Position numbers and translations under genes: made by a program. The notes under the pieces are model-generated. The model had not been told where the DNA came from. It saw only the letters and a list, made by a program, of their open reading frames with translations, and did no database searches. Shown one piece after another: positions 1 to 64,000 of a DNA stretch of 64,000 nucleotides. Source of the DNA: an uncultured virus (IMG/VR IMGVR_UViG_3300029288_000087) (lineage: Duplodnaviria > Heunggongvirae > Uroviricota > Caudoviricetes); the IMG/VR virus record IMGVR_UViG_3300029288_000087; one strand, given 5' to 3'. How positions within the stretch are numbered: the stretch's first letter is position 1; each line of letters opens with the position of its first letter.

Positions 1-1612
1 CGGCGGGGAGGGGCATGATGTCCGCGAGCGTCAACGGCTTGTCCACCCAGTCTCCGCACGCTCCCGTGTGCAGGTTGCGTCGCACGCACACCACGCGCCA
101 GCACGTCTCGCACGTCCGCTGCGGCGGGGGCTGCACCATGTGCGGCACGTCTCGCGGCACCGTCGTTGTGTAGTGCTCACCGTGGCAGTCGGAGCACGGC
201 GCCGGGTCGATGCGCGACTTGTCCCAGTAGCAGCCCGCGCACGGGGAAGGCTTCGGGGGCTGCTCAACCTCCTGGTCGCGCGGGTCGGGGTGCGGCGGAG
301 CGAGAGAAGCTTCCATAGCCGCCAGTTTCTCGACTACGATTACCACACTTTGCAGCAGCGCGTTCTCGCTGGACAGGCCGGTAGCCAGGTTGAGTAATCG
401 CATTGCTTCACGCCACTGATACTCCCGATCAGTGAACCCGGGGCCTTGGCTATCGAGCCCCACTGCCTCGACGGCGGAAGGGGGTTGCGAAGGCGCATTC
501 CCATACTGCTTCTCAGGGGCGGGGAGGGGCTTGAATTGCGTGCAGCCGTCGAACGTGAGCACCTTGCACTTCGATGGATCGAAGGCGGCGCACCGACTCT
601 CGCACGTCCGCTGCGCCGCTGGCTCGCACGCATCGGCCAGCTTGCGAAACGCGCTCGCGGTGCCCTTCCAGTCGGTGCCGTCGTCGGTGGGTGAGGGCTG
701 CACAGTGGCAGGGTCGGCAGCGGGGGAGGCGGCATGCATCGGACACGACGCCTTGCTACACCCGTTGCAACCGGCACACTTCCGCGCCGCCTCGACCACC
801 GCGCGCATGGCGTCGCGTTCCTTCTCTACCTCGGTCCTGCGACGAGCTTGATACTGCGCCGTTTCGATCCACTGGGCGCGTCCCCGGTCTGCTTCGATGC
901 GCTCTTTCTCGGCTTTGCACTGCGCCGACACTGCGACAGTGAGCCTTGTGCACGTCTCGCGAAGTTCCGCCTTGTACTCATCCCGCTCCTTCTCGGCCTT
1001 GCGCTGGGAGGCGAGGGCGGCGTCACGCTCCGACTTCACGCCTCCGACCTCGATGCGAAGGTAGGCGATCAGATCCTCCGCATCCCTCACCCGTGCCTGC
1101 GCGGCGTCGCGCTCTGCAATGGCGGCGTTGTACTGCACGAGCCCAGGAACGGTCTCCTGCGCAGGGGCGGAGGCACAAGACGGGCAGAGAGAGGGAGGGG
1201 GCGTCTGTAGGTATACTGGTTTGAACGTCACGGGGTCGTGCGGGTTGTCGTTGTCTCGGTACAGAGTGGCCTGCATGTCGTGCCTATAGTCCGACGATGG
1301 CATCCACAGCGGCTGTCCGTTACTGCTACTGATGGCAACCCACCCGACCGGCTCCCCCTGCGGCGGCGCGGGGACGACTTCGGCGAGACGGCTCTTCAAA
1401 TCCGCCAAGGCGTTGTCGCGAACGGTGCTCACGCGCGCCTCGGAGACGCTGCGCAGAACATACCCGGCCACCTCAAGATCCTTCGGCTCAGCCCGCACAT
1501 ACAGCGATGCGTCCAAAGGACCGCAATCGTCTGCGCCCACCGGAGCCTTGTACAGCCGCATCTTCTGCGGCTCTAGCCATTCAACGGTCTCGATGACATC
1601 GCGGATTTTCAT
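1..1612 (-). CDS. Hypothetical protein with coiled-coil and Cys-rich segments (>537 aa, runs off the window edge)
   Basis: Manual translation: MKIRDVIETVEW... stays open to position 1. ATG overlaps the stop of the HTH gene (ATGA). Missing from the ORF track because no stop lies in the window. Confidence 0.75.
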   Translation of the reverse strand, partial: MKIRDVIETVEWLEPQKMRLYKAPVGADDCGPLDASLYVRAEPKDLEVAGYVLRSVSEARVSTVRDNALADLKSRLAEVVPAPPQGEPVGWVAISSSNGQPLWMPSSDYRHDMQATLYRDNDNPHDPVTFKPVYLQTPPPSLCPSCASAPAQETVPGLVQYNAAIAERDAAQARVRDAEDLIAYLRIEVGGVKSERDAALASQRKAEKERDEYKAELRETCTRLTVAVSAQCKAEKERIEADRGRAQWIETAQYQARRRTEVEKERDAMRAVVEAARKCAGCNGCSKASCPMHAASPAADPATVQPSPTDDGTDWKGTASAFRKLADACEPAAQRTCESRCAAFDPSKCKVLTFDGCTQFKPLPAPEKQYGNAPSQPPSAVEAVGLDSQGPGFTDREYQWREAMRLLNLATGLSSENALLQSVVIVVEKLAAMEASLAPPHPDPRDQEVEQPPKPSPCAGCYWDKSRIDPAPCSDCHGEHYTTTVPRDVPHMVQPPPQRTCETCWRVVCVRRNLHTGACGDWVDKPLTLADIMPLPA

Positions 1613-1896
1613 GCACACCCCCCGCCGACCGCCTTGCGGTTCTCTTCCTTCTTGAACTTGTACGCGACCCGCGTCTCCTTCGGATAGAACCACGCGCGCA
1701 GCTTCACCTTCCCCTTCGTCAGATACTGGATCGCCAGCCTGTACGTCGTGTCCGGGCGGTTCTCTCCGCTGAGCCACCTGTACACGGTCGGCTGCTTGAC
1801 ACCCAGCGTTTCCGCCAGCCACTTCTGACTGCGCCCGAACTTGCGCCCCGACACCAGCCAGTCCCTGAGCATTCTTCCTGCGGAAGGTAGTTCCAT
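1609..1896 (-). CDS. Cro/CI-like (XRE) helix-turn-helix regulator
   Basis: SQKWLAETLGVKQPTVYRWLSGENRP is a typical XRE HTH; gene is divergent from the recombination operon. Confidence 0.85.
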   Translation of the reverse strand: MELPSAGRMLRDWLVSGRKFGRSQKWLAETLGVKQPTVYRWLSGENRPDTTYRLAIQYLTKGKVKLRAWFYPKETRVAYKFKKEENRKAVGGGCA

Positions 1897-1977
1897 GCGG
1901 CCAATATACGCGCCCGTATGAAAAAGTCAACGCATCCGTATTGACTTCCGCTGGACAGATGGATACTCTCAAGCCGC
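1897..1977. promoter_or_regulatory. Back-to-back sigma70-type promoters with two operator-like palindromes
   Basis: Minus: TTGACT(1930-1925)-16-TATATT. Plus: TTGACT(1941-1946)-17-TACTCT. Palindromes ATACG-N4-CGTAT (1906-1919) and CAACG-N4-CGTAT (1928-1941). Confidence 0.7.
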
Positions 1978-3006
1978 ATGGGACTTTCGCTCGCACAGCT
2001 CAAGATGCGCCGCTCTGGCATCACGGCAACGGACATCTCCGCCATCCTTGGTGAGAACCCCTGGCACAAGCCCATCGACGTGTGGATGGACAAAATGGGC
2101 TACACGCCGCTGGAGAAGCCGGGCGGCGAGCGCGCGGACATGGGCAACGCCTTCGAGTCCGCGGTCGCGCAGTATTACAAGAGGACGCAGTGCCCGACCG
2201 GCAAGCACTGGCGCATCTACAAGCCCACGGTCACCATCCGCAGCAAGCAGTGCGAGTGGGCCCTGGCGACCCCGGACAGGTACGTGTTCGAGAACGATGC
2301 GGGCGTGTCCTTCATCAGCGCCAGTGGCTTGGATGCCATGAGCGGAAAGGCGCACCATCTTCTTGAGGTGAAGCTCGTCGGTCCGAGAGCCATGGACAAG
2401 TGGCTCTTGCGTAATGACGAGCCCGAGGTCGAATGTGACGCGGACCGCCTGCCGACGTACGTCTACTGTCAGGTGCAGTGGCAGATGTTCGTGACGGAGC
2501 ACTACAAGCGGTGCGACGTTGCTGCGCAGCTTGGGGGCACCAGCTTCCGGGTCTTCAATATCGACAGGGACGACGCGTTCCTGGATCATGCCGTCAAGAC
2601 AGCGGAACGCTTCTGGGCCCGCAACGTGGTGGGCAAGGCCACCCCCGAGCCTGACGGCAGCGAGTCGTACAAGGGCTTCCTGAACCAAACCTTCCCGGAT
2701 GCGAAGGTCGTCGATCTCGTGCCCGCTCCAGCAGAAGCGGAGCAGATCGCACGCAGCTACAAGGACGCTTGCGCTCTGAAGGCCGAAGCCGATGAAGATC
2801 GTGAGACGTGCTCGCAGCAGCTCAAGACGATCATCGGCAGCGGCGCGGGCATCGAGGGGTCGTGGGGCAAGGCGACGTGGCTTACCTCGCGCGGGCAGGT
2901 GGACTACAAGAAGCTCTGCGAAGCGCTCAAGGTGCCGCAGGGGACGATCGAGAAGTACAGGGGCACGAACCGGGTTCTTCGCGTCACGATGAAGGGTGAG
3001 AAGTAG
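1978..3006 (+). CDS. YqaJ-like (lambda-exonuclease family) recombination nuclease
   Basis: RRSGITATDISAILGENPW, ATPD, LEVK and QVQWQM motifs. Confidence 0.9.
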   Translation: MGLSLAQLKMRRSGITATDISAILGENPWHKPIDVWMDKMGYTPLEKPGGERADMGNAFESAVAQYYKRTQCPTGKHWRIYKPTVTIRSKQCEWALATPDRYVFENDAGVSFISASGLDAMSGKAHHLLEVKLVGPRAMDKWLLRNDEPEVECDADRLPTYVYCQVQWQMFVTEHYKRCDVAAQLGGTSFRVFNIDRDDAFLDHAVKTAERFWARNVVGKATPEPDGSESYKGFLNQTFPDAKVVDLVPAPAEAEQIARSYKDACALKAEADEDRETCSQQLKTIIGSGAGIEGSWGKATWLTSRGQVDYKKLCEALKVPQGTIEKYRGTNRVLRVTMKGEK

Positions 3007-3014
3007 GAGGAAAC

Positions 3015-3704
3015 ATGTTGGGGAACGTCTTGATCTGTGATGTGGAAACGACTGGGTTGGACCCGGACTCGGACTTTGTGATCGAAATCGCCGCGGTCGG
3101 CTACAACGTGCCAAACCATAGTGTCGTCGAAGCATTCTCGTGCGTCGTCAGCTCTACCGACGACAACAAGGCCGAGGCGATCAACCATATTCCATCGGCC
3201 ATCTTGTCGCTCTCCAGTAAGTGGCCAACGGATGTCTGGAACATCGCCAACGCCATGAGCATAGGGTGCGACGCTGTCCTCGCCCACAACGCGTCGTTCG
3301 ATTACCAGTGGGTGGAGAAGACCGTAGCGGAGAGGCTGTACAATCTCCCCTGGATCGACACCTGCGACGGGATCACGTGGCCCAAGCAGGCCAAGCCCGG
3401 CTCCTCGTTGATCTCGCTCGCCCTGGAGCATGGTCTCGCCGTCGTCGATCCTCATCGCGCGCTCTCGGACTGTCTGCTGCTAGCCCGTCTGCTCACGCGT
3501 TGTGCCGAACTCGGCCACGACGTTCAGGCAATGCTCGCCAGGGGGCTGCGCCCACAGACGCTCGTGCAGGCGCTGGTGTCCTTCGAGGAGAGAGACAAGG
3601 CGAAGGAACTTGGCTTTCACTGGGACAGCGCCAACAAGCGATGGATCCGCCGCATGCCCCTTGAGGATTGCGCCGCCCTGCCATTCTCGGTACGACCAGT
3701 CTGA
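3015..3704 (+). CDS. DEDDh 3'-5' exonuclease (DnaQ-like)
   Basis: DVETTG, AHNASFD and HRALSD motifs. Confidence 0.9.
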   Translation: MLGNVLICDVETTGLDPDSDFVIEIAAVGYNVPNHSVVEAFSCVVSSTDDNKAEAINHIPSAILSLSSKWPTDVWNIANAMSIGCDAVLAHNASFDYQWVEKTVAERLYNLPWIDTCDGITWPKQAKPGSSLISLALEHGLAVVDPHRALSDCLLLARLLTRCAELGHDVQAMLARGLRPQTLVQALVSFEERDKAKELGFHWDSANKRWIRRMPLEDCAALPFSVRPV

Positions 3705-3714
3705 GGAGACTACC

Positions 3715-4371
3715 ATGCCGAAGGTTGATACGATCGTCACCAAGTTCACCCAGGAAGAGCTTGCCACTGCGCTGTGCCGCGCCCATCTCGCCTACTTCGG
3801 CGAGACGCCCGCGGATCCGTGCCTTGCCTGCGCATGGGCGCACAACGTGCTGGAGTGCGGCAGGGACGCCCACGGCGTGATCTCCAGCTGCCGGTGTTTC
3901 AACCTGGGCAACATCACCATCGCTGCGAAGGACTACGAGTCCGTCCCCTACTGGCAGATCGTCTGCTCCGAGCAGCAGCGCAACGGCGATGGGTCGCTCA
4001 ACGGCAAGTGGGTCAGCACCGTGATGCGCTTTGCAGCGTTCGACTCGCTGCTGGACGGGGCGATCTTCTACTGGGCGCTTCTTGCGCGTCGGCCTCGCAG
4101 CCTTGCGGCAATGCGGACCGGCGACGGCTACAAGTTCGGCCTAGCCCTTGGGGCCGATCACTACATGACCGCCAACCCTGAGCCATACGCTAGGTCGCTC
4201 GCGTCTCTTGCGCGAGAAGGCGCAGCACTCGTACAGGGCTTGGCAATCCAGGACACCTCTGGTGACGCAGATCGCGCCGGGCAGCTGATGAACATGATCG
4301 CGCTGACTCTGGACGAGTCGGTGCGCGACTTCTTGAATCCACCAAAGGACGAAGGGGAATCTAATACATGA
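3715..4371 (+). CDS. Putative lysozyme-like peptidoglycan hydrolase (GH73/glucosaminidase-like)
   Basis: LECG...FNLGNI...FAAFDSLLDGA...YMTA pattern; RBS GAGGAG before ATG 3715. Confidence 0.5.
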   Translation: MPKVDTIVTKFTQEELATALCRAHLAYFGETPADPCLACAWAHNVLECGRDAHGVISSCRCFNLGNITIAAKDYESVPYWQIVCSEQQRNGDGSLNGKWVSTVMRFAAFDSLLDGAIFYWALLARRPRSLAAMRTGDGYKFGLALGADHYMTANPEPYARSLASLAREGAALVQGLAIQDTSGDADRAGQLMNMIALTLDESVRDFLNPPKDEGESNT

Positions 4372-5243
4372 CCAACGGAAACGTAGAACAGAAGGACTCC
4401 GCCATCACGCTCCTGCGCAAGGACGTGGAATCCCAGATCGAGAGGGCGCGGGCGCTCATCGAGCCTGCGCTGCCGAAGTCGTGTGACTTCAAGCAGCTCG
4501 TTGCCAAGACGCTGGTGGCCATTCAGAGCACGCCCAGCCTCGCGGACACCAACGCCGTCTCGATCTTCTGGTGCTTCGTGCACGCCGCTGAGCTGGGGCT
4601 GTCGCTCGACGTGTCGAGTCAGGAGGCCCACATCATCCCGTTCGAGGACAAGAAGCACGGACGCGGCAAGCGGGCCAAACTCATCACCGGCTACCGCGGC
4701 CTCGTCAAGCTCGCCTTGCAGCATCCGAAGGTGCTCAGTGTCCACGCCAGGGCGGTCTGCGAGAAGGACAAGTTCGAGTACGACGAGGGGTCCACTCCGT
4801 TCGTTGTGCACAAGAGGTTCCTGGGAAGCGATCATCCCGGTGAGGTGATCGCCGCGTATGCGGTCATCAGCCTCCAGAACGGCGGTAGGATCGTCGGTGT
4901 CATGTCCAGGTTCGACGTGGACAAGGTGCGCGCCATGTCCCGCGGGTCGAGCGACCCCGACTCGCCGTGGACGAAGTGGTACGACCAGATGGCGGCGAAG
5001 ACCGTCCTTCGCAACACCCTGAAGCAGAGCCCCAGGTCAGTCGAGGCGGAGAAGGCTCTCGCGCTCGAAGACGCGGCTGAGCAGGGCGTGATCGAGCCCG
5101 GCGAGGAGATCGTCGTGGCCAAGCGCGGCCAGCCAGCCCAGGGACGGGTGAGCAGGATGCGAGGCCGGGTTGCGCAGCAGGCAGAGGCGGAACCGACGAA
5201 CAACGGTCGCGACGAAGAGCCGCCGCCGGATGATCTGCCGTGA
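4368..5243 (+). CDS. recT: RecT-family ssDNA annealing recombinase
   Basis: AELGL, LITGYRGLVKLA, AAYAV and SPWTKWYDQMAAKTVLR motifs; co-located with YqaJ. Confidence 0.9.
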   Translation: MTNGNVEQKDSAITLLRKDVESQIERARALIEPALPKSCDFKQLVAKTLVAIQSTPSLADTNAVSIFWCFVHAAELGLSLDVSSQEAHIIPFEDKKHGRGKRAKLITGYRGLVKLALQHPKVLSVHARAVCEKDKFEYDEGSTPFVVHKRFLGSDHPGEVIAAYAVISLQNGGRIVGVMSRFDVDKVRAMSRGSSDPDSPWTKWYDQMAAKTVLRNTLKQSPRSVEAEKALALEDAAEQGVIEPGEEIVVAKRGQPAQGRVSRMRGRVAQQAEAEPTNNGRDEEPPPDDLP

Positions 5244-5464
5244 TCCTGTACGTGATCTACCGCCCGACCACCTCGGACCACTCTGGCAAGTGGGTTGTGC
5301 GAAAGCACTACATCCTGCCAGGGGTTCCGGTGGGCGTGCCCGACTCAACCGGAGCGGTGCTGGCCGACACCCTGGAGCAGGCCCGTGCCCAAGTCCCCGC
5401 TGGGCTGGAGTGCATCGTGCGGCATCCCGACGACGATCCGGTGATCGAAGAGACTTGGCTGTGA
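5240..5464 (+). CDS. Hypothetical protein
   Basis: GTGA overlap with recT stop; plausible composition. Confidence 0.7.
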   Translation: MILYVIYRPTTSDHSGKWVVRKHYILPGVPVGVPDSTGAVLADTLEQARAQVPAGLECIVRHPDDDPVIEETWL

Positions 5465-5477
5465 TACCATCGATCGC

Positions 5478-5747
5478 ATGAGACTCGCCCTCGTCCTGCT
5501 CTGCACTTTCGTCTGCGGCTGCGGCAACTGCAATCCGGTCCACAACCCCGTCTCCTCCGAGTACCCCTGCGGCACCCGGGCGCATGCGTGCTCGACAGCG
5601 CCGCTGAGCTGCTGCTGGAACGATCTCGTGTGCGGCGGAGAGGTCGGCAGCGGGTGCCCGGCTGGGATGTGCTGCTACGGTGGGGACTCGTTCGCCGCGC
5701 GCCAGGACGGCGGCAACGCCGCACCGTCGAGGCAGTGGCAACCCTGA
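5478..5747 (+). CDS. Small Cys-rich secreted or lipoprotein
   Basis: Hydrophobic signal, VCGC lipobox-like motif, many Cys; TACCAT 7 nt upstream. Confidence 0.65.
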   Translation: MRLALVLLCTFVCGCGNCNPVHNPVSSEYPCGTRAHACSTAPLSCCWNDLVCGGEVGSGCPAGMCCYGGDSFAARQDGGNAAPSRQWQP

Positions 5748-5822
5748 ATCGTTGTGGTACTCTTGAAGCAGTGGCACCGGCTGACGCGGCCCCCCCCTCC
5801 GCGTCGTCGGTGCTGCTCTTTA

Positions 5823-6347
5823 TCAGAAGCCCATGCGGAAGGGCGAGTTCGGATCACTCTCGTGGCGGATCTCGTCCACATCGCCATCGCGATTCATCCC
5901 CTTGTAAAGCCGGTCTGGGAAGTTCACGACGAGCCCTGGAACCGCGCCCACGTTGCGGTACCCGTGCACGACCCCCGGGGGAACGATCAGCATGCACGGG
6001 TTGGAATCGCCCATCCACAGCTTCATCGACTTGCCGTACGTGGGCGAGCCCTTCCGGTTGTCCCAGAGCATGATCAAGAAGTCTGACGGCCCTGTGAAGC
6101 AGAACATGTCCGTCTGCTCCTTATGCTCATGCGGCCCGCGGTCAACGCCGGGGCCGGTCATGGACAAGTAGCACATGGCAGGAACGGGGATGTTGTCGGA
6201 CGCGAACTTCAGGTTCGCCCACTTCGCGCACCGCTTGATCTCGTCGTGCCTAAGAAGCTCGCACAGCCAGCCCCTATCGTCCGTGTGCTTGCTCAGGATC
6301 GCAAAGTATATACCCTCCAACCAGTTGCCTTCTTTTTTGAGTTCCAC
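5823..6347 (-). CDS. rmlC: dTDP-4-dehydrorhamnose 3,5-epimerase
   Basis: DDRGWL, RGPHEH, DNRKGSPTYG and PPGVVHGY motifs; GTG start after GGAGG. Confidence 0.9.
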   Translation of the reverse strand: MELKKEGNWLEGIYFAILSKHTDDRGWLCELLRHDEIKRCAKWANLKFASDNIPVPAMCYLSMTGPGVDRGPHEHKEQTDMFCFTGPSDFLIMLWDNRKGSPTYGKSMKLWMGDSNPCMLIVPPGVVHGYRNVGAVPGLVVNFPDRLYKGMNRDGDVDEIRHESDPNSPFRMGF

Positions 6348-6349
6348 AA

Positions 6350-7429
6350 CTACCTCCTGCCGCACGTGATGACCGTGTCGTCCCCAACGGTGAGAGACAG
6401 CCCGCTGTGCGCCAGCGTGTCCTTGATGACTACGCGCCTTCCGACCAGAGCATCCTCCAGGCGGGGCACGCCGACAATCCGGCTGTCCTCCATGATGACC
6501 GAGTGCGACACGGTAGACTCGACGACGCACGCTCTGTCGCCAATCGACGTGAATGGGTCAATCCTTGAGTTGCAGATGCTCGCGCCCAAACCGATGATGA
6601 CCGGGCCTCGGATCGTGGAGTTCTGGATAATGGCCCCGTTGCCAACGCGTACGCGGCCCCACAGCTTGCTCTTCTCATCTATGTGCGCCCCTGCGCTACC
6701 AGACTCCAGGAGGCTGTCCAGAACCGTGTCGTTCGCGAGCAGGAGGTCGTCCTTCTTGCCGGTGTCGAGCCACCACGATGTGACCATCGAGTAGCCGACC
6801 TTGCCGCCCATCTCGATCAGCTCCTCGATCGCATCGGTGATCTCCAGCTCGCCTCGCTTCGACGGCTTGATTCGATCGATCGCCTCGAAGATGCGCGCGC
6901 GGAACAAGTAGATCCCCACGAGAGCGAGATTCGAGATGCGCTCCTTCGGCTTCTCGATCAGCTGGACGATCCCGCCATCCTTGTTGAGGACAGCAACGCC
7001 ATACGATGCCGGGTTCGAGACCTCCTTGAGCATGACCGCCGCGTCCACGCCCTTCTGCCATACAAACTCCTGGACCGGAGCAACGATCGACGTGCCGATC
7101 AGGTTGTCTCCAAGGTACATGCAGAAGTCGCTGTCGCCCAGAAACGGCTTCGCCACCAGAACCGCGTGGGCAAGCCCAGCAGGCTGCTCCTGGCGGATGA
7201 ATGTGAACTTCACGCCCCACTTAGTTCCGTCCCCGAGCGCTTGCTGAATCTCAAGCCCGGTCTCGGGCGAGATGATCACCCCGATGTCCCTGACGCTCGC
7301 GCGCGCGAGGCTCTCGATGACGTAGAACAGGATCGGCTTGTTCGCCACGGGCACGAGCTGCTTCGCTCCGCTGTACGTGATCGGACGAAGTCGGGTTCCA
7401 CAACCCCCCGCGAGGACGAGTCCCTTCAC
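6350..7429 (-). CDS. rmlA: Glucose-1-phosphate thymidylyltransferase (long form)
   Basis: KGLVLAGGCGTRLRPIT, KQLVPVANKPI, LGDN and RGELEITD motifs; C-terminal hexapeptide repeats. Confidence 0.95.
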   Translation of the reverse strand: MKGLVLAGGCGTRLRPITYSGAKQLVPVANKPILFYVIESLARASVRDIGVIISPETGLEIQQALGDGTKWGVKFTFIRQEQPAGLAHAVLVAKPFLGDSDFCMYLGDNLIGTSIVAPVQEFVWQKGVDAAVMLKEVSNPASYGVAVLNKDGGIVQLIEKPKERISNLALVGIYLFRARIFEAIDRIKPSKRGELEITDAIEELIEMGGKVGYSMVTSWWLDTGKKDDLLLANDTVLDSLLESGSAGAHIDEKSKLWGRVRVGNGAIIQNSTIRGPVIIGLGASICNSRIDPFTSIGDRACVVESTVSHSVIMEDSRIVGVPRLEDALVGRRVVIKDTLAHSGLSLTVGDDTVITCGRR

Positions 7430-8490
7430 TTCGGCCCCACGCCGAGCCCCAAGCGCTCGCGGTTGTACTTTGCCTTGGCCTTCTCGCACCAGTCCAGGTG
7501 CTCCAGGTACCAGCGGACGGTGTGGCGTATGTCTTTCTCGAAGTCGCGCTTCGGCAACCACCCCGTATGCCTCCACAGCTTCGATGCTTCGATTGCGTAG
7601 CGAAAGTCGTGCCCCGGGCGATCCGTCACGAACCCGATCAGCCTGCGGTATCCGTTCTGGTTCTCTCGTAGCCAGCTGAGCGCGTCGCAGATCGAATGCA
7701 CGACCTGTAGCGTGTTCCGCTCTTGGCTACTACCAATGTTGTAGACCTCCCCAGGCGTCCCATCGGTCGCCACACGTATGAGCGCTTCGCAGTGGTCGTC
7801 CACATGGATCCAGTCACGCACGTTCATGCCGTTGCCGTAGACCGGGATGGGCTTGCCCTCGATGGCGTTCAAGATCGTGAGCGGGATGAGCTTCTCGGGG
7901 AACTGGTAGGGGCCGTAGTTGTTCGAGCAGTGCGTGATGATCGTCGGCATCCCGTAGGTCTTGTTGTACGCGCGCACGAGGTGGTCCGACGCGGCCTTCG
8001 TCGCTGCGTAGGGTGAGTTGGGAGCATACGGGCTGTTCTCGGTGAACTTCGCGTCATCCATCCCAAGCGACCCGTAGACTTCATCGGTGGAGACGTGGAT
8101 GAATCGGCACGAGCCTGAGCAGCCGCTGCCGCTGCTCCAGTAGTCCTTCACGGCGTTGAGCATCCTCGCTGTGCCCGCAACGTTGGTTGACACGAACGGC
8201 ATGACCCCGTCGATGGATCGGTCCACGTGGGTTTCAGCGGCGAGGTGGAACACGACCGTGGGCTTGAACCACGCAATCTCGTTGTAGAGATTGCCGGTCC
8301 TGATGTCCAGATCCGCAAACTCGAACCGAGGATCTTCAGCCACGTCGGCGAGGTTCTCCATGCTGCCCGCGTAGGTAAGCGCGTCAATGATGTACACGCT
8401 GACCTCGGGCTCCTTGAGCAGCATGCGCACAAGGTTCGATCCGATGAAGCCTGCGCCACCCGTTATGACGTACCTCTTTTCGCCGCTCAC
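7426..8490 (-). CDS. rmlB: dTDP-glucose 4,6-dehydratase
   Basis: TGGAGFIGS, AAETHVDRSI, STDEVYG, YAATK and NNYGPYQFPEKLIP motifs. Confidence 0.97.
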   Translation of the reverse strand: MSGEKRYVITGGAGFIGSNLVRMLLKEPEVSVYIIDALTYAGSMENLADVAEDPRFEFADLDIRTGNLYNEIAWFKPTVVFHLAAETHVDRSIDGVMPFVSTNVAGTARMLNAVKDYWSSGSGCSGSCRFIHVSTDEVYGSLGMDDAKFTENSPYAPNSPYAATKAASDHLVRAYNKTYGMPTIITHCSNNYGPYQFPEKLIPLTILNAIEGKPIPVYGNGMNVRDWIHVDDHCEALIRVATDGTPGEVYNIGSSQERNTLQVVHSICDALSWLRENQNGYRRLIGFVTDRPGHDFRYAIEASKLWRHTGWLPKRDFEKDIRHTVRWYLEHLDWCEKAKAKYNRERLGLGVGPK

Positions 8491-8861
8491 TTTCCCGGCT
8501 CCCGCTCCCTGGCCTCCGCCGAGATGTTGAAGCGCTGCTCGTACTCGCGACACTTCTTCAGCAGCCGCGTGTTCTCGTTCTTGTACCAGCTGATCTTGTC
8601 CTGCATTGCCCAGTACCGTGAGGCGTACCAGCCCATCTTCTTGCTCAGCGGCGCGAGCACCTTGTACAGCACGTCCACGTCTCCCTTGGAGAGCTTGCCA
8701 AGGAGCACACCCGCAAGCAGAGCCTCCTTGGAGGCCTGCACATCGGCCCCATCCTGCTGGTCAGTGTAGCCAGCTGGCGGGGCCTCTGGGTACTCGTCCG
8801 GGAGACGCGCGGCCCGGTCAAGGTCGGCGGTCTCCACCACAGCTTTCTTCTTTTCAGTCAT
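8487..8861 (-). CDS. Hypothetical protein
   Basis: MTEKKKAVV...; RBS GGAGG; stop overlaps rmlB start. Confidence 0.7.
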   Translation of the reverse strand: MTEKKKAVVETADLDRAARLPDEYPEAPPAGYTDQQDGADVQASKEALLAGVLLGKLSKGDVDVLYKVLAPLSKKMGWYASRYWAMQDKISWYKNENTRLLKKCREYEQRFNISAEAREREPGK

Positions 8862-9243
8862 CGCTTCCTCCGTCTCCCTCCGGAACATCGCCCCCGAGCT
8901 GATCTCGAATCGCCTGCGTAACGACCTCGAACGGCACCACCTGCTTGGGCCGGAAGTTGTACCGAGTGATTCGCTTGCCGTCGATCTCCTCGATCGAGGA
9001 TCGGATCTCGCCCACAACGTGGACCCACATCCCCTTGCGCAGCCTGTCGGCCATCTTCACGGCGAAGTCCCCGAACCACGCGAACGTCACCCAGGTCGTG
9101 TCCTCCTCCCACTTGTCGTTCTTCAAGTAGGGGATGTTCGCGGCAGCAACGACCTGGAGCCGCTTCTGCCCGTTTAGAAGCGTCTTCATCGACGGATCTT
9201 TGGCGATCCGCCCGAGAAATGTGAACGTTGCGATTCCGCGCAT
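8854..9243 (-). CDS. ssb: Single-stranded DNA-binding protein
   Basis: FLGRIAKDP...WEEDTTWV...LRKGMWVHVVGEIR; acidic tail; RBS GAGGAG. Confidence 0.85.
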   Translation of the reverse strand: MRGIATFTFLGRIAKDPSMKTLLNGQKRLQVVAAANIPYLKNDKWEEDTTWVTFAWFGDFAVKMADRLRKGMWVHVVGEIRSSIEEIDGKRITRYNFRPKQVVPFEVVTQAIRDQLGGDVPEGDGGSDD

Positions 9244-9314
9244 CGACGATCTCCTCGCTTTGGGAATATACGAGAGCGTAAAGCGTCGAAAGGGGCCTGT
9301 CAACAGGGAACGGA

Positions 9315-10061
9315 TCAGGCCGCGCGCTTGATGATCTGCGGTCCGAAGTGCTTTCCAGCGAGGTATCCGAGCCCGGCGAAGACGAGCAGGGTGACGATCT
9401 TCCCCGTCGAGAAGCCGCCTGCGTAGTTCGGGGGCACGAGGCACTTGGGCCGGAACGGCAGAAGGTCGGGGTCCACGTGCCCCACGTACTGGATCTCGGA
9501 CAGCTTGCGCTTCTTCGTGCTGATGTACTGGAGCCCGCCGTGATCCTTGTCGGTGTCTCCGCCATCCACGCTCTGAAGCCAGTCCTCCGCGGCGTTCATG
9601 TCCACGCAGGTGAACGTGTGCGTGAGCAGGCCCGAGCCGACGACGAGGTAGCAGCCGGGGAAGAAGGACCAGTCGGCCTTCCATGCGCCGAACTTCCGGG
9701 CGAAGTCGATGAAGCCCTTGTTGTTGCCGCCGCTGAACGCTGTGCCAGCTTCGTAGGGGAGCCACAGGTTCGGGTCTGCGACCCCGCTTCGCCGCTGGTT
9801 GCCACGCACAACGAGGCCGCAGGTGGAGACGCCAACCGTTGCGTACGTCTCGTAGTTCTCGACGTGGAAGGGCCGGTCCAGGTCCCAGTAGGCACCAGGA
9901 GGTAGGGGGCCAAGGATGTCCTCGAACTCCGCACGCGCCGCAGGGTTGCCGCTCCACGCCGAGAGGCCGATCATGCTCTTGGCGTTCGCGATGATGACCT
10001 CGCGCCGCCCCGCCGGGGTGGAAGGAGTTGCGATCTCGCGGAGAGGAATTGCTGCACCCAT
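9315..10061 (-). CDS. C-terminally anchored protein, possible CHAP/NlpC-like amidase
   Basis: STCGL...THTF...SVDGG (Cys-His-Asp order); C-terminal TM helix. Confidence 0.45.
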   Translation of the reverse strand: MGAAIPLREIATPSTPAGRREVIIANAKSMIGLSAWSGNPAARAEFEDILGPLPPGAYWDLDRPFHVENYETYATVGVSTCGLVVRGNQRRSGVADPNLWLPYEAGTAFSGGNNKGFIDFARKFGAWKADWSFFPGCYLVVGSGLLTHTFTCVDMNAAEDWLQSVDGGDTDKDHGGLQYISTKKRKLSEIQYVGHVDPDLLPFRPKCLVPPNYAGGFSTGKIVTLLVFAGLGYLAGKHFGPQIIKRAA

Positions 10062-10064
10062 GGG

Positions 10065-10769
10065 TTAGCCCGTGTACATGATCGACGCGTCGTGCATGGC
10101 CTGCGCGAACGAATACGGTTTCGGATCGTCTTCGCTGAACATGCGCCTGTATGACCAGCTTCCATCCGGGGAGTAGATGAAGATGGTGTCGAAGAACCGC
10201 TCGAAATTGTCCGCGATCTCGAACACACCCTCGTCATCAACAGTGATGTGAAGTAGCTCCGTAACAAACCGCTGGTTTGCCGGATCGCTGAGCCACTTTT
10301 TCTTGGACATGTTGTCGTCCGCGCTCCACGACTTCGCCGCGTTGTCGAATACGGCTTCCACGAACCGACGAACTTCCTCTGGCAACGCGACGCCCTTTGC
10401 GGATCGCCTTACCGCCGCGGGACGGCTACGTTCCACATCGTACCCGAACTTCCCCCCGCGCGCTTTTCGTGTCGCTTTCTCGATCGCGTCCGCGTCGGCA
10501 GTGCTAGGCCCCCACGGAGGCCGCTCTTCACCAGCTTCGCGAGCAGCCGTAGAGAACGACACAATCGACCCGACAGCCATGGCGGCGATCTGGTCGTACG
10601 CCATTGGCTCTCGCGTATCCACGACAGTGCCGTACTCGTCCTCCCATGACTTTGGGGCCTGATCCTCGAAACCGATCTTGATGCCACCTACCTCCACCGT
10701 ACCGGAATATTTGGATCGACCAAGATATTCGACCCGGATCTTCGCGTCGCCAATGTACCGCGTTGCCAT
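10065..10769 (-). CDS. Hypothetical protein
   Basis: MATRYIGDAK...; start directly follows the upstream stop. Confidence 0.7.
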   Translation of the reverse strand: MATRYIGDAKIRVEYLGRSKYSGTVEVGGIKIGFEDQAPKSWEDEYGTVVDTREPMAYDQIAAMAVGSIVSFSTAAREAGEERPPWGPSTADADAIEKATRKARGGKFGYDVERSRPAAVRRSAKGVALPEEVRRFVEAVFDNAAKSWSADDNMSKKKWLSDPANQRFVTELLHITVDDEGVFEIADNFERFFDTIFIYSPDGSWSYRRMFSEDDPKPYSFAQAMHDASIMYTG

Positions 10770-10770
10770 G

Positions 10771-11604
10771 CTACGCCGCCTTCCTCCACAACTGATGGAG
10801 CAGGAAACCAACGATCGCTCCGCCGACAACAGCCGCGACCTTCGCGCTGCCCCCACCCTTAGCGAACACCAGCTCACCGCGCGCCCACGGGGCCAGCAGC
10901 GTGCGCCACACGGCCTCCTGGCACTCGTTGGCTTGGTAGATGTGCGCCTGCTTGTCGTCGGGCGGGAAGTCCGGTGGGTACACGCCCAGGATGAACAGCG
11001 CACCGATCCCAATCGCTTCCGCAACGGGGATGCCCAGGTCGATGTCGATCGGTTTCGCGCCCACGCTGTCGCCCAACGACAGGGCCGTCTCGCGCGTCCC
11101 TGGGTAGGTGGGCGGCAGGATCTTGGAGTGCGTGACGATCATCATCTTCTCGCCGCGCGACGCGCTGGAGGCGAAATCGAGCCAGTGCTGCCCAACCTTC
11201 GTGACCCTCCAGGTCTCGCCCTTCGCTCGCTCTGCGTACGAGGGCTGCGCGCCCTTCCACCCGCCGTGCATGCCATCCACCACGTACAACGCGCTCACCG
11301 CATCGGAGTCACCCGTGTTCTTGATGATCTGTCCGATGCCCCAGCCGCCTGCGGAAAAGCCCACAAGTCCGATGAGCCCGCTCGGGTCTGCGCCATGCTC
11401 TTCGATGAACGGACGCAGGAACTCGCCACCGTGCGCGTCCTGGTAGTTCTTGACCCAGGCCTGATGGTTGTCCGAGCCCGCAGCAGAGACGGGGATCGAC
11501 AGCACGACCGGGCGCACAGATTCGTCAGGCCACAGCTCGCTCAGAAGCGGTCCGCAGATCGTCGGCGTGCAGGAGAAGTCGGTGATCAAGATGGGGCGGG
11601 GCAT
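10771..11604 (-). CDS. Alpha/beta-hydrolase-like protein with C-terminal TM anchor
   Basis: GFSAG nucleophile elbow, DGMH, late His; paralogue of 16553..17860. Confidence 0.7.
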   Translation of the reverse strand: MPRPILITDFSCTPTICGPLLSELWPDESVRPVVLSIPVSAAGSDNHQAWVKNYQDAHGGEFLRPFIEEHGADPSGLIGLVGFSAGGWGIGQIIKNTGDSDAVSALYVVDGMHGGWKGAQPSYAERAKGETWRVTKVGQHWLDFASSASRGEKMMIVTHSKILPPTYPGTRETALSLGDSVGAKPIDIDLGIPVAEAIGIGALFILGVYPPDFPPDDKQAHIYQANECQEAVWRTLLAPWARGELVFAKGGGSAKVAAVVGGAIVGFLLHQLWRKAA

Positions 11605-11614
11605 GTGGGTCTTC

Positions 11615-11911
11615 CTACTTCCAGTCGAACGCCTTCACCCAGAAGTCCAGCCCGGGTCCGTTGCCGAACGTGTGCTGAAGCCTCCTCGTGACAGCTTCCT
11701 CACACGCGGAGAAATTCGGCCCTACGCAGTCGATGTTCACCATCGTCACCAGTTGGTCTTCGTGACCCTTCTGCTTGCTGAAGTCCATACCCTTCGCAAG
11801 TACGTCCTGCGGAGCCCAAGCGTCCACAAGTTGGTAGTAGCGCTTCGTCTCGGAGATGACGGAGCTTTCCACTCGAACAACGCAGCGAATTTTGCCATCT
11901 GACATTTTCAC
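11615..11911 (-). CDS. Hypothetical protein, similar to the N-terminal domain of the adjacent gene
   Basis: IDCVGPNFSACEEAVTRRL vs VECSDPSEKACESAVRDRL. Confidence 0.7.
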   Translation of the reverse strand: MKMSDGKIRCVVRVESSVISETKRYYQLVDAWAPQDVLAKGMDFSKQKGHEDQLVTMVNIDCVGPNFSACEEAVTRRLQHTFGNGPGLDFWVKAFDWK

Positions 11912-11923
11912 GATCGTTCTCCT

Positions 11924-12862
11924 TCACCGCTGGTGCGTCTTGTCCGTCAGCGAGTCGTAGTGCTCACCTTTGTGGCCCTCGTGCAGCGTGCAATAGTGCC
12001 ACCGGCTTCCCGCCTGCCACGCGAACTGGCAGCGGTTCGTGGGGTCCAGGAAGGAGTAGCCGTGGCGAGCGTTCGGGATCAGACGCTGCGTCGCATCGTC
12101 ACACAGCGAGTCCATGTGCTGTCCACTGTGCCCCTTCTCCCTGGTGCACATAAACGTTCGCTTGCCGCTCTTCCACGTGTACTCGCACCGATTTGGGGGC
12201 TTCCAGCCCTGCGCCTTGGGATCCGTCAAGCGACTGTAGGCGTTGGGTGCCGCCCGGCCTGACAGAAACGACTTCACTTCATCCGGCGTGCCCTCGAAGA
12301 TGCGGTGCCACGCGGGTTCGTCCGGTGCCGAAAGCTCGACGACCAGGATCGGAGCCCCACGCTTCTCGGACCAGTAGGCGCACTTCTTCAGGATGCGGAC
12401 CTTGGCACCGGGGAAGCCCGCGACGTTGACGCCGCGGGAGTCGGTCGCGAACTTCTCCGCTTCCTGCGCGACCGTGGCAGCCTTCAAGGCTTCGATGCGA
12501 GGCACAGCGGCTTGAACTACGCGAGCGCTGACGTGAGAGCGCTGGGGAGTCTCGTTGTGACAAGCGTTCTTCTTCGCCCACGCGCTTGGTACTTCCTGTG
12601 CGAAAACCGTGTAGGACTTGCCAAGACGCTCAGACAGCCTGTCTCGCACAGCGGACTCGCAGGCTTTCTCGCTTGGGTCAGAGCACTCGACCACAACCTG
12701 TGTGATCTCTCTCTCGCCTTTCGTCGAACCCATCGGCGCGGTTGTCCGCAGATACGGATCTGCGCTCTTGATGTCTTCTCTCTTGAAACAATCAAGAATC
12801 ATCTGCAAGTTGTGCTTATAACACCTGTTGAAAGGCTGCTCGATAACAACATAACAGATCAT
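11924..12862 (-). CDS. Protein with two C-terminal C-x11-C-x4-GHxGxH putative Zn-finger repeats
   Basis: NRCEYTW...CTREKGHSGQH and NRCQFAW...CTLHEGHKGEH. Confidence 0.7.
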   Translation of the reverse strand: MICYVVIEQPFNRCYKHNLQMILDCFKREDIKSADPYLRTTAPMGSTKGEREITQVVVECSDPSEKACESAVRDRLSERLGKSYTVFAQEVPSAWAKKNACHNETPQRSHVSARVVQAAVPRIEALKAATVAQEAEKFATDSRGVNVAGFPGAKVRILKKCAYWSEKRGAPILVVELSAPDEPAWHRIFEGTPDEVKSFLSGRAAPNAYSRLTDPKAQGWKPPNRCEYTWKSGKRTFMCTREKGHSGQHMDSLCDDATQRLIPNARHGYSFLDPTNRCQFAWQAGSRWHYCTLHEGHKGEHYDSLTDKTHQR

Positions 12863-12870
12863 GACAACTC

Positions 12871-13614
12871 CTATATCGTCTCGACTTCAACCACCGGAGG
12901 GTTCCCCTCCCGATGCCCAACGATTCTCATTCTCCTGCCGAACAAAACCGTCTCCCTGTCATGCGCGGTAGGGGCGGCGAGGAGCCATTCCGAATGCTCT
13001 GTCGTCACAAACACATCCGTCGTCGGGCACGTCAGCTCTGCCACAACCGGGTTGCCGCGCACGACCGTCATCACGTGCTTGCCATACGCGTACTCTGTCG
13101 CCGCCTCAAACGATGGCGTCCACGACTCAAGAGGCCTCGTCTCGACAATCGTTCCGACCTTCGATGACAAGAGCTTGCCACCGTGCGCGCTGTGAAGACC
13201 TCGGTACACGGTGATGGTCGGCTTCCCGATTTTAGCTACCGTCTCGTCCGAAACCGCCTTCATTGCCAAAGCGATCTTCCTCGGATCGTAGTCCTCTTTC
13301 GCACGCTCGCCCGTGAACATGTCTCGCGTCGCGATCTGCATCTTGCCGGTGTCGTAGTGGTAGATCACGGTCCTGCTAAGCGCTCCTCGCGGGTCCAGCG
13401 TGAACCGGAACGTGCCGTCTTCGTCGTCGTACGGAGCCCCCGGTGTATCTGCCCCGGTGGCAAGCCCGCTCGCTTTCGCAATGCTCATCATCACGAGCGT
13501 CGGCTCGCAAACCGCAGACGCCCTCCACTGGCTGACCATGAACTCAAGGATCTGGCGCGTCACCGGGTCCGCAGACCAGTTGCGTCGCGCGCTTCGACTC
13601 CTTCGGCCAGCCAT
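12871..13614 (-). CDS. Putative ADP-ribosyltransferase-fold protein
   Basis: TVYRG...ESWT...DRETV (R-S-E order); leaderless start, TAGAAT 7 nt upstream. Confidence 0.55.
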   Translation of the reverse strand: MAGRRSRSARRNWSADPVTRQILEFMVSQWRASAVCEPTLVMMSIAKASGLATGADTPGAPYDDEDGTFRFTLDPRGALSRTVIYHYDTGKMQIATRDMFTGERAKEDYDPRKIALAMKAVSDETVAKIGKPTITVYRGLHSAHGGKLLSSKVGTIVETRPLESWTPSFEAATEYAYGKHVMTVVRGNPVVAELTCPTTDVFVTTEHSEWLLAAPTAHDRETVLFGRRMRIVGHREGNPPVVEVETI

Positions 13615-13692
13615 GCCCAGGATTCTACAACGACTCGCCAAATTCGACACGCGGCGCGACCCCGCCATCGGCCTGTCGCGAGATCGTATTGG

Positions 13693-14172
13693 TTACCGCT
13701 CGCTCTGCCACAGATCGCAGCAGAACATCTGCGGAGAATACGGCAACTTGGAAGCATCCTTCGGCTTGATACCCGTCGAAAGCCGCCAGTTCTGGTACCC
13801 GACGTTCGCGCACTGCGCTTGCCGGTTGAGCCACCCGCAGTTGGCGCACATGGCCCCGCCGCTTGGCACGCGGGAGCCCCACTTGTGGTCGGGCGGAAAC
13901 GCGAACACCCCGTTCTTGATCCTGCACACGCACTGGCCACCGTCCGCGTGTGTCTCCATCTCGACGAGGTACGTGTAGTAGTGCTCGTTCTCGCGAATGT
14001 GCGCCATTGCGATGGCAAAGTAGACGAAGGGATCCCCGCGCGCGATGTCGGCGTGTTCCTGCTCCACCCACATGCCGACGACCATCTGCTCGACCTGATC
14101 GTCGTTCAGCGCAACGCCCAGGCGCGAAGCGATGTGCTTCACGTCCGCGTTGCTGAAACGCTTGCGAGCCAT
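13693..14172 (-). CDS. DUF5661-like protein with C-terminal Cys cluster
   Basis: GMWVEQEH...IAMAHIRENEHYYTYLVEME. Confidence 0.6.
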   Translation of the reverse strand: MARKRFSNADVKHIASRLGVALNDDQVEQMVVGMWVEQEHADIARGDPFVYFAIAMAHIRENEHYYTYLVEMETHADGGQCVCRIKNGVFAFPPDHKWGSRVPSGGAMCANCGWLNRQAQCANVGYQNWRLSTGIKPKDASKLPYSPQMFCCDLWQSER

Positions 14173-14176
14173 GACC

Positions 14177-14701
14177 TTACTTGGAGATGAGCGTCTTGAT
14201 CGACGCCGCCGCGACGAGCACGCCGACGACGGCTGCGCCCATGGCGATCGGCTTGGCGTACTTGGTGATCGTCAGCACGATGCCCATGTACTTCTTCTCG
14301 TAGGCTGCGGCCAGCGTGTTGATCCGCTTCTCGGCGATCGGCAGCGCGATGTTCAGAAGCTCAGGGATCTTCGGCTTGGCTGCATCCACAAGTCCCGGGA
14401 TCTTCGGCTTCACCACCGTGTCGATCACTTCGGCCAGCTTCGGCTTCGCCGTATCGATCAGCTCGGGCAGGCGTGCCTTCGCAACGTCGATCGCCATGTT
14501 CGCCACGACGGGGACGACCTGATTGATCTTCTCCTCGACGGGGGGCCACACCGCGCCCAGGATCTGCTGGGTCAGCTGGCTCGCGAGCGCCGACACGTCC
14601 AGCGACCCGGTGACGCTGAACCCGAGCCCCTGAAGGTTCGGGGCGGCTGAAAGTCTGCGAACGGGAGGAGCCTTGGGGTAGACCCGGTACATCTCGTACA
14701 T
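14177..14701 (-). CDS. Membrane protein with GLG motif, amphipathic 11-residue repeats and C-terminal TM
   Basis: APNLQGLG; KPKLAEVIDTV / KPKIPGLVDAA repeats; resembles 63414..63809. Confidence 0.75.
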   Translation of the reverse strand: MYEMYRVYPKAPPVRRLSAAPNLQGLGFSVTGSLDVSALASQLTQQILGAVWPPVEEKINQVVPVVANMAIDVAKARLPELIDTAKPKLAEVIDTVVKPKIPGLVDAAKPKIPELLNIALPIAEKRINTLAAAYEKKYMGIVLTITKYAKPIAMGAAVVGVLVAAASIKTLISK

Positions 14702-14722
14702 AGGCCTGATTCTACCGCAGGA

Positions 14723-15196
14723 TCACCGGAAACTGAAAGCGATCGGGTCCGCGATGAGAAGCTCGCCGGGCTGGGCTGGCGCAAGCGAAGCTCCCGCTCT
14801 GAACTCCACGCCCTTCCCGCTCTTGCCGAACAGCGTCAGCAGGGACCGCACGTCGGCCCAGGCGCTGTTGAACTCCGCAAAGACGGTCTTCAGGTCGGGG
14901 GCCTTGCACATCTCGATACAGGCCACCAGGACCGAGTTCGCGGCCTTCAGACCCGCGCCAGCCTTCGCCAGGGCGTCGCGCAAAGGGCCCTTCACGTTTT
15001 CGGGCATGGGCACCGTGTCCACGATGCTCTGCACCTGCGCGAGCGCGAAGGCAGCATCCGCAACGATGCTCTCGGTCTTCACCAGCACCGGCATCACGAC
15101 GTTGCACTTGTTGCATCCCGACGTGGTGATCGCCGCGCCGATCAGCCCGGTCACCACCAGCAGCCCAAGCATGAACGAAACGAAGAAATGTCGCAT
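14723..15196 (-). CDS. Putative lipoprotein (spanin-like, lysis context)
   Basis: Signal peptide ending TSGC, followed by helical segments. Confidence 0.55.
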   Translation of the reverse strand: MRHFFVSFMLGLLVVTGLIGAAITTSGCNKCNVVMPVLVKTESIVADAAFALAQVQSIVDTVPMPENVKGPLRDALAKAGAGLKAANSVLVACIEMCKAPDLKTVFAEFNSAWADVRSLLTLFGKSGKGVEFRAGASLAPAQPGELLIADPIAFSFR

Positions 15197-15205
15197 CCTG
15201 TCCTC

Positions 15206-15442
15206 CTATTCGGGCATCGGCGGCAGCATGATCCGCGGCACGATGTCGTGCGTGTGAAAGTTCGCGAAGTGCTCGATGCGCCAGTAGGCCATGTCGGGGC
15301 CACGAATGCAGACCCAGTCGAATAGCTCGCCGCACTTGTCGCACTCGGCGTGGATCTGGATCTGCCCGCGCCGCATCCCGACCAGCGCGTACTGCACATG
15401 CTGCACGCGAGGGTGACGAACCATCTGCACTGCGTTGCTCAT
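15206..15442 (-). CDS. Small hypothetical protein (CxxC / HxxxH)
   Basis: ECDKC...HFANFH; RBS GAGG. Confidence 0.65.
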   Translation of the reverse strand: MSNAVQMVRHPRVQHVQYALVGMRRGQIQIHAECDKCGELFDWVCIRGPDMAYWRIEHFANFHTHDIVPRIMLPPMPE

Positions 15443-15445
15443 TCC

Positions 15446-15661
15446 TCAGCCTGCCCCAATATCTTTGCAGAAGCCCCACTTGAGCTGCTTGCACGCGAGG
15501 TACAGTACCACGGCGAAGCTGCCCATGCCTAGAGCTGCCTTCTTGGCCTGCGCCACATCCTCGTTGCTCATCTCCGGAGCGTCCTGGACGATCTTGATTG
15601 CGGCGATCGCGCCCAGCCCAACGATGAGGCCTCCTGCGAGCTGTTGGCGGGTCAGCGTCAT
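15446..15661 (-). CDS. Small two-TM membrane protein
   Basis: MTLTRQQLAGG...; ATGA overlap. Confidence 0.65.
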   Translation of the reverse strand: MTLTRQQLAGGLIVGLGAIAAIKIVQDAPEMSNEDVAQAKKAALGMGSFAVVLYLACKQLKWGFCKDIGAG

Positions 15662-16239
15662 TTGCTCGCACTCGCCGCCGGGACCGGCTTCGACGTTGTC
15701 CTGGCGACCGCGACGTTGACCGCGTAGGTCGCCACCGATCCGACGATGAGCATGGCGAGGCCCACAACGGCTGTGAACCGCGCCTTGCTCCACTCGAACT
15801 TCTGCGTCTTGAGCACCATCTGGCTCGCGTGCGCCGCTCCCAGCTTGCTCTCCAGGTCTCGGATATAGAACACCTTGCTGTTCTCGGACATGTCCTCCAA
15901 CTTCTTGGTGATGTCCGTCTTGCCCTGCTCGACCGCCCCGAGCCGCTGCTCGATCCCGCCGTGCTTGAGCGAACACACGCGGTCCTGATCGAGCTTCATC
16001 TCGGTGAAGCGCCGATCCACTTGCTGGGTGTGGCTGGTCAGTGTGGAGTTCAGCGCGATGACACCGTCCGCGGCATGCGTGGTTGCGGCCATGATCTTGC
16101 CGAACATCTCCGTGATCTCACCGCCGCTGTCTCGCACACCCTGGAGTCCTTCCTTGATCTCCTTCAGCTCACGACCATGCGCCGCGAGAATCACGCTATG
16201 CTTCGCGACCGTTGTCTCAAGAGGTTCCGGAGGGGCCAT
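15658..16239 (-). CDS. Coiled-coil protein with C-terminal TM
   Basis: Heptad pattern followed by FTAVVGLAMLIVGSVATYAV. Confidence 0.7.
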   Translation of the reverse strand: MAPPEPLETTVAKHSVILAAHGRELKEIKEGLQGVRDSGGEITEMFGKIMAATTHAADGVIALNSTLTSHTQQVDRRFTEMKLDQDRVCSLKHGGIEQRLGAVEQGKTDITKKLEDMSENSKVFYIRDLESKLGAAHASQMVLKTQKFEWSKARFTAVVGLAMLIVGSVATYAVNVAVARTTSKPVPAASASK

Positions 16240-16549
16240 CGTTGTTACCTGCGTCTTTCGCGGTTGGTTTGTCGTCTGACAGAGGCGCGGCGGGCGATGC
16301 CTTCTGTGCGCTCAGCAGCGCCTTCACAATCACATCCAGAAGCCACGGCAGCTTGAACGTCCCCTTGCTCATGGCGGGCGTGACGACCAGAAGGAGCGCC
16401 GCATGCAGTCCGTTCCAGACCCTCGCCATCGTGTGGTTCTTGGGCTGGGGTAGCTGAGCCCAGGCGACGTTGAAGATCGCCCACGCGATGACCGCGACCT
16501 CCAGCGGGTGAGCCGAGATCCATGCCCAGATTGCCAACAGGTACGTCAT
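16217..16549 (-). CDS. Holin-like membrane protein
   Basis: Small, 2-3 hydrophobic segments, charged tail. Confidence 0.45.
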   Translation of the reverse strand: MTYLLAIWAWISAHPLEVAVIAWAIFNVAWAQLPQPKNHTMARVWNGLHAALLLVVTPAMSKGTFKLPWLLDVIVKALLSAQKASPAAPLSDDKPTAKDAGNNDGPSGTS

Positions 16550-16552
16550 GTT

Positions 16553-17860
16553 CTACTCCGTGTACTTGTCCCACAGCAGCTTGCCGATGAGCCCGACGAG
16601 CGCGAAGCCGCCGACGATCTTGGCCTTCGCGATCAGCTTGGCCCGCTCGATTTCGTCCAGGCTGAACAGGTTCGTGAACACGCCCTCCATGACGCAGGCT
16701 TCGGCGTCATCCTGTCCGAATGCGGATAGGCCTATCGGCACCAAGCGTTTCGGGTTGCGCTTGATGATGGTCCCCGTGGGGCCTCGCCTGGGCGCGACTA
16801 GCGAAGCGGCAGCTTGCAGCCCGAGAACCTTTCCGGACAGCCCTTCGAGCGCGCCCTTGGTGCATTCAGTCTTCCAGCGTTCGGCGAGCACGGTGCGCAC
16901 GACTTCGCGCTGAATCACCTCGGCCTGGAACTCGTGGGCCGGGCCGCTGCTGATGACAGCGCGGCTGCACCCTGGTTCGGGTGACTGATCCTTCACGGCG
17001 ACCCCAAGCGTGATGAAGTTGCCGATGGCCTCGGCGCGCGTGACGCCGTAGGGCGCGCGAAACATCGCCTTGTGCGGGCACCCCTGCCACGCCGGGTACG
17101 GCTCCGTCCAGTACGTGCCCTGCTCGTCGGTATTGTAGCCAACGGGCCAGCTCTCCCGCGCCCCTTCCTCGACGAACAGTGCGGCTGGGTACAGAGACCC
17201 TTCGGGCCGATAGTCGCCAACGTCCTGCTTGACCAGCGAGATCAGCTTCGTGGCGGCTTCCGTGGTGGATGCGTAGGCATCACCCGGCACCACCTGCGAG
17301 TGCGACACGACCATGCACTGCTTGCCCTTGGCCGCTTCGGCGGCAAAGGCCCTGATGTTGTCGAAGTCAGCGTCGCGTACGAAGTCTTGCACCAGCGCGC
17401 CATCGATTCGCTCGTTGAACTGACGCGCGCGCGCCATGTCCACCAGCTTCGTGTCCCACGACGCGTGCATGCCGTCGCAGTAGTACACGAAGTCCACGAG
17501 CGCGCGATCCGCCGGGTTCGCAAGGATCTCGCTCACCGCGCCGCACCCGGCTGAAAAACCCATGATGCCCACGCGACCGATGGTGTAGCCCTTCGGGATC
17601 CTCAGAACTCCCGACGACCCGAGCACCCGCTTCTTCAGCCAAGGAGCGACGAACAGCCCGCCGTTCTCATCCTTGAACGACTTGACGGCAGCTTTGTAGT
17701 GTCCGCTGCCAACCATGCCGCTCGTAGCGGGAAGCGGCACTTCGGTGACGATCGGCGTGGGGGCGTTGCCCACGCTGTACATCCACAGCGTCTCAAGCCA
17801 GTCGCCCATCAGCGGCTTCGCCGAGTAGGCCGTGATCAGCACGTCGATGTACTTCGCCAT
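16553..17860 (-). CDS. Alpha/beta-hydrolase-like protein with C-terminal TM anchor
   Basis: GFSAG, CDGMH, HSQV, AHEFQA; leaderless start with TACAAT. Confidence 0.7.
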   Translation of the reverse strand: MAKYIDVLITAYSAKPLMGDWLETLWMYSVGNAPTPIVTEVPLPATSGMVGSGHYKAAVKSFKDENGGLFVAPWLKKRVLGSSGVLRIPKGYTIGRVGIMGFSAGCGAVSEILANPADRALVDFVYYCDGMHASWDTKLVDMARARQFNERIDGALVQDFVRDADFDNIRAFAAEAAKGKQCMVVSHSQVVPGDAYASTTEAATKLISLVKQDVGDYRPEGSLYPAALFVEEGARESWPVGYNTDEQGTYWTEPYPAWQGCPHKAMFRAPYGVTRAEAIGNFITLGVAVKDQSPEPGCSRAVISSGPAHEFQAEVIQREVVRTVLAERWKTECTKGALEGLSGKVLGLQAAASLVAPRRGPTGTIIKRNPKRLVPIGLSAFGQDDAEACVMEGVFTNLFSLDEIERAKLIAKAKIVGGFALVGLIGKLLWDKYTE

Positions 17861-17909
17861 GCCGCCCATTGTACGCGCAGACTCCGAAACGCCCAAATGG
17901 GGCGAGGTG

Positions 17910-18320
17910 TTACACCTTCTCGGGATCAGGACGCTTCGGAGGGACTTCGACCACGAAGCCGTCCGGGCATTTCTCGGGATTCACCGGGTGTTTCGGCTCA
18001 ACGTGCAGGCTGTGCCAGTGCTCCTGGATCTTGCCGTCCATGAATGGCGTACCGTCCCACTGCCCGGCGATCTGCTTTCGCAGTTCATCGATTTTCTCGC
18101 ACAGGACGTTCTGCGTGTGCTCGAAGTCCCGGCCCATCGCGTTCCAGAGGCGGTACCAGTAATCGCGCTGGTCCGACAGGTCGCACATCGCCTTGTTCAA
18201 ACGAAGCATACGGGCGCGAAGCTCGGTCAGCTCCTTCACCATCGCAGGCACGTCGTCGAGCCTGCCAGCGAGCGCAGAGTAGGCGAGACCGATGCGCTGT
18301 GCGAAGACCTTGACGTTCAC
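17910..18320 (-). CDS. Hypothetical coiled-coil protein
   Basis: GTG start overlaps the upstream stop. Confidence 0.6.
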   Translation of the reverse strand: MNVKVFAQRIGLAYSALAGRLDDVPAMVKELTELRARMLRLNKAMCDLSDQRDYWYRLWNAMGRDFEHTQNVLCEKIDELRKQIAGQWDGTPFMDGKIQEHWHSLHVEPKHPVNPEKCPDGFVVEVPPKRPDPEKV

Positions 18321-18520
18321 CAGCTGTTCTCCTTTTTGGGCGCGCACCATTTGAGGTGCGTCTCGGCAACGACAGATGCCGCTGCCATCCCGCCGTGCTT
18401 GCCGCAGCGGGCCACGATGATTCCGCATTTGCGGCAGAACACCCCATCGGGGGTTTCCTCTGTACAACGAGGCCCCCCGGTCGGCTCATCCTCCCCATGG
18501 GTGCACTTGTAGATTTCCAA
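18317..18520 (-). CDS. Small Cys/His-rich protein
   Basis: CTH...C...CRKC...CGKH; TTG start is inferred. Confidence 0.55.
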   Translation of the reverse strand: MEIYKCTHGEDEPTGGPRCTEETPDGVFCRKCGIIVARCGKHGGMAAASVVAETHLKWCAPKKENSW

Positions 18521-18527
18521 GCCGCAC

Positions 18528-19346
18528 CTACGCCTTCGCCGGTTCTTCCGGAGACGCCTCCGCCACAAGCTCCTCGTCCTTCTCGAAAGGGTTCTTCCCC
18601 TCGAACATCCGCCTGAGCTGCTTGTGTCGGAGAAAGACAAGCTGCGAAAAATCCTTCGAGTCGTCTTCCAGCTCGATACGGAAGCACGGGCACGGGACAT
18701 CCTTGCGCGCCCTTGCGGCCACCGTCTCTCCCCAGTGTTCGCTCAGCTGCGAAGGCTCGATGGTTTCGATCCACTCCATCTTGTAGAGCTTCGTTCCGAT
18801 GACCACGCTCACCCACGCGCCTATCTGCTGCGGAAAATGGACATAACCGTGCAGCGGCACGATGCTCATGGGAGCTTGGTACGGTATCCCATCGTCGTCC
18901 TTCGGTTCCACGATCATGAGAGCGCGCCTAACGGCACCCTCTTCGTCGAGCGGCCCATCGAGAAGCAGCCGAATTTCATGATCGCAGAAGTTCACAAACA
19001 CGACGGCTTTGACGGTATCGGGTAGCCACTGGAGAAGCGCGTGTCGCTCATCAACCGGGTTGTCCCTGTGCGACTCCTTCGCCGGTTCTTCAGCAGCCGC
19101 TCCGTACCTTCGCTCCTCTGTCTCACAAGGGCACGGGAACACCACGGCGTCGAACGCCTCGCTTGCCTGAAGCCATGCCGACAGCCTGTGGCGGGTCCTT
19201 CTGTCGAGCTTGCCGATGGTGCGCATGATGTCGAACTCGTCCAGAATGATCGTGGCCCGACGCTCCTCCGCAGACCCTGGCATGTCCTCTGTGGGGATCG
19301 AAATGGTTTCTTCGGCAGGCCCATCGAAAATACCGTTGCCCATCAC
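18528..19346 (-). CDS. Hypothetical protein
   Basis: 272-aa ORF in operon; RBS AGGAG. Confidence 0.75.
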   Translation of the reverse strand: MMGNGIFDGPAEETISIPTEDMPGSAEERRATIILDEFDIMRTIGKLDRRTRHRLSAWLQASEAFDAVVFPCPCETEERRYGAAAEEPAKESHRDNPVDERHALLQWLPDTVKAVVFVNFCDHEIRLLLDGPLDEEGAVRRALMIVEPKDDDGIPYQAPMSIVPLHGYVHFPQQIGAWVSVVIGTKLYKMEWIETIEPSQLSEHWGETVAARARKDVPCPCFRIELEDDSKDFSQLVFLRHKQLRRMFEGKNPFEKDEELVAEASPEEPAKA

Positions 19347-21758
19347 CTACTCCTTAGCCGGCTCTTCCGGAGCCGCCTCCGCCTCGGGCTCCTTCTGCTG
19401 CTTGGCGATGAATTCCGCCTGCACCTTCATGAGCACGCGCCACACGTCGTCCAGGTAGCGCTTGCCCTTGCCGGTTGCCAGGACAGTCCCGCTGGTCGCC
19501 GGGTCACTGCGCAGGCTCGCGACAAACCTGTCCTTCTCGATGACCTGGGGAATCATCACGACGGTGCTCTCGCCGTTCTGCTCGATGAATGTCTTGACCA
19601 ACACCTCGGGCGGCACCCTGTGAGAGCACGCCTCCTTGATCGTATTCACGAGCCCAGCAACCTGCTCGCGGTTGATCCCTGGGATCCAGTCGAACGAGGA
19701 CCACGGCTCCTTCTTCGGCGCGACGTTCTGCTTGGCCGCGGGCTGCGACACGGGGGTGTCTGCCGCAACGGCCTGAGCCGCCGTCACAGGCCCCTGCGGA
19801 GCCTGTTCGATGACCACTGGCGGCGGGTACTGGGGCTGCTGCACGGGCTGCTGCGGGGCCTGCCGCATCGGCTGCTGCGTGATGGACGGCTGCGTCATCG
19901 GGTTGAACGGGACCGGAGGCATGCCGGGACTGCGCGACGACATGCGGTTGTGCTCGTCTGCGCTCACCTGCGGCCCCGGCAGGTTGTCGAACGAAGACTG
20001 CACGGCTGGCCCCTCGCTGTCGGCGAACTGCACCCGGTGCACACGCCTGGGCGGAGGCAGCATCTGACGAGCCTGCTGCACGGGAGGCACCTGCTGCACC
20101 TGCACCTGCTGCACAGGAGGACTACCCTTCTGGAGCAAGTCCTTGATCTGTGGGATCAGCGTGTCGGCCTGGGAGATGGCCATGAGGATGGCCTTCTGAT
20201 ACCAAGGCGCGTTCGCCGCAGCCGCCGCCATCGCGGCCTCTTCTGGAGTCGGCCCGCCTTCCTTCTCGTCTGTCGCGATCCCGAGCGCAACGGCGGTCTC
20301 CCGAAGCTCCTGCACCTTGTTCAGAAGCGGCTTGTTCTGCTCCGCGAGGTGGGCGTTGACGAGCTGCGCCTTGCTCTGGAGATCCGCCACCGTCGCGGCA
20401 AGCTGGTTCTGAAGCGCGCGCACCTCGAATCCGTGCGCCGCATCGAGCGTCGTCTTGGTGTTCGTCTCGACCGCCTCGCGCATACGCGTTTCGCGATCGT
20501 GACTGCGCTGGATGTCGTCGAGCCGCTGTTGCCCGATGCGCTGCGCTTCTTCCATCGACCGCTTGTGCTCTTCGCGAAGGTAGCGCTCACGCCGATCGAA
20601 GTCGTCCTTCAGCTCGCGCTCCCGGCGTTCGATGATCGTATCCTTGTCGCGCATGCGATCTTCAAGTGAAGCAACACGGGTCTGCATCTCGGACCGAACG
20701 CGCTCGACCTCGCGCTCCTTCTCTCTCTTCTCGATCTCGATCAGCCGCTCGAACTCCCGCTGCCTCATCTCCATCTCGCGTGCGTGCTGCTCCTGCACCG
20801 CGCGCATGTCATCGGAGTTCGCCCCGCCGCGCACCGACGAGTTGATCAGCGCAACGGCCTTGACCATCTCGACCATGTCGTTGGGCTTCTGGCCGATCTC
20901 GGCGATCTGCCTGCGCATCTCCATCATCTCGGCTTGCTTGGCTTCGAGCTGACGTTCCAGAAGCGCAACTTGCTGCTGCGCCATCTCCTTGGTCGAGTCG
21001 ATCGCGCGCTCCTGCTGACGACCCATCACGCTGAAGACCGTATCGGGCAAGCCCTGCTGAGCCTGCTGCGGCCTGTTTGCCATGCGCTCTGCGAAGCTCA
21101 GAAATGGCGCGTAGTCTTGCGGCTGCTGTTGCTGCGGCATCTGCATGCGCATGCCCGCGCCTCCGTAGGGGCTGCCACCACCCGGGAACGTGAACACCAT
21201 AGGTCCCTCACTACTCTCGCTGTCTGCGATCGGAAGGCTCTGCATGTTGGGATCGACAGGTACGGAGAACTCCGCAACGGCAACATCCACCAGCGCGGGA
21301 GGCCCGCCCATGTTCGAGCTGTCACCTTGCTCCATCACGCCGTAGACCCGGTACTTGTACCCGCCGTAGAGCCGCAAGAACTCCTGCGTGCCGATCATCA
21401 TGTTGTGCATGCCGACGATACCGGAAACGCGCTGGCGCTGCCCCGTGCCGGGATCGAGATGCCACTCGGGCTCGATGCGCTGTACGCGCAGCTTGCCGAC
21501 CTTCCGGAGATCCGGGTACGCGCTGTACATCGTCTCAAGAGATGGGAACTTCGGCACGTTCATGCCGCCGCGGCGACGGCTGATCTCGGCACGCCGCTCG
21601 ACATCCTCCATCGGCGCGCGCGACTCGGGAAGCGATCCCATGTCGATCCCGCCCATCGGATCGTACGAAGTAGCAGCAGGACCGCCTGATCGACGGCGCG
21701 CGGGGAACGGGAGTTCGGGCAGCGGCTGTTCTTCAGCCGTCGTGGGTTCGTCGGCCAT
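19347..21758 (-). CDS. Large (803 aa) coiled-coil, Gln/Pro-rich protein
   Basis: Long E/R-rich coiled coil; PQ-rich linkers; RBS GAGGT. Confidence 0.85.
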   Translation of the reverse strand: MADEPTTAEEQPLPELPFPARRRSGGPAATSYDPMGGIDMGSLPESRAPMEDVERRAEISRRRGGMNVPKFPSLETMYSAYPDLRKVGKLRVQRIEPEWHLDPGTGQRQRVSGIVGMHNMMIGTQEFLRLYGGYKYRVYGVMEQGDSSNMGGPPALVDVAVAEFSVPVDPNMQSLPIADSESSEGPMVFTFPGGGSPYGGAGMRMQMPQQQQPQDYAPFLSFAERMANRPQQAQQGLPDTVFSVMGRQQERAIDSTKEMAQQQVALLERQLEAKQAEMMEMRRQIAEIGQKPNDMVEMVKAVALINSSVRGGANSDDMRAVQEQHAREMEMRQREFERLIEIEKREKEREVERVRSEMQTRVASLEDRMRDKDTIIERRERELKDDFDRRERYLREEHKRSMEEAQRIGQQRLDDIQRSHDRETRMREAVETNTKTTLDAAHGFEVRALQNQLAATVADLQSKAQLVNAHLAEQNKPLLNKVQELRETAVALGIATDEKEGGPTPEEAAMAAAAANAPWYQKAILMAISQADTLIPQIKDLLQKGSPPVQQVQVQQVPPVQQARQMLPPPRRVHRVQFADSEGPAVQSSFDNLPGPQVSADEHNRMSSRSPGMPPVPFNPMTQPSITQQPMRQAPQQPVQQPQYPPPVVIEQAPQGPVTAAQAVAADTPVSQPAAKQNVAPKKEPWSSFDWIPGINREQVAGLVNTIKEACSHRVPPEVLVKTFIEQNGESTVVMIPQVIEKDRFVASLRSDPATSGTVLATGKGKRYLDDVWRVLMKVQAEFIAKQQKEPEAEAAPEEPAKE

Positions 21759-21772
21759 GAGCTACCTCACCT

Positions 21773-21883
21773 GTCGCAGACATCGGCCTGTACGCCGTTG
21801 GTTTTGATAGCTCATCGAGCTTGGCGAATCCGTCATCGAAGCCGTGTTGCAGATATCGGCCTGCGCGCCATTGGTTTCGATCG
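21773..21883 (-). CRISPR. CRISPR-like mini-array 1 (repeat, 35-nt spacer, repeat)
   Basis: Repeats 21773-21810 and 21846-21883 (73-bp period). Spacer 21811-21845 matches 21960-21994 inverted at 30/35. Confidence 0.7.
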
Positions 21884-21910
21884 CTACGGGATCGTCGGCC
21901 ATGATCCACC

Positions 21911-22363
21911 TCAGTTTGGTTCAGGCTCGTCGGGCTCTTCTTCGATGACGAGATCCTTGACACCCTCGATGACAGATTCACCAAGCTCGATGAGATCGGC
22001 GAGCTGCGCAGCGATCGGAAGCCCCTGCTTCTTGGACTCCGCATGCTGCGCCTTGAAAATCTCAACGGCCTTCTCGACGAAGGCGAGGATCTTGTCGGCG
22101 TCTTCCTGTTCGAGCTGGCTCGCGCCTTCGGCCTCTTCGAGATCCGCGATCGCGTCTTCGTGGCGCACAACGGCGGCGGCGCACACTCGCACGTCTTCGG
22201 CCAGCATCTTGAGGTTCGGCAGAAGATCATCCTGGATGAAGTCGTGCAGATCGCGAGACCCCTCGTCGGTCTTCACGTCGTTGTCGATCTTCTTCGCGAG
22301 CTTGTCGAGATTCTCCAGCACCATGTCGATCTTCAGCACATCGCCTTCGGTCTCGTCACTCAT
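21911..22363 (-). CDS. Acidic helical hypothetical protein; its 3' end holds the protospacer of array 1
   Basis: 150-aa ORF with RBS GAGGT. Confidence 0.8.
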   Translation of the reverse strand: MSDETEGDVLKIDMVLENLDKLAKKIDNDVKTDEGSRDLHDFIQDDLLPNLKMLAEDVRVCAAAVVRHEDAIADLEEAEGASQLEQEDADKILAFVEKAVEIFKAQHAESKKQGLPIAAQLADLIELGESVIEGVKDLVIEEEPDEPEPN

Positions 22364-23003
22364 CGGTCACCTCTTGGAACTCATCCTTGTCGAGAACCTT
22401 CTTGCCCGCTTCCACATCTTCCTTCGTCTTGAACATGCGGTAGCCCTTGATCTTGCGCGGAGCCTCGCGATCGCCAGAGCCCGCGCCCTCGACGATGACG
22501 CGCGCCTTGCCGATCTCGATCTTCTCCGCGTCGATCGCGTCCAGCACGTTCGTCGCCGCGGGATCAGGCGGATCGCGGAACTCGCAATCGAAGATGGCCG
22601 AGTCCTTCAGACACATCGCTGCGCCATTGATACCGCGAAGCGCTTCGACGGTGCAGAACCGCTCGATGAGCGCAAGGTCGGGAATGTCCGGGCTGATCAC
22701 GCGCTGCCTCTTGTAGAAGCGGCACTTACCGAGCCGGGTCAACCGGCCCTTCTTTGGATCTGGCTCTTGTTCCAGACACGAGAACGTTTGCGGGCACAGC
22801 GGAGGAGGAAGTGCCTGAGAGAAGGTCCACGGCGGATCCTTCTCGATCGGCATACCGTCCGGTCCGTCTCGGTACTCGGGCTGCGCAGGCCGGAATTGCT
22901 CGAAGATGCTGCCGCCGGGAGTCGGGCTTCCGGTTTCAGTCTCCTCTTCGTCGGCTTGTTCTGCTAGTGTCTCGTCCTGTTCGATCGTGGGGTCATCAGC
23001 CAT
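22356..23003 (-). CDS. Hypothetical Cys-containing protein
   Basis: MADDPT...; leaderless after the promoter at 23011-23039. Confidence 0.8.
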   Translation of the reverse strand: MADDPTIEQDETLAEQADEEETETGSPTPGGSIFEQFRPAQPEYRDGPDGMPIEKDPPWTFSQALPPPLCPQTFSCLEQEPDPKKGRLTRLGKCRFYKRQRVISPDIPDLALIERFCTVEALRGINGAAMCLKDSAIFDCEFRDPPDPAATNVLDAIDAEKIEIGKARVIVEGAGSGDREAPRKIKGYRMFKTKEDVEAGKKVLDKDEFQEVTDE

Positions 23004-23010
23004 GACGCAC

Positions 23011-23039
23011 GTTGTCGCAGGAAACGCACAGCGTGTCAA
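23011..23039 (-). promoter_or_regulatory. Sigma70-type promoter overlapped by the protospacer of array 2
   Basis: TTGACA-17-GACAAC-7-ATG. Confidence 0.6.
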
Positions 23040-23045
23040 CGACGA

Positions 23046-23372
23046 TTAGGGGGTGCCTGTTTTCCCGGAGGTTGCGGATATCGGCCCGCACGCCGTTGGT
23101 TGATCGCCATGATCCTCGTTGATACGTCGCACGATACCTGCGAGTTGCGGATATCGGCCCGCACGCCGTTGGTTCTTGAGGCGCAGTATCCTCTTCGGGC
23201 GATAGCCGCAGCACAGATCGCACACGAGGAACGAGGGTTCCTTCACGGTCGAGCCCTTCAGATAGGGACCAGCGTAGAGCGTGGGGACGACGCGCCCGCA
23301 CCACATGCACGGGCGATCGGGCACAACGTCGAAAGGTTCCCACTGCACGGGGATTTTGGGCCAGTGGCTCAT
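23046..23372 (-). CDS. Small Zn-finger-like protein whose 3' end runs through mini-array 2
   Basis: CMWC...CDLC; promoter TTGCCA-17-TACCAT at 23411-23383. Confidence 0.55.
   Translation of the reverse strand: MSHWPKIPVQWEPFDVVPDRPCMWCGRVVPTLYAGPYLKGSTVKEPSFLVCDLCCGYRPKRILRLKNQRRAGRYPQLAGIVRRINEDHGDQPTACGPISATSGKTGTP
23071..23181 (-). CRISPR. CRISPR-like mini-array 2 (repeat, 37-nt spacer, repeat)
   Basis: Identical 31-bp cores at 23071 and 23144 (73-bp period). Spacer 23107-23143 matches 23015-23051 inverted at 27/37. Confidence 0.7.
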
Positions 23373-23552
23373 GATGGGCCAGATGGTATCGCAGGGTCGT
23401 ATAGTTGGCAAGGGGATGTGATGACAAATAGAGGACGCGCGGCACCAAGTGAGGGGGGGAGGACTCGGTCTGCCGCGCGCCAGATTTCGGCCCAAGGTCG
23501 CGATGCGTCTTCGTGGGCCTGAACGGTAGGGTATGCGCAACGGCCCCGCCCG

Positions 23553-23759
23553 TCAACTGTCGTCCACTTCCCACGTCCGAACAATGGTGCTGCCGCAGGG
23601 GCAGTCCCGGTACTCCATCGCTTCGCCCCAGTCGAATACCGTGTAGCCGACCAAGTGGAGCTTCTGCCACTGGGCTTCGGTGTAGAGCTTGCCGCACGGG
23701 CACCGCTTGGGCATCGGGTCCAGGAGCTTGCCGAGGCGGATTGCGGGTGTCGTTGCCAT
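23553..23759 (-). CDS. Small CPCG...CPCG Zn-ribbon protein
   Basis: Two CPCG motifs. Confidence 0.65.
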   Translation of the reverse strand: MATTPAIRLGKLLDPMPKRCPCGKLYTEAQWQKLHLVGYTVFDWGEAMEYRDCPCGSTIVRTWEVDDS

Positions 23760-23765
23760 CTTCGA

Positions 23766-24338
23766 TCAGCCAAAGCGTCCGAGCGAGAACCCGGCTGTCC
23801 CCGCACGACGCCCCTCCGCGATGTCGGCAAGCGAGCAGAACCCCAGAAATCTCGTATCTACGCGGTGATCCGGGACTCGTTTGACAACCGCTCCGCGCTC
23901 CTGCGCGACCTCCGGGCTTGTCACGTCCACGTCGCCGTTCTGCGCGCCAATGCACGCTGCTCGCCCTTCGGGCGGGTACCACTTCTCGACCAGCATGATG
24001 TGGACGGCCTTCTGTGCGCTTCCGAAGAGGGCAACGTCCCCTGGGGTGGGCTCCACAACCTGCGGAAGAGCATGCCAGATCGCGTTCGAGTTCATCTCCA
24101 TCTCGAACCCGGCAGCGCGCGCGCAGTCGATGATGAGCCCCGAGCAGTCCAGGCCCCACGAGCTTACGCCCGCGTGCCCTCCGCCCCACTGGTAGAGCGT
24201 CCCAGCCTTCACATGCTCATCGGCGCGAGCAAGCATTGCCTTGCGCCACGGGGCCAGATTGGAGGCTCCCACGCGGCTCGCGTACACGATCGCTACGATG
24301 GCTGCGATGCCGAGAGCCCACGGAAGCGCGGGGTTCAT
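23766..24338 (-). CDS. NlpC/P60 peptidoglycan endopeptidase with N-terminal TM
   Basis: YQWGG...GLDCSGL...PGDVALFG...HIML. Confidence 0.88.
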   Translation of the reverse strand: MNPALPWALGIAAIVAIVYASRVGASNLAPWRKAMLARADEHVKAGTLYQWGGGHAGVSSWGLDCSGLIIDCARAAGFEMEMNSNAIWHALPQVVEPTPGDVALFGSAQKAVHIMLVEKWYPPEGRAACIGAQNGDVDVTSPEVAQERGAVVKRVPDHRVDTRFLGFCSLADIAEGRRAGTAGFSLGRFG

Positions 24339-24625
24339 CCTTGTCTTCCGCCTAGATACAAGTTCATGTCGCCGTGCTCACCGTGCAGCCGGTACGGCAT
24401 CTTGCCCTCCGCGATGAGCTTCATCCTCCAGATCGCCAACCACAGCAGCACGCCGACGAAGCCGACGACGACTACGCCCACAATGGCCTTGGTCGCCGTG
24501 GAGGTCTCCTTCGCGCAACGGGGCTGGCCGTTCAGGTAGTACAAGGACTGCCCGGGTGGGCAGCTGGCCTGGGCGACCGTAGGCGGGTCCGCGCTGAGAG
24601 AGTGGGGGCGGGTAACCTGGATCAT
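24335..24625 (-). CDS. Small membrane protein
   Basis: CPPG...C module plus TM; leaderless TAGGAT. Confidence 0.7.
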   Translation of the reverse strand: MIQVTRPHSLSADPPTVAQASCPPGQSLYYLNGQPRCAKETSTATKAIVGVVVVGFVGVLLWLAIWRMKLIAEGKMPYRLHGEHGDMNLYLGGRQG

Positions 24626-24648
24626 GCTGCCATCCTACCTCAACCGTC

Positions 24649-25086
24649 TCAAGCCACCAACTTGAGCCGCGCCCTGAACAGCCGGTTCTTGGTGGTCGAG
24701 TCGTTGGCCGCATCGGTCCCAAGCACGGCATCGACGATGGCGCTCCGATCCACAACGGGCATGGCGTCAACCTGCTTCAACACGCTAAGCAGTCTCGCCC
24801 GCGCCTCGATGAGGCTGTCGATGGTGCAGCTGGTCTCGAACTCGGGGACCACAACGGCGGCATGTCGGCAGCGGTCCCGCTTCACTTCGAGGCACTTCAT
24901 GATGACGATGTGGTGCAGCCACGTGCTGACCTTGCACCTGCCATCGAAGGGAGCCGTGAGCGCCTTGATGAACGCCCACTGCACAATGTCCTCCGCATCC
25001 TCGCGGCTGGCCATGATGCGCTGCGCGGCAGCGACGAGCCGCGCCCGGTGCGCCCTGCATTCCCGATCCAACGCCTGCCTGTCCAT
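24649..25086 (-). CDS. ECF-type RNA polymerase sigma factor
   Basis: EDAEDIVQWAFIKA...FDGRCKVSTWLHHI (region 2); TKNRLFRARLKL (region 4 end). Confidence 0.8.
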   Translation of the reverse strand: MDRQALDRECRAHRARLVAAAQRIMASREDAEDIVQWAFIKALTAPFDGRCKVSTWLHHIVIMKCLEVKRDRCRHAAVVVPEFETSCTIDSLIEARARLLSVLKQVDAMPVVDRSAIVDAVLGTDAANDSTTKNRLFRARLKLVA

Positions 25087-25631
25087 CGGACAACCGATGG
25101 TAAGCACGCGCCGCGCCGCTTGCAAGAGTCGCCGCGCGCATGGATACATGATCGAGCGTTCCGACGTTCCTACGATCCATATCCTCTCATACGAGGTCGC
25201 GTCAGCGTTGTGGTAAATGCAAGCTCAACCCAAGCGCCTTCCGATCTCGCAGGCGAGGATCATGCTTTAGCGTTCTGGGTGAAGCAGAGGCTTCGATCCA
25301 ACCATCCCGCTGAAGCGGCGTCCTCCCCTTCCGATGCCATCCTCTCGGAACGAGGATACACATATCACCAACTGATCCAGATCCCGATTCGAGGAAACAC
25401 CTCGGTCTCATCCAAACGTTCGTACCCTACGGGCACTCACTGGGAACACGAAGCGTTATGGCGAATCGGGAAATACGCCACGACGTAAGGTAGATCCCTA
25501 TTAGGCCAGAAAATGGATGGGGTCCACAAGTGAAAAGTGAACGTAGCGTGCCACGATTTCAAAATAGGTAGCATAATGTGAGCGCTATACACACAAAGCG
25601 CGCGACGGATTGGTTGATAGCTGGAAGCGTT

Positions 25632-26363
25632 CTAGTCGGGCTCGATCGCGATGGGATCGACGGGGCCTCGGCGCAAGGCTTCGGTCAATAGAACGGGCGC
25701 GAATTTATCGATCGCCACGTCCATCCCAATACCGATGCAGGCGTATCCAGGGAGCCATACGTCCGACTGGTTGAACCCGAACTTGATTTGCAACTGCTTG
25801 GACGTGAGCGACTTGCAGTGGCTGATGAAGTTCAGAACGTTCGTTCCTATCGACGGAGATATGACGAGTTCGACCATGTTTCTGGTCACCGCTCCGGAAT
25901 TGATGAGAACGCTGTCTGGTCTTTGTTGTCGGACGATGCTTCTGATGAGTTCCTTGTGCTCCATCTCGAAGACTGTAGGAGGCTTTGCTCGCCAGCAAAT
26001 CCACAACGGGTTGTAGTAGAACGACGCTCTTTCGGAGTTGACGAGGTTCGACATGTCCGATGGATCCGGGCATCGTCGATAGAAAATCGTCCAGTCGTAC
26101 GGCTCCTCTGGCGTAAATCCACTTCGTTTCAAAAGAGCAATGATCTCTGGCCCGGGAGCAAACCACTCTCCTCTGATTCTGTAGTGCGCAAAAACACGAT
26201 GGAATTTGTGCTCCGTTTCAACGCCACCGGCAATGACTCCGACGACATTCAACTCCCATGGACACCCGGTCTGTATCTCGTTCTGACGGCTTTTCGCCGT
26301 TCCTGTTGTCGTCCCGATTTTGATTGGTCCACCCCCGGGAATTTGCATGAAGTAAACGCTCAT
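25632..26363 (-). CDS. GIY-YIG (T5orf172/MUG113-like) nuclease-domain protein
   Basis: VYFMQ...IKIG...RQNEIQTGCP...EHKFH...RIRGEWF; lower GC than neighbours. Confidence 0.8.
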   Translation of the reverse strand: MSVYFMQIPGGGPIKIGTTTGTAKSRQNEIQTGCPWELNVVGVIAGGVETEHKFHRVFAHYRIRGEWFAPGPEIIALLKRSGFTPEEPYDWTIFYRRCPDPSDMSNLVNSERASFYYNPLWICWRAKPPTVFEMEHKELIRSIVRQQRPDSVLINSGAVTRNMVELVISPSIGTNVLNFISHCKSLTSKQLQIKFGFNQSDVWLPGYACIGIGMDVAIDKFAPVLLTEALRRGPVDPIAIEPD

Positions 26364-26513
26364 AATGGCATGGTAGCCACGCATTAGGAGCATCTCAAGC
26401 TATCTCTCTCTACTCTGAGTGACACGTAACGTAGTGCCACGCATCGCCACGCATTCAACCTGATGTGCGTGATGTCACGGACAGAAAATCATCGGTAAAC
26501 AGGCTCGAAATGA

Positions 26514-26542
26514 TTGACTGAACGGGCGTGGCTGCGTATCGT
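26514..26542 (+). promoter_or_regulatory. Promoter for the replication operon
   Basis: TTGACT-17-TATCGT. Confidence 0.5.
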
Positions 26543-26670
26543 AGACGGTCCAGGCACAACGAGCGGGAGATAGTTGCAATGGCTACTGCAAGGTCAACGT
26601 GTCTCGACAGAAAGCCGCAAAAACATCCATGGGACGAGGGAGGTGAGGCTCCTGCCCGTGGGTGGCGTCG

Positions 26671-27744
26671 ATGACCCCCGATCGTCTTGAGCTAGCCGTC
26701 CAGGTCATACGTCGTCTCAACCCCCATCCAGGCCGCTTCGCCTGCTACGTCCACCAGCGCAACCAGTACGTTCAGGTTCGCCGCGCCCCCACCGATCAAG
26801 AGGTGGTCGAGCACATACGCGGGCGTCGCCTGCTCGGAGCCGTGAGCGCAGACGACCAGGGGATGACGACAGCCGTGGGGCTGGATCTGGACGCACACGT
26901 GTCCGGTCAGCGCCCGTTGGCTGCGGCCAAGCGCTTCGTGCAAGCGTGTCAGGTGTTCGACATCCCGGTGCTCGTGCACACCAGCAAGAGCGCCAAGGGC
27001 TGCCACGTCCGCACGCTGTTCAACAAGGAGACGCCCAGCTGGATGGCGCGAGCGATGTACGTCGCCCTCGCCGTCTCGTCCGACCTGAACCAGGACAGCG
27101 CCTGCGACAAGGTATGGCCACCGTCACATGGCTATGGGGTGCTCGCTCTGCCGTACCAGGGGCGGTACGCGGTGCAGAACGGCGGCACCATCGCTCTGAA
27201 CCCGAACACGTGGCTCCCGTACCCGCAGGACGTGCAGCTCGACGTTGTGACCGAAGCCCGGGAGATGGACACCGACGACATCGAGGGGGTGCTGCGCACC
27301 TTCGGTATCAACACCGAACGGCAGGCGAAGCTGCTGGCAGGAGCGGCCTTGAGCGGCCCCACGGAGCCGTCGTGCCGCGATGGGACAGATGGCGGCGTGC
27401 AGGAGATGATCAACCACTGCGCCGCCGTGAAGCGGCTGGAGGAGGAGGCTGGGACCGTCCCGTACGTTTTCTGGTTCGGGATGATGACCAACTTCCGCCC
27501 CTTCGCAAACGGCAGGGAGCTGTTCGAGGCGTATTGTGAGCTTGACCCAAAGCGTCACGATCCAAGGGCGCTAGACCGGATGTGGAAGGCGATCACGGGG
27601 AGGCCTAGGATCTGCCTTCACCTTGACCCTCAGTGGACATGTCCGCTTCAGGGCAGGTGTCCCGCGAATGCCCCAGCCGGGTTGCCGTTCGCGGTCAAGA
27701 GAGCGCAGAAGAAGCGGGAGCAGGGCGACAAGAGCGAGGGGTAA
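26671..27744 (+). CDS. AEP-superfamily primase with C-terminal Cys-rich (PriL-like) domain
   Basis: LDLDAH, SKSAKGCHV and LALPY motifs; C-terminal C...C..C..C. Confidence 0.75.
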   Translation: MTPDRLELAVQVIRRLNPHPGRFACYVHQRNQYVQVRRAPTDQEVVEHIRGRRLLGAVSADDQGMTTAVGLDLDAHVSGQRPLAAAKRFVQACQVFDIPVLVHTSKSAKGCHVRTLFNKETPSWMARAMYVALAVSSDLNQDSACDKVWPPSHGYGVLALPYQGRYAVQNGGTIALNPNTWLPYPQDVQLDVVTEAREMDTDDIEGVLRTFGINTERQAKLLAGAALSGPTEPSCRDGTDGGVQEMINHCAAVKRLEEEAGTVPYVFWFGMMTNFRPFANGRELFEAYCELDPKRHDPRALDRMWKAITGRPRICLHLDPQWTCPLQGRCPANAPAGLPFAVKRAQKKREQGDKSEG

Positions 27745-27771
27745 TCATTCTCGGGAAGGGAGCAGGCAGAA

Positions 27772-28374
27772 ATGGCCAAAGGGAGACGTGTCAGCGCACA
27801 TAGCGACACAGGCGTAGGGCACAAATCGACACAGACGGCAGAAGGTGGCTCACAAGGTGCCGAAAGTGGTGCCAAACTGTTCGATGGTCAGGCACAGTTT
27901 GTCACTGATGACATTTCTGAGCCAACAAATGAGCCACCTGTGCCTATCCAGTCGGATTCTGGTGACAATGTTGGCCAATCTGAGCCAGAAGTGACAAATG
28001 GGCCAGAATCGACTGAGCCAGTGGCACGCAGGTACAAGGACTGGGTGTCGGGTCCTCTGATTTGCCCCAAATGCGGCCTGAACGAGCGCGCCTTCGGTAT
28101 GAGGTGGTGCCGGGCCTGTAGAGCTGCTTACATGCGCGCAAACAGGCCAAAATACTCGGAATTGTCCGAAGAAGAGCGCCGACGTAGTTGCTGTAGGTCA
28201 TATACACACACGTTGATCAAGAGGGGCCAGTTGCAGAGGGAACCGTGTATTCGCTGCGGGTCTCCGTACGCGCAAGCCCACCATCCTGACTACTCGGATC
28301 CAAGGAACATCGTTTGGATGTGCCGGGAATGTCACCTGCTTCTGCACGGAGTTTTGTTTGGAGGCCACCTATGA
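27772..28374 (+). CDS. HNH-like endonuclease with Zn ribbons
   Basis: CIRCG...AHHPDYSDPRNIVWMCRECHLLLH; lower GC. Confidence 0.75.
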   Translation: MAKGRRVSAHSDTGVGHKSTQTAEGGSQGAESGAKLFDGQAQFVTDDISEPTNEPPVPIQSDSGDNVGQSEPEVTNGPESTEPVARRYKDWVSGPLICPKCGLNERAFGMRWCRACRAAYMRANRPKYSELSEEERRRSCCRSYTHTLIKRGQLQREPCIRCGSPYAQAHHPDYSDPRNIVWMCRECHLLLHGVLFGGHL

Positions 28375-29795
28375 GCGCAGACGATGCTGAATTTCCGGAG
28401 CCGGTAGACGAATCGATCAAGGAAGCAGACGAGCCGTCTCGGCGCATGCCCGGCGACGACTCGGAGGAACCTGCTGCGTTTCCGAGCCCTCGCGAGAGCA
28501 AGCGCCCGCCGCCGATGCCAGCGTTCGTGCAGGGCGTGGATGACGAGGACCGCATGGACCCGCCCGCGACGTTCGTCCCCAACTCGGAGAAGATCCGGCA
28601 GATGGTCGAGGACAAGGCGAGCCCGGTGCGCGCGGGGGCCGACTACCCCATCGAGCGCAACTTCCCCAAGTGGAGGTCGGCCACAGACCTGAAGCGAGAG
28701 GCCAGCAAGCCCATCAACTGGCAGGTTTCCAATCTCTGGACCGAGCGGGCGAAGATTCTGCTGGCAGCAGAACAAAAGTCTGGAAAGACGTGGATCGTCT
28801 GCCATGCTGGAATATGCGTAGCAGCTGGTCGTCCGCTGTTCGGACACGACCGCTTCCGCATCCTGAAGGGAGGGCCCGTGGGCATCGTTGCGGGCGAGGA
28901 CGACCCGGGCGAGATCGGGCGGCGCATGGACCGGATGTGCCGCGCCATGGGGCTTCTGATGTCGGACTTGCCGATCCACTTCCTCGAAGGCCATGGGATG
29001 CGCCTGAACCGCCAGCGGGATCAGGAGATGATGAAGTCGGCGGTGCGGTCGCTCGGCCTGAAGCTCATCATCTACGACCCGTTGGCGAGGCTCATGGACG
29101 GTGACGAGAACAGCAAGGAAGTCGTCTCGGCGCTGCTCAACCCCGCCAGCCAGCTCGCTCTGGACGAGGACGTGTCCGTGATGGTGGTGCACCACTTGGG
29201 CAAGCAGAACAACGAGAACCCCCGCACATCCATCGCGCGCGTGCGCGGCAGCTCCGACATCACGTCGTGGTTCAGCTGCGGTCTGTTCCTGTCGGGGCAG
29301 ATGCGCGGCGGCAAGCTCGACGTGGAGGTTGTACAGCGCACGAGCGGCAACGTGCCCAACGAGTTCCCGGTCCATGTCCGCGAGGACCAGGACACGAGCG
29401 TGTACGGCCTGGGGACGATGCGGCTGGAGGCAGACCTGTCCGCGCACGAGCAGGACCAACATGGGCGCAATCAGGCGTTGATCGAGGAAGCTGCGCGTGA
29501 GATCCTCCTCCTGGTGCGAGGCAAGGCCGCTCACGGCGTGACGCTGTCCGAGATCCAGGTCCACCTGGGCTACGGGCGCGCGCTGACAAACGCGGCGGTG
29601 AAGAAGCTGGTGCGCGAGGAAGGCGCGATCGGGTTCGAGGACGCGGACGACATCCCGGAGAAGAAGGTGCTCATGCCGCGGATGCAGCGCAGGCCAGTTG
29701 CGGAGCGGCCCGCCCCGGATCCCAAGAAGGAACGGGACGACGATGATGACGACTTCGACCCGCCCGATGGGCAGGGCGAGTTGCCGATCAACTGA
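28371..29795 (+). CDS. AAA_25/RepA-like (SF4-related) replicative helicase
   Basis: Walker A AEQKSGKT, Walker B IIYDP, VVHHLGK and RGSS motifs. Confidence 0.85.
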   Translation: MSADDAEFPEPVDESIKEADEPSRRMPGDDSEEPAAFPSPRESKRPPPMPAFVQGVDDEDRMDPPATFVPNSEKIRQMVEDKASPVRAGADYPIERNFPKWRSATDLKREASKPINWQVSNLWTERAKILLAAEQKSGKTWIVCHAGICVAAGRPLFGHDRFRILKGGPVGIVAGEDDPGEIGRRMDRMCRAMGLLMSDLPIHFLEGHGMRLNRQRDQEMMKSAVRSLGLKLIIYDPLARLMDGDENSKEVVSALLNPASQLALDEDVSVMVVHHLGKQNNENPRTSIARVRGSSDITSWFSCGLFLSGQMRGGKLDVEVVQRTSGNVPNEFPVHVREDQDTSVYGLGTMRLEADLSAHEQDQHGRNQALIEEAAREILLLVRGKAAHGVTLSEIQVHLGYGRALTNAAVKKLVREEGAIGFEDADDIPEKKVLMPRMQRRPVAERPAPDPKKERDDDDDDFDPPDGQGELPIN

Positions 29796-29807
29796 GGGAG
29801 GGAAGCA

Positions 29808-30086
29808 ATGACGAAGCTGACAGACATCGAGGAACGCGTGTTGCCGGTCTCACTGGCCCAGCTGAACGGCAGGGTCACGATAGCGATCATTCTCGCTGAG
29901 CACGAGCCCAACCCGGAGAACCAGCGACTCGCGTGGGCATCGGTCTCAGCCATCGAGGAAGAGATCGCGCTTCACAAAGACGCGAGCGAGCAGGAGCGCA
30001 ACATCGGCAGGCGCGGCGCAATCGAGGCGGCGATCAAGGCCGAATTGTACGGTCGCGCGAAGCACCTGTCGGACACGATGGGGTGA
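29808..30086 (+). CDS. Hypothetical protein
   Basis: RBS GGAGG; in operon. Confidence 0.65.
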   Translation: MTKLTDIEERVLPVSLAQLNGRVTIAIILAEHEPNPENQRLAWASVSAIEEEIALHKDASEQERNIGRRGAIEAAIKAELYGRAKHLSDTMG

Positions 30087-30128
30087 AAAATGTCCTGGCA
30101 CTCCCCATCGAAGAAAGGCGGAAGGAAG

Positions 30129-30374
30129 ATGGCAGACAAGCCGAAGCTCGACACGCGAGAAGCTCGACAGCTCACAAGCCGGGAGTGCTGCAAGATTCTG
30201 GGCGGCACGATCGGTGTCCTGGCGCAGATGGCGAGCCTTGAAGACGTGCGTACAGCGGTCCGGTGGTGGGCGGAGACAGAAGAGGTCTGGACTGCGTACG
30301 CGCTCGGAGCGCCCGCGGTCGATGCAGCAACTCAGGACGCCATCGCGAAGGTCCGAGGTTCCGGAGACAGCTGA
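30129..30374 (+). CDS. Hypothetical protein
   Basis: MADKPKL...; purine-rich RBS. Confidence 0.6.
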   Translation: MADKPKLDTREARQLTSRECCKILGGTIGVLAQMASLEDVRTAVRWWAETEEVWTAYALGAPAVDAATQDAIAKVRGSGDS

Positions 30375-30514
30375 TGACCCTGGAGTTCGCCAAGTTCGAG
30401 TTCAAGCTCCAGGACTTCTGGGTCGGCGTGTTCTGGAAGCGACGCGGCGAGTGGCTGGACGTGTGGATCTGTTTTCTCCCCTGCCTACCGCTTCACCTCG
30501 TCCTTCGCGTATAA
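30374..30514 (+). CDS. Small Trp-rich hydrophobic protein
   Basis: TGATG coupling; DFWVGVFW. Confidence 0.55.
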   Translation: MTLEFAKFEFKLQDFWVGVFWKRRGEWLDVWICFLPCLPLHLVLRV

Positions 30515-30521
30515 TCTCCGC

Positions 30522-30848
30522 ATGTTCATCGTCCAGCGCGACCCCTACCCTACTCGCCCGCTCTTCCACCATGCTGCGACCAGGGAGCCCGTGTTCGCCC
30601 CGAACCCGTGGTATCACCCCGGGTTGCATGGGCTCGGGCTCATGATCGTCCAGGACGACGCAGGCCGCACCACGGGCATCATCAGGAAGTTCGAGAGCCC
30701 ATACCACGCGTACCGGCACTACAACCCGGGCTTCCATGGGCTGGGCGAGATGGACACGAGCACCAAGATGCTCATCGGGTGCGGGGTCGCGCTTTGTACC
30801 TTGATTTTCGGCCTCGCTGTCATGGAAGGCGCGTACGGCAAGCGGTAG
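30522..30848 (+). CDS. GLG-motif membrane protein
   Basis: PGLHGLG and PGFHGLG plus C-terminal TM; TATAAT 6 nt upstream. Confidence 0.75.
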   Translation: MFIVQRDPYPTRPLFHHAATREPVFAPNPWYHPGLHGLGLMIVQDDAGRTTGIIRKFESPYHAYRHYNPGFHGLGEMDTSTKMLIGCGVALCTLIFGLAVMEGAYGKR

Positions 30849-30886
30849 CCCGTTGACACCCGATTTCAAGATCGTATCATCTCGCA

Positions 30887-31201
30887 ATGAACTCAATCGA
30901 CCGTGGCGTGCCCTGGAAAGTTGGAGAAGGACAGGCCGTCTATTACGGCTGCATGCCAGCCTATCCGCTGGAGCCCGGTATCGGCCCGTGGCCTTCTGAT
31001 GGCGATCCCGGCCCGGTCCCGCTTCCGATCAAACCGCTGAGCCCTGATGAGTTTGCCAAGATGATGGCTGCGCTCACGCCCATCCTTGACGAGTTCGCCA
31101 TCATGCGCGCGCTCGACAAGCTCGACGACGCAGCCAAGCGACGAGTGCAAGCGTGGCTCAACGCCCGTTGCGACATGACCCCGAGTGCGGTGCCACGATA
31201 G
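30887..31201 (+). CDS. Hypothetical protein
   Basis: TTGACA-16-TATCAT-6-ATG. Confidence 0.65.
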   Translation: MNSIDRGVPWKVGEGQAVYYGCMPAYPLEPGIGPWPSDGDPGPVPLPIKPLSPDEFAKMMAALTPILDEFAIMRALDKLDDAAKRRVQAWLNARCDMTPSAVPR

Positions 31202-31242
31202 GCCTTGCAACGTATCGCCGTTTCGCAGTACCCTTCCCAACC

Positions 31243-31920
31243 ATGGCCGACGAAGAACCCGCTACTTCCGTGCGAAGTGTACTCGATGCCCTGCTCACCC
31301 ATCTCCGGTTGGCGCGTGACAACAGAATACGGACTCACAAAGCGAAGCTCATGGAGGAGTTCGGAACGGCGCGCAAGCTGCTGAAGGACGCGTACAGGGA
31401 CTACGACCCGCAGGACGTTCCAATCGACATGAACCGGGTGATTCGCGATCTGGAGATCGACCGGGACTCCACGCTCGATGAGGACTGCGAGCAGATCGAG
31501 TCTGAGTACCGGGTCGCCATCGCGATCCTGGGCGAGGTCGCGGACAAGCATCCGGACATCTACCAGCGCGCGGTCGAGAAGGCGTCGGCGAGCCCGCGGT
31601 CCTGGAGACATCCCGCGCGCCCGGTGCAGGTGAGGCGCACCCCGGTCAACGGGATGCCCCTTTCGATTGTGATGCACCTGACCGCCGTTGAGCAGGCGAA
31701 GATCATCCGGGGCCTCATGGAGAACCGCGAGGGGCTGTACCTCCCCAAGCTCTGCGCGCTCACGTCCGACAAGAAGAGCCCGTTCAAGAAGAAGGCCGTG
31801 CGGCAGTTCATGGGGTTTTTGCGAGGGTCCGGGCACGTCAAGGTCGTCGGCACCGGGCGAGCCGCGCGCTACGTGGGGGCCGCGTCCCTCAAGCAGTACA
31901 AGAAACTGTCGCAGCAGTAG
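31243..31920 (+). CDS. Hypothetical protein with possible C-terminal winged helix
   Basis: SGHVKVVGTGRAARY wing-like end. Confidence 0.65.
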   Translation: MADEEPATSVRSVLDALLTHLRLARDNRIRTHKAKLMEEFGTARKLLKDAYRDYDPQDVPIDMNRVIRDLEIDRDSTLDEDCEQIESEYRVAIAILGEVADKHPDIYQRAVEKASASPRSWRHPARPVQVRRTPVNGMPLSIVMHLTAVEQAKIIRGLMENREGLYLPKLCALTSDKKSPFKKKAVRQFMGFLRGSGHVKVVGTGRAARYVGAASLKQYKKLSQQ

Positions 31921-31923
31921 ACC

Positions 31924-33102
31924 ATGGCCATCAGCCTGCGGCTCTACCAGAGGGAGGCGGTGCTCGGCACGCGTGTCCAGTGGCGCGCGGGTAGCATCCA
32001 CACCCTCATCGCCTTGCCAGTTGCAACTGGGAAAACATGGATATTCTGCTTTATGATCCACGCGATTCGCGCGAACGGGCTGCGCTGCCTCGTTCTGGTG
32101 AATCGTGACGAACTCGTCGAGCAGACGGTTCAGAAGCTCGCGCGCATCGGGATCCGTCCTGGGATCGTCAAGGCAGACCGCAACGAGTGGTCACGCGACG
32201 TTGTGGTGGCTTCCGTGCAGACGCTCTGGAGCAAGCGCAGGCTCTACATCATCCCGCCGAACCGCTTCTCGCTCGTCGTTGTGGATGAGTGTCATTACGC
32301 GAACTCCCCCGGCTATCAGCGCGTCCTTCAATACTTCGGCGAGGCCTACCACCTGGGGTGCACGGCGACGCCCTTCCGCGGCGATCACAAATCCCTGGCC
32401 GACGCGGGCTGGCAGAGCGTCGCCTACGTCTACCCGTGGCACAAAGCGGTCGAGGACGGCTGGCTGGCCCCGCTGCGCGTCGAGCGGCTCCAGACGACAA
32501 CGACCCTGGTTGGCGTGTCCTCGAAGTCCGACGCGATGACCGGACAGACGGACTTTACGGCGAGTCGCCTTTCCTCGCGCATCAACACGCCGACTCGGAA
32601 CGACGCTATCGTGCAGGCATGGATCGATAGGATTTCCCCGCGCCGCACGCTTGGGTTCTGCGCAACGGTCGAGCACACCGTGTCGCTCGCGAACGCCTTT
32701 CGTCGCAGGGGTATCGAAGCGCACGCGATCTACGGCGAGATGGGGCCGCGCGAACGCCGCGTGCTCATCGATGGGCACAAGCGGGGCCGCTTCCTCGTGC
32801 TGATAAACTGCCAAGTTCTCACGCACGGCTACGACGACCCGGGTATTCAGGCGATCATCATGGCGAAGCCGACGCAGAGCAAGGTGCTCTACATCCAGTG
32901 CGTCGGGCGCGGTCTGCGACCCGACCGAGACCACGGCAAGCAGGACTGCGTTCTTCTCGACGTTGTGGACATCTCCGATGAGCACTCGATGGCGATCAAC
33001 GCAGAGGTGGCGGGGCTGCTCGGGGAGTTCGGCCAAGATCGCGCGATTGCCGATGGCGCGGTTCCGGAGCTGAAGGGGCCGGAAAGTTGTGAGGAAACTT
33101 GA
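31924..33102 (+). CDS. Superfamily 2 DExH helicase
   Basis: LRLYQ, ATGKT, DECH, TATP and QCVGRGLR motifs. Confidence 0.92.
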   Translation: MAISLRLYQREAVLGTRVQWRAGSIHTLIALPVATGKTWIFCFMIHAIRANGLRCLVLVNRDELVEQTVQKLARIGIRPGIVKADRNEWSRDVVVASVQTLWSKRRLYIIPPNRFSLVVVDECHYANSPGYQRVLQYFGEAYHLGCTATPFRGDHKSLADAGWQSVAYVYPWHKAVEDGWLAPLRVERLQTTTTLVGVSSKSDAMTGQTDFTASRLSSRINTPTRNDAIVQAWIDRISPRRTLGFCATVEHTVSLANAFRRRGIEAHAIYGEMGPRERRVLIDGHKRGRFLVLINCQVLTHGYDDPGIQAIIMAKPTQSKVLYIQCVGRGLRPDRDHGKQDCVLLDVVDISDEHSMAINAEVAGLLGEFGQDRAIADGAVPELKGPESCEET

Positions 33103-33122
33103 TCATCATGTAGGATACCGCC

Positions 33123-34994
33123 ATGGGTAACGGCATCTACTCACCTAGGTATTTTGCTCTTCCTGACATCATCGGGCTCGCGACCCACCTGGAGGACGAT
33201 CCAGCGGTCAGCGGGGACCGCGGCGTTTTCGCCCTGGCGGTGCGAAACGACCTTGCCGCGACAATTCTCACAAGCGCGAACGGCGACTACAGCGGGATTG
33301 CCGTAGACGACCGGGGGCGGCTTTTCACGCTCAGTGGTCCGTCCCCGGCGGGGACGTGGCAGACGCTGCGTGTCTTCGCCGCGACCATCGCTGACGTTGC
33401 GACGCCTGCGGTGATTCAGGTGCTTGGCCCTGGCGCTGTCAACTTGGCCGGTCTCGTCTACCCCGTGAACGCTCTCATCGGCTTGACCGTCACGATCAAC
33501 GGGCAGACGTGCACGTTCATCGCGGCTGACGTTGTCAGCCAAGCGGCAATCCTCAACGCGCTCAACGTCGGCATGCCCGACATAACGTGGACGGACCCTG
33601 GGAACTTCCTGCTCGCCACGAAGGACACGCCCGGCAACATCGTTCTCAGCGGCACTGCGCTGGTGATCCTCGGGCTCAATCTGCTGCCAGCTACGACGGG
33701 TCCGTGGGTGGCGTTCCCGGTCAGCTCTCCGATGATCGAGATCGGATACCCTCCTGGCTTCAGCGTGGCGAACGCTCCGCAGGAAGTCATCCTTCGGGTG
33801 TGGCGGCTGAGCGGGGCCACGGGGGGTGTTGCGGACATCTGCGGAGAGATGCGGATGAACGCGACGGACATCAACTCGCAGGAGTCGCGCCGGTTCAGCT
33901 TCGACGGGACACACGCCTACGCGACTGTGGAGTTCGTGGGGGGCACAGCTCCGACGATCACTGGCACGCTCGACATCCGTCCGGTGTTCGATGGCGACCA
34001 AGCAATCGAGGCCCCGACGTTCCACGCGGTTGGCCCGAGCATTCTCGCCCACGACTTCTGGGACAACGCCCCGACGCAGGCCGTCTACAACTACTCGACC
34101 CTCAAGGGTGACGGCACGGCGGTTCGGCTGGCGAACACCACGATCACGTTCACCATCACGCCCGGCCTGACGGCTCCGATTTCGTCGCAGCTTTGCCGGG
34201 TGCGCGTGTTCATTGATGCGACCACCAAGCCGCTTGTGTGGGAGCAGGGGCGCAACGCGATCCTGAGCATCGCGGCGGGAGTCATCACGGTCAACGCGCT
34301 CGACGGCACTGTCATCACTGTGCCCGTTGCAGCAACGCTCGTGGAGGTGATGTGGAGCGGGCCGGAGAAGGGCGTAGCGTTGGAAGACAGCGCGCACGTA
34401 TCCGGCGAGTACATCACCAAGGGCGGGCGTGTGCGGCGGGACGTGCCCGTGAACAGCGCGGGATCGGATGGCGAATGGTGCGCGCCGGGCACTGACGCAG
34501 ACGGATACGACTACACGCGCGACAAGGCGTATGACGCGGCTGGCAACGACAACCGCGTTGCGGAGATCGCGCCTTTGTGGTCGAAAAATGTACTGACTCC
34601 CATCAACGTGATTGCGGCGGCGCAGAACATCGCTGTGGCGTGGGCAGACCTCGGCCCTGAGATCGGTTGCCAGGGGTACAAGACGTTCTGTCTCCAGGTG
34701 GACGTGGACATCAACACCTGCGTCAACGTGAGGTTCCGTGCACTTGCCCTCACGTCGGCTGGTGGCGCGAAGGAGTTTGCGCTGCCGTGCAAGGTCGTGG
34801 ATTCGACAGCAGCAGCGTGGCTCGTGAAGGTGCAGCCGCACGTCTACGAGCTTGACCTGGACGTAGACCAGAAGCAACTCCTGGACTGGGTGACGGACAA
34901 CGCGATATCGACCATTCAGTTTCAGGTTAGTTGTGAGTCCATGCCCGGGGCTGCGGGCCAAGTCCTCACGGCTGAACTCACCTACGGGTACTAG
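33123..34994 (+). CDS. Beta-rich putative virion (spike/vertex) protein
   Basis: 623 aa, T/V/G/A-rich; first gene of the structural block. Confidence 0.6.
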   Translation: MGNGIYSPRYFALPDIIGLATHLEDDPAVSGDRGVFALAVRNDLAATILTSANGDYSGIAVDDRGRLFTLSGPSPAGTWQTLRVFAATIADVATPAVIQVLGPGAVNLAGLVYPVNALIGLTVTINGQTCTFIAADVVSQAAILNALNVGMPDITWTDPGNFLLATKDTPGNIVLSGTALVILGLNLLPATTGPWVAFPVSSPMIEIGYPPGFSVANAPQEVILRVWRLSGATGGVADICGEMRMNATDINSQESRRFSFDGTHAYATVEFVGGTAPTITGTLDIRPVFDGDQAIEAPTFHAVGPSILAHDFWDNAPTQAVYNYSTLKGDGTAVRLANTTITFTITPGLTAPISSQLCRVRVFIDATTKPLVWEQGRNAILSIAAGVITVNALDGTVITVPVAATLVEVMWSGPEKGVALEDSAHVSGEYITKGGRVRRDVPVNSAGSDGEWCAPGTDADGYDYTRDKAYDAAGNDNRVAEIAPLWSKNVLTPINVIAAAQNIAVAWADLGPEIGCQGYKTFCLQVDVDINTCVNVRFRALALTSAGGAKEFALPCKVVDSTAAAWLVKVQPHVYELDLDVDQKQLLDWVTDNAISTIQFQVSCESMPGAAGQVLTAELTYGY

Positions 34995-35003
34995 GAGATC
35001 GTC

Positions 35004-35525
35004 ATGGCTATCGGTGCGACGGGCTTCCGCTCTGGCATCAACGACACGATCATTCTTTCCGCCAACCTCAAGACGCTGGTGGGGGCGCTCGGCACCATCT
35101 ACGTGCCTGTGTTCCGCATCACCGGGGTGCTGCGCATCCTGCGGTTGTGGGGCATCGTGAGCACACAGATCGGCGCGAATCACACAGCCGCCAGCTTCCG
35201 CTTGAACGACGCGGGAGGTGCCCCCAAGCAGATTTCGTTGTTGGCTGGGCCGGACCTCAGCGGGAAGGTCGCCGGGACGTGCATCAATCGCAAGGGGCTT
35301 GTCACCCTGGCACTGGCCGTATGCGACGCTGCGGCGTGCGGCTTCACCGACCCGGTATACGAAGGCAGCACGGCTGACACCGAGTTCATCGTGCAGCAGA
35401 AGTTCGGCGTGAACACGGACATCGAGTACGTCTACACCACGACGGACAACCCGACGACCGGGGCCATCCAGTTCTACTGCGAGTACCAGCCCAGGAACGT
35501 AGACGGCTCTATTGCGGTTATCTGA
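35004..35525 (+). CDS. Putative small beta-sandwich virion protein
   Basis: Beta-rich; RBS AGGAG. Confidence 0.55.
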   Translation: MAIGATGFRSGINDTIILSANLKTLVGALGTIYVPVFRITGVLRILRLWGIVSTQIGANHTAASFRLNDAGGAPKQISLLAGPDLSGKVAGTCINRKGLVTLALAVCDAAACGFTDPVYEGSTADTEFIVQQKFGVNTDIEYVYTTTDNPTTGAIQFYCEYQPRNVDGSIAVI

Positions 35526-35533
35526 GGTGAATC

Positions 35534-35878
35534 ATGGCGAAGACGATTGCAGAGTTGGCCCCGACGCTGGTTGCAGGCGGGCTGAGCGAGACCGAGATCA
35601 AGGACGCTGCGCACGCAGAGCCGGTGGTGAAGCCGCCTGCGCAGGATGCGCCCATTCAGCCGAAGCGATACCGGGAGGCGATGGCGCTGCTGCTTGCGGA
35701 GCCGGGCATCAGCGATGCGGACGTGGTGAAGCGCGTTGCATCAATGCGGCTCGACGTGGTGGCGAAGCTGCGCGGCGAGGTGGCGGCGGTGAAGGCAGAC
35801 AAGACAGCCGTCGTCACGCCGGTCGAGGAAGCGAAGCCGCTGGAGCCGGTTGAGGGCGACCCCAAGGTGATCGGATGA
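35534..35878 (+). CDS. Hypothetical protein
   Basis: RBS GAGGT. Confidence 0.7.
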   Translation: MAKTIAELAPTLVAGGLSETEIKDAAHAEPVVKPPAQDAPIQPKRYREAMALLLAEPGISDADVVKRVASMRLDVVAKLRGEVAAVKADKTAVVTPVEEAKPLEPVEGDPKVIG

Positions 35879-36543
35879 GCATCCAGCCCGTACACGTCGC
35901 TGGGGATGGACTGGTCTGGTCCTGCGAGTTCTACAACTCGCTGTGCGTCTCGGACCAGGGAGGCGTGGTCATAGCTGGTGCGCCGGTCATCAACAAGGGC
36001 GTGACGGCGAGCGGGGACAACACGGACCTGATCCGGTTCAGCGGCAACGCTACGAACCTGCTCATCGGCGCGACGCGGGCGACGTGGCGCGTGAAGTTCC
36101 GCACGGGGGCGAACGTCTTCAATGACAACATGCCGCTGACTCGCTACACAGCAGCGGGCAATGGTTCGTTCTGGTTTGGTTCGTATGGGGCAGGCGTTTT
36201 GGATGGTCGTCTCGCCAATCCCGCAGGAGCAGATCGTATTCATCGTTACACGGGCATCTTGGCGAACTCGGAGTACGATTTCACCTTCACGTACAGTGGA
36301 CCTGGGGCACGCTTTCTTGCGTACCTCAACGGTGCTCCGGTCGCGTTTCCTTCTGCTTCTGGAGCCTTCCCCGCGTCATTGAACATCTACAACGGCCCGC
36401 TGGAAGTGTTCGGGCTGGCCGGGGTGAAGTACGCGCGCACTGGCTTCAAGCTCTACGCTGCCTACGTGTTCGATTTCGAGATGGACGCTGCCGCAGTTGC
36501 GGACTGGTACGCGAAGACCACGAACCGGGAGATCACGCCGTGA
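35875..36543 (+). CDS. LamG/concanavalin-like domain protein
   Basis: FTFTY...AYLNG...AYVFD pattern. Confidence 0.6.
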   Translation: MSIQPVHVAGDGLVWSCEFYNSLCVSDQGGVVIAGAPVINKGVTASGDNTDLIRFSGNATNLLIGATRATWRVKFRTGANVFNDNMPLTRYTAAGNGSFWFGSYGAGVLDGRLANPAGADRIHRYTGILANSEYDFTFTYSGPGARFLAYLNGAPVAFPSASGAFPASLNIYNGPLEVFGLAGVKYARTGFKLYAAYVFDFEMDAAAVADWYAKTTNREITP

Positions 36544-37205
36544 GCCGCCCCCTCATCTGGTTGCCGCTGCAAGTAGCGTACGTCGATGCGGGGCTCATGG
36601 TCACGCCCAACCTGGGCTCGGCCAGTAGCACGGTTCTCGTTGGTGACGGAACGACGGCTGCGAGGATGCCCGCGTTGGTCAGCCCCAGCGTCAACCTGCG
36701 CCACGGGATGACATGCCCGACGAATTTGCGTTATCTGCGCGGGACTATTCCAGCGCTCGGAAGTGACGGCACGCTGGTTTGCCAATGGATATTTCCAGAC
36801 ACGCAGGCCGCAGCATCAGCTTCCATCATGCAGATAGGTACGGGAGTTATCGGTGCCGGGGAGGTGCTTCTCTACGTTGTGTATGGCACCAAAACCCTCT
36901 ATGGCTTTTGGGGCGGGGTGGCTGGCCCAGTGACAGCAGCGGTCTTCATGGCTGGACTGCACACTCTAATGCTTTCGTCGGCTGCCGGTCTCGCTTCTCT
37001 GTACTGGGACGGTCGGTTGGTTGCTGGTCCAGGCGCTATTGCCGCTCCTGTTACGGCTACGGACTGGTGCGCCATGGGAGACCCCGTGGTCGCATACGAT
37101 ACGACGGCTGGCATCATGGCGCACGCTTCCGTCTGGCCCTTCGGCTTCACGGGCCAGCAGGCGAGCATCATGCACCAACGGTTGACGAAAGACCTCTCAT
37201 GCTAG
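36540..37205 (+). CDS. LamG/concanavalin-like domain protein
   Basis: HTLML...SLYWDGRLV pattern. Confidence 0.55.
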   Translation: MSRPLIWLPLQVAYVDAGLMVTPNLGSASSTVLVGDGTTAARMPALVSPSVNLRHGMTCPTNLRYLRGTIPALGSDGTLVCQWIFPDTQAAASASIMQIGTGVIGAGEVLLYVVYGTKTLYGFWGGVAGPVTAAVFMAGLHTLMLSSAAGLASLYWDGRLVAGPGAIAAPVTATDWCAMGDPVVAYDTTAGIMAHASVWPFGFTGQQASIMHQRLTKDLSC

Positions 37206-37345
37206 ATCGCCCCAAGCTGGTCTCTGACCTCCCCGACCCGCCCGTGCTCACGGAAGCGGACATCGAGCGCTTGTACGCGCAGGAGCGCGCGTGGACTGAG
37301 TGGCTGCGGGAGAAGAAGGAAGCGATGGAGGCGATCCGTGGCTGA
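37199..37345 (+). CDS. Small hypothetical protein
   Basis: Fills the gap between genes and overlaps both neighbours. Confidence 0.45.
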   Translation: MLDRPKLVSDLPDPPVLTEADIERLYAQERAWTEWLREKKEAMEAIRG

Positions 37346-39926
37346 CACGATGGTCAACGAGTTGCGCGCGGCCTCCCGGCTGCAACTGGAGCTTCGCTAC
37401 CAGCGTGGGAGTCTGCTCGACCTGAGCCCGTCTCCGCTTGCTGCGCCTGCCCTGGCTGATACGCCCATGTGGATCGAAAGCGAGAAGGGCCGGGGCATTG
37501 CAACGCCGATTGCGCGCGGGAGCCTGAACTACGGAGCCGCTGCGAAGCTCGACTTCGGGGCCACCGGAGCGTTCTTCTGCGCCTTCGTTGCGCCGCCTTC
37601 CGGTGTGGACCACGCGCTGTTCCGCAAGATGAACTACGGTGCTGGGACGAACGGCTACTGCTTCTTCGTTGGTGCAGGTGGTGGGTTGGTGTTTCAAGTG
37701 GGGGATGCGATAGGCAATGTTCTTGCGGTCAACAGATCGCTCACGCCCGAGATGGCTAGGATGCGCGCGAACACATGGTGCGTGCGCTGGACTGGCGGGC
37801 AGGTGTGGGCTGATTTCAACGGGGGGAACGTCGTATCTGCGGCTGCCATGGTGAAGACACCGACGCCAGCGGGTCAGAACTTCATCGTGGGGCGTGATGC
37901 GGTGGTTGATTTCGCGAACCCGTCGCCGCTGCTGGAGCTTGTGGCGAGCAACACGTTCCTAACGGCAGCGGAGTCGGCGCGGCTCTATTCTGACTGGCTA
38001 CGCGAGACGTATCCGAAGGATCTGGCGAGGCGTGGCTTCGTCTACAAGTACCCCTCCAAGAACGCGACCGAGTACGCGGCGGCGGGGATCGCGCTGGACA
38101 CCGACTTCGGATCCGAGATGAACGGCACCACGCGCCGGATCCGTGACCTGACGAACAACTACCCGGGGACGATCACGGGCGTCGTCATCCCGGGGCAGAA
38201 CGGGGAGGGGCAGAAGACATCTTCTACTAATGATGGTGTAGACTGGGGTGCGTTTACTCCACTAAACAGCGCGGCGTATTTCAGCCTGGAACACTGGCTC
38301 GAATTTCCCGCTGGAAACATTGCCGTGGGCTACATTGATTGGAGAATCAGTGGCGCTGACGGTTGTGCCATAGGTAACATCATTGCTGCTGCCAACCCGC
38401 AGAAACTTGCATTTCGCGTCATCAACGGAACTGGTGATGCGGCGACGACGACAGCACAGTTGCGCGGAGGAACGCGACAGCATTTGCTGTGCGTGTTCAA
38501 CGGCCCTGGAGCGACGAATCCGGAAAAGGGTCAGGTCTACATTGACGGCGAGTCGGTGCCACTAACCTTCGCCTCGAACTTCCCGGCCACAACGGCTAAT
38601 CTGGCAGCGCGCCAGTTGTACACCGGGCAGGGCCTTGGAGTGGCAGGACTTCCAGCAACGCATCACGGCCTACGTTTTTATTCAGGCGTTGCCCTGACCC
38701 CCACCCAAGCTCGCGCCGCCTACGTGAACAACTTCGCCAAGAAGCTGCTCCTTCGCGAGACTCTTGAGGACGTGCCCGTGTCCCTGGTGGCGTCCGTGGG
38801 AGCGGGCGGCAAGATCGGGCCGTGGGATGTTATCTATGGCACCTGGAAGTGTAGCGAGACCTCGGACGGCAAGAGGTGGCTGGAGTGCGTGACGGCTGGA
38901 GATGCTGTCGTGCCTATCCCGGACTGCTCGTTCGGTACGCACACCTTCTACGTGCAGAAGCACCAGTTGCCCTCTGACACACGCATTGTCCTGGGGACAT
39001 CGCGCTCGCCTGTAGGCACTGCGCTCGCCGGGTCGAATGGGTACTGCACGATCCTCGACGACAACCGGCGCGTGAGAATGAGCCGCTACACTGCGGGCAT
39101 CATCGACGCAAACCTGTGGGTGACCGCCAACAATTTCTACGCTGTGGACACGACGTACCAGTTCACCGTTGCGCGTCGCGTGTCCGATGGTCGCTTCCAG
39201 CAATGGATCAAGGGCGGCGCGTACACGGTTGACACAACCACGGGTGGCCCAGCGGCTGACGCGACGTACACGGGGCTGGCGTGGCTGCACTTCCAAGGTG
39301 GAGCAGGCGACAAGCTCTGCCTGTACGACCCTCGCGATCCCACCGTTGCGTTCAGCGTGTACCAGGGCTGCTTGAACCCCACGATGGGCGAATTGCCCTC
39401 GTCCGTTTTGCTGAACATGCTGCGCTACAGCGAGCAGTTCGACAACGCGCTGTGGACGAAGGCGAACCTGACCGTCACACCGAACGTGGCTGCGAGCCCG
39501 TTCGGTACGCCAAGCGTCGTTGACCTTCTCACCGCAACGGCAGGCGCATCGACAGCCGTCATCGGGCAGTCCGTCACCGCCAACCCCGCTGCGCAGTACA
39601 CGCAGTCGGTCTACACGAAGGCATCCGTGGGGACGGCCTTCACGCTGCACCTCGCAGACACCGTGACCGGCGAATGCTCAGCGGTCTTCAACCCGGCAAC
39701 GGGCGCGCTGACCACGCTGACCGCAGGAGTCTACGGCAACGTGTCGGCGGGCTCAGAGGCTCTCCCCGGCGGCTGGTGGCGCTACTGGATCAGCGGCTCG
39801 CAACCGGCAGCACAGACCACCCTGCGCTCGTACACGTCGCTGCCGAACAACGCGGACGCGATCTACTACTACGCAGAGCAGCTTGTGCAGGGACCGTGCG
39901 CGGGCGCTTACAGGGAGACGCAGTAG
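37338..39926 (+). CDS. Multi-LamG receptor-binding/spike protein (862 aa)
   Basis: QHLLCVFNG...QVYIDG...LRFYS; C-terminal NMLRYSEQFDNALWTK domain. Confidence 0.7.
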   Translation: MADTMVNELRAASRLQLELRYQRGSLLDLSPSPLAAPALADTPMWIESEKGRGIATPIARGSLNYGAAAKLDFGATGAFFCAFVAPPSGVDHALFRKMNYGAGTNGYCFFVGAGGGLVFQVGDAIGNVLAVNRSLTPEMARMRANTWCVRWTGGQVWADFNGGNVVSAAAMVKTPTPAGQNFIVGRDAVVDFANPSPLLELVASNTFLTAAESARLYSDWLRETYPKDLARRGFVYKYPSKNATEYAAAGIALDTDFGSEMNGTTRRIRDLTNNYPGTITGVVIPGQNGEGQKTSSTNDGVDWGAFTPLNSAAYFSLEHWLEFPAGNIAVGYIDWRISGADGCAIGNIIAAANPQKLAFRVINGTGDAATTTAQLRGGTRQHLLCVFNGPGATNPEKGQVYIDGESVPLTFASNFPATTANLAARQLYTGQGLGVAGLPATHHGLRFYSGVALTPTQARAAYVNNFAKKLLLRETLEDVPVSLVASVGAGGKIGPWDVIYGTWKCSETSDGKRWLECVTAGDAVVPIPDCSFGTHTFYVQKHQLPSDTRIVLGTSRSPVGTALAGSNGYCTILDDNRRVRMSRYTAGIIDANLWVTANNFYAVDTTYQFTVARRVSDGRFQQWIKGGAYTVDTTTGGPAADATYTGLAWLHFQGGAGDKLCLYDPRDPTVAFSVYQGCLNPTMGELPSSVLLNMLRYSEQFDNALWTKANLTVTPNVAASPFGTPSVVDLLTATAGASTAVIGQSVTANPAAQYTQSVYTKASVGTAFTLHLADTVTGECSAVFNPATGALTTLTAGVYGNVSAGSEALPGGWWRYWISGSQPAAQTTLRSYTSLPNNADAIYYYAEQLVQGPCAGAYRETQ

Positions 39927-39974
39927 GGCGACGGCGCGCGTGACGAAATTCGTAACACGGGGTACTATTCGGCC

Positions 39975-40601
39975 ATGGATGAGTTCACTTACGAAGGCGC
40001 TGGGCAGAGGCAATGGTCGGATTCCGAGCTTTTCCCGAGGGCTCCTCTTCAGATCCCGGGCATGGATGCCGGTCCTCCGCAGCAGACCTTCCAGCAGCCC
40101 ATGCAGCCGCAGATGCAGCAGCAGCCCATGGCTCAGCCTGGGCAGGGCAGTCCGCGCCAGCAGGAGCCGCTGTTCGTGGCTCCGGGGACCAACCCACAGA
40201 ACGACCCGTTCGCGCCCCCATCCGCTCGCAGCTACGCGCACCCCAGGCTTGCCCCCACGTGGCAGCACGCCTCTGTGGGGGCCGTTGCGGGCACGGACAC
40301 AGTAGATGCTGTGCACCGCCTGCTGGTCATCGGTCTGGGGGTGGGACTAGGCTACGCCGCCACGGGCAGCTGGAAGGGCGCTGCTTCGGGCGGGCTTCTG
40401 GGCATCGGCGTGAACCAGATCGGGCAGTTTGCGCTGACGAAGTCGCTCCCGAGGCTTCTGGCCGGGCTCGGCGGGCTCGGCGGGGGCGGCTACTGGATGT
40501 GGAAGCTCAAGGGAGGCCGTCTGCCTGCTGCGATCGCCAACCACACGCCGAAGTGGCTCAAGCCGTGCACAGAAAACTGCGGTGACGGCCCCGAGGAATG
40601 A
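39975..40601 (+). CDS. Membrane protein with Gln/Pro-rich N-terminus and glycine-zipper TMs
   Basis: GLGVGLG, GGLLGIG; AIAN near the C-terminus. Confidence 0.75.
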   Translation: MDEFTYEGAGQRQWSDSELFPRAPLQIPGMDAGPPQQTFQQPMQPQMQQQPMAQPGQGSPRQQEPLFVAPGTNPQNDPFAPPSARSYAHPRLAPTWQHASVGAVAGTDTVDAVHRLLVIGLGVGLGYAATGSWKGAASGGLLGIGVNQIGQFALTKSLPRLLAGLGGLGGGGYWMWKLKGGRLPAAIANHTPKWLKPCTENCGDGPEE

Positions 40602-40632
40602 TCGTACAATACGCGCCTCCGGAGGTGATCAC

Positions 40633-41679
40633 GTGACAGCAAGGAAGAGTACGGCAGAACTCGGTACCGAGCGGCTACTTCGTCCCGGTTGGAACTTCGA
40701 GATCGACTACGACGGCATCGGCGGGAACGTCCCAGTCGTTTTCACATGGCCCACGCCCGCGGTCCCGCTTGCTGTCAACACGCCGGATCTGTCGGTCCTC
40801 GACGATGAAGCGAGAAGCGATCCTCCCCCGGACGGGATTTCTCCCGTACTGACGAAGTTCGTGCCGGTCGCATGCGGTTCGACGATGCTTTTCTTCATCC
40901 CGATCGTACCTGCCGAGAACCCGGCCCCGGCAGACAAGTGGATGTACGTTTGGAAGATCCTCTTCCGGTGGCGCAGCGCCGCGGACTGGGTGCGCAACAG
41001 GCGGAAACGCAAGGCCTACCAGATTGGCAAGACGACGCTTGCCTGCCCCGATACGCGTGTCGATACCGTCTACGGGCGCATCAGCCAAGTCACGGGCGTC
41101 CAGCTCCTGGTTGCGGGCAACCGTTACCTCATGCCCGTGACGAGCGAAGCTATCATCTACGGCAAGCCCGAGCAGAACATGATCCCCGCGGTGCCACCTG
41201 CGTACCCACCGCAGCTGGACACGATCCTGCCCGACAGCGCATCGGTCCCGGCGAGCGCGAGCATGGTCGGGGCCTCTCCCTTGTACCCGGGCTATTCGCT
41301 GATGGCGGCTGGCGACATGCACACGATGGATCATCAGCAGGGCGTGCTCGATCCGAACTTCCCTGGCATCACGCCCGCTCCAGCAAATCCCAACGGCTTC
41401 AGGCCGACGCAGGCCACGCACCTGACCAAGTGGATCAAGAGCGCTGGCAACGAGTTCGTGGTCGAGGTCTTCAAGTTCAACTACGTGGACCCGGCTCAGC
41501 CGCAGACGTTCACGCCCCGCAACTGGGACTTCAACATCGCCGCTGGCATCCCGCAGCCGGGCTCCGAAGACTACCCGTTCAGCGTCATGTTCGGCATCGG
41601 TGGGCAATCGTCCGTGCCCGCGCATACGATCACCCCGTACACAGGCGTGAGGGTTGTATCGGGCCTCGCGCCGTTGTAG
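40633..41679 (+). CDS. Pro-rich putative virion protein
   Basis: RBS GGAGGT with GTG start. Confidence 0.7.
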   Translation: MTARKSTAELGTERLLRPGWNFEIDYDGIGGNVPVVFTWPTPAVPLAVNTPDLSVLDDEARSDPPPDGISPVLTKFVPVACGSTMLFFIPIVPAENPAPADKWMYVWKILFRWRSAADWVRNRRKRKAYQIGKTTLACPDTRVDTVYGRISQVTGVQLLVAGNRYLMPVTSEAIIYGKPEQNMIPAVPPAYPPQLDTILPDSASVPASASMVGASPLYPGYSLMAAGDMHTMDHQQGVLDPNFPGITPAPANPNGFRPTQATHLTKWIKSAGNEFVVEVFKFNYVDPAQPQTFTPRNWDFNIAAGIPQPGSEDYPFSVMFGIGGQSSVPAHTITPYTGVRVVSGLAPL

Positions 41680-41704
41680 TAGTTGGACGATAGGAGAACC
41701 GAAC

Positions 41705-42163
41705 ATGGCGAAAGAACTCAACCCATCCCAGTACGGCATTTTTGCCGGTTCCGAAGCGCTCGGCGATATGGACGACCCCGCTCCTTCGAGCGATGGGACC
41801 GGCTACAAGAAGCGCCGCTACTGCGAGTATTGCTCTGCGGTCAATCAGGTCGAGATGACATGGGCGGAGCTGTACTGCTTGAGCTACGGCCTGCTGCCGC
41901 AGCAGGTTGGCCAGAGGATCCACAGGCCCGACATCTTCCCGACCATCTGGCAGTACAACCAGAAGCACCAGTGCTTTCACCCGCGCGCGTTCTGCCAGTG
42001 CGGCGACCCTCGCGCGATGCTGCTGTTCGACATGACCCCGACCGAAGCCGAACGGCTCGTGAGCACGGCGGCGCGCAACGGCGTCATGTCGCAGGAGCAG
42101 AAGGCCATCATCGGCGGCATCCAGCCGGTCGTCACAGAGCTTTCGGCCAACCGGCGGGGGTAG
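41705..42163 (+). CDS. Hypothetical Cys-containing protein
   Basis: YGIF...ALG N-terminus; CEYC; ends SANRRG. Confidence 0.75.
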   Translation: MAKELNPSQYGIFAGSEALGDMDDPAPSSDGTGYKKRRYCEYCSAVNQVEMTWAELYCLSYGLLPQQVGQRIHRPDIFPTIWQYNQKHQCFHPRAFCQCGDPRAMLLFDMTPTEAERLVSTAARNGVMSQEQKAIIGGIQPVVTELSANRRG

Positions 42164-42166
42164 TTC

Positions 42167-42676
42167 GTGGTCGAGCGAGCAATCTCCGACGAAGAAGCGT
42201 GGGAGGTGCTGGAGCCTCACTGGCGGCTCGTCACCGAACGGTTCGAGAGGAAGGGCTTCGACGTGGACGGCTTCGGTCGGTTGGTGATCGATAGCTCGGC
42301 GCACGACTCGTGCAGGCACTTCGCCAAGACGTACACGGACGCGAGCGAGGTCATGCTCGCCCCCGAGATGGTGCACCTGCCCGTGCCGTCGATCCAGGCC
42401 ATCATGGCTCACGAGCTGGGCCACGTTGTGGATGTGTCCAGGCCTGGGTACTGCTGGTACCGCAAAGGGGCGCTGGTCATCCTGCCCGAGCTTCCATCGA
42501 AAGGACTCCGCAAGCTCCTGCGTCAGTGGCAAGAGCGATCGGACGATGAGGTGGAGCGTGTGGCCGATGCGATTGCAGAGGTCGCAATGGGGCAAAAGAT
42601 CGGCTATGTTGGCTCAAGCTCCTGCCTCGTCGAATGTCTCGGCAAGGGCAAGGCGCGACCAAAGGGGCTTCGATGA
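42167..42676 (+). CDS. Putative Zn metalloprotease
   Basis: AHELGH...EVERVAD. Confidence 0.65.
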   Translation: MVERAISDEEAWEVLEPHWRLVTERFERKGFDVDGFGRLVIDSSAHDSCRHFAKTYTDASEVMLAPEMVHLPVPSIQAIMAHELGHVVDVSRPGYCWYRKGALVILPELPSKGLRKLLRQWQERSDDEVERVADAIAEVAMGQKIGYVGSSSCLVECLGKGKARPKGLR

Positions 42677-43044
42677 ACAATAGCAGCGTCGATACGAAAG
42701 AGGCGGAGAGCGCGCCCGTTTTTCCGGCGAGCGTTATCGGTGCGATGGCCGATGCGGTGAAGGATGATGAGTCCGAGCCGATGTCGGACGAGGAGTTCTG
42801 GGCGAAGCTGACGGAGATGGCCACCCGGCTCGTCAAGCTCTGTGAAATCGAGCGCGACGTGATCAACGCGCACGAGCAGCGTGTCCTGGCTGCGCGAAGG
42901 TTTGCCGCAGCGATGAAGCGCGGGGACAAGCAGGACGCGACCGCGCAGCTGATTCGGTGGAGTCAGCTTGCCCCTCGCGTCGAGCATCACACCAGCCGTC
43001 TGACCACCGCGGCAGCGGAAGCACTTGCCGAGATCGAGGGTTGA
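42673..43044 (+). CDS. Hypothetical helical protein
   Basis: ATGA coupling. Confidence 0.65.
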   Translation: MNNSSVDTKEAESAPVFPASVIGAMADAVKDDESEPMSDEEFWAKLTEMATRLVKLCEIERDVINAHEQRVLAARRFAAAMKRGDKQDATAQLIRWSQLAPRVEHHTSRLTTAAAEALAEIEG

Positions 43045-43046
43045 GG

Positions 43047-43499
43047 ATGGACGCCGATCGCATCACGGGGAATCTGTGGGTGGGCAGCGCGCCTCCGCCG
43101 AGTACGGGGCTTCGCCAGAAGTTCGACGTGCTCGTGCTGTGCGCGGAGGAGTACCAGCCGAAGTCGTACAACTTCCCGGGCGTGACCGTTGTGCATGCGG
43201 GGTTCGACGACACGCAGGAGCTGAGCCGCAAGGACAAGCAGGTTGTGCAGTCCGCGGCGTACCTCGTTCGGCAAGCGCTCGACCGGAACATGCGTGTACT
43301 TGTCACCTGTCACGCCGGGCTCAACCGTTCAGCGCTTGTCGCGGGGCTCGCGCTGCGGCTCCCCGGGCGCGGGCGGTCCACGCCTTCCTGTATGAATGGG
43401 GACGAGGTCGTGCACTTGCTGAAGTCGCGACGCGACCCCAACGCGCTGATGAACCCCCTCTTCCAGAAGATCGTTCGGCGGGCTCAGGTGTGTCGATAG
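43047..43499 (+). CDS. Dual-specificity / tyrosine phosphatase family protein
   Basis: NLWVGS, FDD and VLVTCHAGLNRS (CX5R) motifs. Confidence 0.85.
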   Translation: MDADRITGNLWVGSAPPPSTGLRQKFDVLVLCAEEYQPKSYNFPGVTVVHAGFDDTQELSRKDKQVVQSAAYLVRQALDRNMRVLVTCHAGLNRSALVAGLALRLPGRGRSTPSCMNGDEVVHLLKSRRDPNALMNPLFQKIVRRAQVCR

Positions 43500-43549
43500 A
43501 TTGTTCGATACCCGGCCTTGACGCCGCGCGATCGATGCGTACTATGCGG

Positions 43550-43610
43550 GTAGCAGCTTGCTCCTGCTTGAGTGGCCCGATCGCCCGCAACGGCGATCGG
43601 GCTTCTCGCT
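43550..43610 (+). ncRNA. Putative ~55-60 nt small RNA
   Basis: TTGACG-16-TACTAT promoter (43518-43545) followed by a terminator-like hairpin with no credible ORF. Confidence 0.5.
43575..43608 (+). terminator. Intrinsic terminator-like hairpin
   Basis: GCCCGATCGCC-cgcaac-GGCGATCGGGC (11-bp stem) followed by TTCTC. Confidence 0.65.
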
Positions 43611-43648
43611 ATTTGGGGTTCTGAGCGCCATCGCGTAGAATCAGGGGC

Positions 43649-44188
43649 ATGCCGCTCCTCCTGACGAACGACGGGACCGCCTCCCTGGGCACTTTCAAGG
43701 GCACCCCGCAAACCGTTGCGCTGATGCGGGACTACGCGCTCGGCCCTGATGGCGAGCAGAACTTCTTCGTGCGGCAGTGCACAGAAGCGATCATCCGGGA
43801 CGTTTCGCCCAAGGACTACCTCTCCGAGATCCTGGCGCTGTACGGCTGGGCGAAGTCGCCCTTCCTGCGGTACACGAACGACGCGCTGCATGTCGAGCAG
43901 GTGAAGTCTCCCTTCCGGGTCCTCACCGAGGTCCAGAAGACCGGCAAGGCCCTGGTGGACTGCGACTGCGTGACCGTGCTGCTCGCGACCATGGGGCTCG
44001 TGCTGGGCAGGGAAGTCGAGTTCGTCGTGGCGGGGTTCATGACCCCCGGCGTTTACACCCACGTGTTCCCTAGAATCCGTGAGCCGCGAAGCAAGGAATG
44101 GATCATCCTGGACACAGTTGCGGGCACCCGGGACGCTGAGATGGCCAGAAAGATCGTCACTTTCAAGACGTACCCCGTGGATTCCTGA
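43649..44188 (+). CDS. Transglutaminase-like cysteine protease
   Basis: DCDC...THVF...WIILD (Cys-His-Asp triad). Confidence 0.75.
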   Translation: MPLLLTNDGTASLGTFKGTPQTVALMRDYALGPDGEQNFFVRQCTEAIIRDVSPKDYLSEILALYGWAKSPFLRYTNDALHVEQVKSPFRVLTEVQKTGKALVDCDCVTVLLATMGLVLGREVEFVVAGFMTPGVYTHVFPRIREPRSKEWIILDTVAGTRDAEMARKIVTFKTYPVDS

Positions 44189-44236
44189 GCGTGTCGAAAC
44201 TTTGAGGATCTGGGGTTGCAGTATAGAATCTGCGCC

Positions 44237-44581
44237 ATGACCACAGTGTTTATCCCGGCGAAGAAGGCTCCGAGGACGCGGCTTTCCGGTTTCGGCGGCG
44301 TTTCGAGCCAGTCAATCTTCATGGCGACAAATAGGCCGAAGCCGATTCCTCGCGGGATGGGCGCGGCTGACGGCGCGGCGCTGGTGTCCGCAGCTCTGCG
44401 TCGTCCGCTTCAGGGTCTCGGCGCGCAGATGATCGCGGCCAAGTTCAACCCGATCCAGGCGCAGTTCACGCCCGTGAGCACGTCTACAGACGGCGGCTCC
44501 ACGACGGCGTGGCTGATCGGCGGGGTGGTCATCATCGCAGCGGTTGGTGGGCTCGTCTACCTGAGCACGAGGAAGAGGTAG
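44237..44581 (+). CDS. GLG-motif protein with C-terminal TM
   Basis: RGMG, LQGLG, TM, RKR. Confidence 0.8.
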   Translation: MTTVFIPAKKAPRTRLSGFGGVSSQSIFMATNRPKPIPRGMGAADGAALVSAALRRPLQGLGAQMIAAKFNPIQAQFTPVSTSTDGGSTTAWLIGGVVIIAAVGGLVYLSTRKR

Positions 44582-44585
44582 CGTC

Positions 44586-45458
44586 ATGAAGGTAGCCCGC
44601 TTCGGCCCTACTCCGATTTGCGGCGAGCCGCCCGCTGTGCCGAGTCCGTACGACGTGCAGCCCGGCGGCATGAACATGCAGGCGATGAGGCAAAGTACCA
44701 TGCAATACGGAAGGCAGCTTCGTGGGCTCGGGGGCGGAGGCCACCATGGGGGCGGCGGTCATCACGGTGGGGGTGGCCACGGTGGCGGCGGAGGTCACCA
44801 CTGGGGTGGCGGCGGGATGTACTGGGGTGGCTACCCGTACTACGACGGTCCGCGCACGGGCTTCTTCGAGACCGTGGTTGCCGACTGCGGTCCGAACTGC
44901 ATCTGGGACGGCTACTCATGCCTGTGCCCGGACATGCCTCCGAAGCCGATCAAGCCCGAGGCCCCTGCCGCGGTGAAGGGTCTGCTCGGCCTGGGCGCGG
45001 TGCCACGATCGAAGTACCACCACGACTCGTGGTCGGGCGACGATCCCGCGGTGCTCGAAGCCGATGAGCAGGACGACGCGGTCGGCAACGGCATCTTCGA
45101 CGGCGCGGGCGCGGCCCCTGTGCAGCACGCTGGCAACGGCGTGTTCGAGGCGAGCTACGCGGAGCCGGGCTACCTCTACAGGGAGCGCTTCGGGCAGCCC
45201 AGCGAGATCCTGGACGCGACAACGGGCAACCCCATCGTCTACCACCCCAACGCGGGACAGTCCTCGCACGAAGACATCCTGCGCACGTATCGCAGGTGGG
45301 ACCTGGAGACGCCGCGGCACTACGGTCCCGCGCGCACGCCGCTCCAGGGGCTCGGGCAAGGGGCTTCCGAGACGACAGCTCTTCTGCCGTACGCCGTGGG
45401 AGGGATCCTTCTCGGCGTCGCGGCAGGCATCCTCTACACGGTCGTGAAAGGCAAGTGA
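44586..45458 (+). CDS. GLG-motif protein with Gly/His tract and C-terminal TM
   Basis: LRGLG, LLGLG, LQGLG; GNGIFD / GNGVFE. Confidence 0.8.
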   Translation: MKVARFGPTPICGEPPAVPSPYDVQPGGMNMQAMRQSTMQYGRQLRGLGGGGHHGGGGHHGGGGHGGGGGHHWGGGGMYWGGYPYYDGPRTGFFETVVADCGPNCIWDGYSCLCPDMPPKPIKPEAPAAVKGLLGLGAVPRSKYHHDSWSGDDPAVLEADEQDDAVGNGIFDGAGAAPVQHAGNGVFEASYAEPGYLYRERFGQPSEILDATTGNPIVYHPNAGQSSHEDILRTYRRWDLETPRHYGPARTPLQGLGQGASETTALLPYAVGGILLGVAAGILYTVVKGK

Positions 45459-45459
45459 C

Positions 45460-45834
45460 ATGGACGGCCTTGGCTCATACTTCAAGTCCTCGCCTCTCGA
45501 CGGCGTTGCGATGGGTGCCTACTACGCTTCGCCGGTCCCGGCGATCGTCGCGCCCACCCCGATCCTCACCAAGTCGATCCAGCCCATCTCGTCTCTCGCA
45601 GGGACGAGCGGTCTGAGTTCGTTCGGGACAGGATCAATCCTGACCGTGGTGATTGCTGCGGCAGCCGGGTACTTCGTCGGCAAGCAGCTGGGCTACCCGG
45701 TCGCAGGCGCAGTCGCAACGGGGCTGCTCGGCTTGCCCGGCATGCTCGGCGTTGCGGTGTACTCCTCCTACAAGAGGAAGGGGCTCGCGGTTGCCAACCG
45801 CCGTCGCAGCCGTCGTCGTAGGAGCCGCCGATGA
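45460..45834 (+). CDS. Two-TM protein with AN-Arg tail
   Basis: MDGLG...AVANRRRSRRRRSRR. Confidence 0.8.
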   Translation: MDGLGSYFKSSPLDGVAMGAYYASPVPAIVAPTPILTKSIQPISSLAGTSGLSSFGTGSILTVVIAAAAGYFVGKQLGYPVAGAVATGLLGLPGMLGVAVYSSYKRKGLAVANRRRSRRRRSRR

Positions 45835-46448
45835 GCAAGAATCTCGCATGCTCGAACTGGTGCCAGTTGAACAGCAAGGGCAGCAGCGACGCGTACCTGC
45901 TGTGCCTCAACAAGTGCCCGCAGGAAGGCGTGAAGTGGTCGCCGCCGTCCTCGCTCACGTTCACGGGCAAGACGACTTCCGGGGTCAGCGTGCCCAGCCC
46001 GGTGGCCACGGCCTCCAAGACGATCTCGTCTTCGTCGATCACCCGGCTGCTTCCGACGAAGCCCGCGCCCAGCTTGGTCATCGCGGGCAAGGCCTCTTCG
46101 GCGACCGCTGAGCAGAGCGCGCCGCTTCCCGACAGCATCTCCCCGTCGCTGGACCCGGGCCCAGGTCCGGGGATGGAGGCTGAGCTTCCGCCGTCCTGGC
46201 TTTCGCAAAACAAGCTGCTGGTCGCGGGGATCGCAGCCGCTGCCATCTTCGCGGGCGTGATGGTCGTGAGAAGCCGGAAGCGCGCTGTGGCGAATGGGGT
46301 AGCGTGGATCGACCGCCTGATTGCCCAGCTGGATGAGCCCAGCAAGCCGATAACGAAAGCCGAGATGAGGGCTCTCAAAGCCAAGCTCAGGAAGCGATTC
46401 AAGCCCGAGACGGGAAAGAGGAAGCGTCAGAAGAGGAGCGGTAGATGA
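45831..46448 (+). CDS. Cys-module protein with TM, AN motif and basic tail
   Basis: RKRAVANG...KRKRQKRSGR. Confidence 0.8.
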   Translation: MSKNLACSNWCQLNSKGSSDAYLLCLNKCPQEGVKWSPPSSLTFTGKTTSGVSVPSPVATASKTISSSSITRLLPTKPAPSLVIAGKASSATAEQSAPLPDSISPSLDPGPGPGMEAELPPSWLSQNKLLVAGIAAAAIFAGVMVVRSRKRAVANGVAWIDRLIAQLDEPSKPITKAEMRALKAKLRKRFKPETGKRKRQKRSGR

Positions 46449-46801
46449 ACGCACTTGGAGCAGCCTTTGGCATATACGACCCTGCAAAAGTCGTTCGCGC
46501 GGCGAAGAACTTCATGGCCGTCACGGGCGGCGACGTGTCCACGCATGTCGTTGCAGCGCGGGCAGGGCTTCGCGGTCTCGGTGCGGATCCTGCCCCGGCC
46601 CCGGCTCCTGCAACGAGCACGGCAGGGGCGGGCACGGTGCTCGCCGTTGTGGGCGGGATCGTGCTGGTGGTGGTCGCGCTACGCGGGGCAGCGGGCTGGT
46701 ACATCGGCAAGCAGTTCAAGCGCCCGTATCTGGGGATCGCCGCGGGTGCGATCGGCGGCGCTCCTGGTCTCGGAATCCTTTCTCTCTTCCCCGGTAGGTG
46801 A
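46445..46801 (+). CDS. GLG-motif two-TM protein
   Basis: LRGLG; TM hairpin similar to 45460..45834. Confidence 0.8.
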   Translation: MNALGAAFGIYDPAKVVRAAKNFMAVTGGDVSTHVVAARAGLRGLGADPAPAPAPATSTAGAGTVLAVVGGIVLVVVALRGAAGWYIGKQFKRPYLGIAAGAIGGAPGLGILSLFPGR

Positions 46802-46804
46802 TTC

Positions 46805-47533
46805 ATGCCGCGCTACCTCCCCATCCGTTCGCCCTTCTACGCGCAGTTCGAGCGCTGGCCGTACACGCGCGGGCCGAACTACACGCGGGCGATGTTCCGC
46901 GAGCAGGGGCCGGGCGGGTACTTCACGGCGCAGCCGATGAACCGGATGCCACCGCTTCTGGGGCTCGGGTACGTGGGGACGGGGGAGACTCCTGAGAACT
47001 GCACGAAGATTTGCACCGATGGGTGTGGGTCGCTCGACAAGGACTGCTTCAACGGCTGCTACAGCCAGTGTATGGGCATTTCGGTCCCTGTGACCCCCGA
47101 CAACAAGAGGGAAGGCGAGACCATCGACTGCAACGCCGCGTGTGCTGGGAAGACCGGAGAGGCGCTCTCCAGGTGCGTGTTCGATTGCGGCACCGGACGC
47201 GCTGTACCGAAGTCTGCGCAGGCCGGTTTCTTCGCGGACTTCTGGTCGAGCCCGGTCAAGATGGTCGGCACGCTCGCCGTTGTGGGCGGGCTGCTGTGGT
47301 GGGTGACGAGCAGGAAGCGAGCGACGGCGAACCCTACGAAGCTCCGCGCTGGGGACACGGTTTATTTTCTGAGCGGGGAAAGAGAAGGGAAGCTCGCTCG
47401 CGTATCGAAGCGGTGGAAGGACAAAAACGGGCACGTTTGGGTGATCTTGAGGGAGCGCGAACCGGGCGCTTGGCAATGGCGCGCGCGCGAAAGGGATGTT
47501 CTCCGGTACGCGGTGAGCGTAGCAACTTTCTGA
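46805..47533 (+). CDS. GLG, Cys-rich, TM and ANP motifs plus a small beta domain
   Basis: LLGLG; CxxxC repeats; RKRATANPTKLRAGDTV. Confidence 0.8.
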   Translation: MPRYLPIRSPFYAQFERWPYTRGPNYTRAMFREQGPGGYFTAQPMNRMPPLLGLGYVGTGETPENCTKICTDGCGSLDKDCFNGCYSQCMGISVPVTPDNKREGETIDCNAACAGKTGEALSRCVFDCGTGRAVPKSAQAGFFADFWSSPVKMVGTLAVVGGLLWWVTSRKRATANPTKLRAGDTVYFLSGEREGKLARVSKRWKDKNGHVWVILREREPGAWQWRARERDVLRYAVSVATF

Positions 47534-47543
47534 GGAAATCACG

Positions 47544-48197
47544 ATGAACAAGCACGGCGGCATCTTCAACGCTCTGTCTTCTCTCGGCTGCGCAGTCGGC
47601 TTGGGCGCAGACGCTCCGATCAAGAAGTCGTGTACGTTCGCGACGGGTCTGTACTCCGAGGGCGCGAAGGCGATCCAGCAGGTGCTCATCAGTCGCGGGG
47701 CCACCAAGCTCAAGGCTGACGGGCTGTGGGGACCGTGTTCCGAGAGCGCGTTCGAGAAGGTGACAGGCGGCAAGCTGACCCAGGCATCGATCCTGGCGCA
47801 GTTCAACATCAGCTGTAGCCCGTACATCAAGAACGTGATCGGCACGTCGTGCAGCAACGGCACCGACGCCTATACGCCGCCTGCCGTGAGCCCGGACGAC
47901 ATCTCGCCCAACATCCCGCCTACCGAGAAGGCTCCTCCTGTCGGCACCGTCGTGTGCCCCCCTGGCACCGATCCGATCATGCAAGGCACCCAGGTCATGT
48001 GCCAAGCGCCGGTCGTGGCGAACCAGCCTCCTCCCCCCGTTGTGGCCCCCGTGCGCGCGAACCTGATTCCCGGCGTGCCCAACATGTACCTGGGCATCGG
48101 AGTCGGCGTGCTGGTGCTCGGCGGGCTTGCGTACTTCATGCTCAAGCCGAAGACGGCGGCGGCGAATAGGCGGCGGCACCGAAGGCATCACAGGTAG
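47544..48197 (+). CDS. Membrane protein with peptidoglycan-binding-like motif and AN-Arg tail
   Basis: GGIF...VGLG; ADGLWGP; AAANRRRHRRHHR. Confidence 0.8.
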   Translation: MNKHGGIFNALSSLGCAVGLGADAPIKKSCTFATGLYSEGAKAIQQVLISRGATKLKADGLWGPCSESAFEKVTGGKLTQASILAQFNISCSPYIKNVIGTSCSNGTDAYTPPAVSPDDISPNIPPTEKAPPVGTVVCPPGTDPIMQGTQVMCQAPVVANQPPPPVVAPVRANLIPGVPNMYLGIGVGVLVLGGLAYFMLKPKTAAANRRRHRRHHR

Positions 48198-48254
48198 CCG
48201 ATGGATGGCGTCTTCAACACCAACTCGAATCGGTCGTAGACAAAGGACACGGAC

Positions 48255-49019
48255 ATGTCGATTTTTGGAAGCCGAAAGAAGCAGCTGCGCGGATGCGGAT
48301 GCCAGGGCGTCGGCCTGGGCGCAGTCGAAGTGCCGTGGTGGTGCTGGAGTACCGAGGGCTTCAAGGCATGTTCCGACGAGTCCCTCTCTTGGGCGCAGAA
48401 CGCGTGCAAGGCCGACTGGGAGAACGGTGAGAAGGTCACCAACTCGGTCAACAACGAGCCGTACGCGAACTACGCCGACTGTGTGGCGCGCACTCAGCAG
48501 TACAGGTTCGAGAATGGCTGCATGCCCAAGTGCCCCTCGCAGCAGCCTGGGACGGCGACCACGGCAACGACAACCGGCGGCTCCGTCGTGTGCCCTCCTG
48601 GCCAGTGGCCCGACGCGTCATTCAACAGCTGCGTGAAAAGCTCTGGGGCGTGCTCCGACGCGAACGTGATCAAGAGCGTGCAGGCGCAGATCGGCACCAC
48701 GGTGGACGGCAAGTGGGGTCCGAACAGCGCAGCAGCTCTCAAGGCATCCGGCAAGACGTACCAGCAGCTTGCCCCCGGGTGCTCAGGAGCGGTGCCCGGC
48801 GGCGGCACGGGTGGAGGGAGCGGCACGTACAAGCCCCCTGCGACAACCAAGACGCCGATCGGTACGCAACCGGGAGTCGCGCAGGCCAGCGGTTTTCTCG
48901 GCATCCCGCTCATCGCGTGGGCCGGGGTCGCAGCAGTCGCGGGCGTACTGCTGTACGCGAAGTCGAGGAAGAAGCAGGCGGTCGCAAACAGGCGTCGTCG
49001 GCGTCACCATCGCAGGTAG
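48255..49019 (+). CDS. Cys-rich membrane protein with PG-binding-like motif and AN-Arg tail
   Basis: VGLG; VDGKWGPNS; AVANRRRRRHHRR. Confidence 0.8.
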   Translation: MSIFGSRKKQLRGCGCQGVGLGAVEVPWWCWSTEGFKACSDESLSWAQNACKADWENGEKVTNSVNNEPYANYADCVARTQQYRFENGCMPKCPSQQPGTATTATTTGGSVVCPPGQWPDASFNSCVKSSGACSDANVIKSVQAQIGTTVDGKWGPNSAAALKASGKTYQQLAPGCSGAVPGGGTGGGSGTYKPPATTKTPIGTQPGVAQASGFLGIPLIAWAGVAAVAGVLLYAKSRKKQAVANRRRRRHHRR

Positions 49020-49028
49020 GAGACCACA

Positions 49029-49775
49029 ATGAGTCGCATGGGAATCTTCACGGCGCTCAACGGCGCAGGCTTCGGCGGCTTCCTGGGGCTCGGCCTGACG
49101 CCAGCAGAGCAGTACGCGGCAACGTGCAAGCAGAACTGCGAGAACATCCCCGGCACGCAGACCGTTGCGGAGTGCCAAGCCGACTGCGACAAGTTCACCG
49201 CCGCTGCGGTGACATGCGCTCCAGCGTGCGCACAGTTTCGCCAGGACTCGAACGAGTGGGTCTACTGCATCCAGAAGTGCCACGGGCTGACCCCTTCGCA
49301 GGCGTACGACGAAGCGCAGAAGTCGCTGTGTTCCAAGCAGGGCATGACGTACTCGTGGCTTGAGAACAAGTGCGTCGATACGAACGCGTATAAGAGCTGT
49401 CCCGCTGGGACCGTCTACGCGATCTACCCTGACGGCAATCGGTGCATCGGCATCAACACCGATCTGACGAAGACGACGTGCCCTGCTGGCACCTCTCTGA
49501 AGATCGTGCCGTCCACGACTGGGGGGCCATCGGGGCAGGCATGTGTGTCCCCTGTGACGCCGACCCCTGCGAAGAAGACGCCTGTTCCGGTGAAGCCCAA
49601 TCCTGTCATCGTAGGAGACGGTGGCGGCGGGGGCGGGACCTTGCTTGCTGGCATGGGCACCGGCTGGATGCTCGTGGGCGTCGGCGCGCTTGCGCTCATC
49701 GGAATCGTCGTGCTCGCGAAGAAAAAGAAGAAGCCGCTGGGCGCTGCGCCCAACAGGCGGCGAAGAAGGAGATAG
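49029..49775 (+). CDS. Cys-rich membrane protein with PN-Arg tail
   Basis: GIF...LGLG; AAPNRRRRRR. Confidence 0.8.
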   Translation: MSRMGIFTALNGAGFGGFLGLGLTPAEQYAATCKQNCENIPGTQTVAECQADCDKFTAAAVTCAPACAQFRQDSNEWVYCIQKCHGLTPSQAYDEAQKSLCSKQGMTYSWLENKCVDTNAYKSCPAGTVYAIYPDGNRCIGINTDLTKTTCPAGTSLKIVPSTTGGPSGQACVSPVTPTPAKKTPVPVKPNPVIVGDGGGGGGTLLAGMGTGWMLVGVGALALIGIVVLAKKKKKPLGAAPNRRRRRR

Positions 49776-49777
49776 TC

Positions 49778-50431
49778 ATGCGTGAGGGCGGCATTTTTGA
49801 TCTTCCGTCAGCGCTCGGCATCGAAGTCGCGATGAGCGACGCCGTCACCGAGATGGACAGCTGCAACCTCTCCGGGACGTTCTCTGAATCGGCCCAGTGG
49901 CTCCAGAACCTCCTGAAGGAGAAGGGCGCACTGTCCCTCGTCGTGGACGGCAAGTGGGGGCCGTGCTCCGAGAGCGCGTTCTACGGACTGTTCGGCGTTC
50001 GCACGAGCCAAGCCTCCGTTGCGGAGAAGACCGGCCTGTCGTGTGCGAAGTTCGTGAACTACTACGGTACCGTTGGCGGAAACTGCAACGGCAGCGACAT
50101 CATCTACGAGCAGCAGGGTACGCCGCCTCCCGCTCCGACCGGGACGAAGAAGGTCGCCGTCATCAAGAAGGCTGAGCCCAAGCCGGTCAGCCTTTCCGTG
50201 GTGAAGTCCCCGTTCAAAATGGCGACGGCAACGCCCCCCACACAGGTCGTGCAAGCCGACACAGCTGGCACTTCCAAGACGTGGATCTACGTGATCGGAG
50301 GGCTCGCGCTGCTCGGCATCGTCGGCTTTTTCTTCCTCAAGAAGAAGTCCCCTGCTCCGGTCGCGCCGCCCCCCGCCATCCCCAACAGGCGTCATCGCCG
50401 CCGGTCTCACCGCATTCGGCTTCTCAAGTAA
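49778..50431 (+). CDS. Membrane protein with PG-binding-like motif and PN-Arg tail (paralogue of 47544..48197)
   Basis: GGIF...ALG; DGKWGPCSESAF; AIPNRRHRRR. Confidence 0.8.
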   Translation: MREGGIFDLPSALGIEVAMSDAVTEMDSCNLSGTFSESAQWLQNLLKEKGALSLVVDGKWGPCSESAFYGLFGVRTSQASVAEKTGLSCAKFVNYYGTVGGNCNGSDIIYEQQGTPPPAPTGTKKVAVIKKAEPKPVSLSVVKSPFKMATATPPTQVVQADTAGTSKTWIYVIGGLALLGIVGFFFLKKKSPAPVAPPPAIPNRRHRRRSHRIRLLK

Positions 50432-50595
50432 CCCGCGCCAGACGACCGTCTCTTGTTGGAACGGGCCACTGTCCTGCGTCTTCGGGGCGATTGAGTCCGG
50501 GCTTCGACATGGGCCGCGGAATCTAGCCGTTGCGGGCTCAGTGTCAAGGCCTCGTGCGCTGGACGAAACCCGTCATCCCGTGGATAATCAGGCCC

Positions 50596-51465
50596 ATGGC
50601 TAATCGTGGTGGCATCTTCAAGGGTACGGCTCTCGGGCTTCTTGGCGCTGGCAGCATCGAATGCACGGGCACGACGCTGTTCAACGCGGTCAAGGCTGCA
50701 CTTGTGGCCAAGGGCTACACCGGGCTCGCTCTCAAGAACAGCTGGGACGGCTGCTTCCAGGCGGCGATCGTCAAGGAGCTTGGTCATCCGATGCTCACGG
50801 TCGGCGACGTGCGTACGCTCACCGGCAGCGGCTGCACGAAGGGCTACTTCGATGCGGGCCTGAACGACATGAACCCGCTCGTCGCGGGCGCTGGGCCGAC
50901 CGACGTGGCCTCGTGCTCGGACGGAAGCGACGTGAAGGGCAAGCTGCCGACGACGATCGATCCGTCTGGACCGCTGAGCACGGACTGCTTGGGTGGCTGC
51001 GCGAAGCTGCCGTTTCTGTCTGCGGACTGGCAGGGGTGCGTCACCAAGTGCGGCGGCAGCATCCTTCAGCCCCCGGCTCCTACGCCCGGCACTCCCGCGT
51101 GCGCTCCCGGGATGTTCTACGACACGAACGCGGCCAGCTGCATGCTCATGATCGATCCGCTCAACTGCGGATCGAAGTGCAACCAGTTCCCGGCGTTCAG
51201 CTCCGAGTGGGTACAGTGCATGGTCAACTGCGGCGCGAAGGCAGTCGGTCCGCAGGGCACCCCCGTTGTGGTGCCCGGCACGAACCCTCCCGTGAAGACC
51301 GGCATGTCGATGGCAGACGTGTTCGGCAAGAACTGGCTGGTCATCGCCGCAGCGCTTGCGATCGGTGTCGGCGCAGTCGTCTACTTCAACAACAAGAAGC
51401 GGAAGGAACGACTGGGGGCAGTCGCAGCGCCGAACCGAAGGCGTCGCCGTCGTCATCACCGCTAG
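50596..51465 (+). CDS. Cys-rich membrane protein with PN-Arg tail
   Basis: GGIF...ALGLLG; AAPNRRRRRRHHR; GATAAT 7 nt upstream. Confidence 0.8.
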   Translation: MANRGGIFKGTALGLLGAGSIECTGTTLFNAVKAALVAKGYTGLALKNSWDGCFQAAIVKELGHPMLTVGDVRTLTGSGCTKGYFDAGLNDMNPLVAGAGPTDVASCSDGSDVKGKLPTTIDPSGPLSTDCLGGCAKLPFLSADWQGCVTKCGGSILQPPAPTPGTPACAPGMFYDTNAASCMLMIDPLNCGSKCNQFPAFSSEWVQCMVNCGAKAVGPQGTPVVVPGTNPPVKTGMSMADVFGKNWLVIAAALAIGVGAVVYFNNKKRKERLGAVAAPNRRRRRRHHR

Positions 51466-51474
51466 GAGATCACC

Positions 51475-52476
51475 ATGCCGCTGTCCGATGTCGAATCGTT
51501 GGCGAAGCAGGTGCAGCCGCTCTACCCGGAGATGGCGACGCCGGAAGATCGGCTCATGGCGGCGTACAAGGCCGCGCGCGCAGCGTTGATCGAGACGTTG
51601 CCCAAAGGCACGACCGTTGATCCGTTGGCAGCAACGATCGCGCAGCAGACCGTGGAGCAGCAGTTCGATGCGCGCGTCCCGGCTCTTCAGTCGTCCTTCC
51701 AGAACAACACCGATCTCTCGGCTGACGATGCGGCGAAGCTGACCGCTGAGCAGAGCAGGCAGCACTACCTGTACAAGTACCTCATCGCGTGCGACGGGCT
51801 CGGCCTGTACGCGAGCGGGTACGCAAAGCAGCTCGATGCCAACGGGGAGTTCCCGGGCGACTACAACAAGAGCGTCGAGGACAGAATCCGCATCTTTTCC
51901 GAGATCACGCATGCGCACGGGACAGGGGCACTCGTCGGTCTGGTGAACAACGAAGCCGTCGTGCAGCAGGCTGCCCAGCGAGCCGCGATGTCGGGGCTCG
52001 GCGGAGTCGGGCAGGGGCAGGTGACCACGTTCATCGGATCCAAGGGCATGACGATCACCCTGCCGTCTTCGAGCGGCGCAGCCGGGCTGGGCGCACCCTT
52101 GCCATGGCAGGCCTGGGTTTTGATCGGTGTCGGCACCATCGTCGCAGGCGTCGTCATCTACCTGCTGGGAAGCAAGCGGATCGAGACGACAGCTGAGACG
52201 ACCAGAATCATCTGCCTCAAGCTCATCGAGAGCGGGGACAAGGCAGCCGCCAAGAGCTGCATCGACCTCCAGAAGGAAGCGACAAACATCGGCGGCGTTG
52301 GCGACATCATTGGCAAGGAGACCATGCAGACGCTCACGAAGTACGCGTTCGTCGGTGGTCTGCTCATCCTCACCGTGATGTTCCTGCCGACGATCGTGGG
52401 CTCCGTCACCCAGGCGCAGACGACGTACCAGATGCACAAGGCTGTGCGCGCGGCAGCGAACCGTCGAAGGCGATGA
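51475..52476 (+). CDS. Two-TM protein with GLG motifs and AN-Arg tail
   Basis: MSGLG, AGLG; AAANRRRR. Confidence 0.8.
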   Translation: MPLSDVESLAKQVQPLYPEMATPEDRLMAAYKAARAALIETLPKGTTVDPLAATIAQQTVEQQFDARVPALQSSFQNNTDLSADDAAKLTAEQSRQHYLYKYLIACDGLGLYASGYAKQLDANGEFPGDYNKSVEDRIRIFSEITHAHGTGALVGLVNNEAVVQQAAQRAAMSGLGGVGQGQVTTFIGSKGMTITLPSSSGAAGLGAPLPWQAWVLIGVGTIVAGVVIYLLGSKRIETTAETTRIICLKLIESGDKAAAKSCIDLQKEATNIGGVGDIIGKETMQTLTKYAFVGGLLILTVMFLPTIVGSVTQAQTTYQMHKAVRAAANRRRR

Positions 52477-52877
52477 TGCGGTACTCGGTCCACAACGTGA
52501 TGCGCGGCGGGTTCGACTACTACGACGGGCCGGATGTCACTCCGATCAACGATGACCAGCCCACGCCCTCGTTCGACTCCTCCATCCGCACCCCGCTCGG
52601 GATCCCCGCGAGCCTCGCAGGCAGGCCTCTGCCTCCCAACGCCTCCATCCGCGGGCACGGCGCGACGGCGCAAGGCGCGGTGTCTTCGGGCAAGCGCGGA
52701 TCGTGGTCCACCACCGCAGCCAGGAATGGCGGCATGCCGTCTGGCATCGGCGCTGCGCTCGGGCTCGACGACTCCACGAGCAGGATGCTCCAGGCCGTTG
52801 TGGGCATCGTGGGGTTCGCCGGAATCTTCTATCTCATCACCCGTTTCGGCGACAGGGAGCGTAAACGTGTCCGCTAG
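52473..52877 (+). CDS. Membrane protein with C-terminal TM
   Basis: FDYYDG N-terminus; ALGL; TM; basic tail. Confidence 0.75.
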   Translation: MMRYSVHNVMRGGFDYYDGPDVTPINDDQPTPSFDSSIRTPLGIPASLAGRPLPPNASIRGHGATAQGAVSSGKRGSWSTTAARNGGMPSGIGAALGLDDSTSRMLQAVVGIVGFAGIFYLITRFGDRERKRVR

Positions 52878-53436
52878 CCGCAACTTCTCGACCGAGCCGT
52901 CGCGTCGCACCGTTGTTCTCGACCTACCCGAGATATACGAACGTGCAAAGCAGATGCGCAAGGTCTTCCAGGGTGAGAAGCCAAAGAAGCGCGTAGAGAT
53001 GCCATTTACGTGGCCCAGCTACTTCGTGTACGTGGGCCGCGCGCTCTCCGAGCTGTACTTCTCCGACAAGAAGCTCAACGGCGGGAAGTGGGAGATTTAC
53101 AAGCACGTTGCGGAGGCTGGGCAGGATCTCTACGTCAATCCGAAGATCACGACGCTCATCAAGGATGACGGGCGCAAGATGCAGTACCGCGGCGACCGCT
53201 TCTGTCTGGAGGGCGCGATGCCGAAGGACATCGCCGTGCTCGCAGAGAACAGGGGCGTGCAGGTTGTGACGAAGAGCGGCGAATACTACGAGATTCGCAT
53301 GCCGCACTCCACAACGGCGGCAGCGGTGCACCCCGAGACGGGCGAGACGTTCCTGCTTGTCTACTCGAAGGAAGGTGTGCATTTCATCATCACGGGCGAC
53401 GAGCTGACGATTGGGAAGGACGGCATTGCCGGATGA
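52867..53436 (+). CDS. Hypothetical beta-rich protein
   Basis: GTG start after GGAG; MSASRNF. Confidence 0.7.
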   Translation: MSASRNFSTEPSRRTVVLDLPEIYERAKQMRKVFQGEKPKKRVEMPFTWPSYFVYVGRALSELYFSDKKLNGGKWEIYKHVAEAGQDLYVNPKITTLIKDDGRKMQYRGDRFCLEGAMPKDIAVLAENRGVQVVTKSGEYYEIRMPHSTTAAAVHPETGETFLLVYSKEGVHFIITGDELTIGKDGIAG

Positions 53437-53795
53437 GAGCCAACGACGCGCAGGTGCTTCAGGTGTGGACCGCCGCGTGGTCCTGGAAGGATGCTGCGGA
53501 GCCCTGCGAGTACGTGTTCGCCAGGACGGAGTCGGAGTGCCTGGGTCTTCTCGGGCGCAGACTTCACAAGGCCAAGAATGTGCTCGTGAGGCTCAAGATC
53601 GTGCGCAACGGGAAGCTGGCGTCCACATACTTGAAGGACGCGAAGCCCAGGGTTGTGGACATCTTCGACCCCGAGCTTCGGGATTTCGCCAAGGACTTGC
53701 TGCCCGACTTCAACAGGGCGGGTGCGGCGGTCCGAAGTTCGGACGAATACGCCGATCTCGTCGAGTGCGCCGACCTCAGTCTCGGCGACCTCTGA
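53433..53795 (+). CDS. Hypothetical protein
   Basis: ATGA coupling. Confidence 0.7.
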   Translation: MRANDAQVLQVWTAAWSWKDAAEPCEYVFARTESECLGLLGRRLHKAKNVLVRLKIVRNGKLASTYLKDAKPRVVDIFDPELRDFAKDLLPDFNRAGAAVRSSDEYADLVECADLSLGDL

Positions 53796-53811
53796 GCGCG
53801 CCCTCGGGAAC

Positions 53812-53841
53812 TTGACACCGTTGCGGATCTTGCCGTAGACT
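53812..53841 (+). promoter_or_regulatory. Promoter upstream of the core/capsid operon
   Basis: TTGACA-18-TAGACT. Confidence 0.6.
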
Positions 53842-53913
53842 GCCTCTCACGTAGCAAGAGCCTCGTTGGCCCAGGGTGACGAGTTCAGCTCCCGCGAACT
53901 GAGCGGAGTTGTA

Positions 53914-53944
53914 TTCCAACGGCGTGCAGGCCGATATCTGCAAT
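53914..53944 (+). repeat. Solo fifth copy of the mini-array repeat
   Basis: CCAACGGCGTGCAGGCCGATATCTGCAA, 26/28 identical to the array-2 core. Confidence 0.85.
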
Positions 53945-53953
53945 CATCACCCG

Positions 53954-56386
53954 ATGGCACGAGGAAGGATTTTCCGGATCACGAAGGCCCAGGCAAAGGC
54001 CTACGAAATCCTGGATCCGCCCTCGACGCGCTCGGCCCGCCCGAACCCAGGCGTCACGGCCATCATGGGGATCACCAACGGTCGCGGAGCTGCGAAGCGC
54101 GGGGCTCGCAAGGGCAAGGCTCGCAAGTCGGTCCGCATGCTCGGCGGCATCAGCTGCCCCAAGACGGCTCCGAAGAAGCACCGCATGGCAGGGGCGACGA
54201 AGCGCTCAGACTACGCGCTGCCGCAGTGCTTCCACTACCCGGTGCGCACGCGCGGCAAGGCTTCCGTCTTGAAGATCCGGCGAGCCCTGACCCGCTACGG
54301 CACGCACAAGAGCAGGTACTCGCCCGCCGTCCGCAGGCAGATCGAGCGCGGGATCGCGAAGGCTGCGAAAGAAGCCGGGATGACGAGTCCCGTGGCGATG
54401 AAGTACCGCAAGAAGTTCGCACTGGCGAATGCAAAAGGAGAAAGCCCCATGTTCGTCGTCCCCAATGCCGCGCGCAAGCGCGCAAGGCGCAAGTCCAAGT
54501 CGCGCAAGCTGTCCCCGGCTCATGCCTTCTTCTTGTACCCGACCACCAAGGGCAAGATCGGCGCGTCGGCGTCCCCGAACCGCAAGCGCAAGGCGCGCAA
54601 GGCCCGGAAGGGTGCTCGCAAGCTGAAGTTTGGCTCGCCCGCATGGCAGAAGAAGTTCAACCCGCTGTACGGCGGCAAGGGCAAGACGCGCAAGGGCAAG
54701 AAGTCGACTGCCAAGCGTCGGACCGCGCGTCGGATGGTTACGTCGGGCGTTCGTCGCGTGACCGTTCGTCGTGGCAAGGGCAAGCGCCGCAGCGGTCTGA
54801 GCGTCGCTCTGCGCAACATGTCGATCCTTCCTGCGGTGCCGAACAAGCGTCGCCGCTCGACCAAGAAGTACAGCGCCGCGTGGCATCGCAAGATGACGCA
54901 TGCGGTCGCGAACCGCTATCGTCGGCGCGCTCGGCGCAACGCAGAGGGCGAGGGGATCTTCTTCCCGGGCGAGGGCGGAGGTTCGTTCATGGACGAGCCC
55001 TCCACCATCATGTCCGAGGCGCAGGAGAAGAAGCTCGCTGCTGCCGCCACTGCCGAAGGCATCGCTCAAGACATGTTCAAGACTCAGGCGGATTTCGACG
55101 CGTGGTTCGCGAACATGTACAAGAGCAAGACGTTCCGCAAGTTCTACATGTCATTCAGACGAAGGCGCACTGCGCTCTCCAAGCGAGGTAGGAAGATGGC
55201 AACCAGGAAGAAGGGCAAGAAGGCTGCGGGCCGCAAGCCTCGCAAGGGCAAGAAGGCTCGCAAGGCACGCAAGGGAACCCGCAAGCTGAAGTTCGGCTCG
55301 CCCGCATGGCGCAAGAAGTACGCGCGCAAGATCGCGGCGGGTCGGCGCAAGGCGAAGCGGCACGGCACGCGCAAGGCTGCGAAGCGTCGCAAGAGCGGCT
55401 CGCGCAGCAAGCGCCGGGTCACGCGTCGTCGAGGCACCGCACGTCGTCGGAGCGCAGCGCGCCGCCGCACGGGTGGTCGTAGGCTCAAGTTCGGCTCGAA
55501 GGCGTACAACAAGAAGTACGCGGCCAAGCGCAAGCGCAACCTTCGGTCGGCGAAGCGTCACGGCAAGCGCAGGGCTCGCCGGAACTTCAGCTTCCGTGCC
55601 ATCCCGAACCAGCTGCTCATGCGCGTCAAGGCCATGGCGATCCCTGGGCTCATCGCGCTCGGTGGCTACGCCATCCATCGCGTTGTGACCAAGGTTCTGT
55701 CCAAGGCCATCGGCGGCACGGTCACGAGCTACGCCGAACCCCTGAGCGGGCTCGTCGCGATCGCGGCTGGCACCTGGGCGGTTGGCAAGTTCCTGCCGCA
55801 GCACTCTCATGCTGCGATCATGGGCATGGCCGTCAGCTTCGGCGCGTTGCTCCTCAAGAGCTTCCTGCCCGACGTTGCGACCTACCTGGGCATGGGCTCG
55901 GTCGGATCGCAGAACCAGCGCGTGCGCTGGGGCATGCAGGGACCGGAGTTCATGCAGGCGGCTGCTGGCCCGGAGTTCATGCAGGCGGCTGCTGGCCCGG
56001 GGTTCCTCCAGGCGGCTGCTGACTACTACCAGCCCGCGAGCGGGATCGGCGAGTACGTCAGCGATGGTTCGCTCTCTCCCGTGAGCGACTTCGGCGAGTA
56101 CGTCGCGAGCAATCTCGACGTGAGCGGCTGGGGTGACTACGAGGTGAGCACCCAGTACCAGACCGGCGCGGACGGCTACGGAGCCATCAACGACGGGATC
56201 CAGCCGGGCGGCAATCTCGATCAGCAGTTCAACATCATGGAAGCGGCGGCGGGGCTCGGTCTGAACAGCCCCGGCAGCTCGTCCACCTACGTCCCGCACG
56301 AGGGCATGCGCAACGTGGCCTCTGCGGAATCGAGCGACAGCTCGGGCGTGTTCGATGTCGGCGGAGGCAACGGCGTCCTGGGCTGA
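53954..56386 (+). CDS. Very Arg/Lys-rich protein with TM block and acidic Gly-rich tail; putative DNA-condensing core (poly)protein
   Basis: About 540 aa basic region with repeated PN/AN/RN and LKFGS motifs, then 3 hydrophobic helices, GPEFMQAAA x3 and GEY repeats; start codon uncertain. Confidence 0.75.
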   Translation: MARGRIFRITKAQAKAYEILDPPSTRSARPNPGVTAIMGITNGRGAAKRGARKGKARKSVRMLGGISCPKTAPKKHRMAGATKRSDYALPQCFHYPVRTRGKASVLKIRRALTRYGTHKSRYSPAVRRQIERGIAKAAKEAGMTSPVAMKYRKKFALANAKGESPMFVVPNAARKRARRKSKSRKLSPAHAFFLYPTTKGKIGASASPNRKRKARKARKGARKLKFGSPAWQKKFNPLYGGKGKTRKGKKSTAKRRTARRMVTSGVRRVTVRRGKGKRRSGLSVALRNMSILPAVPNKRRRSTKKYSAAWHRKMTHAVANRYRRRARRNAEGEGIFFPGEGGGSFMDEPSTIMSEAQEKKLAAAATAEGIAQDMFKTQADFDAWFANMYKSKTFRKFYMSFRRRRTALSKRGRKMATRKKGKKAAGRKPRKGKKARKARKGTRKLKFGSPAWRKKYARKIAAGRRKAKRHGTRKAAKRRKSGSRSKRRVTRRRGTARRRSAARRRTGGRRLKFGSKAYNKKYAAKRKRNLRSAKRHGKRRARRNFSFRAIPNQLLMRVKAMAIPGLIALGGYAIHRVVTKVLSKAIGGTVTSYAEPLSGLVAIAAGTWAVGKFLPQHSHAAIMGMAVSFGALLLKSFLPDVATYLGMGSVGSQNQRVRWGMQGPEFMQAAAGPEFMQAAAGPGFLQAAADYYQPASGIGEYVSDGSLSPVSDFGEYVASNLDVSGWGDYEVSTQYQTGADGYGAINDGIQPGGNLDQQFNIMEAAAGLGLNSPGSSSTYVPHEGMRNVASAESSDSSGVFDVGGGNGVLG
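55940..56020 (+). repeat. 27-bp tandem repeat x3 (GPEFMQAAA)
   Basis: GGMCCGGAGTTCATGCAGGCGGCTGCT repeated; third copy degenerate. Confidence 0.9.
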
Positions 56387-56515
56387 GCCAGGGCGAAGTG
56401 ATCGGATCCGGATAGTGGCAGGAGCAAGCTAGGAAACGTCAGTCTGGAGAGCCAGCGGCATAGAGGAACCAGCCTCTCAAATCATGGTACCGCTGGCAGA
56501 AAGAGAAACGCAGTC

Positions 56516-57280
56516 ATGGCAAAGATTCTCAACATCCGCGAACGTGTTCATCAACCCTTTCGTGACGCGCTGTGTCGGACAGCCGGTCTGTTTCAGGGTG
56601 CCCTGAATCAGACGACCGACTTGTTCATCACGCAGGGGCGTGACGAGGGCTTCACGAACCTCAAGACGAGCGCCGTGCTTCCGAACGACTCGTCCATGAT
56701 CATCCTCGCGGCGAGGGTGCTTCAGTGGTTCCGCGCTCCGGTGCGCCGCAACTTCAATCCGGATGGCACCGTTCTGACGAACGGCGACTACGGTCCCATC
56801 GGCCTCGCGGCGTGGGTGTGGCCGAACGGTGCGGGCGCAGTCGCGCTCGGCAACGCCCCGGCGAACTACGAGGACGTGTACCGCATGCACTGGCAGTGCG
56901 CCGAGGGTCTGTTCTGGACGATCGGCGCTGGCGAGAAGGACTCGCTGCGCAGCATGCCGACGATGTACTTCCCCATGGGCGGCGGTCTGCACGGGGACAT
57001 CGGCGGGGCGACGGACCTCATCCACTTCAACAACGGCTCACCGAGCCACACGTCGATCCTTCGGATCGCGCGCGCTATCACCATCACCCCGCGCCAGCTG
57101 ATCAAGGCGCAGGTGACCGCCGTGTCGTACCCGGCTGGTGGAAACCAGACGATCTTCGGCACTTCGACGGCGCAGGGGCGCGACATGCTGAACCCGATCA
57201 GCAACCTGAACTGCGTCGATGCGATGGGCAAGGTCGTTGCCCTCGTGATCGACGGGTTGCTGAGCCGCGACGTTCAGTAA
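56516..57280 (+). CDS. Putative major capsid protein, paralogue 1 (jelly-roll inferred)
   Basis: QPFRD...LF...TNL...LP pattern; strong codon bias; lies after the core protein; near-duplicate follows. Confidence 0.55.
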   Translation: MAKILNIRERVHQPFRDALCRTAGLFQGALNQTTDLFITQGRDEGFTNLKTSAVLPNDSSMIILAARVLQWFRAPVRRNFNPDGTVLTNGDYGPIGLAAWVWPNGAGAVALGNAPANYEDVYRMHWQCAEGLFWTIGAGEKDSLRSMPTMYFPMGGGLHGDIGGATDLIHFNNGSPSHTSILRIARAITITPRQLIKAQVTAVSYPAGGNQTIFGTSTAQGRDMLNPISNLNCVDAMGKVVALVIDGLLSRDVQ

Positions 57281-57296
57281 CCAGAACAGGGCAGCC

Positions 57297-57327
57297 GCCC
57301 CGGAGACCCGATCTCGCGCTCCGGGGC
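57297..57327 (+). terminator. GC-rich hairpin between the capsid paralogues
   Basis: GCCCCGGAG-N13-CTCCGGGGC; no U-tract. Confidence 0.5.
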
Positions 57328-57358
57328 GTCGGTCCATCACTGGAAAGGAAGGCTCCTC

Positions 57359-58177
57359 GTGGCCAAGATTCTGAACATTCGAGAGAGGGTTCACCAGCCC
57401 TTTCGCGACGCGCTGTGCCGCACGGCGGGCCTCTCGCGAGGCAACCTGAACCAGACAACCGACCTGTTCATCGCGCAGGGCCGGGACGAAGGTTTCACGA
57501 ACCTCAAGACGAGCGCCGTACTTCCGAACGACGCGTCCATGATCATCCTCGCGGCCCGCGTCATGCAGTGGTTCCGCAGGCCGGTCCCTCGCGATATGGC
57601 CGATGCCACCAACGTCACCCTGAACGGTGACTACGGGATGATCGACGGAACGGTCCCGTTCGCGTGGCCGAATGCGGTCGGTGGCGTAGCAGAGGGAAAC
57701 GCTCCTGGGCTACACAACGATGTGTACCGGTTGCACTGGCAGTGCGCCGAAGGTCTGTTCTGGACGATCGGCGCTGGCGAGAAGGACTCGCTGCGCAGCA
57801 TGCCGACGATGTACTTCCCGGCAGGTGGCGGGCTTCACGGCAAGATCGGCGCAAGAACAGGCATCATCTGGTGGTTCGACAGGCAGGGGCAGTACGTCCA
57901 CTTCCATGCCCCGCTGATCCACTACAACAACGGCTGTCCGACGCACACCGCGATTTTGCGGCTCGCGCGCGCCATCACCATCACCCCGCGCCAGCTGATC
58001 AAGGCGCAGGTGACGGCGGTCCGCTATCCCGATGGCGGCAACGCCACGCTTTTCGGGACAACGACCGCCAATGGCCGGGACATGCTCAACCCGATCGACA
58101 ACCTCAACGCCGTCGATGCGTGCGGCAAGGTCGTGTCCCTGATCCTGGACGGCCTCCTGAGCCGTGACGTGCAGTAG
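57359..58177 (+). CDS. Putative major capsid protein, paralogue 2
   Basis: Same first 24 aa and DGLLSRDVQ end as paralogue 1; GTG start; extra loop GIIWWFDRQGQYVHFHAP. Confidence 0.55.
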   Translation: MAKILNIRERVHQPFRDALCRTAGLSRGNLNQTTDLFIAQGRDEGFTNLKTSAVLPNDASMIILAARVMQWFRRPVPRDMADATNVTLNGDYGMIDGTVPFAWPNAVGGVAEGNAPGLHNDVYRLHWQCAEGLFWTIGAGEKDSLRSMPTMYFPAGGGLHGKIGARTGIIWWFDRQGQYVHFHAPLIHYNNGCPTHTAILRLARAITITPRQLIKAQVTAVRYPDGGNATLFGTTTANGRDMLNPIDNLNAVDACGKVVSLILDGLLSRDVQ

Positions 58178-58279
58178 CCGGATGCGGGCAGACGCGCCCG
58201 TAAACGGTCCTCAAGTCTGATTGGTCTCGCGCCGGGCGGCAGCGTCGGCCACCCGGCGCTCCGCAAGGAGCGAACCAAA

Positions 58280-59266
58280 GTGATCAACGAAGCGGCACTT
58301 CAGCAATTTCTCAACCAGATCCAATCCGCCGCCAACGGGGCAGCGAAGATGGCCCGAGACGGCCTCGCCGCTGCGCAGGACGCGCGGGCCACGGCTGCGC
58401 AGCTCCGTGGTGAGCACGCGGAAGCACAGAAGAAGATGCAGGAGTGGGACTCCAAGGTTGGGGGTCTCAAGATCCGGTCTTCGGTCGGCGCGGGCATGGG
58501 GCGACCCGACCTCCTGATGATCGAGGACATCCCCGGTCGCCGGATCCCGTTCGACGTGATCGTTCCGCTCGGCATCCCCGCGAACCTGACAACGTCGGTG
58601 CCGGGGACCTATCAGGTCTCGATGGACGGGCCGTTCGTGGCGACGAGTCGGTTCGCCATCTTCGTGTCGAGCTACACGTTCCAGGTCACGGTCCAGTCTT
58701 CGACGACGCGGTTCGTGGGCCGGTCGTTCGGCAGGCAGAGGCCGATCAGCTCCGTGAACGACATCATGGACGCGATGAGCGGCTGGGCCAACACGAACTT
58801 CGACGCGGACACCTGGGCATGCCCGGCAACGCTTCCTCAAGAGGCGTCGATGGCGATCCCGGTCAACAAGTCCGGGTTCCGCACCATGGAAGGTGACTTC
58901 TACATCCAGGTGCGCGATCAGGCATACCCCCGACAGAACCAAGCCGTTCCGTCTGGCGTGTGGGCTCCTGGCTTCAAGCAGTCGATGGGCCTGTCGGTGC
59001 TCGACTACTGGGAGAAGGGCACGACGATCCAGATCGATGTCGAGCCCGCTCACGTCAACAACCCGCCCAACGGCAACATCGCATCGCTGTTCGGTACCTA
59101 TCCGTACCTGGACTCGCAGTACGACGTGCACGAGGGCATCATGTACCCGCCGTATGCGTGCACTGGCGTGACGAGCGATTCGGTCACGCGTAACCCGATC
59201 GGGACACTGATCTGCGGCTACCACGGCTTCCGGATCCTGCATCCCGCAGGCGTTGCGGTGAGGTAA
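58280..59266 (+). CDS. Putative minor capsid protein (N-terminal coiled coil plus beta domain)
   Basis: RBS AAGGAG; beta-rich; ends GYHGFRIL. Confidence 0.5.
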   Translation: MINEAALQQFLNQIQSAANGAAKMARDGLAAAQDARATAAQLRGEHAEAQKKMQEWDSKVGGLKIRSSVGAGMGRPDLLMIEDIPGRRIPFDVIVPLGIPANLTTSVPGTYQVSMDGPFVATSRFAIFVSSYTFQVTVQSSTTRFVGRSFGRQRPISSVNDIMDAMSGWANTNFDADTWACPATLPQEASMAIPVNKSGFRTMEGDFYIQVRDQAYPRQNQAVPSGVWAPGFKQSMGLSVLDYWEKGTTIQIDVEPAHVNNPPNGNIASLFGTYPYLDSQYDVHEGIMYPPYACTGVTSDSVTRNPIGTLICGYHGFRILHPAGVAVR

Positions 59267-59267
59267 C

Positions 59268-60041
59268 ATGGCCCAGTATCCCCCGGCCAACGTGTGCCCG
59301 GCCACCCCGGTCGGCCCGACTTCTGCGATGCCCGGCGGCGGGATCGCACCCGGAGACATCAAGCGAACGCTGGAGCTTGCGGGGCCGTTCTCTGCGTACA
59401 CGCGGCACCCTGAGCTTGAAGACTTCGAGCAGATGTTCCGCGTCGAGCCAGACGACAGCTGGTTCTCGGTCGATAGGTCACCGAACAGCCCGATCCAGTT
59501 CGAGATCGCGGCGGTGACGACGGGCGACAACCAGATGCTCTTCATCTACGACTACTCGGTGCAGGTGTTCGGCTTCTCCGGGATCAACGCTCACGACTTC
59601 GAGCCGTTGGAGGACGGGCGGCACTCGGGCGCGTTCGGCTACGTGCTCAGAATCAACGGACGGTCCCCCGGGGCCCTTCACTACCGGCTCGACCCGGTCT
59701 CCCCGAACCTTCGCCCGATCGCTATCCAGCTTCAGGGTGCGTGGCCGAACCCTACGGCCATCCCCGGGCCCGACCCGTACGCGCGGGCCCTCGCGGACCA
59801 GTTCGCGTCCTCTGCTGGCTTCGGCGCATCCATCCATCCCCAGAGCCCGGGGAGGTTCGGCGCGCACAACGCGAAGTTCACGCTGTTCGTACAGCCGAAT
59901 CAGGCCCTGGACGTGACAGGCGTGATCTTCAACATGATCGAGAGCCCCATCGCATTCATCCAGGCGAGACTCAGCGGCTACGTGTGCTCGGTCAACCTTG
60001 GCAACAAGATTCTGGCTGACATGCGATCCTGCCTGCGCTAG
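59268..60041 (+). CDS. Putative minor capsid / penton-like beta protein
   Basis: Beta-rich; ARLSGY C-terminal strand. Confidence 0.45.
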   Translation: MAQYPPANVCPATPVGPTSAMPGGGIAPGDIKRTLELAGPFSAYTRHPELEDFEQMFRVEPDDSWFSVDRSPNSPIQFEIAAVTTGDNQMLFIYDYSVQVFGFSGINAHDFEPLEDGRHSGAFGYVLRINGRSPGALHYRLDPVSPNLRPIAIQLQGAWPNPTAIPGPDPYARALADQFASSAGFGASIHPQSPGRFGAHNAKFTLFVQPNQALDVTGVIFNMIESPIAFIQARLSGYVCSVNLGNKILADMRSCLR

Positions 60042-60138
60042 TTTGGGATCTTCCGGCCCTGGTGTAGAATCGAGACTCCTGCGGAGGCAGCGCAAAAGCC
60101 CGAGCAGACCCTGGATCGATCTACATCGGGGCCACTTC

Positions 60139-61086
60139 ATGCAAACACCCGCATCGTCAGGATTCAATCTCACGCGCTGGTACTTCTACGCAGACGCGGA
60201 GAGTACGAAGCAGGCCGCGTGGTCCGTGGACAGGGACGCGCTGTACGTCGTGCGCTTCTTCGTCAAGAACTGGAGCCGGGAGTCGCAGCTCTCAACGAGC
60301 GGGGGAGCAAGCGGCAGCAGCTGGAAGCTGTTCAAGAACCTGTGCGGCGTTCTCGCGCGAAGCATCGAGCGGTACACGGTGCGCGGCGTGACGATGCTGC
60401 ATGTCGCGAAGATGACCGATCAGATCGGCGTGCTCGCCCCCCTCTGGAGCCTTGATCGTCTTGGATGGATGGACACGGACGAAGGCTCGTGGATCATCGA
60501 TCTGGTGATCAGGGCAGATGACGACCAGACCATCTTCAAGCCAGAACTCGGGGTATGGACCGCCGAAGTTGCAAAAGCGCTTGCGGGAGCAGGGTACCAA
60601 AGCCCTTCTGTCCACGTCATGGGCATCGTTACGCTTCATTGCGGACCGAGCACTTCGGTATGCAGGCTCAACACCCCACAGGACTCCACTCCGGAAATCA
60701 CAGCCGAGGTCGAGTCGTACTGGATGGGGATGCCAGACCTGATACGCGTCACGCTTCCGAAGGCGGAGCTGGATGCCGGGAAGACCGAGCCCCATACCGA
60801 GCTTCTCGACCCGTACGTGGACTGGTCAACGAAAAGGAGCTGCATCGGCTACGGCGGCGCGCAGTACGCTATCGGGCTTCACGACCACATCGGCCTGTAC
60901 GGCGAGCTGAAGCCCATCTTCGAGTGCTCTGGGACGAAAGAGACGATCCTGGACGACATCGCGAAGGCGGTGCCGAAGGCCGCTGCCACCGTGGCTGGCT
61001 TTTCGACGAGCCAGAAGATCGTGGTCGGGATTTTTGTCCTCGCGGGCTTCGTGATTGGAGTGAAATGGCGTAGAATGCGCGTATGA
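60139..61086 (+). CDS. Hypothetical protein with C-terminal TM
   Basis: IVVGIFVLAGFVIGVKWRR. Confidence 0.7.
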   Translation: MQTPASSGFNLTRWYFYADAESTKQAAWSVDRDALYVVRFFVKNWSRESQLSTSGGASGSSWKLFKNLCGVLARSIERYTVRGVTMLHVAKMTDQIGVLAPLWSLDRLGWMDTDEGSWIIDLVIRADDDQTIFKPELGVWTAEVAKALAGAGYQSPSVHVMGIVTLHCGPSTSVCRLNTPQDSTPEITAEVESYWMGMPDLIRVTLPKAELDAGKTEPHTELLDPYVDWSTKRSCIGYGGAQYAIGLHDHIGLYGELKPIFECSGTKETILDDIAKAVPKAAATVAGFSTSQKIVVGIFVLAGFVIGVKWRRMRV

Positions 61087-61508
61087 GTTGCCCATCCTGC
61101 ATCATGGCCCTATCCGGGACGGACGGTTTCGACCCCTCCCCTACCAAGAACACCGCCCTGGGCGCAGTGGTTGGCGCTGCGGCAGGCTTCCTGCTGGCCG
61201 GAAGGCGATACCGCTGGGCTGGCCTCGCCGCCGGGGCAGTTGCGGGCTATCTGCTGGCCCCAACCGTCGTGCAGAGGGTCGCCAGCGCCTCCAGCCGCCC
61301 CGCTGCGGCCCCCGCTGCCCAGCCCCCGCCTCCTGAGCTGCTGCCGCCAGGAGGACGGCCTCCAGCCGCCAAGCTGACATCTCAGGCGATCCGCATCATG
61401 CCCGCCACAGCCTTGCAGCCTCCGCCCGAAATCACGCAGCAGACCGAGACGGACTCGTTTCTGGATGAGTGGATGCGGGGGCCTGACTCGGGGCCGCTTT
61501 CGTACTGA
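61083..61508 (+). CDS. Glycine-zipper two-TM protein
   Basis: LGAVVGAAAG / GLAAGAVAG. Confidence 0.75.
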   Translation: MSCPSCIMALSGTDGFDPSPTKNTALGAVVGAAAGFLLAGRRYRWAGLAAGAVAGYLLAPTVVQRVASASSRPAAAPAAQPPPPELLPPGGRPPAAKLTSQAIRIMPATALQPPPEITQQTETDSFLDEWMRGPDSGPLSY

Positions 61509-61522
61509 TCGGAGAATCGACC

Positions 61523-62500
61523 ATGGACCTGAAGTGCGTTGCAATCAACGTCGGTGCGGTAGCTCTCGGGGCGTATGCGGGGTACAGGTTCGTGCCCGGC
61601 CACAAGAAGGTTGGCGCTGCGGCGGGTGCTGCGGGAGGATTCGCGATTGCGTCCTTCTTGCTCGGCTGCAAGCTCTGGGATGAAACCCCGGTCATGGTCG
61701 CACTGCCTGCGACGCCTGAAGGTGTCCCGACGACGCCTCCGATCCTTCAAGCGATCAGCCCGGACGGAGCGCCGATGCTCACTCCCAAGCCGCTGATCGT
61801 TCCGGCGAAGACGTTCAAGCTGCCGTTGACGTTCAGCAAGACTGTCATGCCCACCCAGATTGCCCCGAGCGGGTCCGGGCTCTCCACACTCGTCGCGAGG
61901 TTGCAGGCCGGGATCGCAAGCGCGATGCCGGGGGCGAAAAAGGTCGCCGTCATCAAGCAGACGCAGCCCGTCAGCATCAAGCCCGCGGGAGTCATCACGC
62001 AAGAGCAGCTGTACAAGACTTGCTACGACGGGTGCATCGTCGAGCACAAGGGCCAGTGGAGCCCGAACATGTGGCTCTACTGCGAGAGGACATGCAAGGA
62101 GCAGACTGGCCTGCCTCAACCGGTCAGCCAAGTGCAAGGGGCGCAGATGAAAGACCCCGCGTGCATGAAGGCGTGCAGCGACAATAACCCAGCCGACTTC
62201 ATTGCCTCGGGCATGTGCAAAGACCGCTGTCCCGTGATCACCGTCTCGTCAGGGACGCTCTCCAATCTACTTGCGCGCGCCTCCGCGGTCCTGACGCCAT
62301 CGAAGACTACGGCTTCCCCGGCGGCTGTGCCCGCGTACGCCCCGAAGCAGACTCCTTCGGCGGTATCCACCACAAGCTCTGTGGTGGCTCCGTCCTCGAC
62401 GGGCGTGTTCCGTCTGGTTGCTGCCCCCACGACGAACACGTCGAAGACGAGCATCCCAGCTGGGACTTCGGCTGGGGTGCAGCCGGTGCCGGTGACCTGA
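61523..62500 (+). CDS. N-terminal two-TM protein with Cys modules and Pro/Thr linkers
   Basis: CYDGC...CERTC and CMKAC...CKDRC. Confidence 0.75.
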   Translation: MDLKCVAINVGAVALGAYAGYRFVPGHKKVGAAAGAAGGFAIASFLLGCKLWDETPVMVALPATPEGVPTTPPILQAISPDGAPMLTPKPLIVPAKTFKLPLTFSKTVMPTQIAPSGSGLSTLVARLQAGIASAMPGAKKVAVIKQTQPVSIKPAGVITQEQLYKTCYDGCIVEHKGQWSPNMWLYCERTCKEQTGLPQPVSQVQGAQMKDPACMKACSDNNPADFIASGMCKDRCPVITVSSGTLSNLLARASAVLTPSKTTASPAAVPAYAPKQTPSAVSTTSSVVAPSSTGVFRLVAAPTTNTSKTSIPAGTSAGVQPVPVT

Positions 62501-62700
62501 TGCTGGGCGCTCTTCTCATGAACGGGCGGGTACAGAAGTACGCCAAGTTCGCGTTCGGTCTGAGAGGCAGCGACGTGCGCGACCTGGACAGCTACGGCAT
62601 CCCCGTCTGGTCGGTCGTGCTCGCATCGTTCGTCATCGGCGGCTACGTGACCCTGCGGTTCGCACCGAACTTTCTGGTGGGATGGGTGCGACCGAAGTGA
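62500..62700 (+). CDS. Small membrane protein
   Basis: FGLRG plus TM; TGATG coupling. Confidence 0.65.
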   Translation: MLGALLMNGRVQKYAKFAFGLRGSDVRDLDSYGIPVWSVVLASFVIGGYVTLRFAPNFLVGWVRPK

Positions 62701-62711
62701 GAGGATAGGGG

Positions 62712-63404
62712 ATGCCCGGACTTCTGGAGTTCTTCCGATCGGCTATCAAGGGCGGCAACGGTGCCGGTGGCCCAGAGGACTTTCGTGCAGCTGCGAACCT
62801 CATCGACGGCGCAACGTTCGTGCAGCAGACCGTGAGTGCGCTGTCTGGCGAGCGCGCGCAGGCGCTGCTGTTCGAGGTGCTGCTTCCGTGGGCGGGGCAG
62901 GTTGCGGGCTTGGCCGTGAACAGATGGACCTCGATGCGATCGGGTCGGCGATCGCACTGCCGCCTTCAGGTGAAGGGTGAGCCGTGCCGCAGAGCGAGCG
63001 CCTCAACCTGCTTCGGTTGCGGCAAGCCCGTGTGTCTCGAACACGCGTTCGTCGGATCGGACTCGACGCTGGTGTGTTGGGAGTGCATGCGCGTCGGGGT
63101 GAACACCGCCGTCAAGGGGCGCAAGCATTCGGAGCATCAGCCGCCGCCCGAGAACTGGAACTGGGACAACTCCGCCGCTCCGTCTCCGGAGGAGCAGCAG
63201 AAGAAGGACATCGGCTGGGCATACGCAACCATCGGCGTGGCCGAAACAGCGACCGATGACGAGATCAAGTCCGCGTACCGCAAGGCGAGCGCGAAGTGGC
63301 ACCCGGACCGCGCGAAGGACCCGCAGGAAGCCAAGAGCCACGCGGAGATGTTCAAGTCGATTCAGCTCGCGATGCAGACCATCAGGCAGCAGCGCAACGT
63401 CTAG
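62712..63404 (+). CDS. J-domain (DnaJ-like) protein with B-box-like Zn finger
   Basis: AYATIGV...EIKSAYRK...WHPDR; CFGCGKPVCLEH...CWEC. Confidence 0.85.
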   Translation: MPGLLEFFRSAIKGGNGAGGPEDFRAAANLIDGATFVQQTVSALSGERAQALLFEVLLPWAGQVAGLAVNRWTSMRSGRRSHCRLQVKGEPCRRASASTCFGCGKPVCLEHAFVGSDSTLVCWECMRVGVNTAVKGRKHSEHQPPPENWNWDNSAAPSPEEQQKKDIGWAYATIGVAETATDDEIKSAYRKASAKWHPDRAKDPQEAKSHAEMFKSIQLAMQTIRQQRNV

Positions 63405-63413
63405 GAGATCGCG

Positions 63414-63809
63414 ATGTTCTACAAACACCAAGCAATCCAGCCGACCCCAGGCCTCGCGTTCGAGGCCTTCGATCGCCGGTATCGCAACCCGATGATGCCC
63501 CAGCAGGCATACAGGCCGCGCGCGGCGGGCCCGGAGTTCCTGGCCACAGACGGGACCGACCACGCGTACATGACCGCGTTCCGGAGCCGCAACCCGGTGA
63601 ACCTTCGAGGCTTCGGGCTCGACGTGAACCAGCTGCTCGGGGATCAGGTGGGTCAGGTCATCGACGCGGCGATCGAGCGTAGCTGGCCCAAGATCCAGGT
63701 GAAGCTCAACGAGAGCCTCAAGCCCGTCATGTACATGCTCGGAGCCGCCGTCCTGCTTTCTGCCGCGGGCGCGACGCTGTCCTACCTCACGTACTCGAAA
63801 AGGGCTTGA
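63414..63809 (+). CDS. GxG-motif protein with C-terminal TM
   Basis: RNP x2, NLRGFG; resembles 14177..14701. Confidence 0.75.
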   Translation: MFYKHQAIQPTPGLAFEAFDRRYRNPMMPQQAYRPRAAGPEFLATDGTDHAYMTAFRSRNPVNLRGFGLDVNQLLGDQVGQVIDAAIERSWPKIQVKLNESLKPVMYMLGAAVLLSAAGATLSYLTYSKRA

Positions 63810-63817
63810 CGGTTGCC

Positions 63818-64000
63818 CTAGCGACGTGAGACCTTTCGGCTCATGTCGCAGCCCCCGCCGAAGGTCGAAACGCCTACCCCTTCCGCCGATACCTTGAACG
63901 ATAGCCCAGCCGAAACAATTCCCGCTCCTTCGCCTGCGGAAGCGCCGAAAGATGAGCTTGAGGCAATGGCCGAAGGGTGCGAGGCCAACCTCTCGATCAT
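63818..64000 (-). CDS. Possible 3' end of a convergent gene entering from the right edge
   Basis: Open frame to the window edge; product not assignable. Confidence 0.3.
   Translation of the reverse strand: MIERLASHPSAIASSSSFGASAGEGAGIVSAGLSFKVSAEGVGVSTFGGGCDMSRKVSRR

Follow-up and report, generated by a model that had tools for sequence, protein, structure and literature searches.

The crRNA handle of Cas12a (type V-A) has a guide-proximal 5-bp stem and pseudoknot contacts in the 3' part of the repeat. The repeat is followed by the spacer, and no tracrRNA is used. The omega-RNAs of TnpB also have a guide-proximal stem and a pseudoknot. Virus-borne mini-CRISPR arrays and solitary repeat units were reportedly surveyed earlier by Faure et al. 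and by Medvedeva et al. The type V-U variants are described by Altae-Tran et al. (2023, PMC10691335) as array-only Cas12s that arose from TnpB about 50 times. The Cas12r-CRISPR system of the Thermus Lalka phages consists of a TnpB-like effector and a short array, for which the crRNA alone and a single repeat are reported to suffice (bioRxiv preprint 10.64898/2026.04.20.719267).

The locus considered here contains a repeat of a family that retains its base pairing from copy to copy and that is linked to a TnpB-like effector gene in other viruses. The window, which is the whole 64,000-nt stretch of DNA that was analysed, is the first 64 kb of the 134,037-nt contig C3. It has five copies of a 31-nt direct repeat, which reads GTTGCGGATATCGGCCCGCACGCCGTTGGTT on the plus strand and AACCAA-CGGC-G-TGCAG-GCCG-ATAT-CTGCA-AC in the sense orientation. 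Four copies are arranged in two pairs, with 73 nt from start to start in both (21773/21846 and 23071/23144), and the fifth is inverted (53914-53944). The 42-nt sequences within the pairs are unrelated to each other, and copies 23071 and 23144 are identical. Two separate pairs of 31-nt repeats, each enclosing a 42-nt spacer, have the geometry of a CRISPR array, with only two repeats per pair. Because this geometry and the repeat family are those of an array in another viral contig, G097 (see below), the pairs are referred to as mini-arrays and the copy at 53914 as a solitary repeat. The relevant features of the window are:

21748..21769 (minus strand) and 21892-21913: 22-nt direct repeats, 20/22 identical (SD-ATG-GCC-GAC-GA), bracketing the mini-array 1 cassette
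21773..21803, minus strand: second repeat of mini-array 1, degenerate, with an A.C mismatch, a U.G wobble and a loop change, 14 nt upstream of the ATG of an 803-aa gene
21804..21845, minus strand: 42-nt spacer of mini-array 1, in which 21811-21839 is the reverse complement of 21966-21994 at 27/29 positions (E about 1e-5)
21846..21876, minus strand: first repeat of mini-array 1, the TGGC variant, with C.A at the outer stem pair
21966..21994, plus strand: near-copy of spacer 1 within the neighbouring gene 21911-22363 (minus strand)
23071..23101, minus strand: second repeat of mini-array 2, 67 nt ahead of the ATG of gene 22356-23003
23102..23143, minus strand: 42-nt spacer of mini-array 2, which would shorten to about 37-38 nt with a full repeat of 35-36 nt, the length in G097
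23144..23174, minus strand: first repeat of mini-array 2 in transcript order, with 9/9 pairs, the predicted 25-nt pseudoknot core at 23144-23168 and the AACCAA 5' part at 23169-23174
23383..23411, minus strand: match to a sigma-70-like promoter, TTGCCA-17-TACCAT, which precedes mini-array 2 by about 210 nt (one found against 0.3 expected; a consensus match only)
23434-23446: terminator-like hairpin, just after which comes the promoter match at 23383..23411
53812-53841: promoter-like site TTGACA-18-TAGACT, about 73 nt upstream of the solitary repeat (a consensus match only)
53914..53944, plus strand: solitary repeat, with its core at 53920-53944, ending AAT, 9 nt upstream of an ATG

Minus-strand genes occupy about 5.8 to 26.4 kb and plus-strand genes follow from 26.6 kb; all five copies have the orientation of the local genes. 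A degenerate 18-mer allowing up to three mismatches has seven matches in the window against 1.78 expected, a number reached in none of 100 shuffles. Five of the seven are the repeat copies, and the three-mismatch matches at 60421 and 60856 are due to chance. There is no additional copy of the repeat in the rest of the 3.57-Mb, 205-contig assembly.

C3 looks like a phage or another mobile element. It encodes RecE/RecT, an AEP primase, an AAA_25 helicase, an ECF-like sigma factor (24649-25149) and an NlpC/P60 domain and, farther along, an integrase-domain protein, a Dam-type methylase and an IS605-type TnpB; most of its genes are without a family assignment. No close relatives were found in IMG/VR with two proteins of the element. 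Short DNA contigs of C3 relatives occur in other runs (three to four). Rfam 15 has no match in the window at the gathering score, and tRNAs are absent from the window as well. When four motif-bearing loci were searched with Rfam at E values up to 5, the only matches were the tRNAs of G002, a 221-kb viral contig, together with sub-threshold tRNA-Sec and two plastid UTR models over those same tRNA genes.

The last 25 nt of the repeat are predicted to fold into a compact H-type pseudoknot, in which a 4-bp helix (positions 1-4 with 11-14) would interleave with a 5-bp helix (6-10 with 19-23) and be followed by AC. The compensatory stem change described in the earlier note is present: the copy at 53914, which reads CGGC-G-TGCAG-GCCG-ATAT-CTGCA-AT in the orientation ending GCAAC, has TGCAG/CTGCA where both 23071 and 23144 have TGCGG/CCGCA, a paired A-T to G-C change. 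The proposed pairing of CGGC with GCCG in the loop is also real, and the 21846 copy (TGGC...GCCG) retains it by means of a U-G pair. One pair is broken in each of two window copies (A.C at 21773 and C.A at 21846).

Five genomes were scanned for copies having at least 19/25 identity, or at least 8/9 pairs with at least 15/25 identity. This gave 37 matches, of which 19 were retained, namely 18 with at least 19/25 identity and one array member with 18/25 identity and nine pairs; the 18 matches at 15-17/25 identity had been discarded as chance before the pairs were counted. All 18 copies with at least 19/25 identity have eight or nine of the nine pairs. In an alignment of 24 copies, standard pairs make up 99.0% of the cells and five of the nine pairs change on both sides; the observed values were reached by 0/500 shuffles on four of five measures and by 1/500 on the fifth. 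A larger set drew 41 copies, giving 40 distinct rows, from 13 viral or metagenomic sequences; many of the rows come from arrays in one genome and are hence not independent. In this set 98.9% of 360 cells pair, compared to 88.5% in shuffles and 6-47% with a slid partner, and the five measures were reached by 0/500 shuffles in four cases and by 7/500 in the fifth. The covariation on which the earlier note had made its fold depend is therefore found in both helices, according to the shuffle and slide controls on the 41 copies. As is characteristic of a pseudoknotted handle, two-sided change is seen in three of the four pairs of helix 1 and in two of the five pairs of helix 2, and the inner pair of helix 1 occurs as A-U, C-G, G-C, U-A and U-G. 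The wobbles leave the strand undecided, there being six wobble and four unpaired cells on the sense strand and the reverse on the other. Retention of the pairing through compensatory changes, even in genomes that lack the effector, indicates selection on the fold, and the covariation supplies a testable secondary-structure model of the handle.

A looser scan of viral contigs added G097, G098, G099 and G100, whose whole records were then searched. G097 has an array of ten copies on one strand (15132-15787) with a period of 71-75 nt, after which there is a truncated eleventh repeat. The repeat is about 35 nt long (35-36 nt) and is composed of CAACAACCAA and the core, and the spacers, 36-40 nt in length, are all different. 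Conservation ends at the AC after the stem, in agreement with the earlier placement of the guide 2 nt past the stem. The array begins 8 nt past the stop codon of the gene for a 434-aa TnpB-family nuclease and is co-oriented with it. This protein ends ...CSQCGH...CPACGHREDRDVNAARNI, the zinc-finger and RuvC-III hallmark of TnpB/Cas12. It passes the NCBIfam guided_TnpB model (NF040570) with 109.5 bits against a cut-off of 100, has the Pfam Cas12f1-like TNB and IS605 OrfB HTH domains, and is closest among solved structures to the ISDra2 TnpB entries. The family scores 35-43 bits with the NCBIfam Cas12f2 model (cut-off 450) and 35-43 bits with that of C2c8 (V-U2; cut-off 350). The residues D260, E342 and D417 and the four cysteines of the CxxC...CPxC zinc finger are invariant in 11/11 aligned family members.

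In G098 the effector gene, 41% identical to that of G097, is followed by three repeats, and one more repeat is situated 39 nt upstream of the gene start. C12, a contig of the same assembly as the window, has a 35%-identical effector, behind which a different repeat, of 36 nt, forms an array of 15 units. By eye, the layout of this repeat resembles that in the window (ATG-G-CCCGG-CAT-TCT-CCGGG-AC), with a 3-bp helix, a G, a 5-bp helix and AC. All three loci are surrounded by phage-type genes, with no Cas1, Cas2 or Cas4 nearby. A single effector with a RuvC triad and a zinc finger, adjacent to the array and co-oriented with it as in type V, is found in G097, G098 and C12 and not in the window. 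The protein collection has about 104 relatives of the effector, with no names beyond "transposase" or "hypothetical".

In G097, a search of both strands within 5 kb gave no anti-repeat of at least 9 nt, and there is no partial repeat copy outside the array. The longest complement to the repeat near the three effectors is 8 nt on the sense strand, and around those of G098 and C12 it is 7 nt. This is consistent with a system that would not depend on a tracrRNA, as far as can be judged from the sequences. The role proposed earlier for the repeat, as an RNA of the type V or TnpB kind in the orientation ending GCAAC, is supported by the effector-linked arrays of G097 and G098, the layout of the C12 repeat and the helix covariation. 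It is highly probable that the repeat is the CRISPR repeat of this TnpB-like effector family.

The profile of the effector family was run on 15 sequence sets and found the effector in three of them (G097, G098 and C12). It has no match in C3 (over the whole 134-kb contig) or in the viral contigs G001, G002, G024, G025 and G099. The co-occurring effector family that the earlier note proposed to look for adjoins the repeat in G097 and G098; that the arrays of the window would be without an effector was not anticipated in that note. The 553-aa TnpB of C3 itself (C3:125324-126985) was considered as a partner and rejected, having no match to the family profile. Pfam and PHROGs scans of 60 window proteins detected no Cas protein, and Cas1 is absent from the assembly. 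The arrays of the window are regarded as orphans because the profile finds no family member on C3.

A metagenome scan gave matches at no fewer than 120 loci. Fragments with the core include, among the matches listed, L129, L149, L169 and L171; the core is invariant at every copy, and L171 has a repeat pair 72 nt apart. Most copies in other viruses are solitary and lie in short co-directional gaps, 0-130 nt upstream of gene starts or tRNA genes, and no Shine-Dalgarno sequence precedes several of these gene starts. Five solitary copies are present in G001; four of them are intergenic within the head-to-tail (late structural) operon and one is upstream of a tRNA and a clamp gene. One G001 copy directly follows a terminator-like hairpin. 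In G002 there are two solitary copies, and the core precedes a group of five clustered tRNA genes. Two solitary copies are also present in G024, together with four tandem copies, upstream of its terminase genes, that have a 37-nt period and identical 12-nt linkers. G025 and G099 have one solitary copy each. The core is unchanged in G001 and G002, which have no sigma factor and no TnpB domain. No protein is common to C3, G001 and G002; G001 and G002 share none with each other and, apart from a few weak matches, none with C3.

No host CRISPR array with the repeat was found in 13, 22 and 93 genomes of the family, order and phylum, respectively, where the sole match is inside an elongation factor P gene. 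A wider scan of genome contigs gave 42 single chance matches and no array, with a pattern in which TTGG was obligatory, so that variants may have escaped it. The INPHARED phages gave no match to the motif or to the spacers, and 15-letter strings of the motif were not found in print.

Spacer 1 differs from its near-copy in the neighbouring gene at two positions, GGT/GGC and TCT/TCC. Both are third codon positions and both changes are synonymous, the frame being set by the stop codon at 21911-21913. The last spacer of G097 matches the downstream AAA_24 gene at 27/28 positions, and the remaining differences are also synonymous (by eye). That the differences are exclusively synonymous suggests that such spacers may derive from the allele of a close relative, with the mismatches sparing the carrier, and that array 1 would target close relatives. 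The sole match of spacer 1 is to a gene of its own element, and a regulatory or accidental origin is conceivable. The first C12 spacer has a 23/24 inverted match inside its own effector gene, and this self-match could be regulatory. For spacer 2, the rest of the assembly has no match as long as 14 nt, and the INPHARED phages have none.

The reading preferred here takes 23071-23174 as an orphan mini-CRISPR array. The type V-like system to which it would belong is virus-borne, has no name as yet and lacks adaptation genes, and its guides would act in trans; the case for this reading as a whole is about evenly balanced. The repeats would be transcribed together with the local genes, the pseudoknot would be the handle bound by the effector, and the guide would follow directly. 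As the element encodes no such effector, the crRNAs, once processed, would have to be loaded in trans, probably onto an effector supplied by a co-resident virus or by the host. They would most likely serve in conflict among related elements. The start-to-start distances of the window pairs (73 nt) and of the L171 pair (72 nt), which match the period of the G097 array, point to this reading. It is weakened by the different repeat used by the only relative of the effector in the assembly (C12, 35% identity), by there being two repeats in each window array, one of which (21773) is degenerate, and by the solitary copies in front of gene starts, which fit a decoy or a cis role equally well.

A broader proposal is tentative and rather doubtful. 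According to this, the 434-447-aa virus-borne TnpB-like nucleases would work with a crRNA alone, the 25-nt pseudoknot being the whole of its protein-binding part. Viruses would be engaged in an arms race with each other, in which some have both effector and array, and many unrelated ones, the element of the window among them, carry the handle alone, either to hijack the nuclease of a rival (mini-arrays) or to jam it (solitary and tandem copies). If so, this would be among the smallest single-RNA-guided nuclease systems, and a 434-aa effector needing only a crRNA with a handle of about 25 nt would be attractive as a compact editing tool.

That the repeats are RNA decoys (Racr-like RNA anti-CRISPRs), which would sequester the TnpB-like effector of rival viruses or of the host, with the spacers as filler, is the most serious of the competing explanations and is nevertheless unlikely. 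Viruses without the effector carry solitary copies (five in G001, two in G002, one in G025, one in G099 and the 53914 copy of the window), and the four tandem copies of G024 are joined by identical 12-nt linkers, that is, they have no spacers. The G001 and G024 copies fit solitary repeat units or RNA anti-CRISPRs at least as well as they fit guide production. The 53914 copy lies away from cas genes and, like a solitary repeat unit, behind a promoter consensus match, the TTGACA-18-TAGACT site about 73 nt before it; solitary units are often behind a predicted promoter, and type V-A Racrs that inhibit Cas12a have been reported, according to the Racr paper (PMC10651486). A decoy, however, has no need of the 72-73-nt geometry of a true array, which is kept by the window pairs and by L171. 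Spacer 1, with its synonymous differences only, resembles a spacer taken from the gene of a close relative rather than filler, and the late structural operon, where four of the five G001 copies are found, would be expressed late for counter-defence.

It is improbable that the copies are a decaying relic, left by a lost effector-array locus or by recombination and now devoid of function. The absence of the effector from C3 would be explained in this way, as would the degeneracy of the 21773 copy, which has three changes and one broken pair. The 22-nt direct repeats bracket mini-array 1, and a low-depth contig of a C3 relative skips 21759-21935 and is apparently without the cassette, a weak indication in that only 29 nt support the joint. 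Yet the two copies of array 2 do not differ from each other and have every pair intact, none of the five window copies departs from the local gene orientation, and the 18 copies with at least 19/25 identity in five genomes retain at least eight of nine pairs through compensatory changes.

A CRISPR-independent cis element (a promoter, an RNA processing or stability signal, or a translation signal), shared by the viruses of one host and borrowed by the TnpB-like systems, is very improbable: it would suit the short co-directional gaps, the starts without a Shine-Dalgarno sequence, the G001 copy directly after a terminator-like hairpin and the lack of a protein common to C3, G001 and G002, but the covariation of two interleaved helices is not what a plain double-stranded DNA site would lead one to expect, the spacing is not sigma-70-like and is off by one for sigma-54 (by eye, against the usual consensus), and the rest of the 3.57-Mb assembly has no copy. 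A direct explanation of the sequence is given by G097, where it forms an array with unique spacers next to the gene of an RNA-guided nuclease. A promoter, operator or host-factor site had been the early favourite, with copies preceding gene starts and the core present in the unrelated G001; it was dropped because the helices covary and a true array lies beside a nuclease gene. A promoter for the element's own sigma factor (24649-25149) was rejected, G001 and G002 having no such gene, and sigma-54 and FliA-like promoter matches were set aside by eye on account of their spacing, judged against the usual consensus sequences. A coding repeat was rejected too, since the frame is not the same from copy to copy and the substitutions are radical (by eye). 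A ToxI-like antitoxin of a type III toxin-antitoxin system does not fit the tandem array of G024, which precedes terminase genes and has no toxin; a ToxN search of the assembly gave no match, but the control genomes also matched nothing.

Whichever role the orphan copies have, a puzzling 25-nt sequence is now tied to a concrete family of RNA-guided nucleases that is publicly labelled only "transposase" or "hypothetical". Handles without an effector, distributed across unrelated viruses, provide a natural setting in which to study whether virus-borne CRISPR systems are hijacked or jammed at the RNA level.

Compared to Cas12a, by the generally known features of that system only, the effector here is one-third of the size and scores as TnpB, and the helix lengths and the loop are different. 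The type V-U variants (PMC10691335) share with G097, G098 and C12 a small TnpB-like effector and a CRISPR array without cas1, cas2 and cas4. The clade found here is set apart only from Cas12f2 (38 against 450 bits) and C2c8 (36 against 350 bits), and it may be among the variants listed in the supplement of that paper. The TnpB omega-RNA of IS200/IS605 elements (PMC10097598) has in common with this system the protein family, given that NF040570 is passed and ISDra2 TnpB is closest, and the position of the guide 3' of a structured scaffold. In contrast, the omega-RNA is a single long transcript that overlaps the end of tnpB and has only one guide, whereas here the repeat is short, the spacers are varied and no tnpB adjoins the repeats of the window.

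In the Cas12r system (10.64898/2026.04.20.719267), the effector is likewise followed, a few bases on, by a short array, and there are no adaptation genes. The Lalka repeats are 29 bp long and degenerate, whereas those described here have 31-36 nt and a covarying pseudoknot. The authors of that report suggest a thermophile-specific clade, whereas the contigs here have about 58-63% G+C, and the two systems are likened by their descriptions.

The window itself most resembles the virus-borne mini-arrays and solitary units that include the Racrs (Camara-Wilpert et al. 2023, PMC10651486). The full loci here are on viral contigs (G097 and G098) and not on a host chromosome, and the effector is an unnamed 434-447-aa TnpB-like protein, known here from its sequence. 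In both cases there are one or two repeats with no cas gene nearby and a promoter-like site upstream, a full CRISPR-Cas locus elsewhere has a matching repeat, and one spacer resembles a gene of close relatives.

The open frames that run through both mini-arrays, the window's two pairs of repeats, are probably leaders rather than genes:

Window 21762-21902, minus strand: open frame across mini-array 1, 46 aa
Window 23046-23378, minus strand: open frame across mini-array 2, about 110 aa, Cys-rich

In both, the two repeats of the pair fall in different frames. The 46-aa frame has a good Shine-Dalgarno sequence and begins with MADDP, as do neighbouring genes. The start of the Cys-rich frame is situated at a promoter-like site.

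The window element also carries the following genes:

Window 24649-25149, minus strand: ECF-like sigma factor (Sigma70_r2), the element's own
Window 53954-56386: exceptionally basic protein of 810 aa
Window 56514-58198: adjacent pair of paralogous genes, 254 and 272 aa

The basic protein, which has no family match, contains one hydrophobic segment and three copies of the motif KARKARKG..RKLKFGSPAW.KK (direct repeats at 54590, 55253 and 55451). Its gene has three 27-nt tandem repeats at 55940-56020. The paralogues share 77-81% DNA identity across about 730 nt.

The window's contig, C3, has a TnpB gene of its own:

C3:125324-126985 (locus L189:5325-6986): IS605-type TnpB, 553 aa, with TNB and HTH domains

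At the profile level this protein is unrelated to the effector family, the TnpB-family nucleases of 434-447 aa. TnpB-domain matches were found at ten more places in the same assembly (G000).

A further effector-array locus is situated in this assembly, at C12:6496-8870 (locus L336), among genes of phage-like appearance, such as a family A DNA polymerase. Its TnpB-like gene encodes 447 aa and is 35% identical to the effector of the viral contig G097. Downstream lie 15 copies of a 36-nt repeat, unlike that of the window, and the spacers between them measure 19-39 nt. An inverted match to the first of these spacers, at 23/24, occurs within the effector gene itself (7608-7631) and possibly has an autoregulatory role.

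The 21-nt match to the motif pattern at G068:C28:39403-39423 (locus L308), in a genome from the host-phylum scan, is a chance coding match: it falls within a gene for elongation factor P, in the stretch encoding the peptide ...AQVQADIRNL..., and illustrates how GC-rich genes can yield the letters of the motif.

Two other viruses, G024 and G098, also carry the repeat. In the effector-less G024, the 25-nt handle, the pseudoknot-forming end of the repeat, occurs four times in tandem with a period of 37 nt (54616-54751; locus L269:14616-14751). The 12-nt linkers are all identical, and hence there are no spacers at this site. About 106 nt downstream are the genes for both terminase subunits, small and large. 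In G098, a single repeat (63128-63152; locus L332:11129-11153) precedes the start of the effector gene by 39 nt, in addition to the three-repeat array downstream of that gene. The placement of this solitary repeat is reminiscent of that of crRNA-like autoregulators.

Follow-up and report, generated by a model that had tools for sequence, protein, structure and literature searches.

In the crRNA of Cas12a, a short pseudoknotted 5' handle lies directly 5' of the guide, the upstream repeat alone suffices for type V crRNAs, and the guide of the TnpB omega-RNA is the DNA that flanks the element. CreTA is a crRNA-like regulatory RNA system that stems from a solitary repeat unit, and in engineered polycistronic tRNA-gRNA cassettes, tRNAs flank the guide units. 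A pseudoknot has also been described in the guide scaffolds of TnpB, Cas12n, and Cas12f (PMC12216341). RNA anti-CRISPRs (Racrs; Camara-Wilpert et al. 2023) are single repeat mimics in viruses, without cas genes and with a predicted promoter upstream, and the solitary repeat units reported include type V-A examples (PMC10651486). Viral mini-arrays (Medvedeva et al. 2019) comprise 1 to 2 spacers without cas genes, depend on the type I/III machinery of the host with repeats identical to those of the host, and target regions near the array in related viruses, the orthologous locus of the carrier being mutated; stand-alone repeats are mentioned alongside them (PMC6858448). Furthermore, solitary repeat units making crRNA-like RNAs against nearby promoters have been documented for type I-C (crlRNA/CreA/CreR), with a PAM-flanked partial promoter match as the defining feature (10.1101/2024.12.27.630466). 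Viruses are already known to carry solitary repeats and mini-arrays; in the present case, these belong to a small-sized TnpB-like family of type V that appears only on phage contigs.

The window, i.e., the whole analyzed stretch of 64,000 nucleotides, is part of a 134-kb phage-like contig with RecE/RecT, primase, helicase, ParB, and lysozyme-like genes. On its plus strand, it carries a solitary repeat unit of 31 nt at 53914..53944 (hereafter the solo), in which a covariance model recognizes, with a score of 48 bits (E = 1e-11), the handle of a CRISPR repeat of type V. A repeat had been proposed at this position, and it is indeed present: as a degenerate 27-mer, it occurs in 5 copies in the window compared to 0 in 100 shuffles. 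The same 5 copies are the only ones in the 3.57-Mb assembly, and all of them are located on the 134-kb contig. Within 500 nt of the solo (53400-54400), no second repeat was matched at E values of up to 10. Since it holds a single repeat on a mobile element and lacks a cas gene in its vicinity, the locus corresponds to a solitary repeat unit, and the two-repeat arrangement of a mini-array is found at 23071-23174 and 21773-21876 but not at the solo.

Like a Racr, the solo is a single repeat mimic in a virus that lacks cas genes and has a predicted promoter upstream. However, the effector family cognate to this candidate Racr is phage-borne and TnpB-like rather than a host system, the solo is situated in an mRNA leader with a start codon 9 nt away, and its genome also carries mini-arrays with the same repeat. 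The 2 mini-arrays of the contig share the low number of spacers, the lack of cas genes, the targets near the array, and the mutated own locus with the published viral mini-arrays, but they are of type V and have near-copies in inverted orientation next to a TTG, and a host array carrying this repeat was not found (compare PMC6858448); the solo differs from both in lacking a second repeat. With crlRNAs, it shares a lone repeat-like sequence followed by a spacer-like stretch that has a partial match nearby. Similar to the Cas12a handle and the TnpB omega-RNA, the solo is pseudoknotted directly 5' of the guide position, but without sequence likeness to either.

The 23-nt core of the solo, GGCGTGCAGGCCGATATCTGCAA, recurs without any change in the array repeats of the loci L210 (9 to 10 copies), L172, and L213, and it differs from repeats A and B at 2 positions, which form one compensatory pair. 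The repeat folds into an H-type pseudoknot, in which 53920-53923 pair with 53930-53933 (stem 1) and 53926-53929 pair with 53938-53941 (stem 2), resulting in two 4-bp stems with loops of 2, 0, and 4 nt. Across 79 distinct copies, 99.2% of the cells were paired, a result that none of 500 shuffles equaled, and compensatory changes on both sides were observed for 5 of the 8 pairs. When scans were performed with N-masked positions, both test pairs were Watson-Crick in 12 of 12 viral matches compared to 7 of the 80 listed matches in species genomes; in metagenome matches, the single free pair was Watson-Crick in 66 of 68 cases and G-U in 1. These data show that the handle is under structural selection and that the solo represents the pseudoknotted 3' handle of the repeat of a TnpB-like phage type V family.

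The scan of 185,579 species genomes yielded at least 120 matches, and the 80 that were inspected look like coding sequence or chance. These matches raised the possibility of a universal RNA such as tmRNA, which was rejected: ARAGORN made no call in the 8 loci examined, one context recurs in many Pseudomonas genomes, and the low number of listed matches with both pairs complementary speaks against this reading as well. A function of the repeat as a sigma-54, ECF, or phage-RNAP promoter was considered by eye and rejected due to wrong spacing, a non-conserved "-35" element, and the covariation of base pairs. The repeat was not found in 50,697 GenBank phage records, and its sequence does not appear in the main texts of the literature searched; type V solitary repeats of this kind may be listed in the supplements to PMC10651486 and PMC6858448.

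True arrays of this family adjoin cas12-like genes in the genomes G002, G004, L192, and L213. The corresponding effectors, which are encoded on other phage contigs, are TnpB-like proteins of 428-439 aa that match Pfam Cas12f1-like_TNB (4e-18) and NCBIfam guided_TnpB (2e-31); in the alignment of the effector to TnpB, acidic residues are present at all three RuvC motifs (GLDVGL, IKLEKL, and DRDVNAARNI). Cas-delta proteins are not relevant here, being 867-936 aa long. The array of G002 comprises 10 repeats with unique spacers of 35-39 nt, and its terminal unit has a near-copy (20/24) behind a TTC, 201 nt away. A cognate Cas12 was found neither on the 134-kb contig nor in the assembly: the only close homologue in the assembly is the effector of a phage (C12) that is binned there and carries the same effector family, but with a different repeat, and the C12 effector shares 36% identity with that of G002. 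The only TnpB-like gene of the contig is located 71 kb from the solo, in an IS607-like unit, and a cas12-like gene is absent from 6 of the 8 viral records that carry the repeat, several of which are fragments. The original prediction had assumed a host Cas, which is doubtful considering that the effectors of this repeat are on phage contigs and that the inspected species-genome matches appear to be coding or chance.

Within the family, 65 solos were identified compared to 35 array copies, with solos representing 65 of the 107 unique copies. They are located in mRNA leaders, in the leader of the effector itself, and in tRNA clusters. Most solos lie just upstream of gene starts, many of them 8-45 nt before a start codon (based on crude ORF calling), and a promoter-like site was identified within 150 nt for 7 of 64. 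No position-specific TTG or TTC was detected upstream of 58 non-redundant solos; thus, there is no sign of TnpB-style insertion beside a target-adjacent motif. Effector-encoding genomes can carry solos as well, for example, at 131 kb in G004 and as 3 further copies on the 100-kb contig of L213, and the cas12 leader itself holds single repeats or repeat-spacer-repeat units in L192 and G004. Furthermore, array-terminal repeats can abut gene starts, as is the case for repeat D and for the third repeat of G004.

In L201, 4 repeats each start 0-7 nt after the 3' end of a tRNA or tRNA-like sequence, and for 2 of them, the next tRNA comes after a further 28 and 34 nt, respectively. The solo of G003 lies 65 nt before a tRNA-Lys and is preceded by a sequence resembling a tRNA 3' end, which was not called by ARAGORN. 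RNase P and RNase Z could free these units from the tRNAs on their flanks, an arrangement that resembles tRNA-gRNA cassettes but is natural and part of phage tRNA clusters; the solo of the window, in contrast, has no tRNA nearby, and neither tRNAs nor matches to Rfam families were found in the window. A different arrangement is seen in G008, where 4 tandem copies of 37 nt follow each other almost without spacers and stem 1 shows compensatory changes. Being nearly spacerless, these copies cannot serve as guides and, for G008 at least, suggest decoys.

Both mini-arrays of the contig are encoded on the minus strand. Mini-array 1 (23071..23174) consists of a repeat at 23144-23174, the 42-nt spacer A at 23102-23143, and a repeat at 23071-23101, with a promoter-like site (TTGCCA-N17-TACCAT, 23383..23411, minus strand) approximately 210 nt upstream; mini-array 2 (21773..21876) consists of a repeat at 21846-21876, the 42-nt spacer C at 21804-21845, and a repeat at 21773-21803. 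It had been noted that the sequence 3' of the array repeats recurs nearby in an imperfect, inverted form behind a TTG, and this holds for both spacers. On the plus strand, a TTG and an inverted near-copy were found at 23012..23044 for spacer A (22/30 at 23015-23044) and at 21957..21994 for spacer C (25/30 at 21960-21994; blastn 27/29, E = 2e-5), the latter in the 3' end of an ORF on the minus strand (21914-22363). Both are the best TTG-anchored matches across the assembly and lie within 130 nt, and as an RNA duplex, spacer C and its near-copy reach a z-score of -7.3, with equally strong pairing at 0 of 600 random sites. By analogy, the TTG-flanked mismatched near-copies of spacers A and C match the pattern published for viral mini-arrays. 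The second repeat of mini-array 2 ends 14 nt before the ATG (21758) of an 803-aa ORF, which was considered as an effector and rejected as a low-complexity coiled-coil protein without family match. Signs of a local duplication were also observed around this mini-array, with a ribosome-binding site and ATGGCCGACGA occurring before repeat C and after repeat D (24/30).

The leader of the solo had been described as structured, with a promoter, 2 closing arms, an inner hairpin, and a start codon in the second arm. The promoter-like site is present: the plus strand contains a predicted sigma-70-like promoter, TTGACA-N18-TAGACT, at 53812..53841 (10 of 12 consensus positions), and the consensus scan found 1 site compared to 0.1 expected from 50 shuffles. 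The distance from the end of the consensus match to the repeat is 72 nt, within the 250 bp used for Racrs, and transcription would start approximately 65 nt 5' of the repeat. The remaining elements all appear in the minimum-free-energy fold of the plus strand: the 5' arm CCTCGT..GCC..GGGTGA (53861..53879) can pair with the 3' arm TCACCC..ACGAGG (53947-53964), an imperfect inner hairpin forms between the 5' arm and the repeat (53881..53915, also in the centroid fold), and the 3' arm includes the ATG at 53954, which follows the repeat after 9 nt and has no Shine-Dalgarno sequence. However, the arms and the inner hairpin do not go beyond chance. The leader fold of -45.2 kcal/mol (z = -1.97) was matched by equally good folds in 10 of 200 shuffles and ranks at the 40th percentile among 400 windows of 128 nt drawn at random from this contig, so that a fold better than background, as expected for a structured or riboswitch-like leader, was not observed. 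Similarly, the arm duplex of -24.9 kcal/mol falls at the 18th percentile when compared to 600 random sites, with p = 0.055 against shuffled flanks, and among other copies, arm pairing reached p = 0.05 in 1 of 18 (G005). The arms and the inner hairpin are therefore ordinary for a GC-rich contig, and the arm duplex is not distinguishable from chance. The translational switch proposed for the leader rests on these closing arms, which do not exceed the genomic background, and a "structured leader" should not count as evidence for a switch.

The flank at the guide position (53945..53980, plus strand), as read from the sequence, would be the spacer of a crRNA-like RNA, with the ATG at 53954 representing guide positions 10-12. 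This flank, too, had been described as an imperfect inverted copy of nearby DNA, here without TTG: the TTG is indeed absent, with AACT at the PAM position of the 5' arm and neither TTG nor TTC, but the match requires a gap (16/22 by eye) and is not above chance. A PAM-flanked partial match to the nearby promoter, which defines crlRNAs, is thus absent at the solo, and the near-copies of the array spacers are not at consensus promoters according to a consensus scan. The longest TTG-anchored seed for the flank on the contig is 7 nt, which is about chance level, and no target was found in the assembly, where the best TTG-anchored match (16/24) equals background. No exact match in IMG/VR was obtained for the first 20 nt of the flank or for the 2 tRNA-bounded guides of L201, the array regions of G002 and L210 had no match in GenBank phages, and the spacers of C12 and G002 revealed no cross-target in the assembly or any of the loci. 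Relatives of the contig were found neither via the upstream 120-aa protein in IMG/VR nor in 4 DNA sequencing runs, which contained only the probable source contig and short unrelated pieces, and no RNA sequencing run was found to contain the stretch.

We tentatively favor, at rather less than even confidence, that the solo is a crRNA unit with a single repeat, loaded by a trans-supplied Cas12. The leader would be transcribed, and a Cas12-like effector from a co-resident phage or the host would bind the handle, giving rise to a crRNA-like RNA with the first 20-35 nt after the repeat, i.e., the start of the 810-aa gene of the contig, as guide. The contig would be spared because the repeat end, CAAT, fills the PAM position, and a close relative without the insertion and with a TT(G/C)-type PAM at this site would be cut. 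The solo would then be a third guide unit, as the original prediction had listed among its options, serving the same inter-phage conflict as the 2 mini-arrays, and the closing stem of its leader would be incidental. This is in line with the identity of the repeat to those of true arrays beside cas12-like genes, the covariation of the pseudoknot, the tRNA-bounded single-repeat units of crRNA size in L201 together with the G003 solo near a tRNA-Lys, the TTG-flanked near-copies of spacers A and C on the same contig and the similar terminal unit of G002, as well as the position of most solos just 5' of gene starts. However, with no relative of the contig at hand, no PAM-flanked protospacer can be demonstrated, the assembly lacks the cognate Cas12, as do most viral records with the repeat (several being fragments), and the PAM (TTG or TTC) is derived from only 3 near-self matches. 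Moreover, if an mRNA leader supplied the guide, this would compete with gene expression, and neither the missing positional TTG/TTC upstream of solos nor the tandem copies of G008 fit such guides. A broader possibility, which we consider unlikely, is that dispersed single-repeat units rather than arrays are the main guide-encoding mode of the TnpB-like phage system. A handle placed before a gene would turn the start of that gene into a guide, carriers would be spared by the repeat at the PAM site and insertion-free relatives cut, amounting to RNA-guided marker exclusion between phages; tRNA processing would free the units in some phages, and the solo would be such a unit with an effector borrowed from another phage.

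A somewhat less probable alternative to a one-repeat guide unit is a Racr-like decoy, in which the leader handle would tie up the effector of competing phages non-productively and thereby protect the contig. The solo fits the published description of solitary repeat units (a sequence and fold resembling a repeat, located in a viral genome without a neighboring cas gene and no more than 250 bp from a promoter), and type V-A Racrs have been shown to work (PMC10651486). The high proportion of solos, the tandem copies of G008, and the presence of C12 with the same effector family in the assembly speak for a decoy as well, but the C12 repeat differs from the solo, a promoter-like site within 150 nt is rare among solos, solos occur in effector-encoding genomes (G004, L213, and L192), and a decoy would be odd beside 2 mini-arrays that apparently exploit the very effector it would blunt. 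If the units are guides or decoys, a system close to a transposon nuclease would take part in phage-versus-phage conflict without adaptation genes, and a tiny effector whose handle spans 24 nt would become available for testing.

It is improbable that the solo is a cis-acting operator, at which a Cas12-like protein binding or cutting the handle controls the downstream operon, with the bound effector hiding the AUG or processing freeing it from the 5' arm. The start codon close to the repeat without a Shine-Dalgarno sequence and the many solos shortly before start codons would suit an operator, and the repeat in the 5' leader of cas12 itself (G004 and L192) suggests mRNA feedback; however, the contig has no effector, the arms do not exceed background here and rarely do so at other copies, and nearness to gene starts may merely reflect short intergenic spaces. 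Similarly improbable is a relic or passenger without a current role, be it the last repeat left from a mini-array that decayed or the outcome of recombination, or else a Cas-independent structured RNA bound by another factor. The signs of duplication around mini-array 2 and the array-terminal repeats abutting gene starts are compatible with a relic, but the solo is intact, its 2 core differences form a compensatory pair, and no trace of a second repeat is left nearby. As for a Cas-independent RNA, few proteins (9 ORF matches in all) are common to the contig and unrelated phages, and therefore no common non-Cas partner is apparent; the best protein shared with G001, a YspA/SLOG-domain protein, has no link to RNA. 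Highly improbable is a CreR-type regulator, which would steer the effector to the DNA of the 5' arm (53861-53882) to throttle its own promoter: the arm, as a partial copy in inverted orientation, lies 20-40 nt downstream of the -10 box, as would suit the documented type I-C cases, but the AACT at the PAM position, the gapped match, and the chance-level seed argue against it.

Finally, the solo had been placed in front of a core/capsid operon. Among the 9 downstream ORFs at 53954-63806, no structural family was matched, and an Atlas look-up returned noise-level scores only, so this label is not confirmed. The first of these ORFs (53954..56386, plus strand) encodes a very basic 810-aa protein with K/R-rich repeats and a hydrophobic C-terminal part, for which no Pfam or PHROG match was obtained. 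The only matches among the 9 ORFs correspond to the ORF at 62712-63401, which contains a DnaJ domain (Pfam) and belongs to PHROG families of unknown function.

The single 31-nt repeat copy (solo) at 53914-53944 (+) belongs to the CRISPR repeats of a type V family carried by phages. It lies on a 134,037-bp contig (C3; 62.7% GC) of a 205-contig assembly, whose first 64 kb constitute the window, within a 158-nt gap between the stop codon of a 120-aa ORF (53795) and the ATG (53954) of an 810-aa ORF with a very basic product. The repeat of the original prediction was confirmed as one of 5 motif matches in the window (0 in 100 shuffles), and so was its promoter at 53812-53841, where a consensus scan recovered a sigma-70-like site, TTGACA-N18-TAGACT (one site compared to 0.1 in shuffles); the leader is likely transcribed. 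No terminator was found in the gap by consensus scan. The other 4 copies form 2 minus-strand mini-arrays with a 73-nt period, mini-array 1 (repeats A/B, 23144-23174 and 23071-23101) and mini-array 2 (repeats C/D, 21846-21876 and 21773-21803), and all 5 copies are oriented like the local genes. The whole assembly (3.57 Mb) contains no further copy, with two 7-mismatch matches taken as chance, and no degenerate second repeat was found within 500 nt of the solo. The labels "core/capsid operon" and "late genes" for the downstream genes turned out to be guesses, as family searches revealed no terminase, portal, or capsid match on the contig.

In a pattern scan of IMG/VR, the same 27-mer first turned up on the 51-kb contig of an unrelated phage (G001), which has 5 repeat copies, each upstream of genes, and a looser scan yielded 8 viral contigs with the repeat (G001-G008). 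On G002, an array of 10 repeats (71-75-nt period, unique 35-39-nt spacers) directly follows a 434-aa ORF ending in a zinc ribbon and DRDVNAARNI. Its product matches Pfam Cas12f1-like_TNB (4e-18), HTH_OrfB_IS605, and NCBIfam guided_TnpB (2e-31), and matches the nearest named type V families weakly (C2c8 (V-U2), 5e-9; Cas12f2, 6e-10); among solved structures, ISDra2-type TnpB is the best natural match (9e-11). Since acidic residues align with TnpB at all 3 RuvC motifs, this effector is expected to be an active nuclease. Homologs with 46-53% identity adjoin arrays built from this repeat in G004 and the metagenome loci L192 and L213, and metagenome protein sets contain approximately 100 effector clusters at 40-55% identity, nearly all singletons labelled "transposase" or unnamed. 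No cas1 or cas2 was noticed beside the effector in the loci read by non-systematic inspection. Cas12n (V-U4), which has AAN PAMs and a tracrRNA, does not fit a family repeat ending in CAAC (PMC12216341).

The repeat handle is a pseudoknot, with stem 1 of the solo at 53920-53923 pairing with 53930-53933 and stem 2 at 53926-53929 with 53938-53941. When positions 10, 15, 17, 24, and 26 of the 31-mer were set to N, leaving the test pairs unconstrained, both 10:17 and 15:26 were Watson-Crick in 12 of 12 unique IMG/VR matches. The same pattern gave at least 120 matches in 185,579 species genomes; both pairs were complementary in 7 of the 80 examined among these, and the matches look like coding or chance sequence. 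With 15:26 held as A:T and 10:17 free, 68 unique metagenome matches showed A:T (36), C:G (22), G:C (4), T:A (4), T:G (1), and T:T (1) at 10:17. Furthermore, searching 67 sources (412 kb; leaving out 80 species-genome loci and loci duplicating viral contigs) with a covariance model derived from 19 copies identified 115 copies, 79 of them distinct. In the latter, 99.2% of cells are paired across stem 1 (positions 7-10 and 17-20) and stem 2 (positions 13-16 and 25-28), and 5 of 8 handle pairs show both-side changes, which 0 of 500 shuffles and no slid register come near; only stem 1 was used to fit the alignment, stem 2 lying outside the model, and many rows stem from patterns fixing other positions, so that the unbiased evidence consists of the N positions and the divergent rows added by the model. 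The solo itself differs from repeats A/B at 2 core positions (G to A at 15, C to T at 26), which form one compensatory pair. The conserved stretch begins about 8 nt upstream of the first stem and ends with the AAC that follows the second. By analogy with Cas12a, it would be the portion retained as handle by a type V effector.

The structured leader proposed around the solo is not above background. Its arms (53861-53879 and 53947-53964) and inner hairpin do appear in the predicted fold (-45.2 kcal/mol), but the z-score is -1.97, 10 of 200 shuffles fold equally well, and the fold ranks at the 40th percentile among 400 random 128-nt windows of the same contig; the arm duplex (-24.9 kcal/mol) ranks at the 18th among 600 random sites placed alike. 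Among 23 copies, 18 of which lie on viral contigs rather than in the window, upstream pairing of the 3' flank attained p ≤0.05 in 2, namely the G005 solo (p 0.050) and spacer C (p 0.000); the window's solo had p 0.055. No relatives of its leader were found for a covariation test.

Across the family, 107 unique copies comprise 65 solos, 35 copies in arrays, and 7 in tandem. By crude ORF calling, many solos lie 8-45 nt 5' of a start codon preceded by a Shine-Dalgarno sequence. Promoter-like sites occur within 150 nt of 7 of 64 solos; the control values are 1 of 64 for the antisense strand and 26 of 650 for random windows. The cas12 leader itself contains the repeat in L192 (441-471; single copy, 32 nt after TTGACA-N17-TACAAT) and in G004 (L027:8128-8232; repeat-spacer-repeat), which may reflect autoregulation. 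G008 (L037:4610-4751) carries 4 tandem 37-nt copies only 6-9 nt apart, which cannot encode normal guides and in which stem 1 is changed compensatorily (CGUU/GACG). On a metagenome contig (L201:175-1560, minus strand), a phage tRNA cluster with 9 called tRNAs includes 4 repeats, each preceded at a distance of 0-7 nt by the 3' end of a tRNA or tRNA-like sequence; for two of them, 28 and 34 nt separate the repeat from the next tRNA. This cluster looks like a natural tRNA-crRNA polycistron. Similarly, the G003 solo follows a tRNA-3'-end-like sequence not called by ARAGORN and lies 65 nt 5' of tRNA-Lys. Engineered tRNA-gRNA cassettes have the same layout, which argues that single-repeat units may be released as crRNA-sized RNAs.

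As originally predicted for the arrays, spacers A (23102-23143) and C (21804-21845) have imperfect inverted near-copies behind TTG, their best matches on the whole contig (129 and 114 nt off; 22/30 and 25/30, the latter 27/29 by blastn, E 2e-5); these align in register starting at spacer position 1 and are also the top TTG-anchored matches across the 3.57-Mb assembly. By the promoter scan, the near-copy of A does not match a promoter consensus, and that of C is located within coding sequence. The family's ordinary arrays (G002, G004, L210, L192, L172, L213), compared together with an array on contig C12, lack local near-copies with 3 exceptions: the G002 terminal unit (20/24, 201 nt off, behind TTC), a G004 spacer matching a gene start 75 kb away (32/37), and the first C12 spacer, matching its own cas12 gene (23/24, inverted, 3' part; C12:7608-7631). 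In the literature, spacers of viral mini-arrays match array-proximal regions in close relatives, the carrier's orthologous locus being point-mutated (PMC6858448; review PMC11656645); as this pattern is matched here, we read mini-arrays 1 and 2 as probable weapons against close relatives rather than regulators. A crlRNA-type role, as outlined in a preprint (10.1101/2024.12.27.630466), is possible for them. Within 21757-21913, a ribosome-binding site plus ATGGCCGACGA(T/A)CCC occurs before repeat C, where ATG 21891 opens a 44-codon frame spanning both repeats, and after repeat D, where ATG 21758 starts an 803-aa ORF; because this stretch recurs (24/30 match), mini-array 2 appears to have grown by local duplication. 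At 23050-23372 (-), an ORF from ATG 23372 (CxxC...CxxC, zinc-ribbon-like) appears to continue across mini-array 1, passing through its repeats and spacer with the frame changing along the way.

A tblastn search (E up to 10) found no homolog of the G002 protein on the window's contig. Its one TnpB-like ORF (about 125.3-126.5 kb), with no repeat nearby, lies behind a serine-recombinase ORF, an arrangement seen in IS607 elements; this IS607-like unit (C3:125300-127000; L036:5324-7022), whose recombinase has a MerR-type N-terminus, is unrelated to the repeat family. The one close homolog in the assembly (36% identity) is a 428-aa cas12-like gene on C12 (6496-8833; L220-L222), a separate myovirus-like phage contig of ~50 kb that encodes terminase, portal, head, sheath, and baseplate proteins. 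It precedes a 15-repeat array, several later spacers of which are short or duplicated; the different 36-nt repeat shares only an ACCAAC stretch with the solo type, and its pseudoknot layout appears similar by reading. Moreover, the effector is encoded in 2 of the 8 repeat-bearing viral records (G002, G004) but not in the other 6 (G001, G003, G005-G008); G001 is rated 90% and G003 100% complete, the others being fragments.

The solo is an intact handle standing alone, with the start of the next gene in the guide position (AUG at guide positions 10-12). We tentatively favor a one-repeat guide unit served by an effector from another element: a Cas12-like protein encoded elsewhere would bind the handle, with the start of the contig's own 810-aa gene as guide; the carrier's gene start would be protected by the repeat end in place of a PAM, and relatives without the repeat insertion would be hit. 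This reading is preferred because the same contig keeps 2 mini-arrays that seemingly exploit an effector, because the upstream repeat alone suffices for type V guides, and because tRNA-bounded single units exist. A decoy, i.e., an RNA anti-CRISPR, fits the criteria of PMC10651486 and agrees with the G008 tandem copies, but conflicts with the mini-arrays on the same contig and with solos in effector-encoding genomes, and we consider it rather unlikely. A cis switch would be in keeping with the solo's location beside the AUG and with the repeats in cas12 leaders, but gains no support from the arms and seems improbable; we also doubt that the solo is a relic or a Cas-independent RNA. A crlRNA directed against its own promoter-proximal DNA is very improbable, as this reading did not pass the PAM and match tests.

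Solitary repeats and viral mini-arrays are already known kinds; what sets this case apart is the system, which combines a TnpB-sized effector (in this analysis, encountered on phage contigs alone) with a pseudoknotted handle of 24 nt, a majority of solos, and units embedded among tRNAs. No GenBank phage record contained the repeat, and no main text with its sequence was found (supplementary files and subscription journals being outside the scope). Elsewhere in the window, an ECF-like sigma factor (24652-25149 (-); Sigma70_r2, 4e-10) is encoded between 2 divergent gene blocks, and no matching promoter motif was found. The 810-aa ORF has internal repeats (54588-55517; 55940-56020): a 67-nt K/R-rich unit is present three times, and a 27-nt unit encoding GPEFMQAAA occurs in three tandem copies. 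Just after this ORF, ~850 bp are duplicated in tandem (56514-58198; 77-81% identity), which yields 2 paralogous ORFs, 56516-57277 and 57359-58174.
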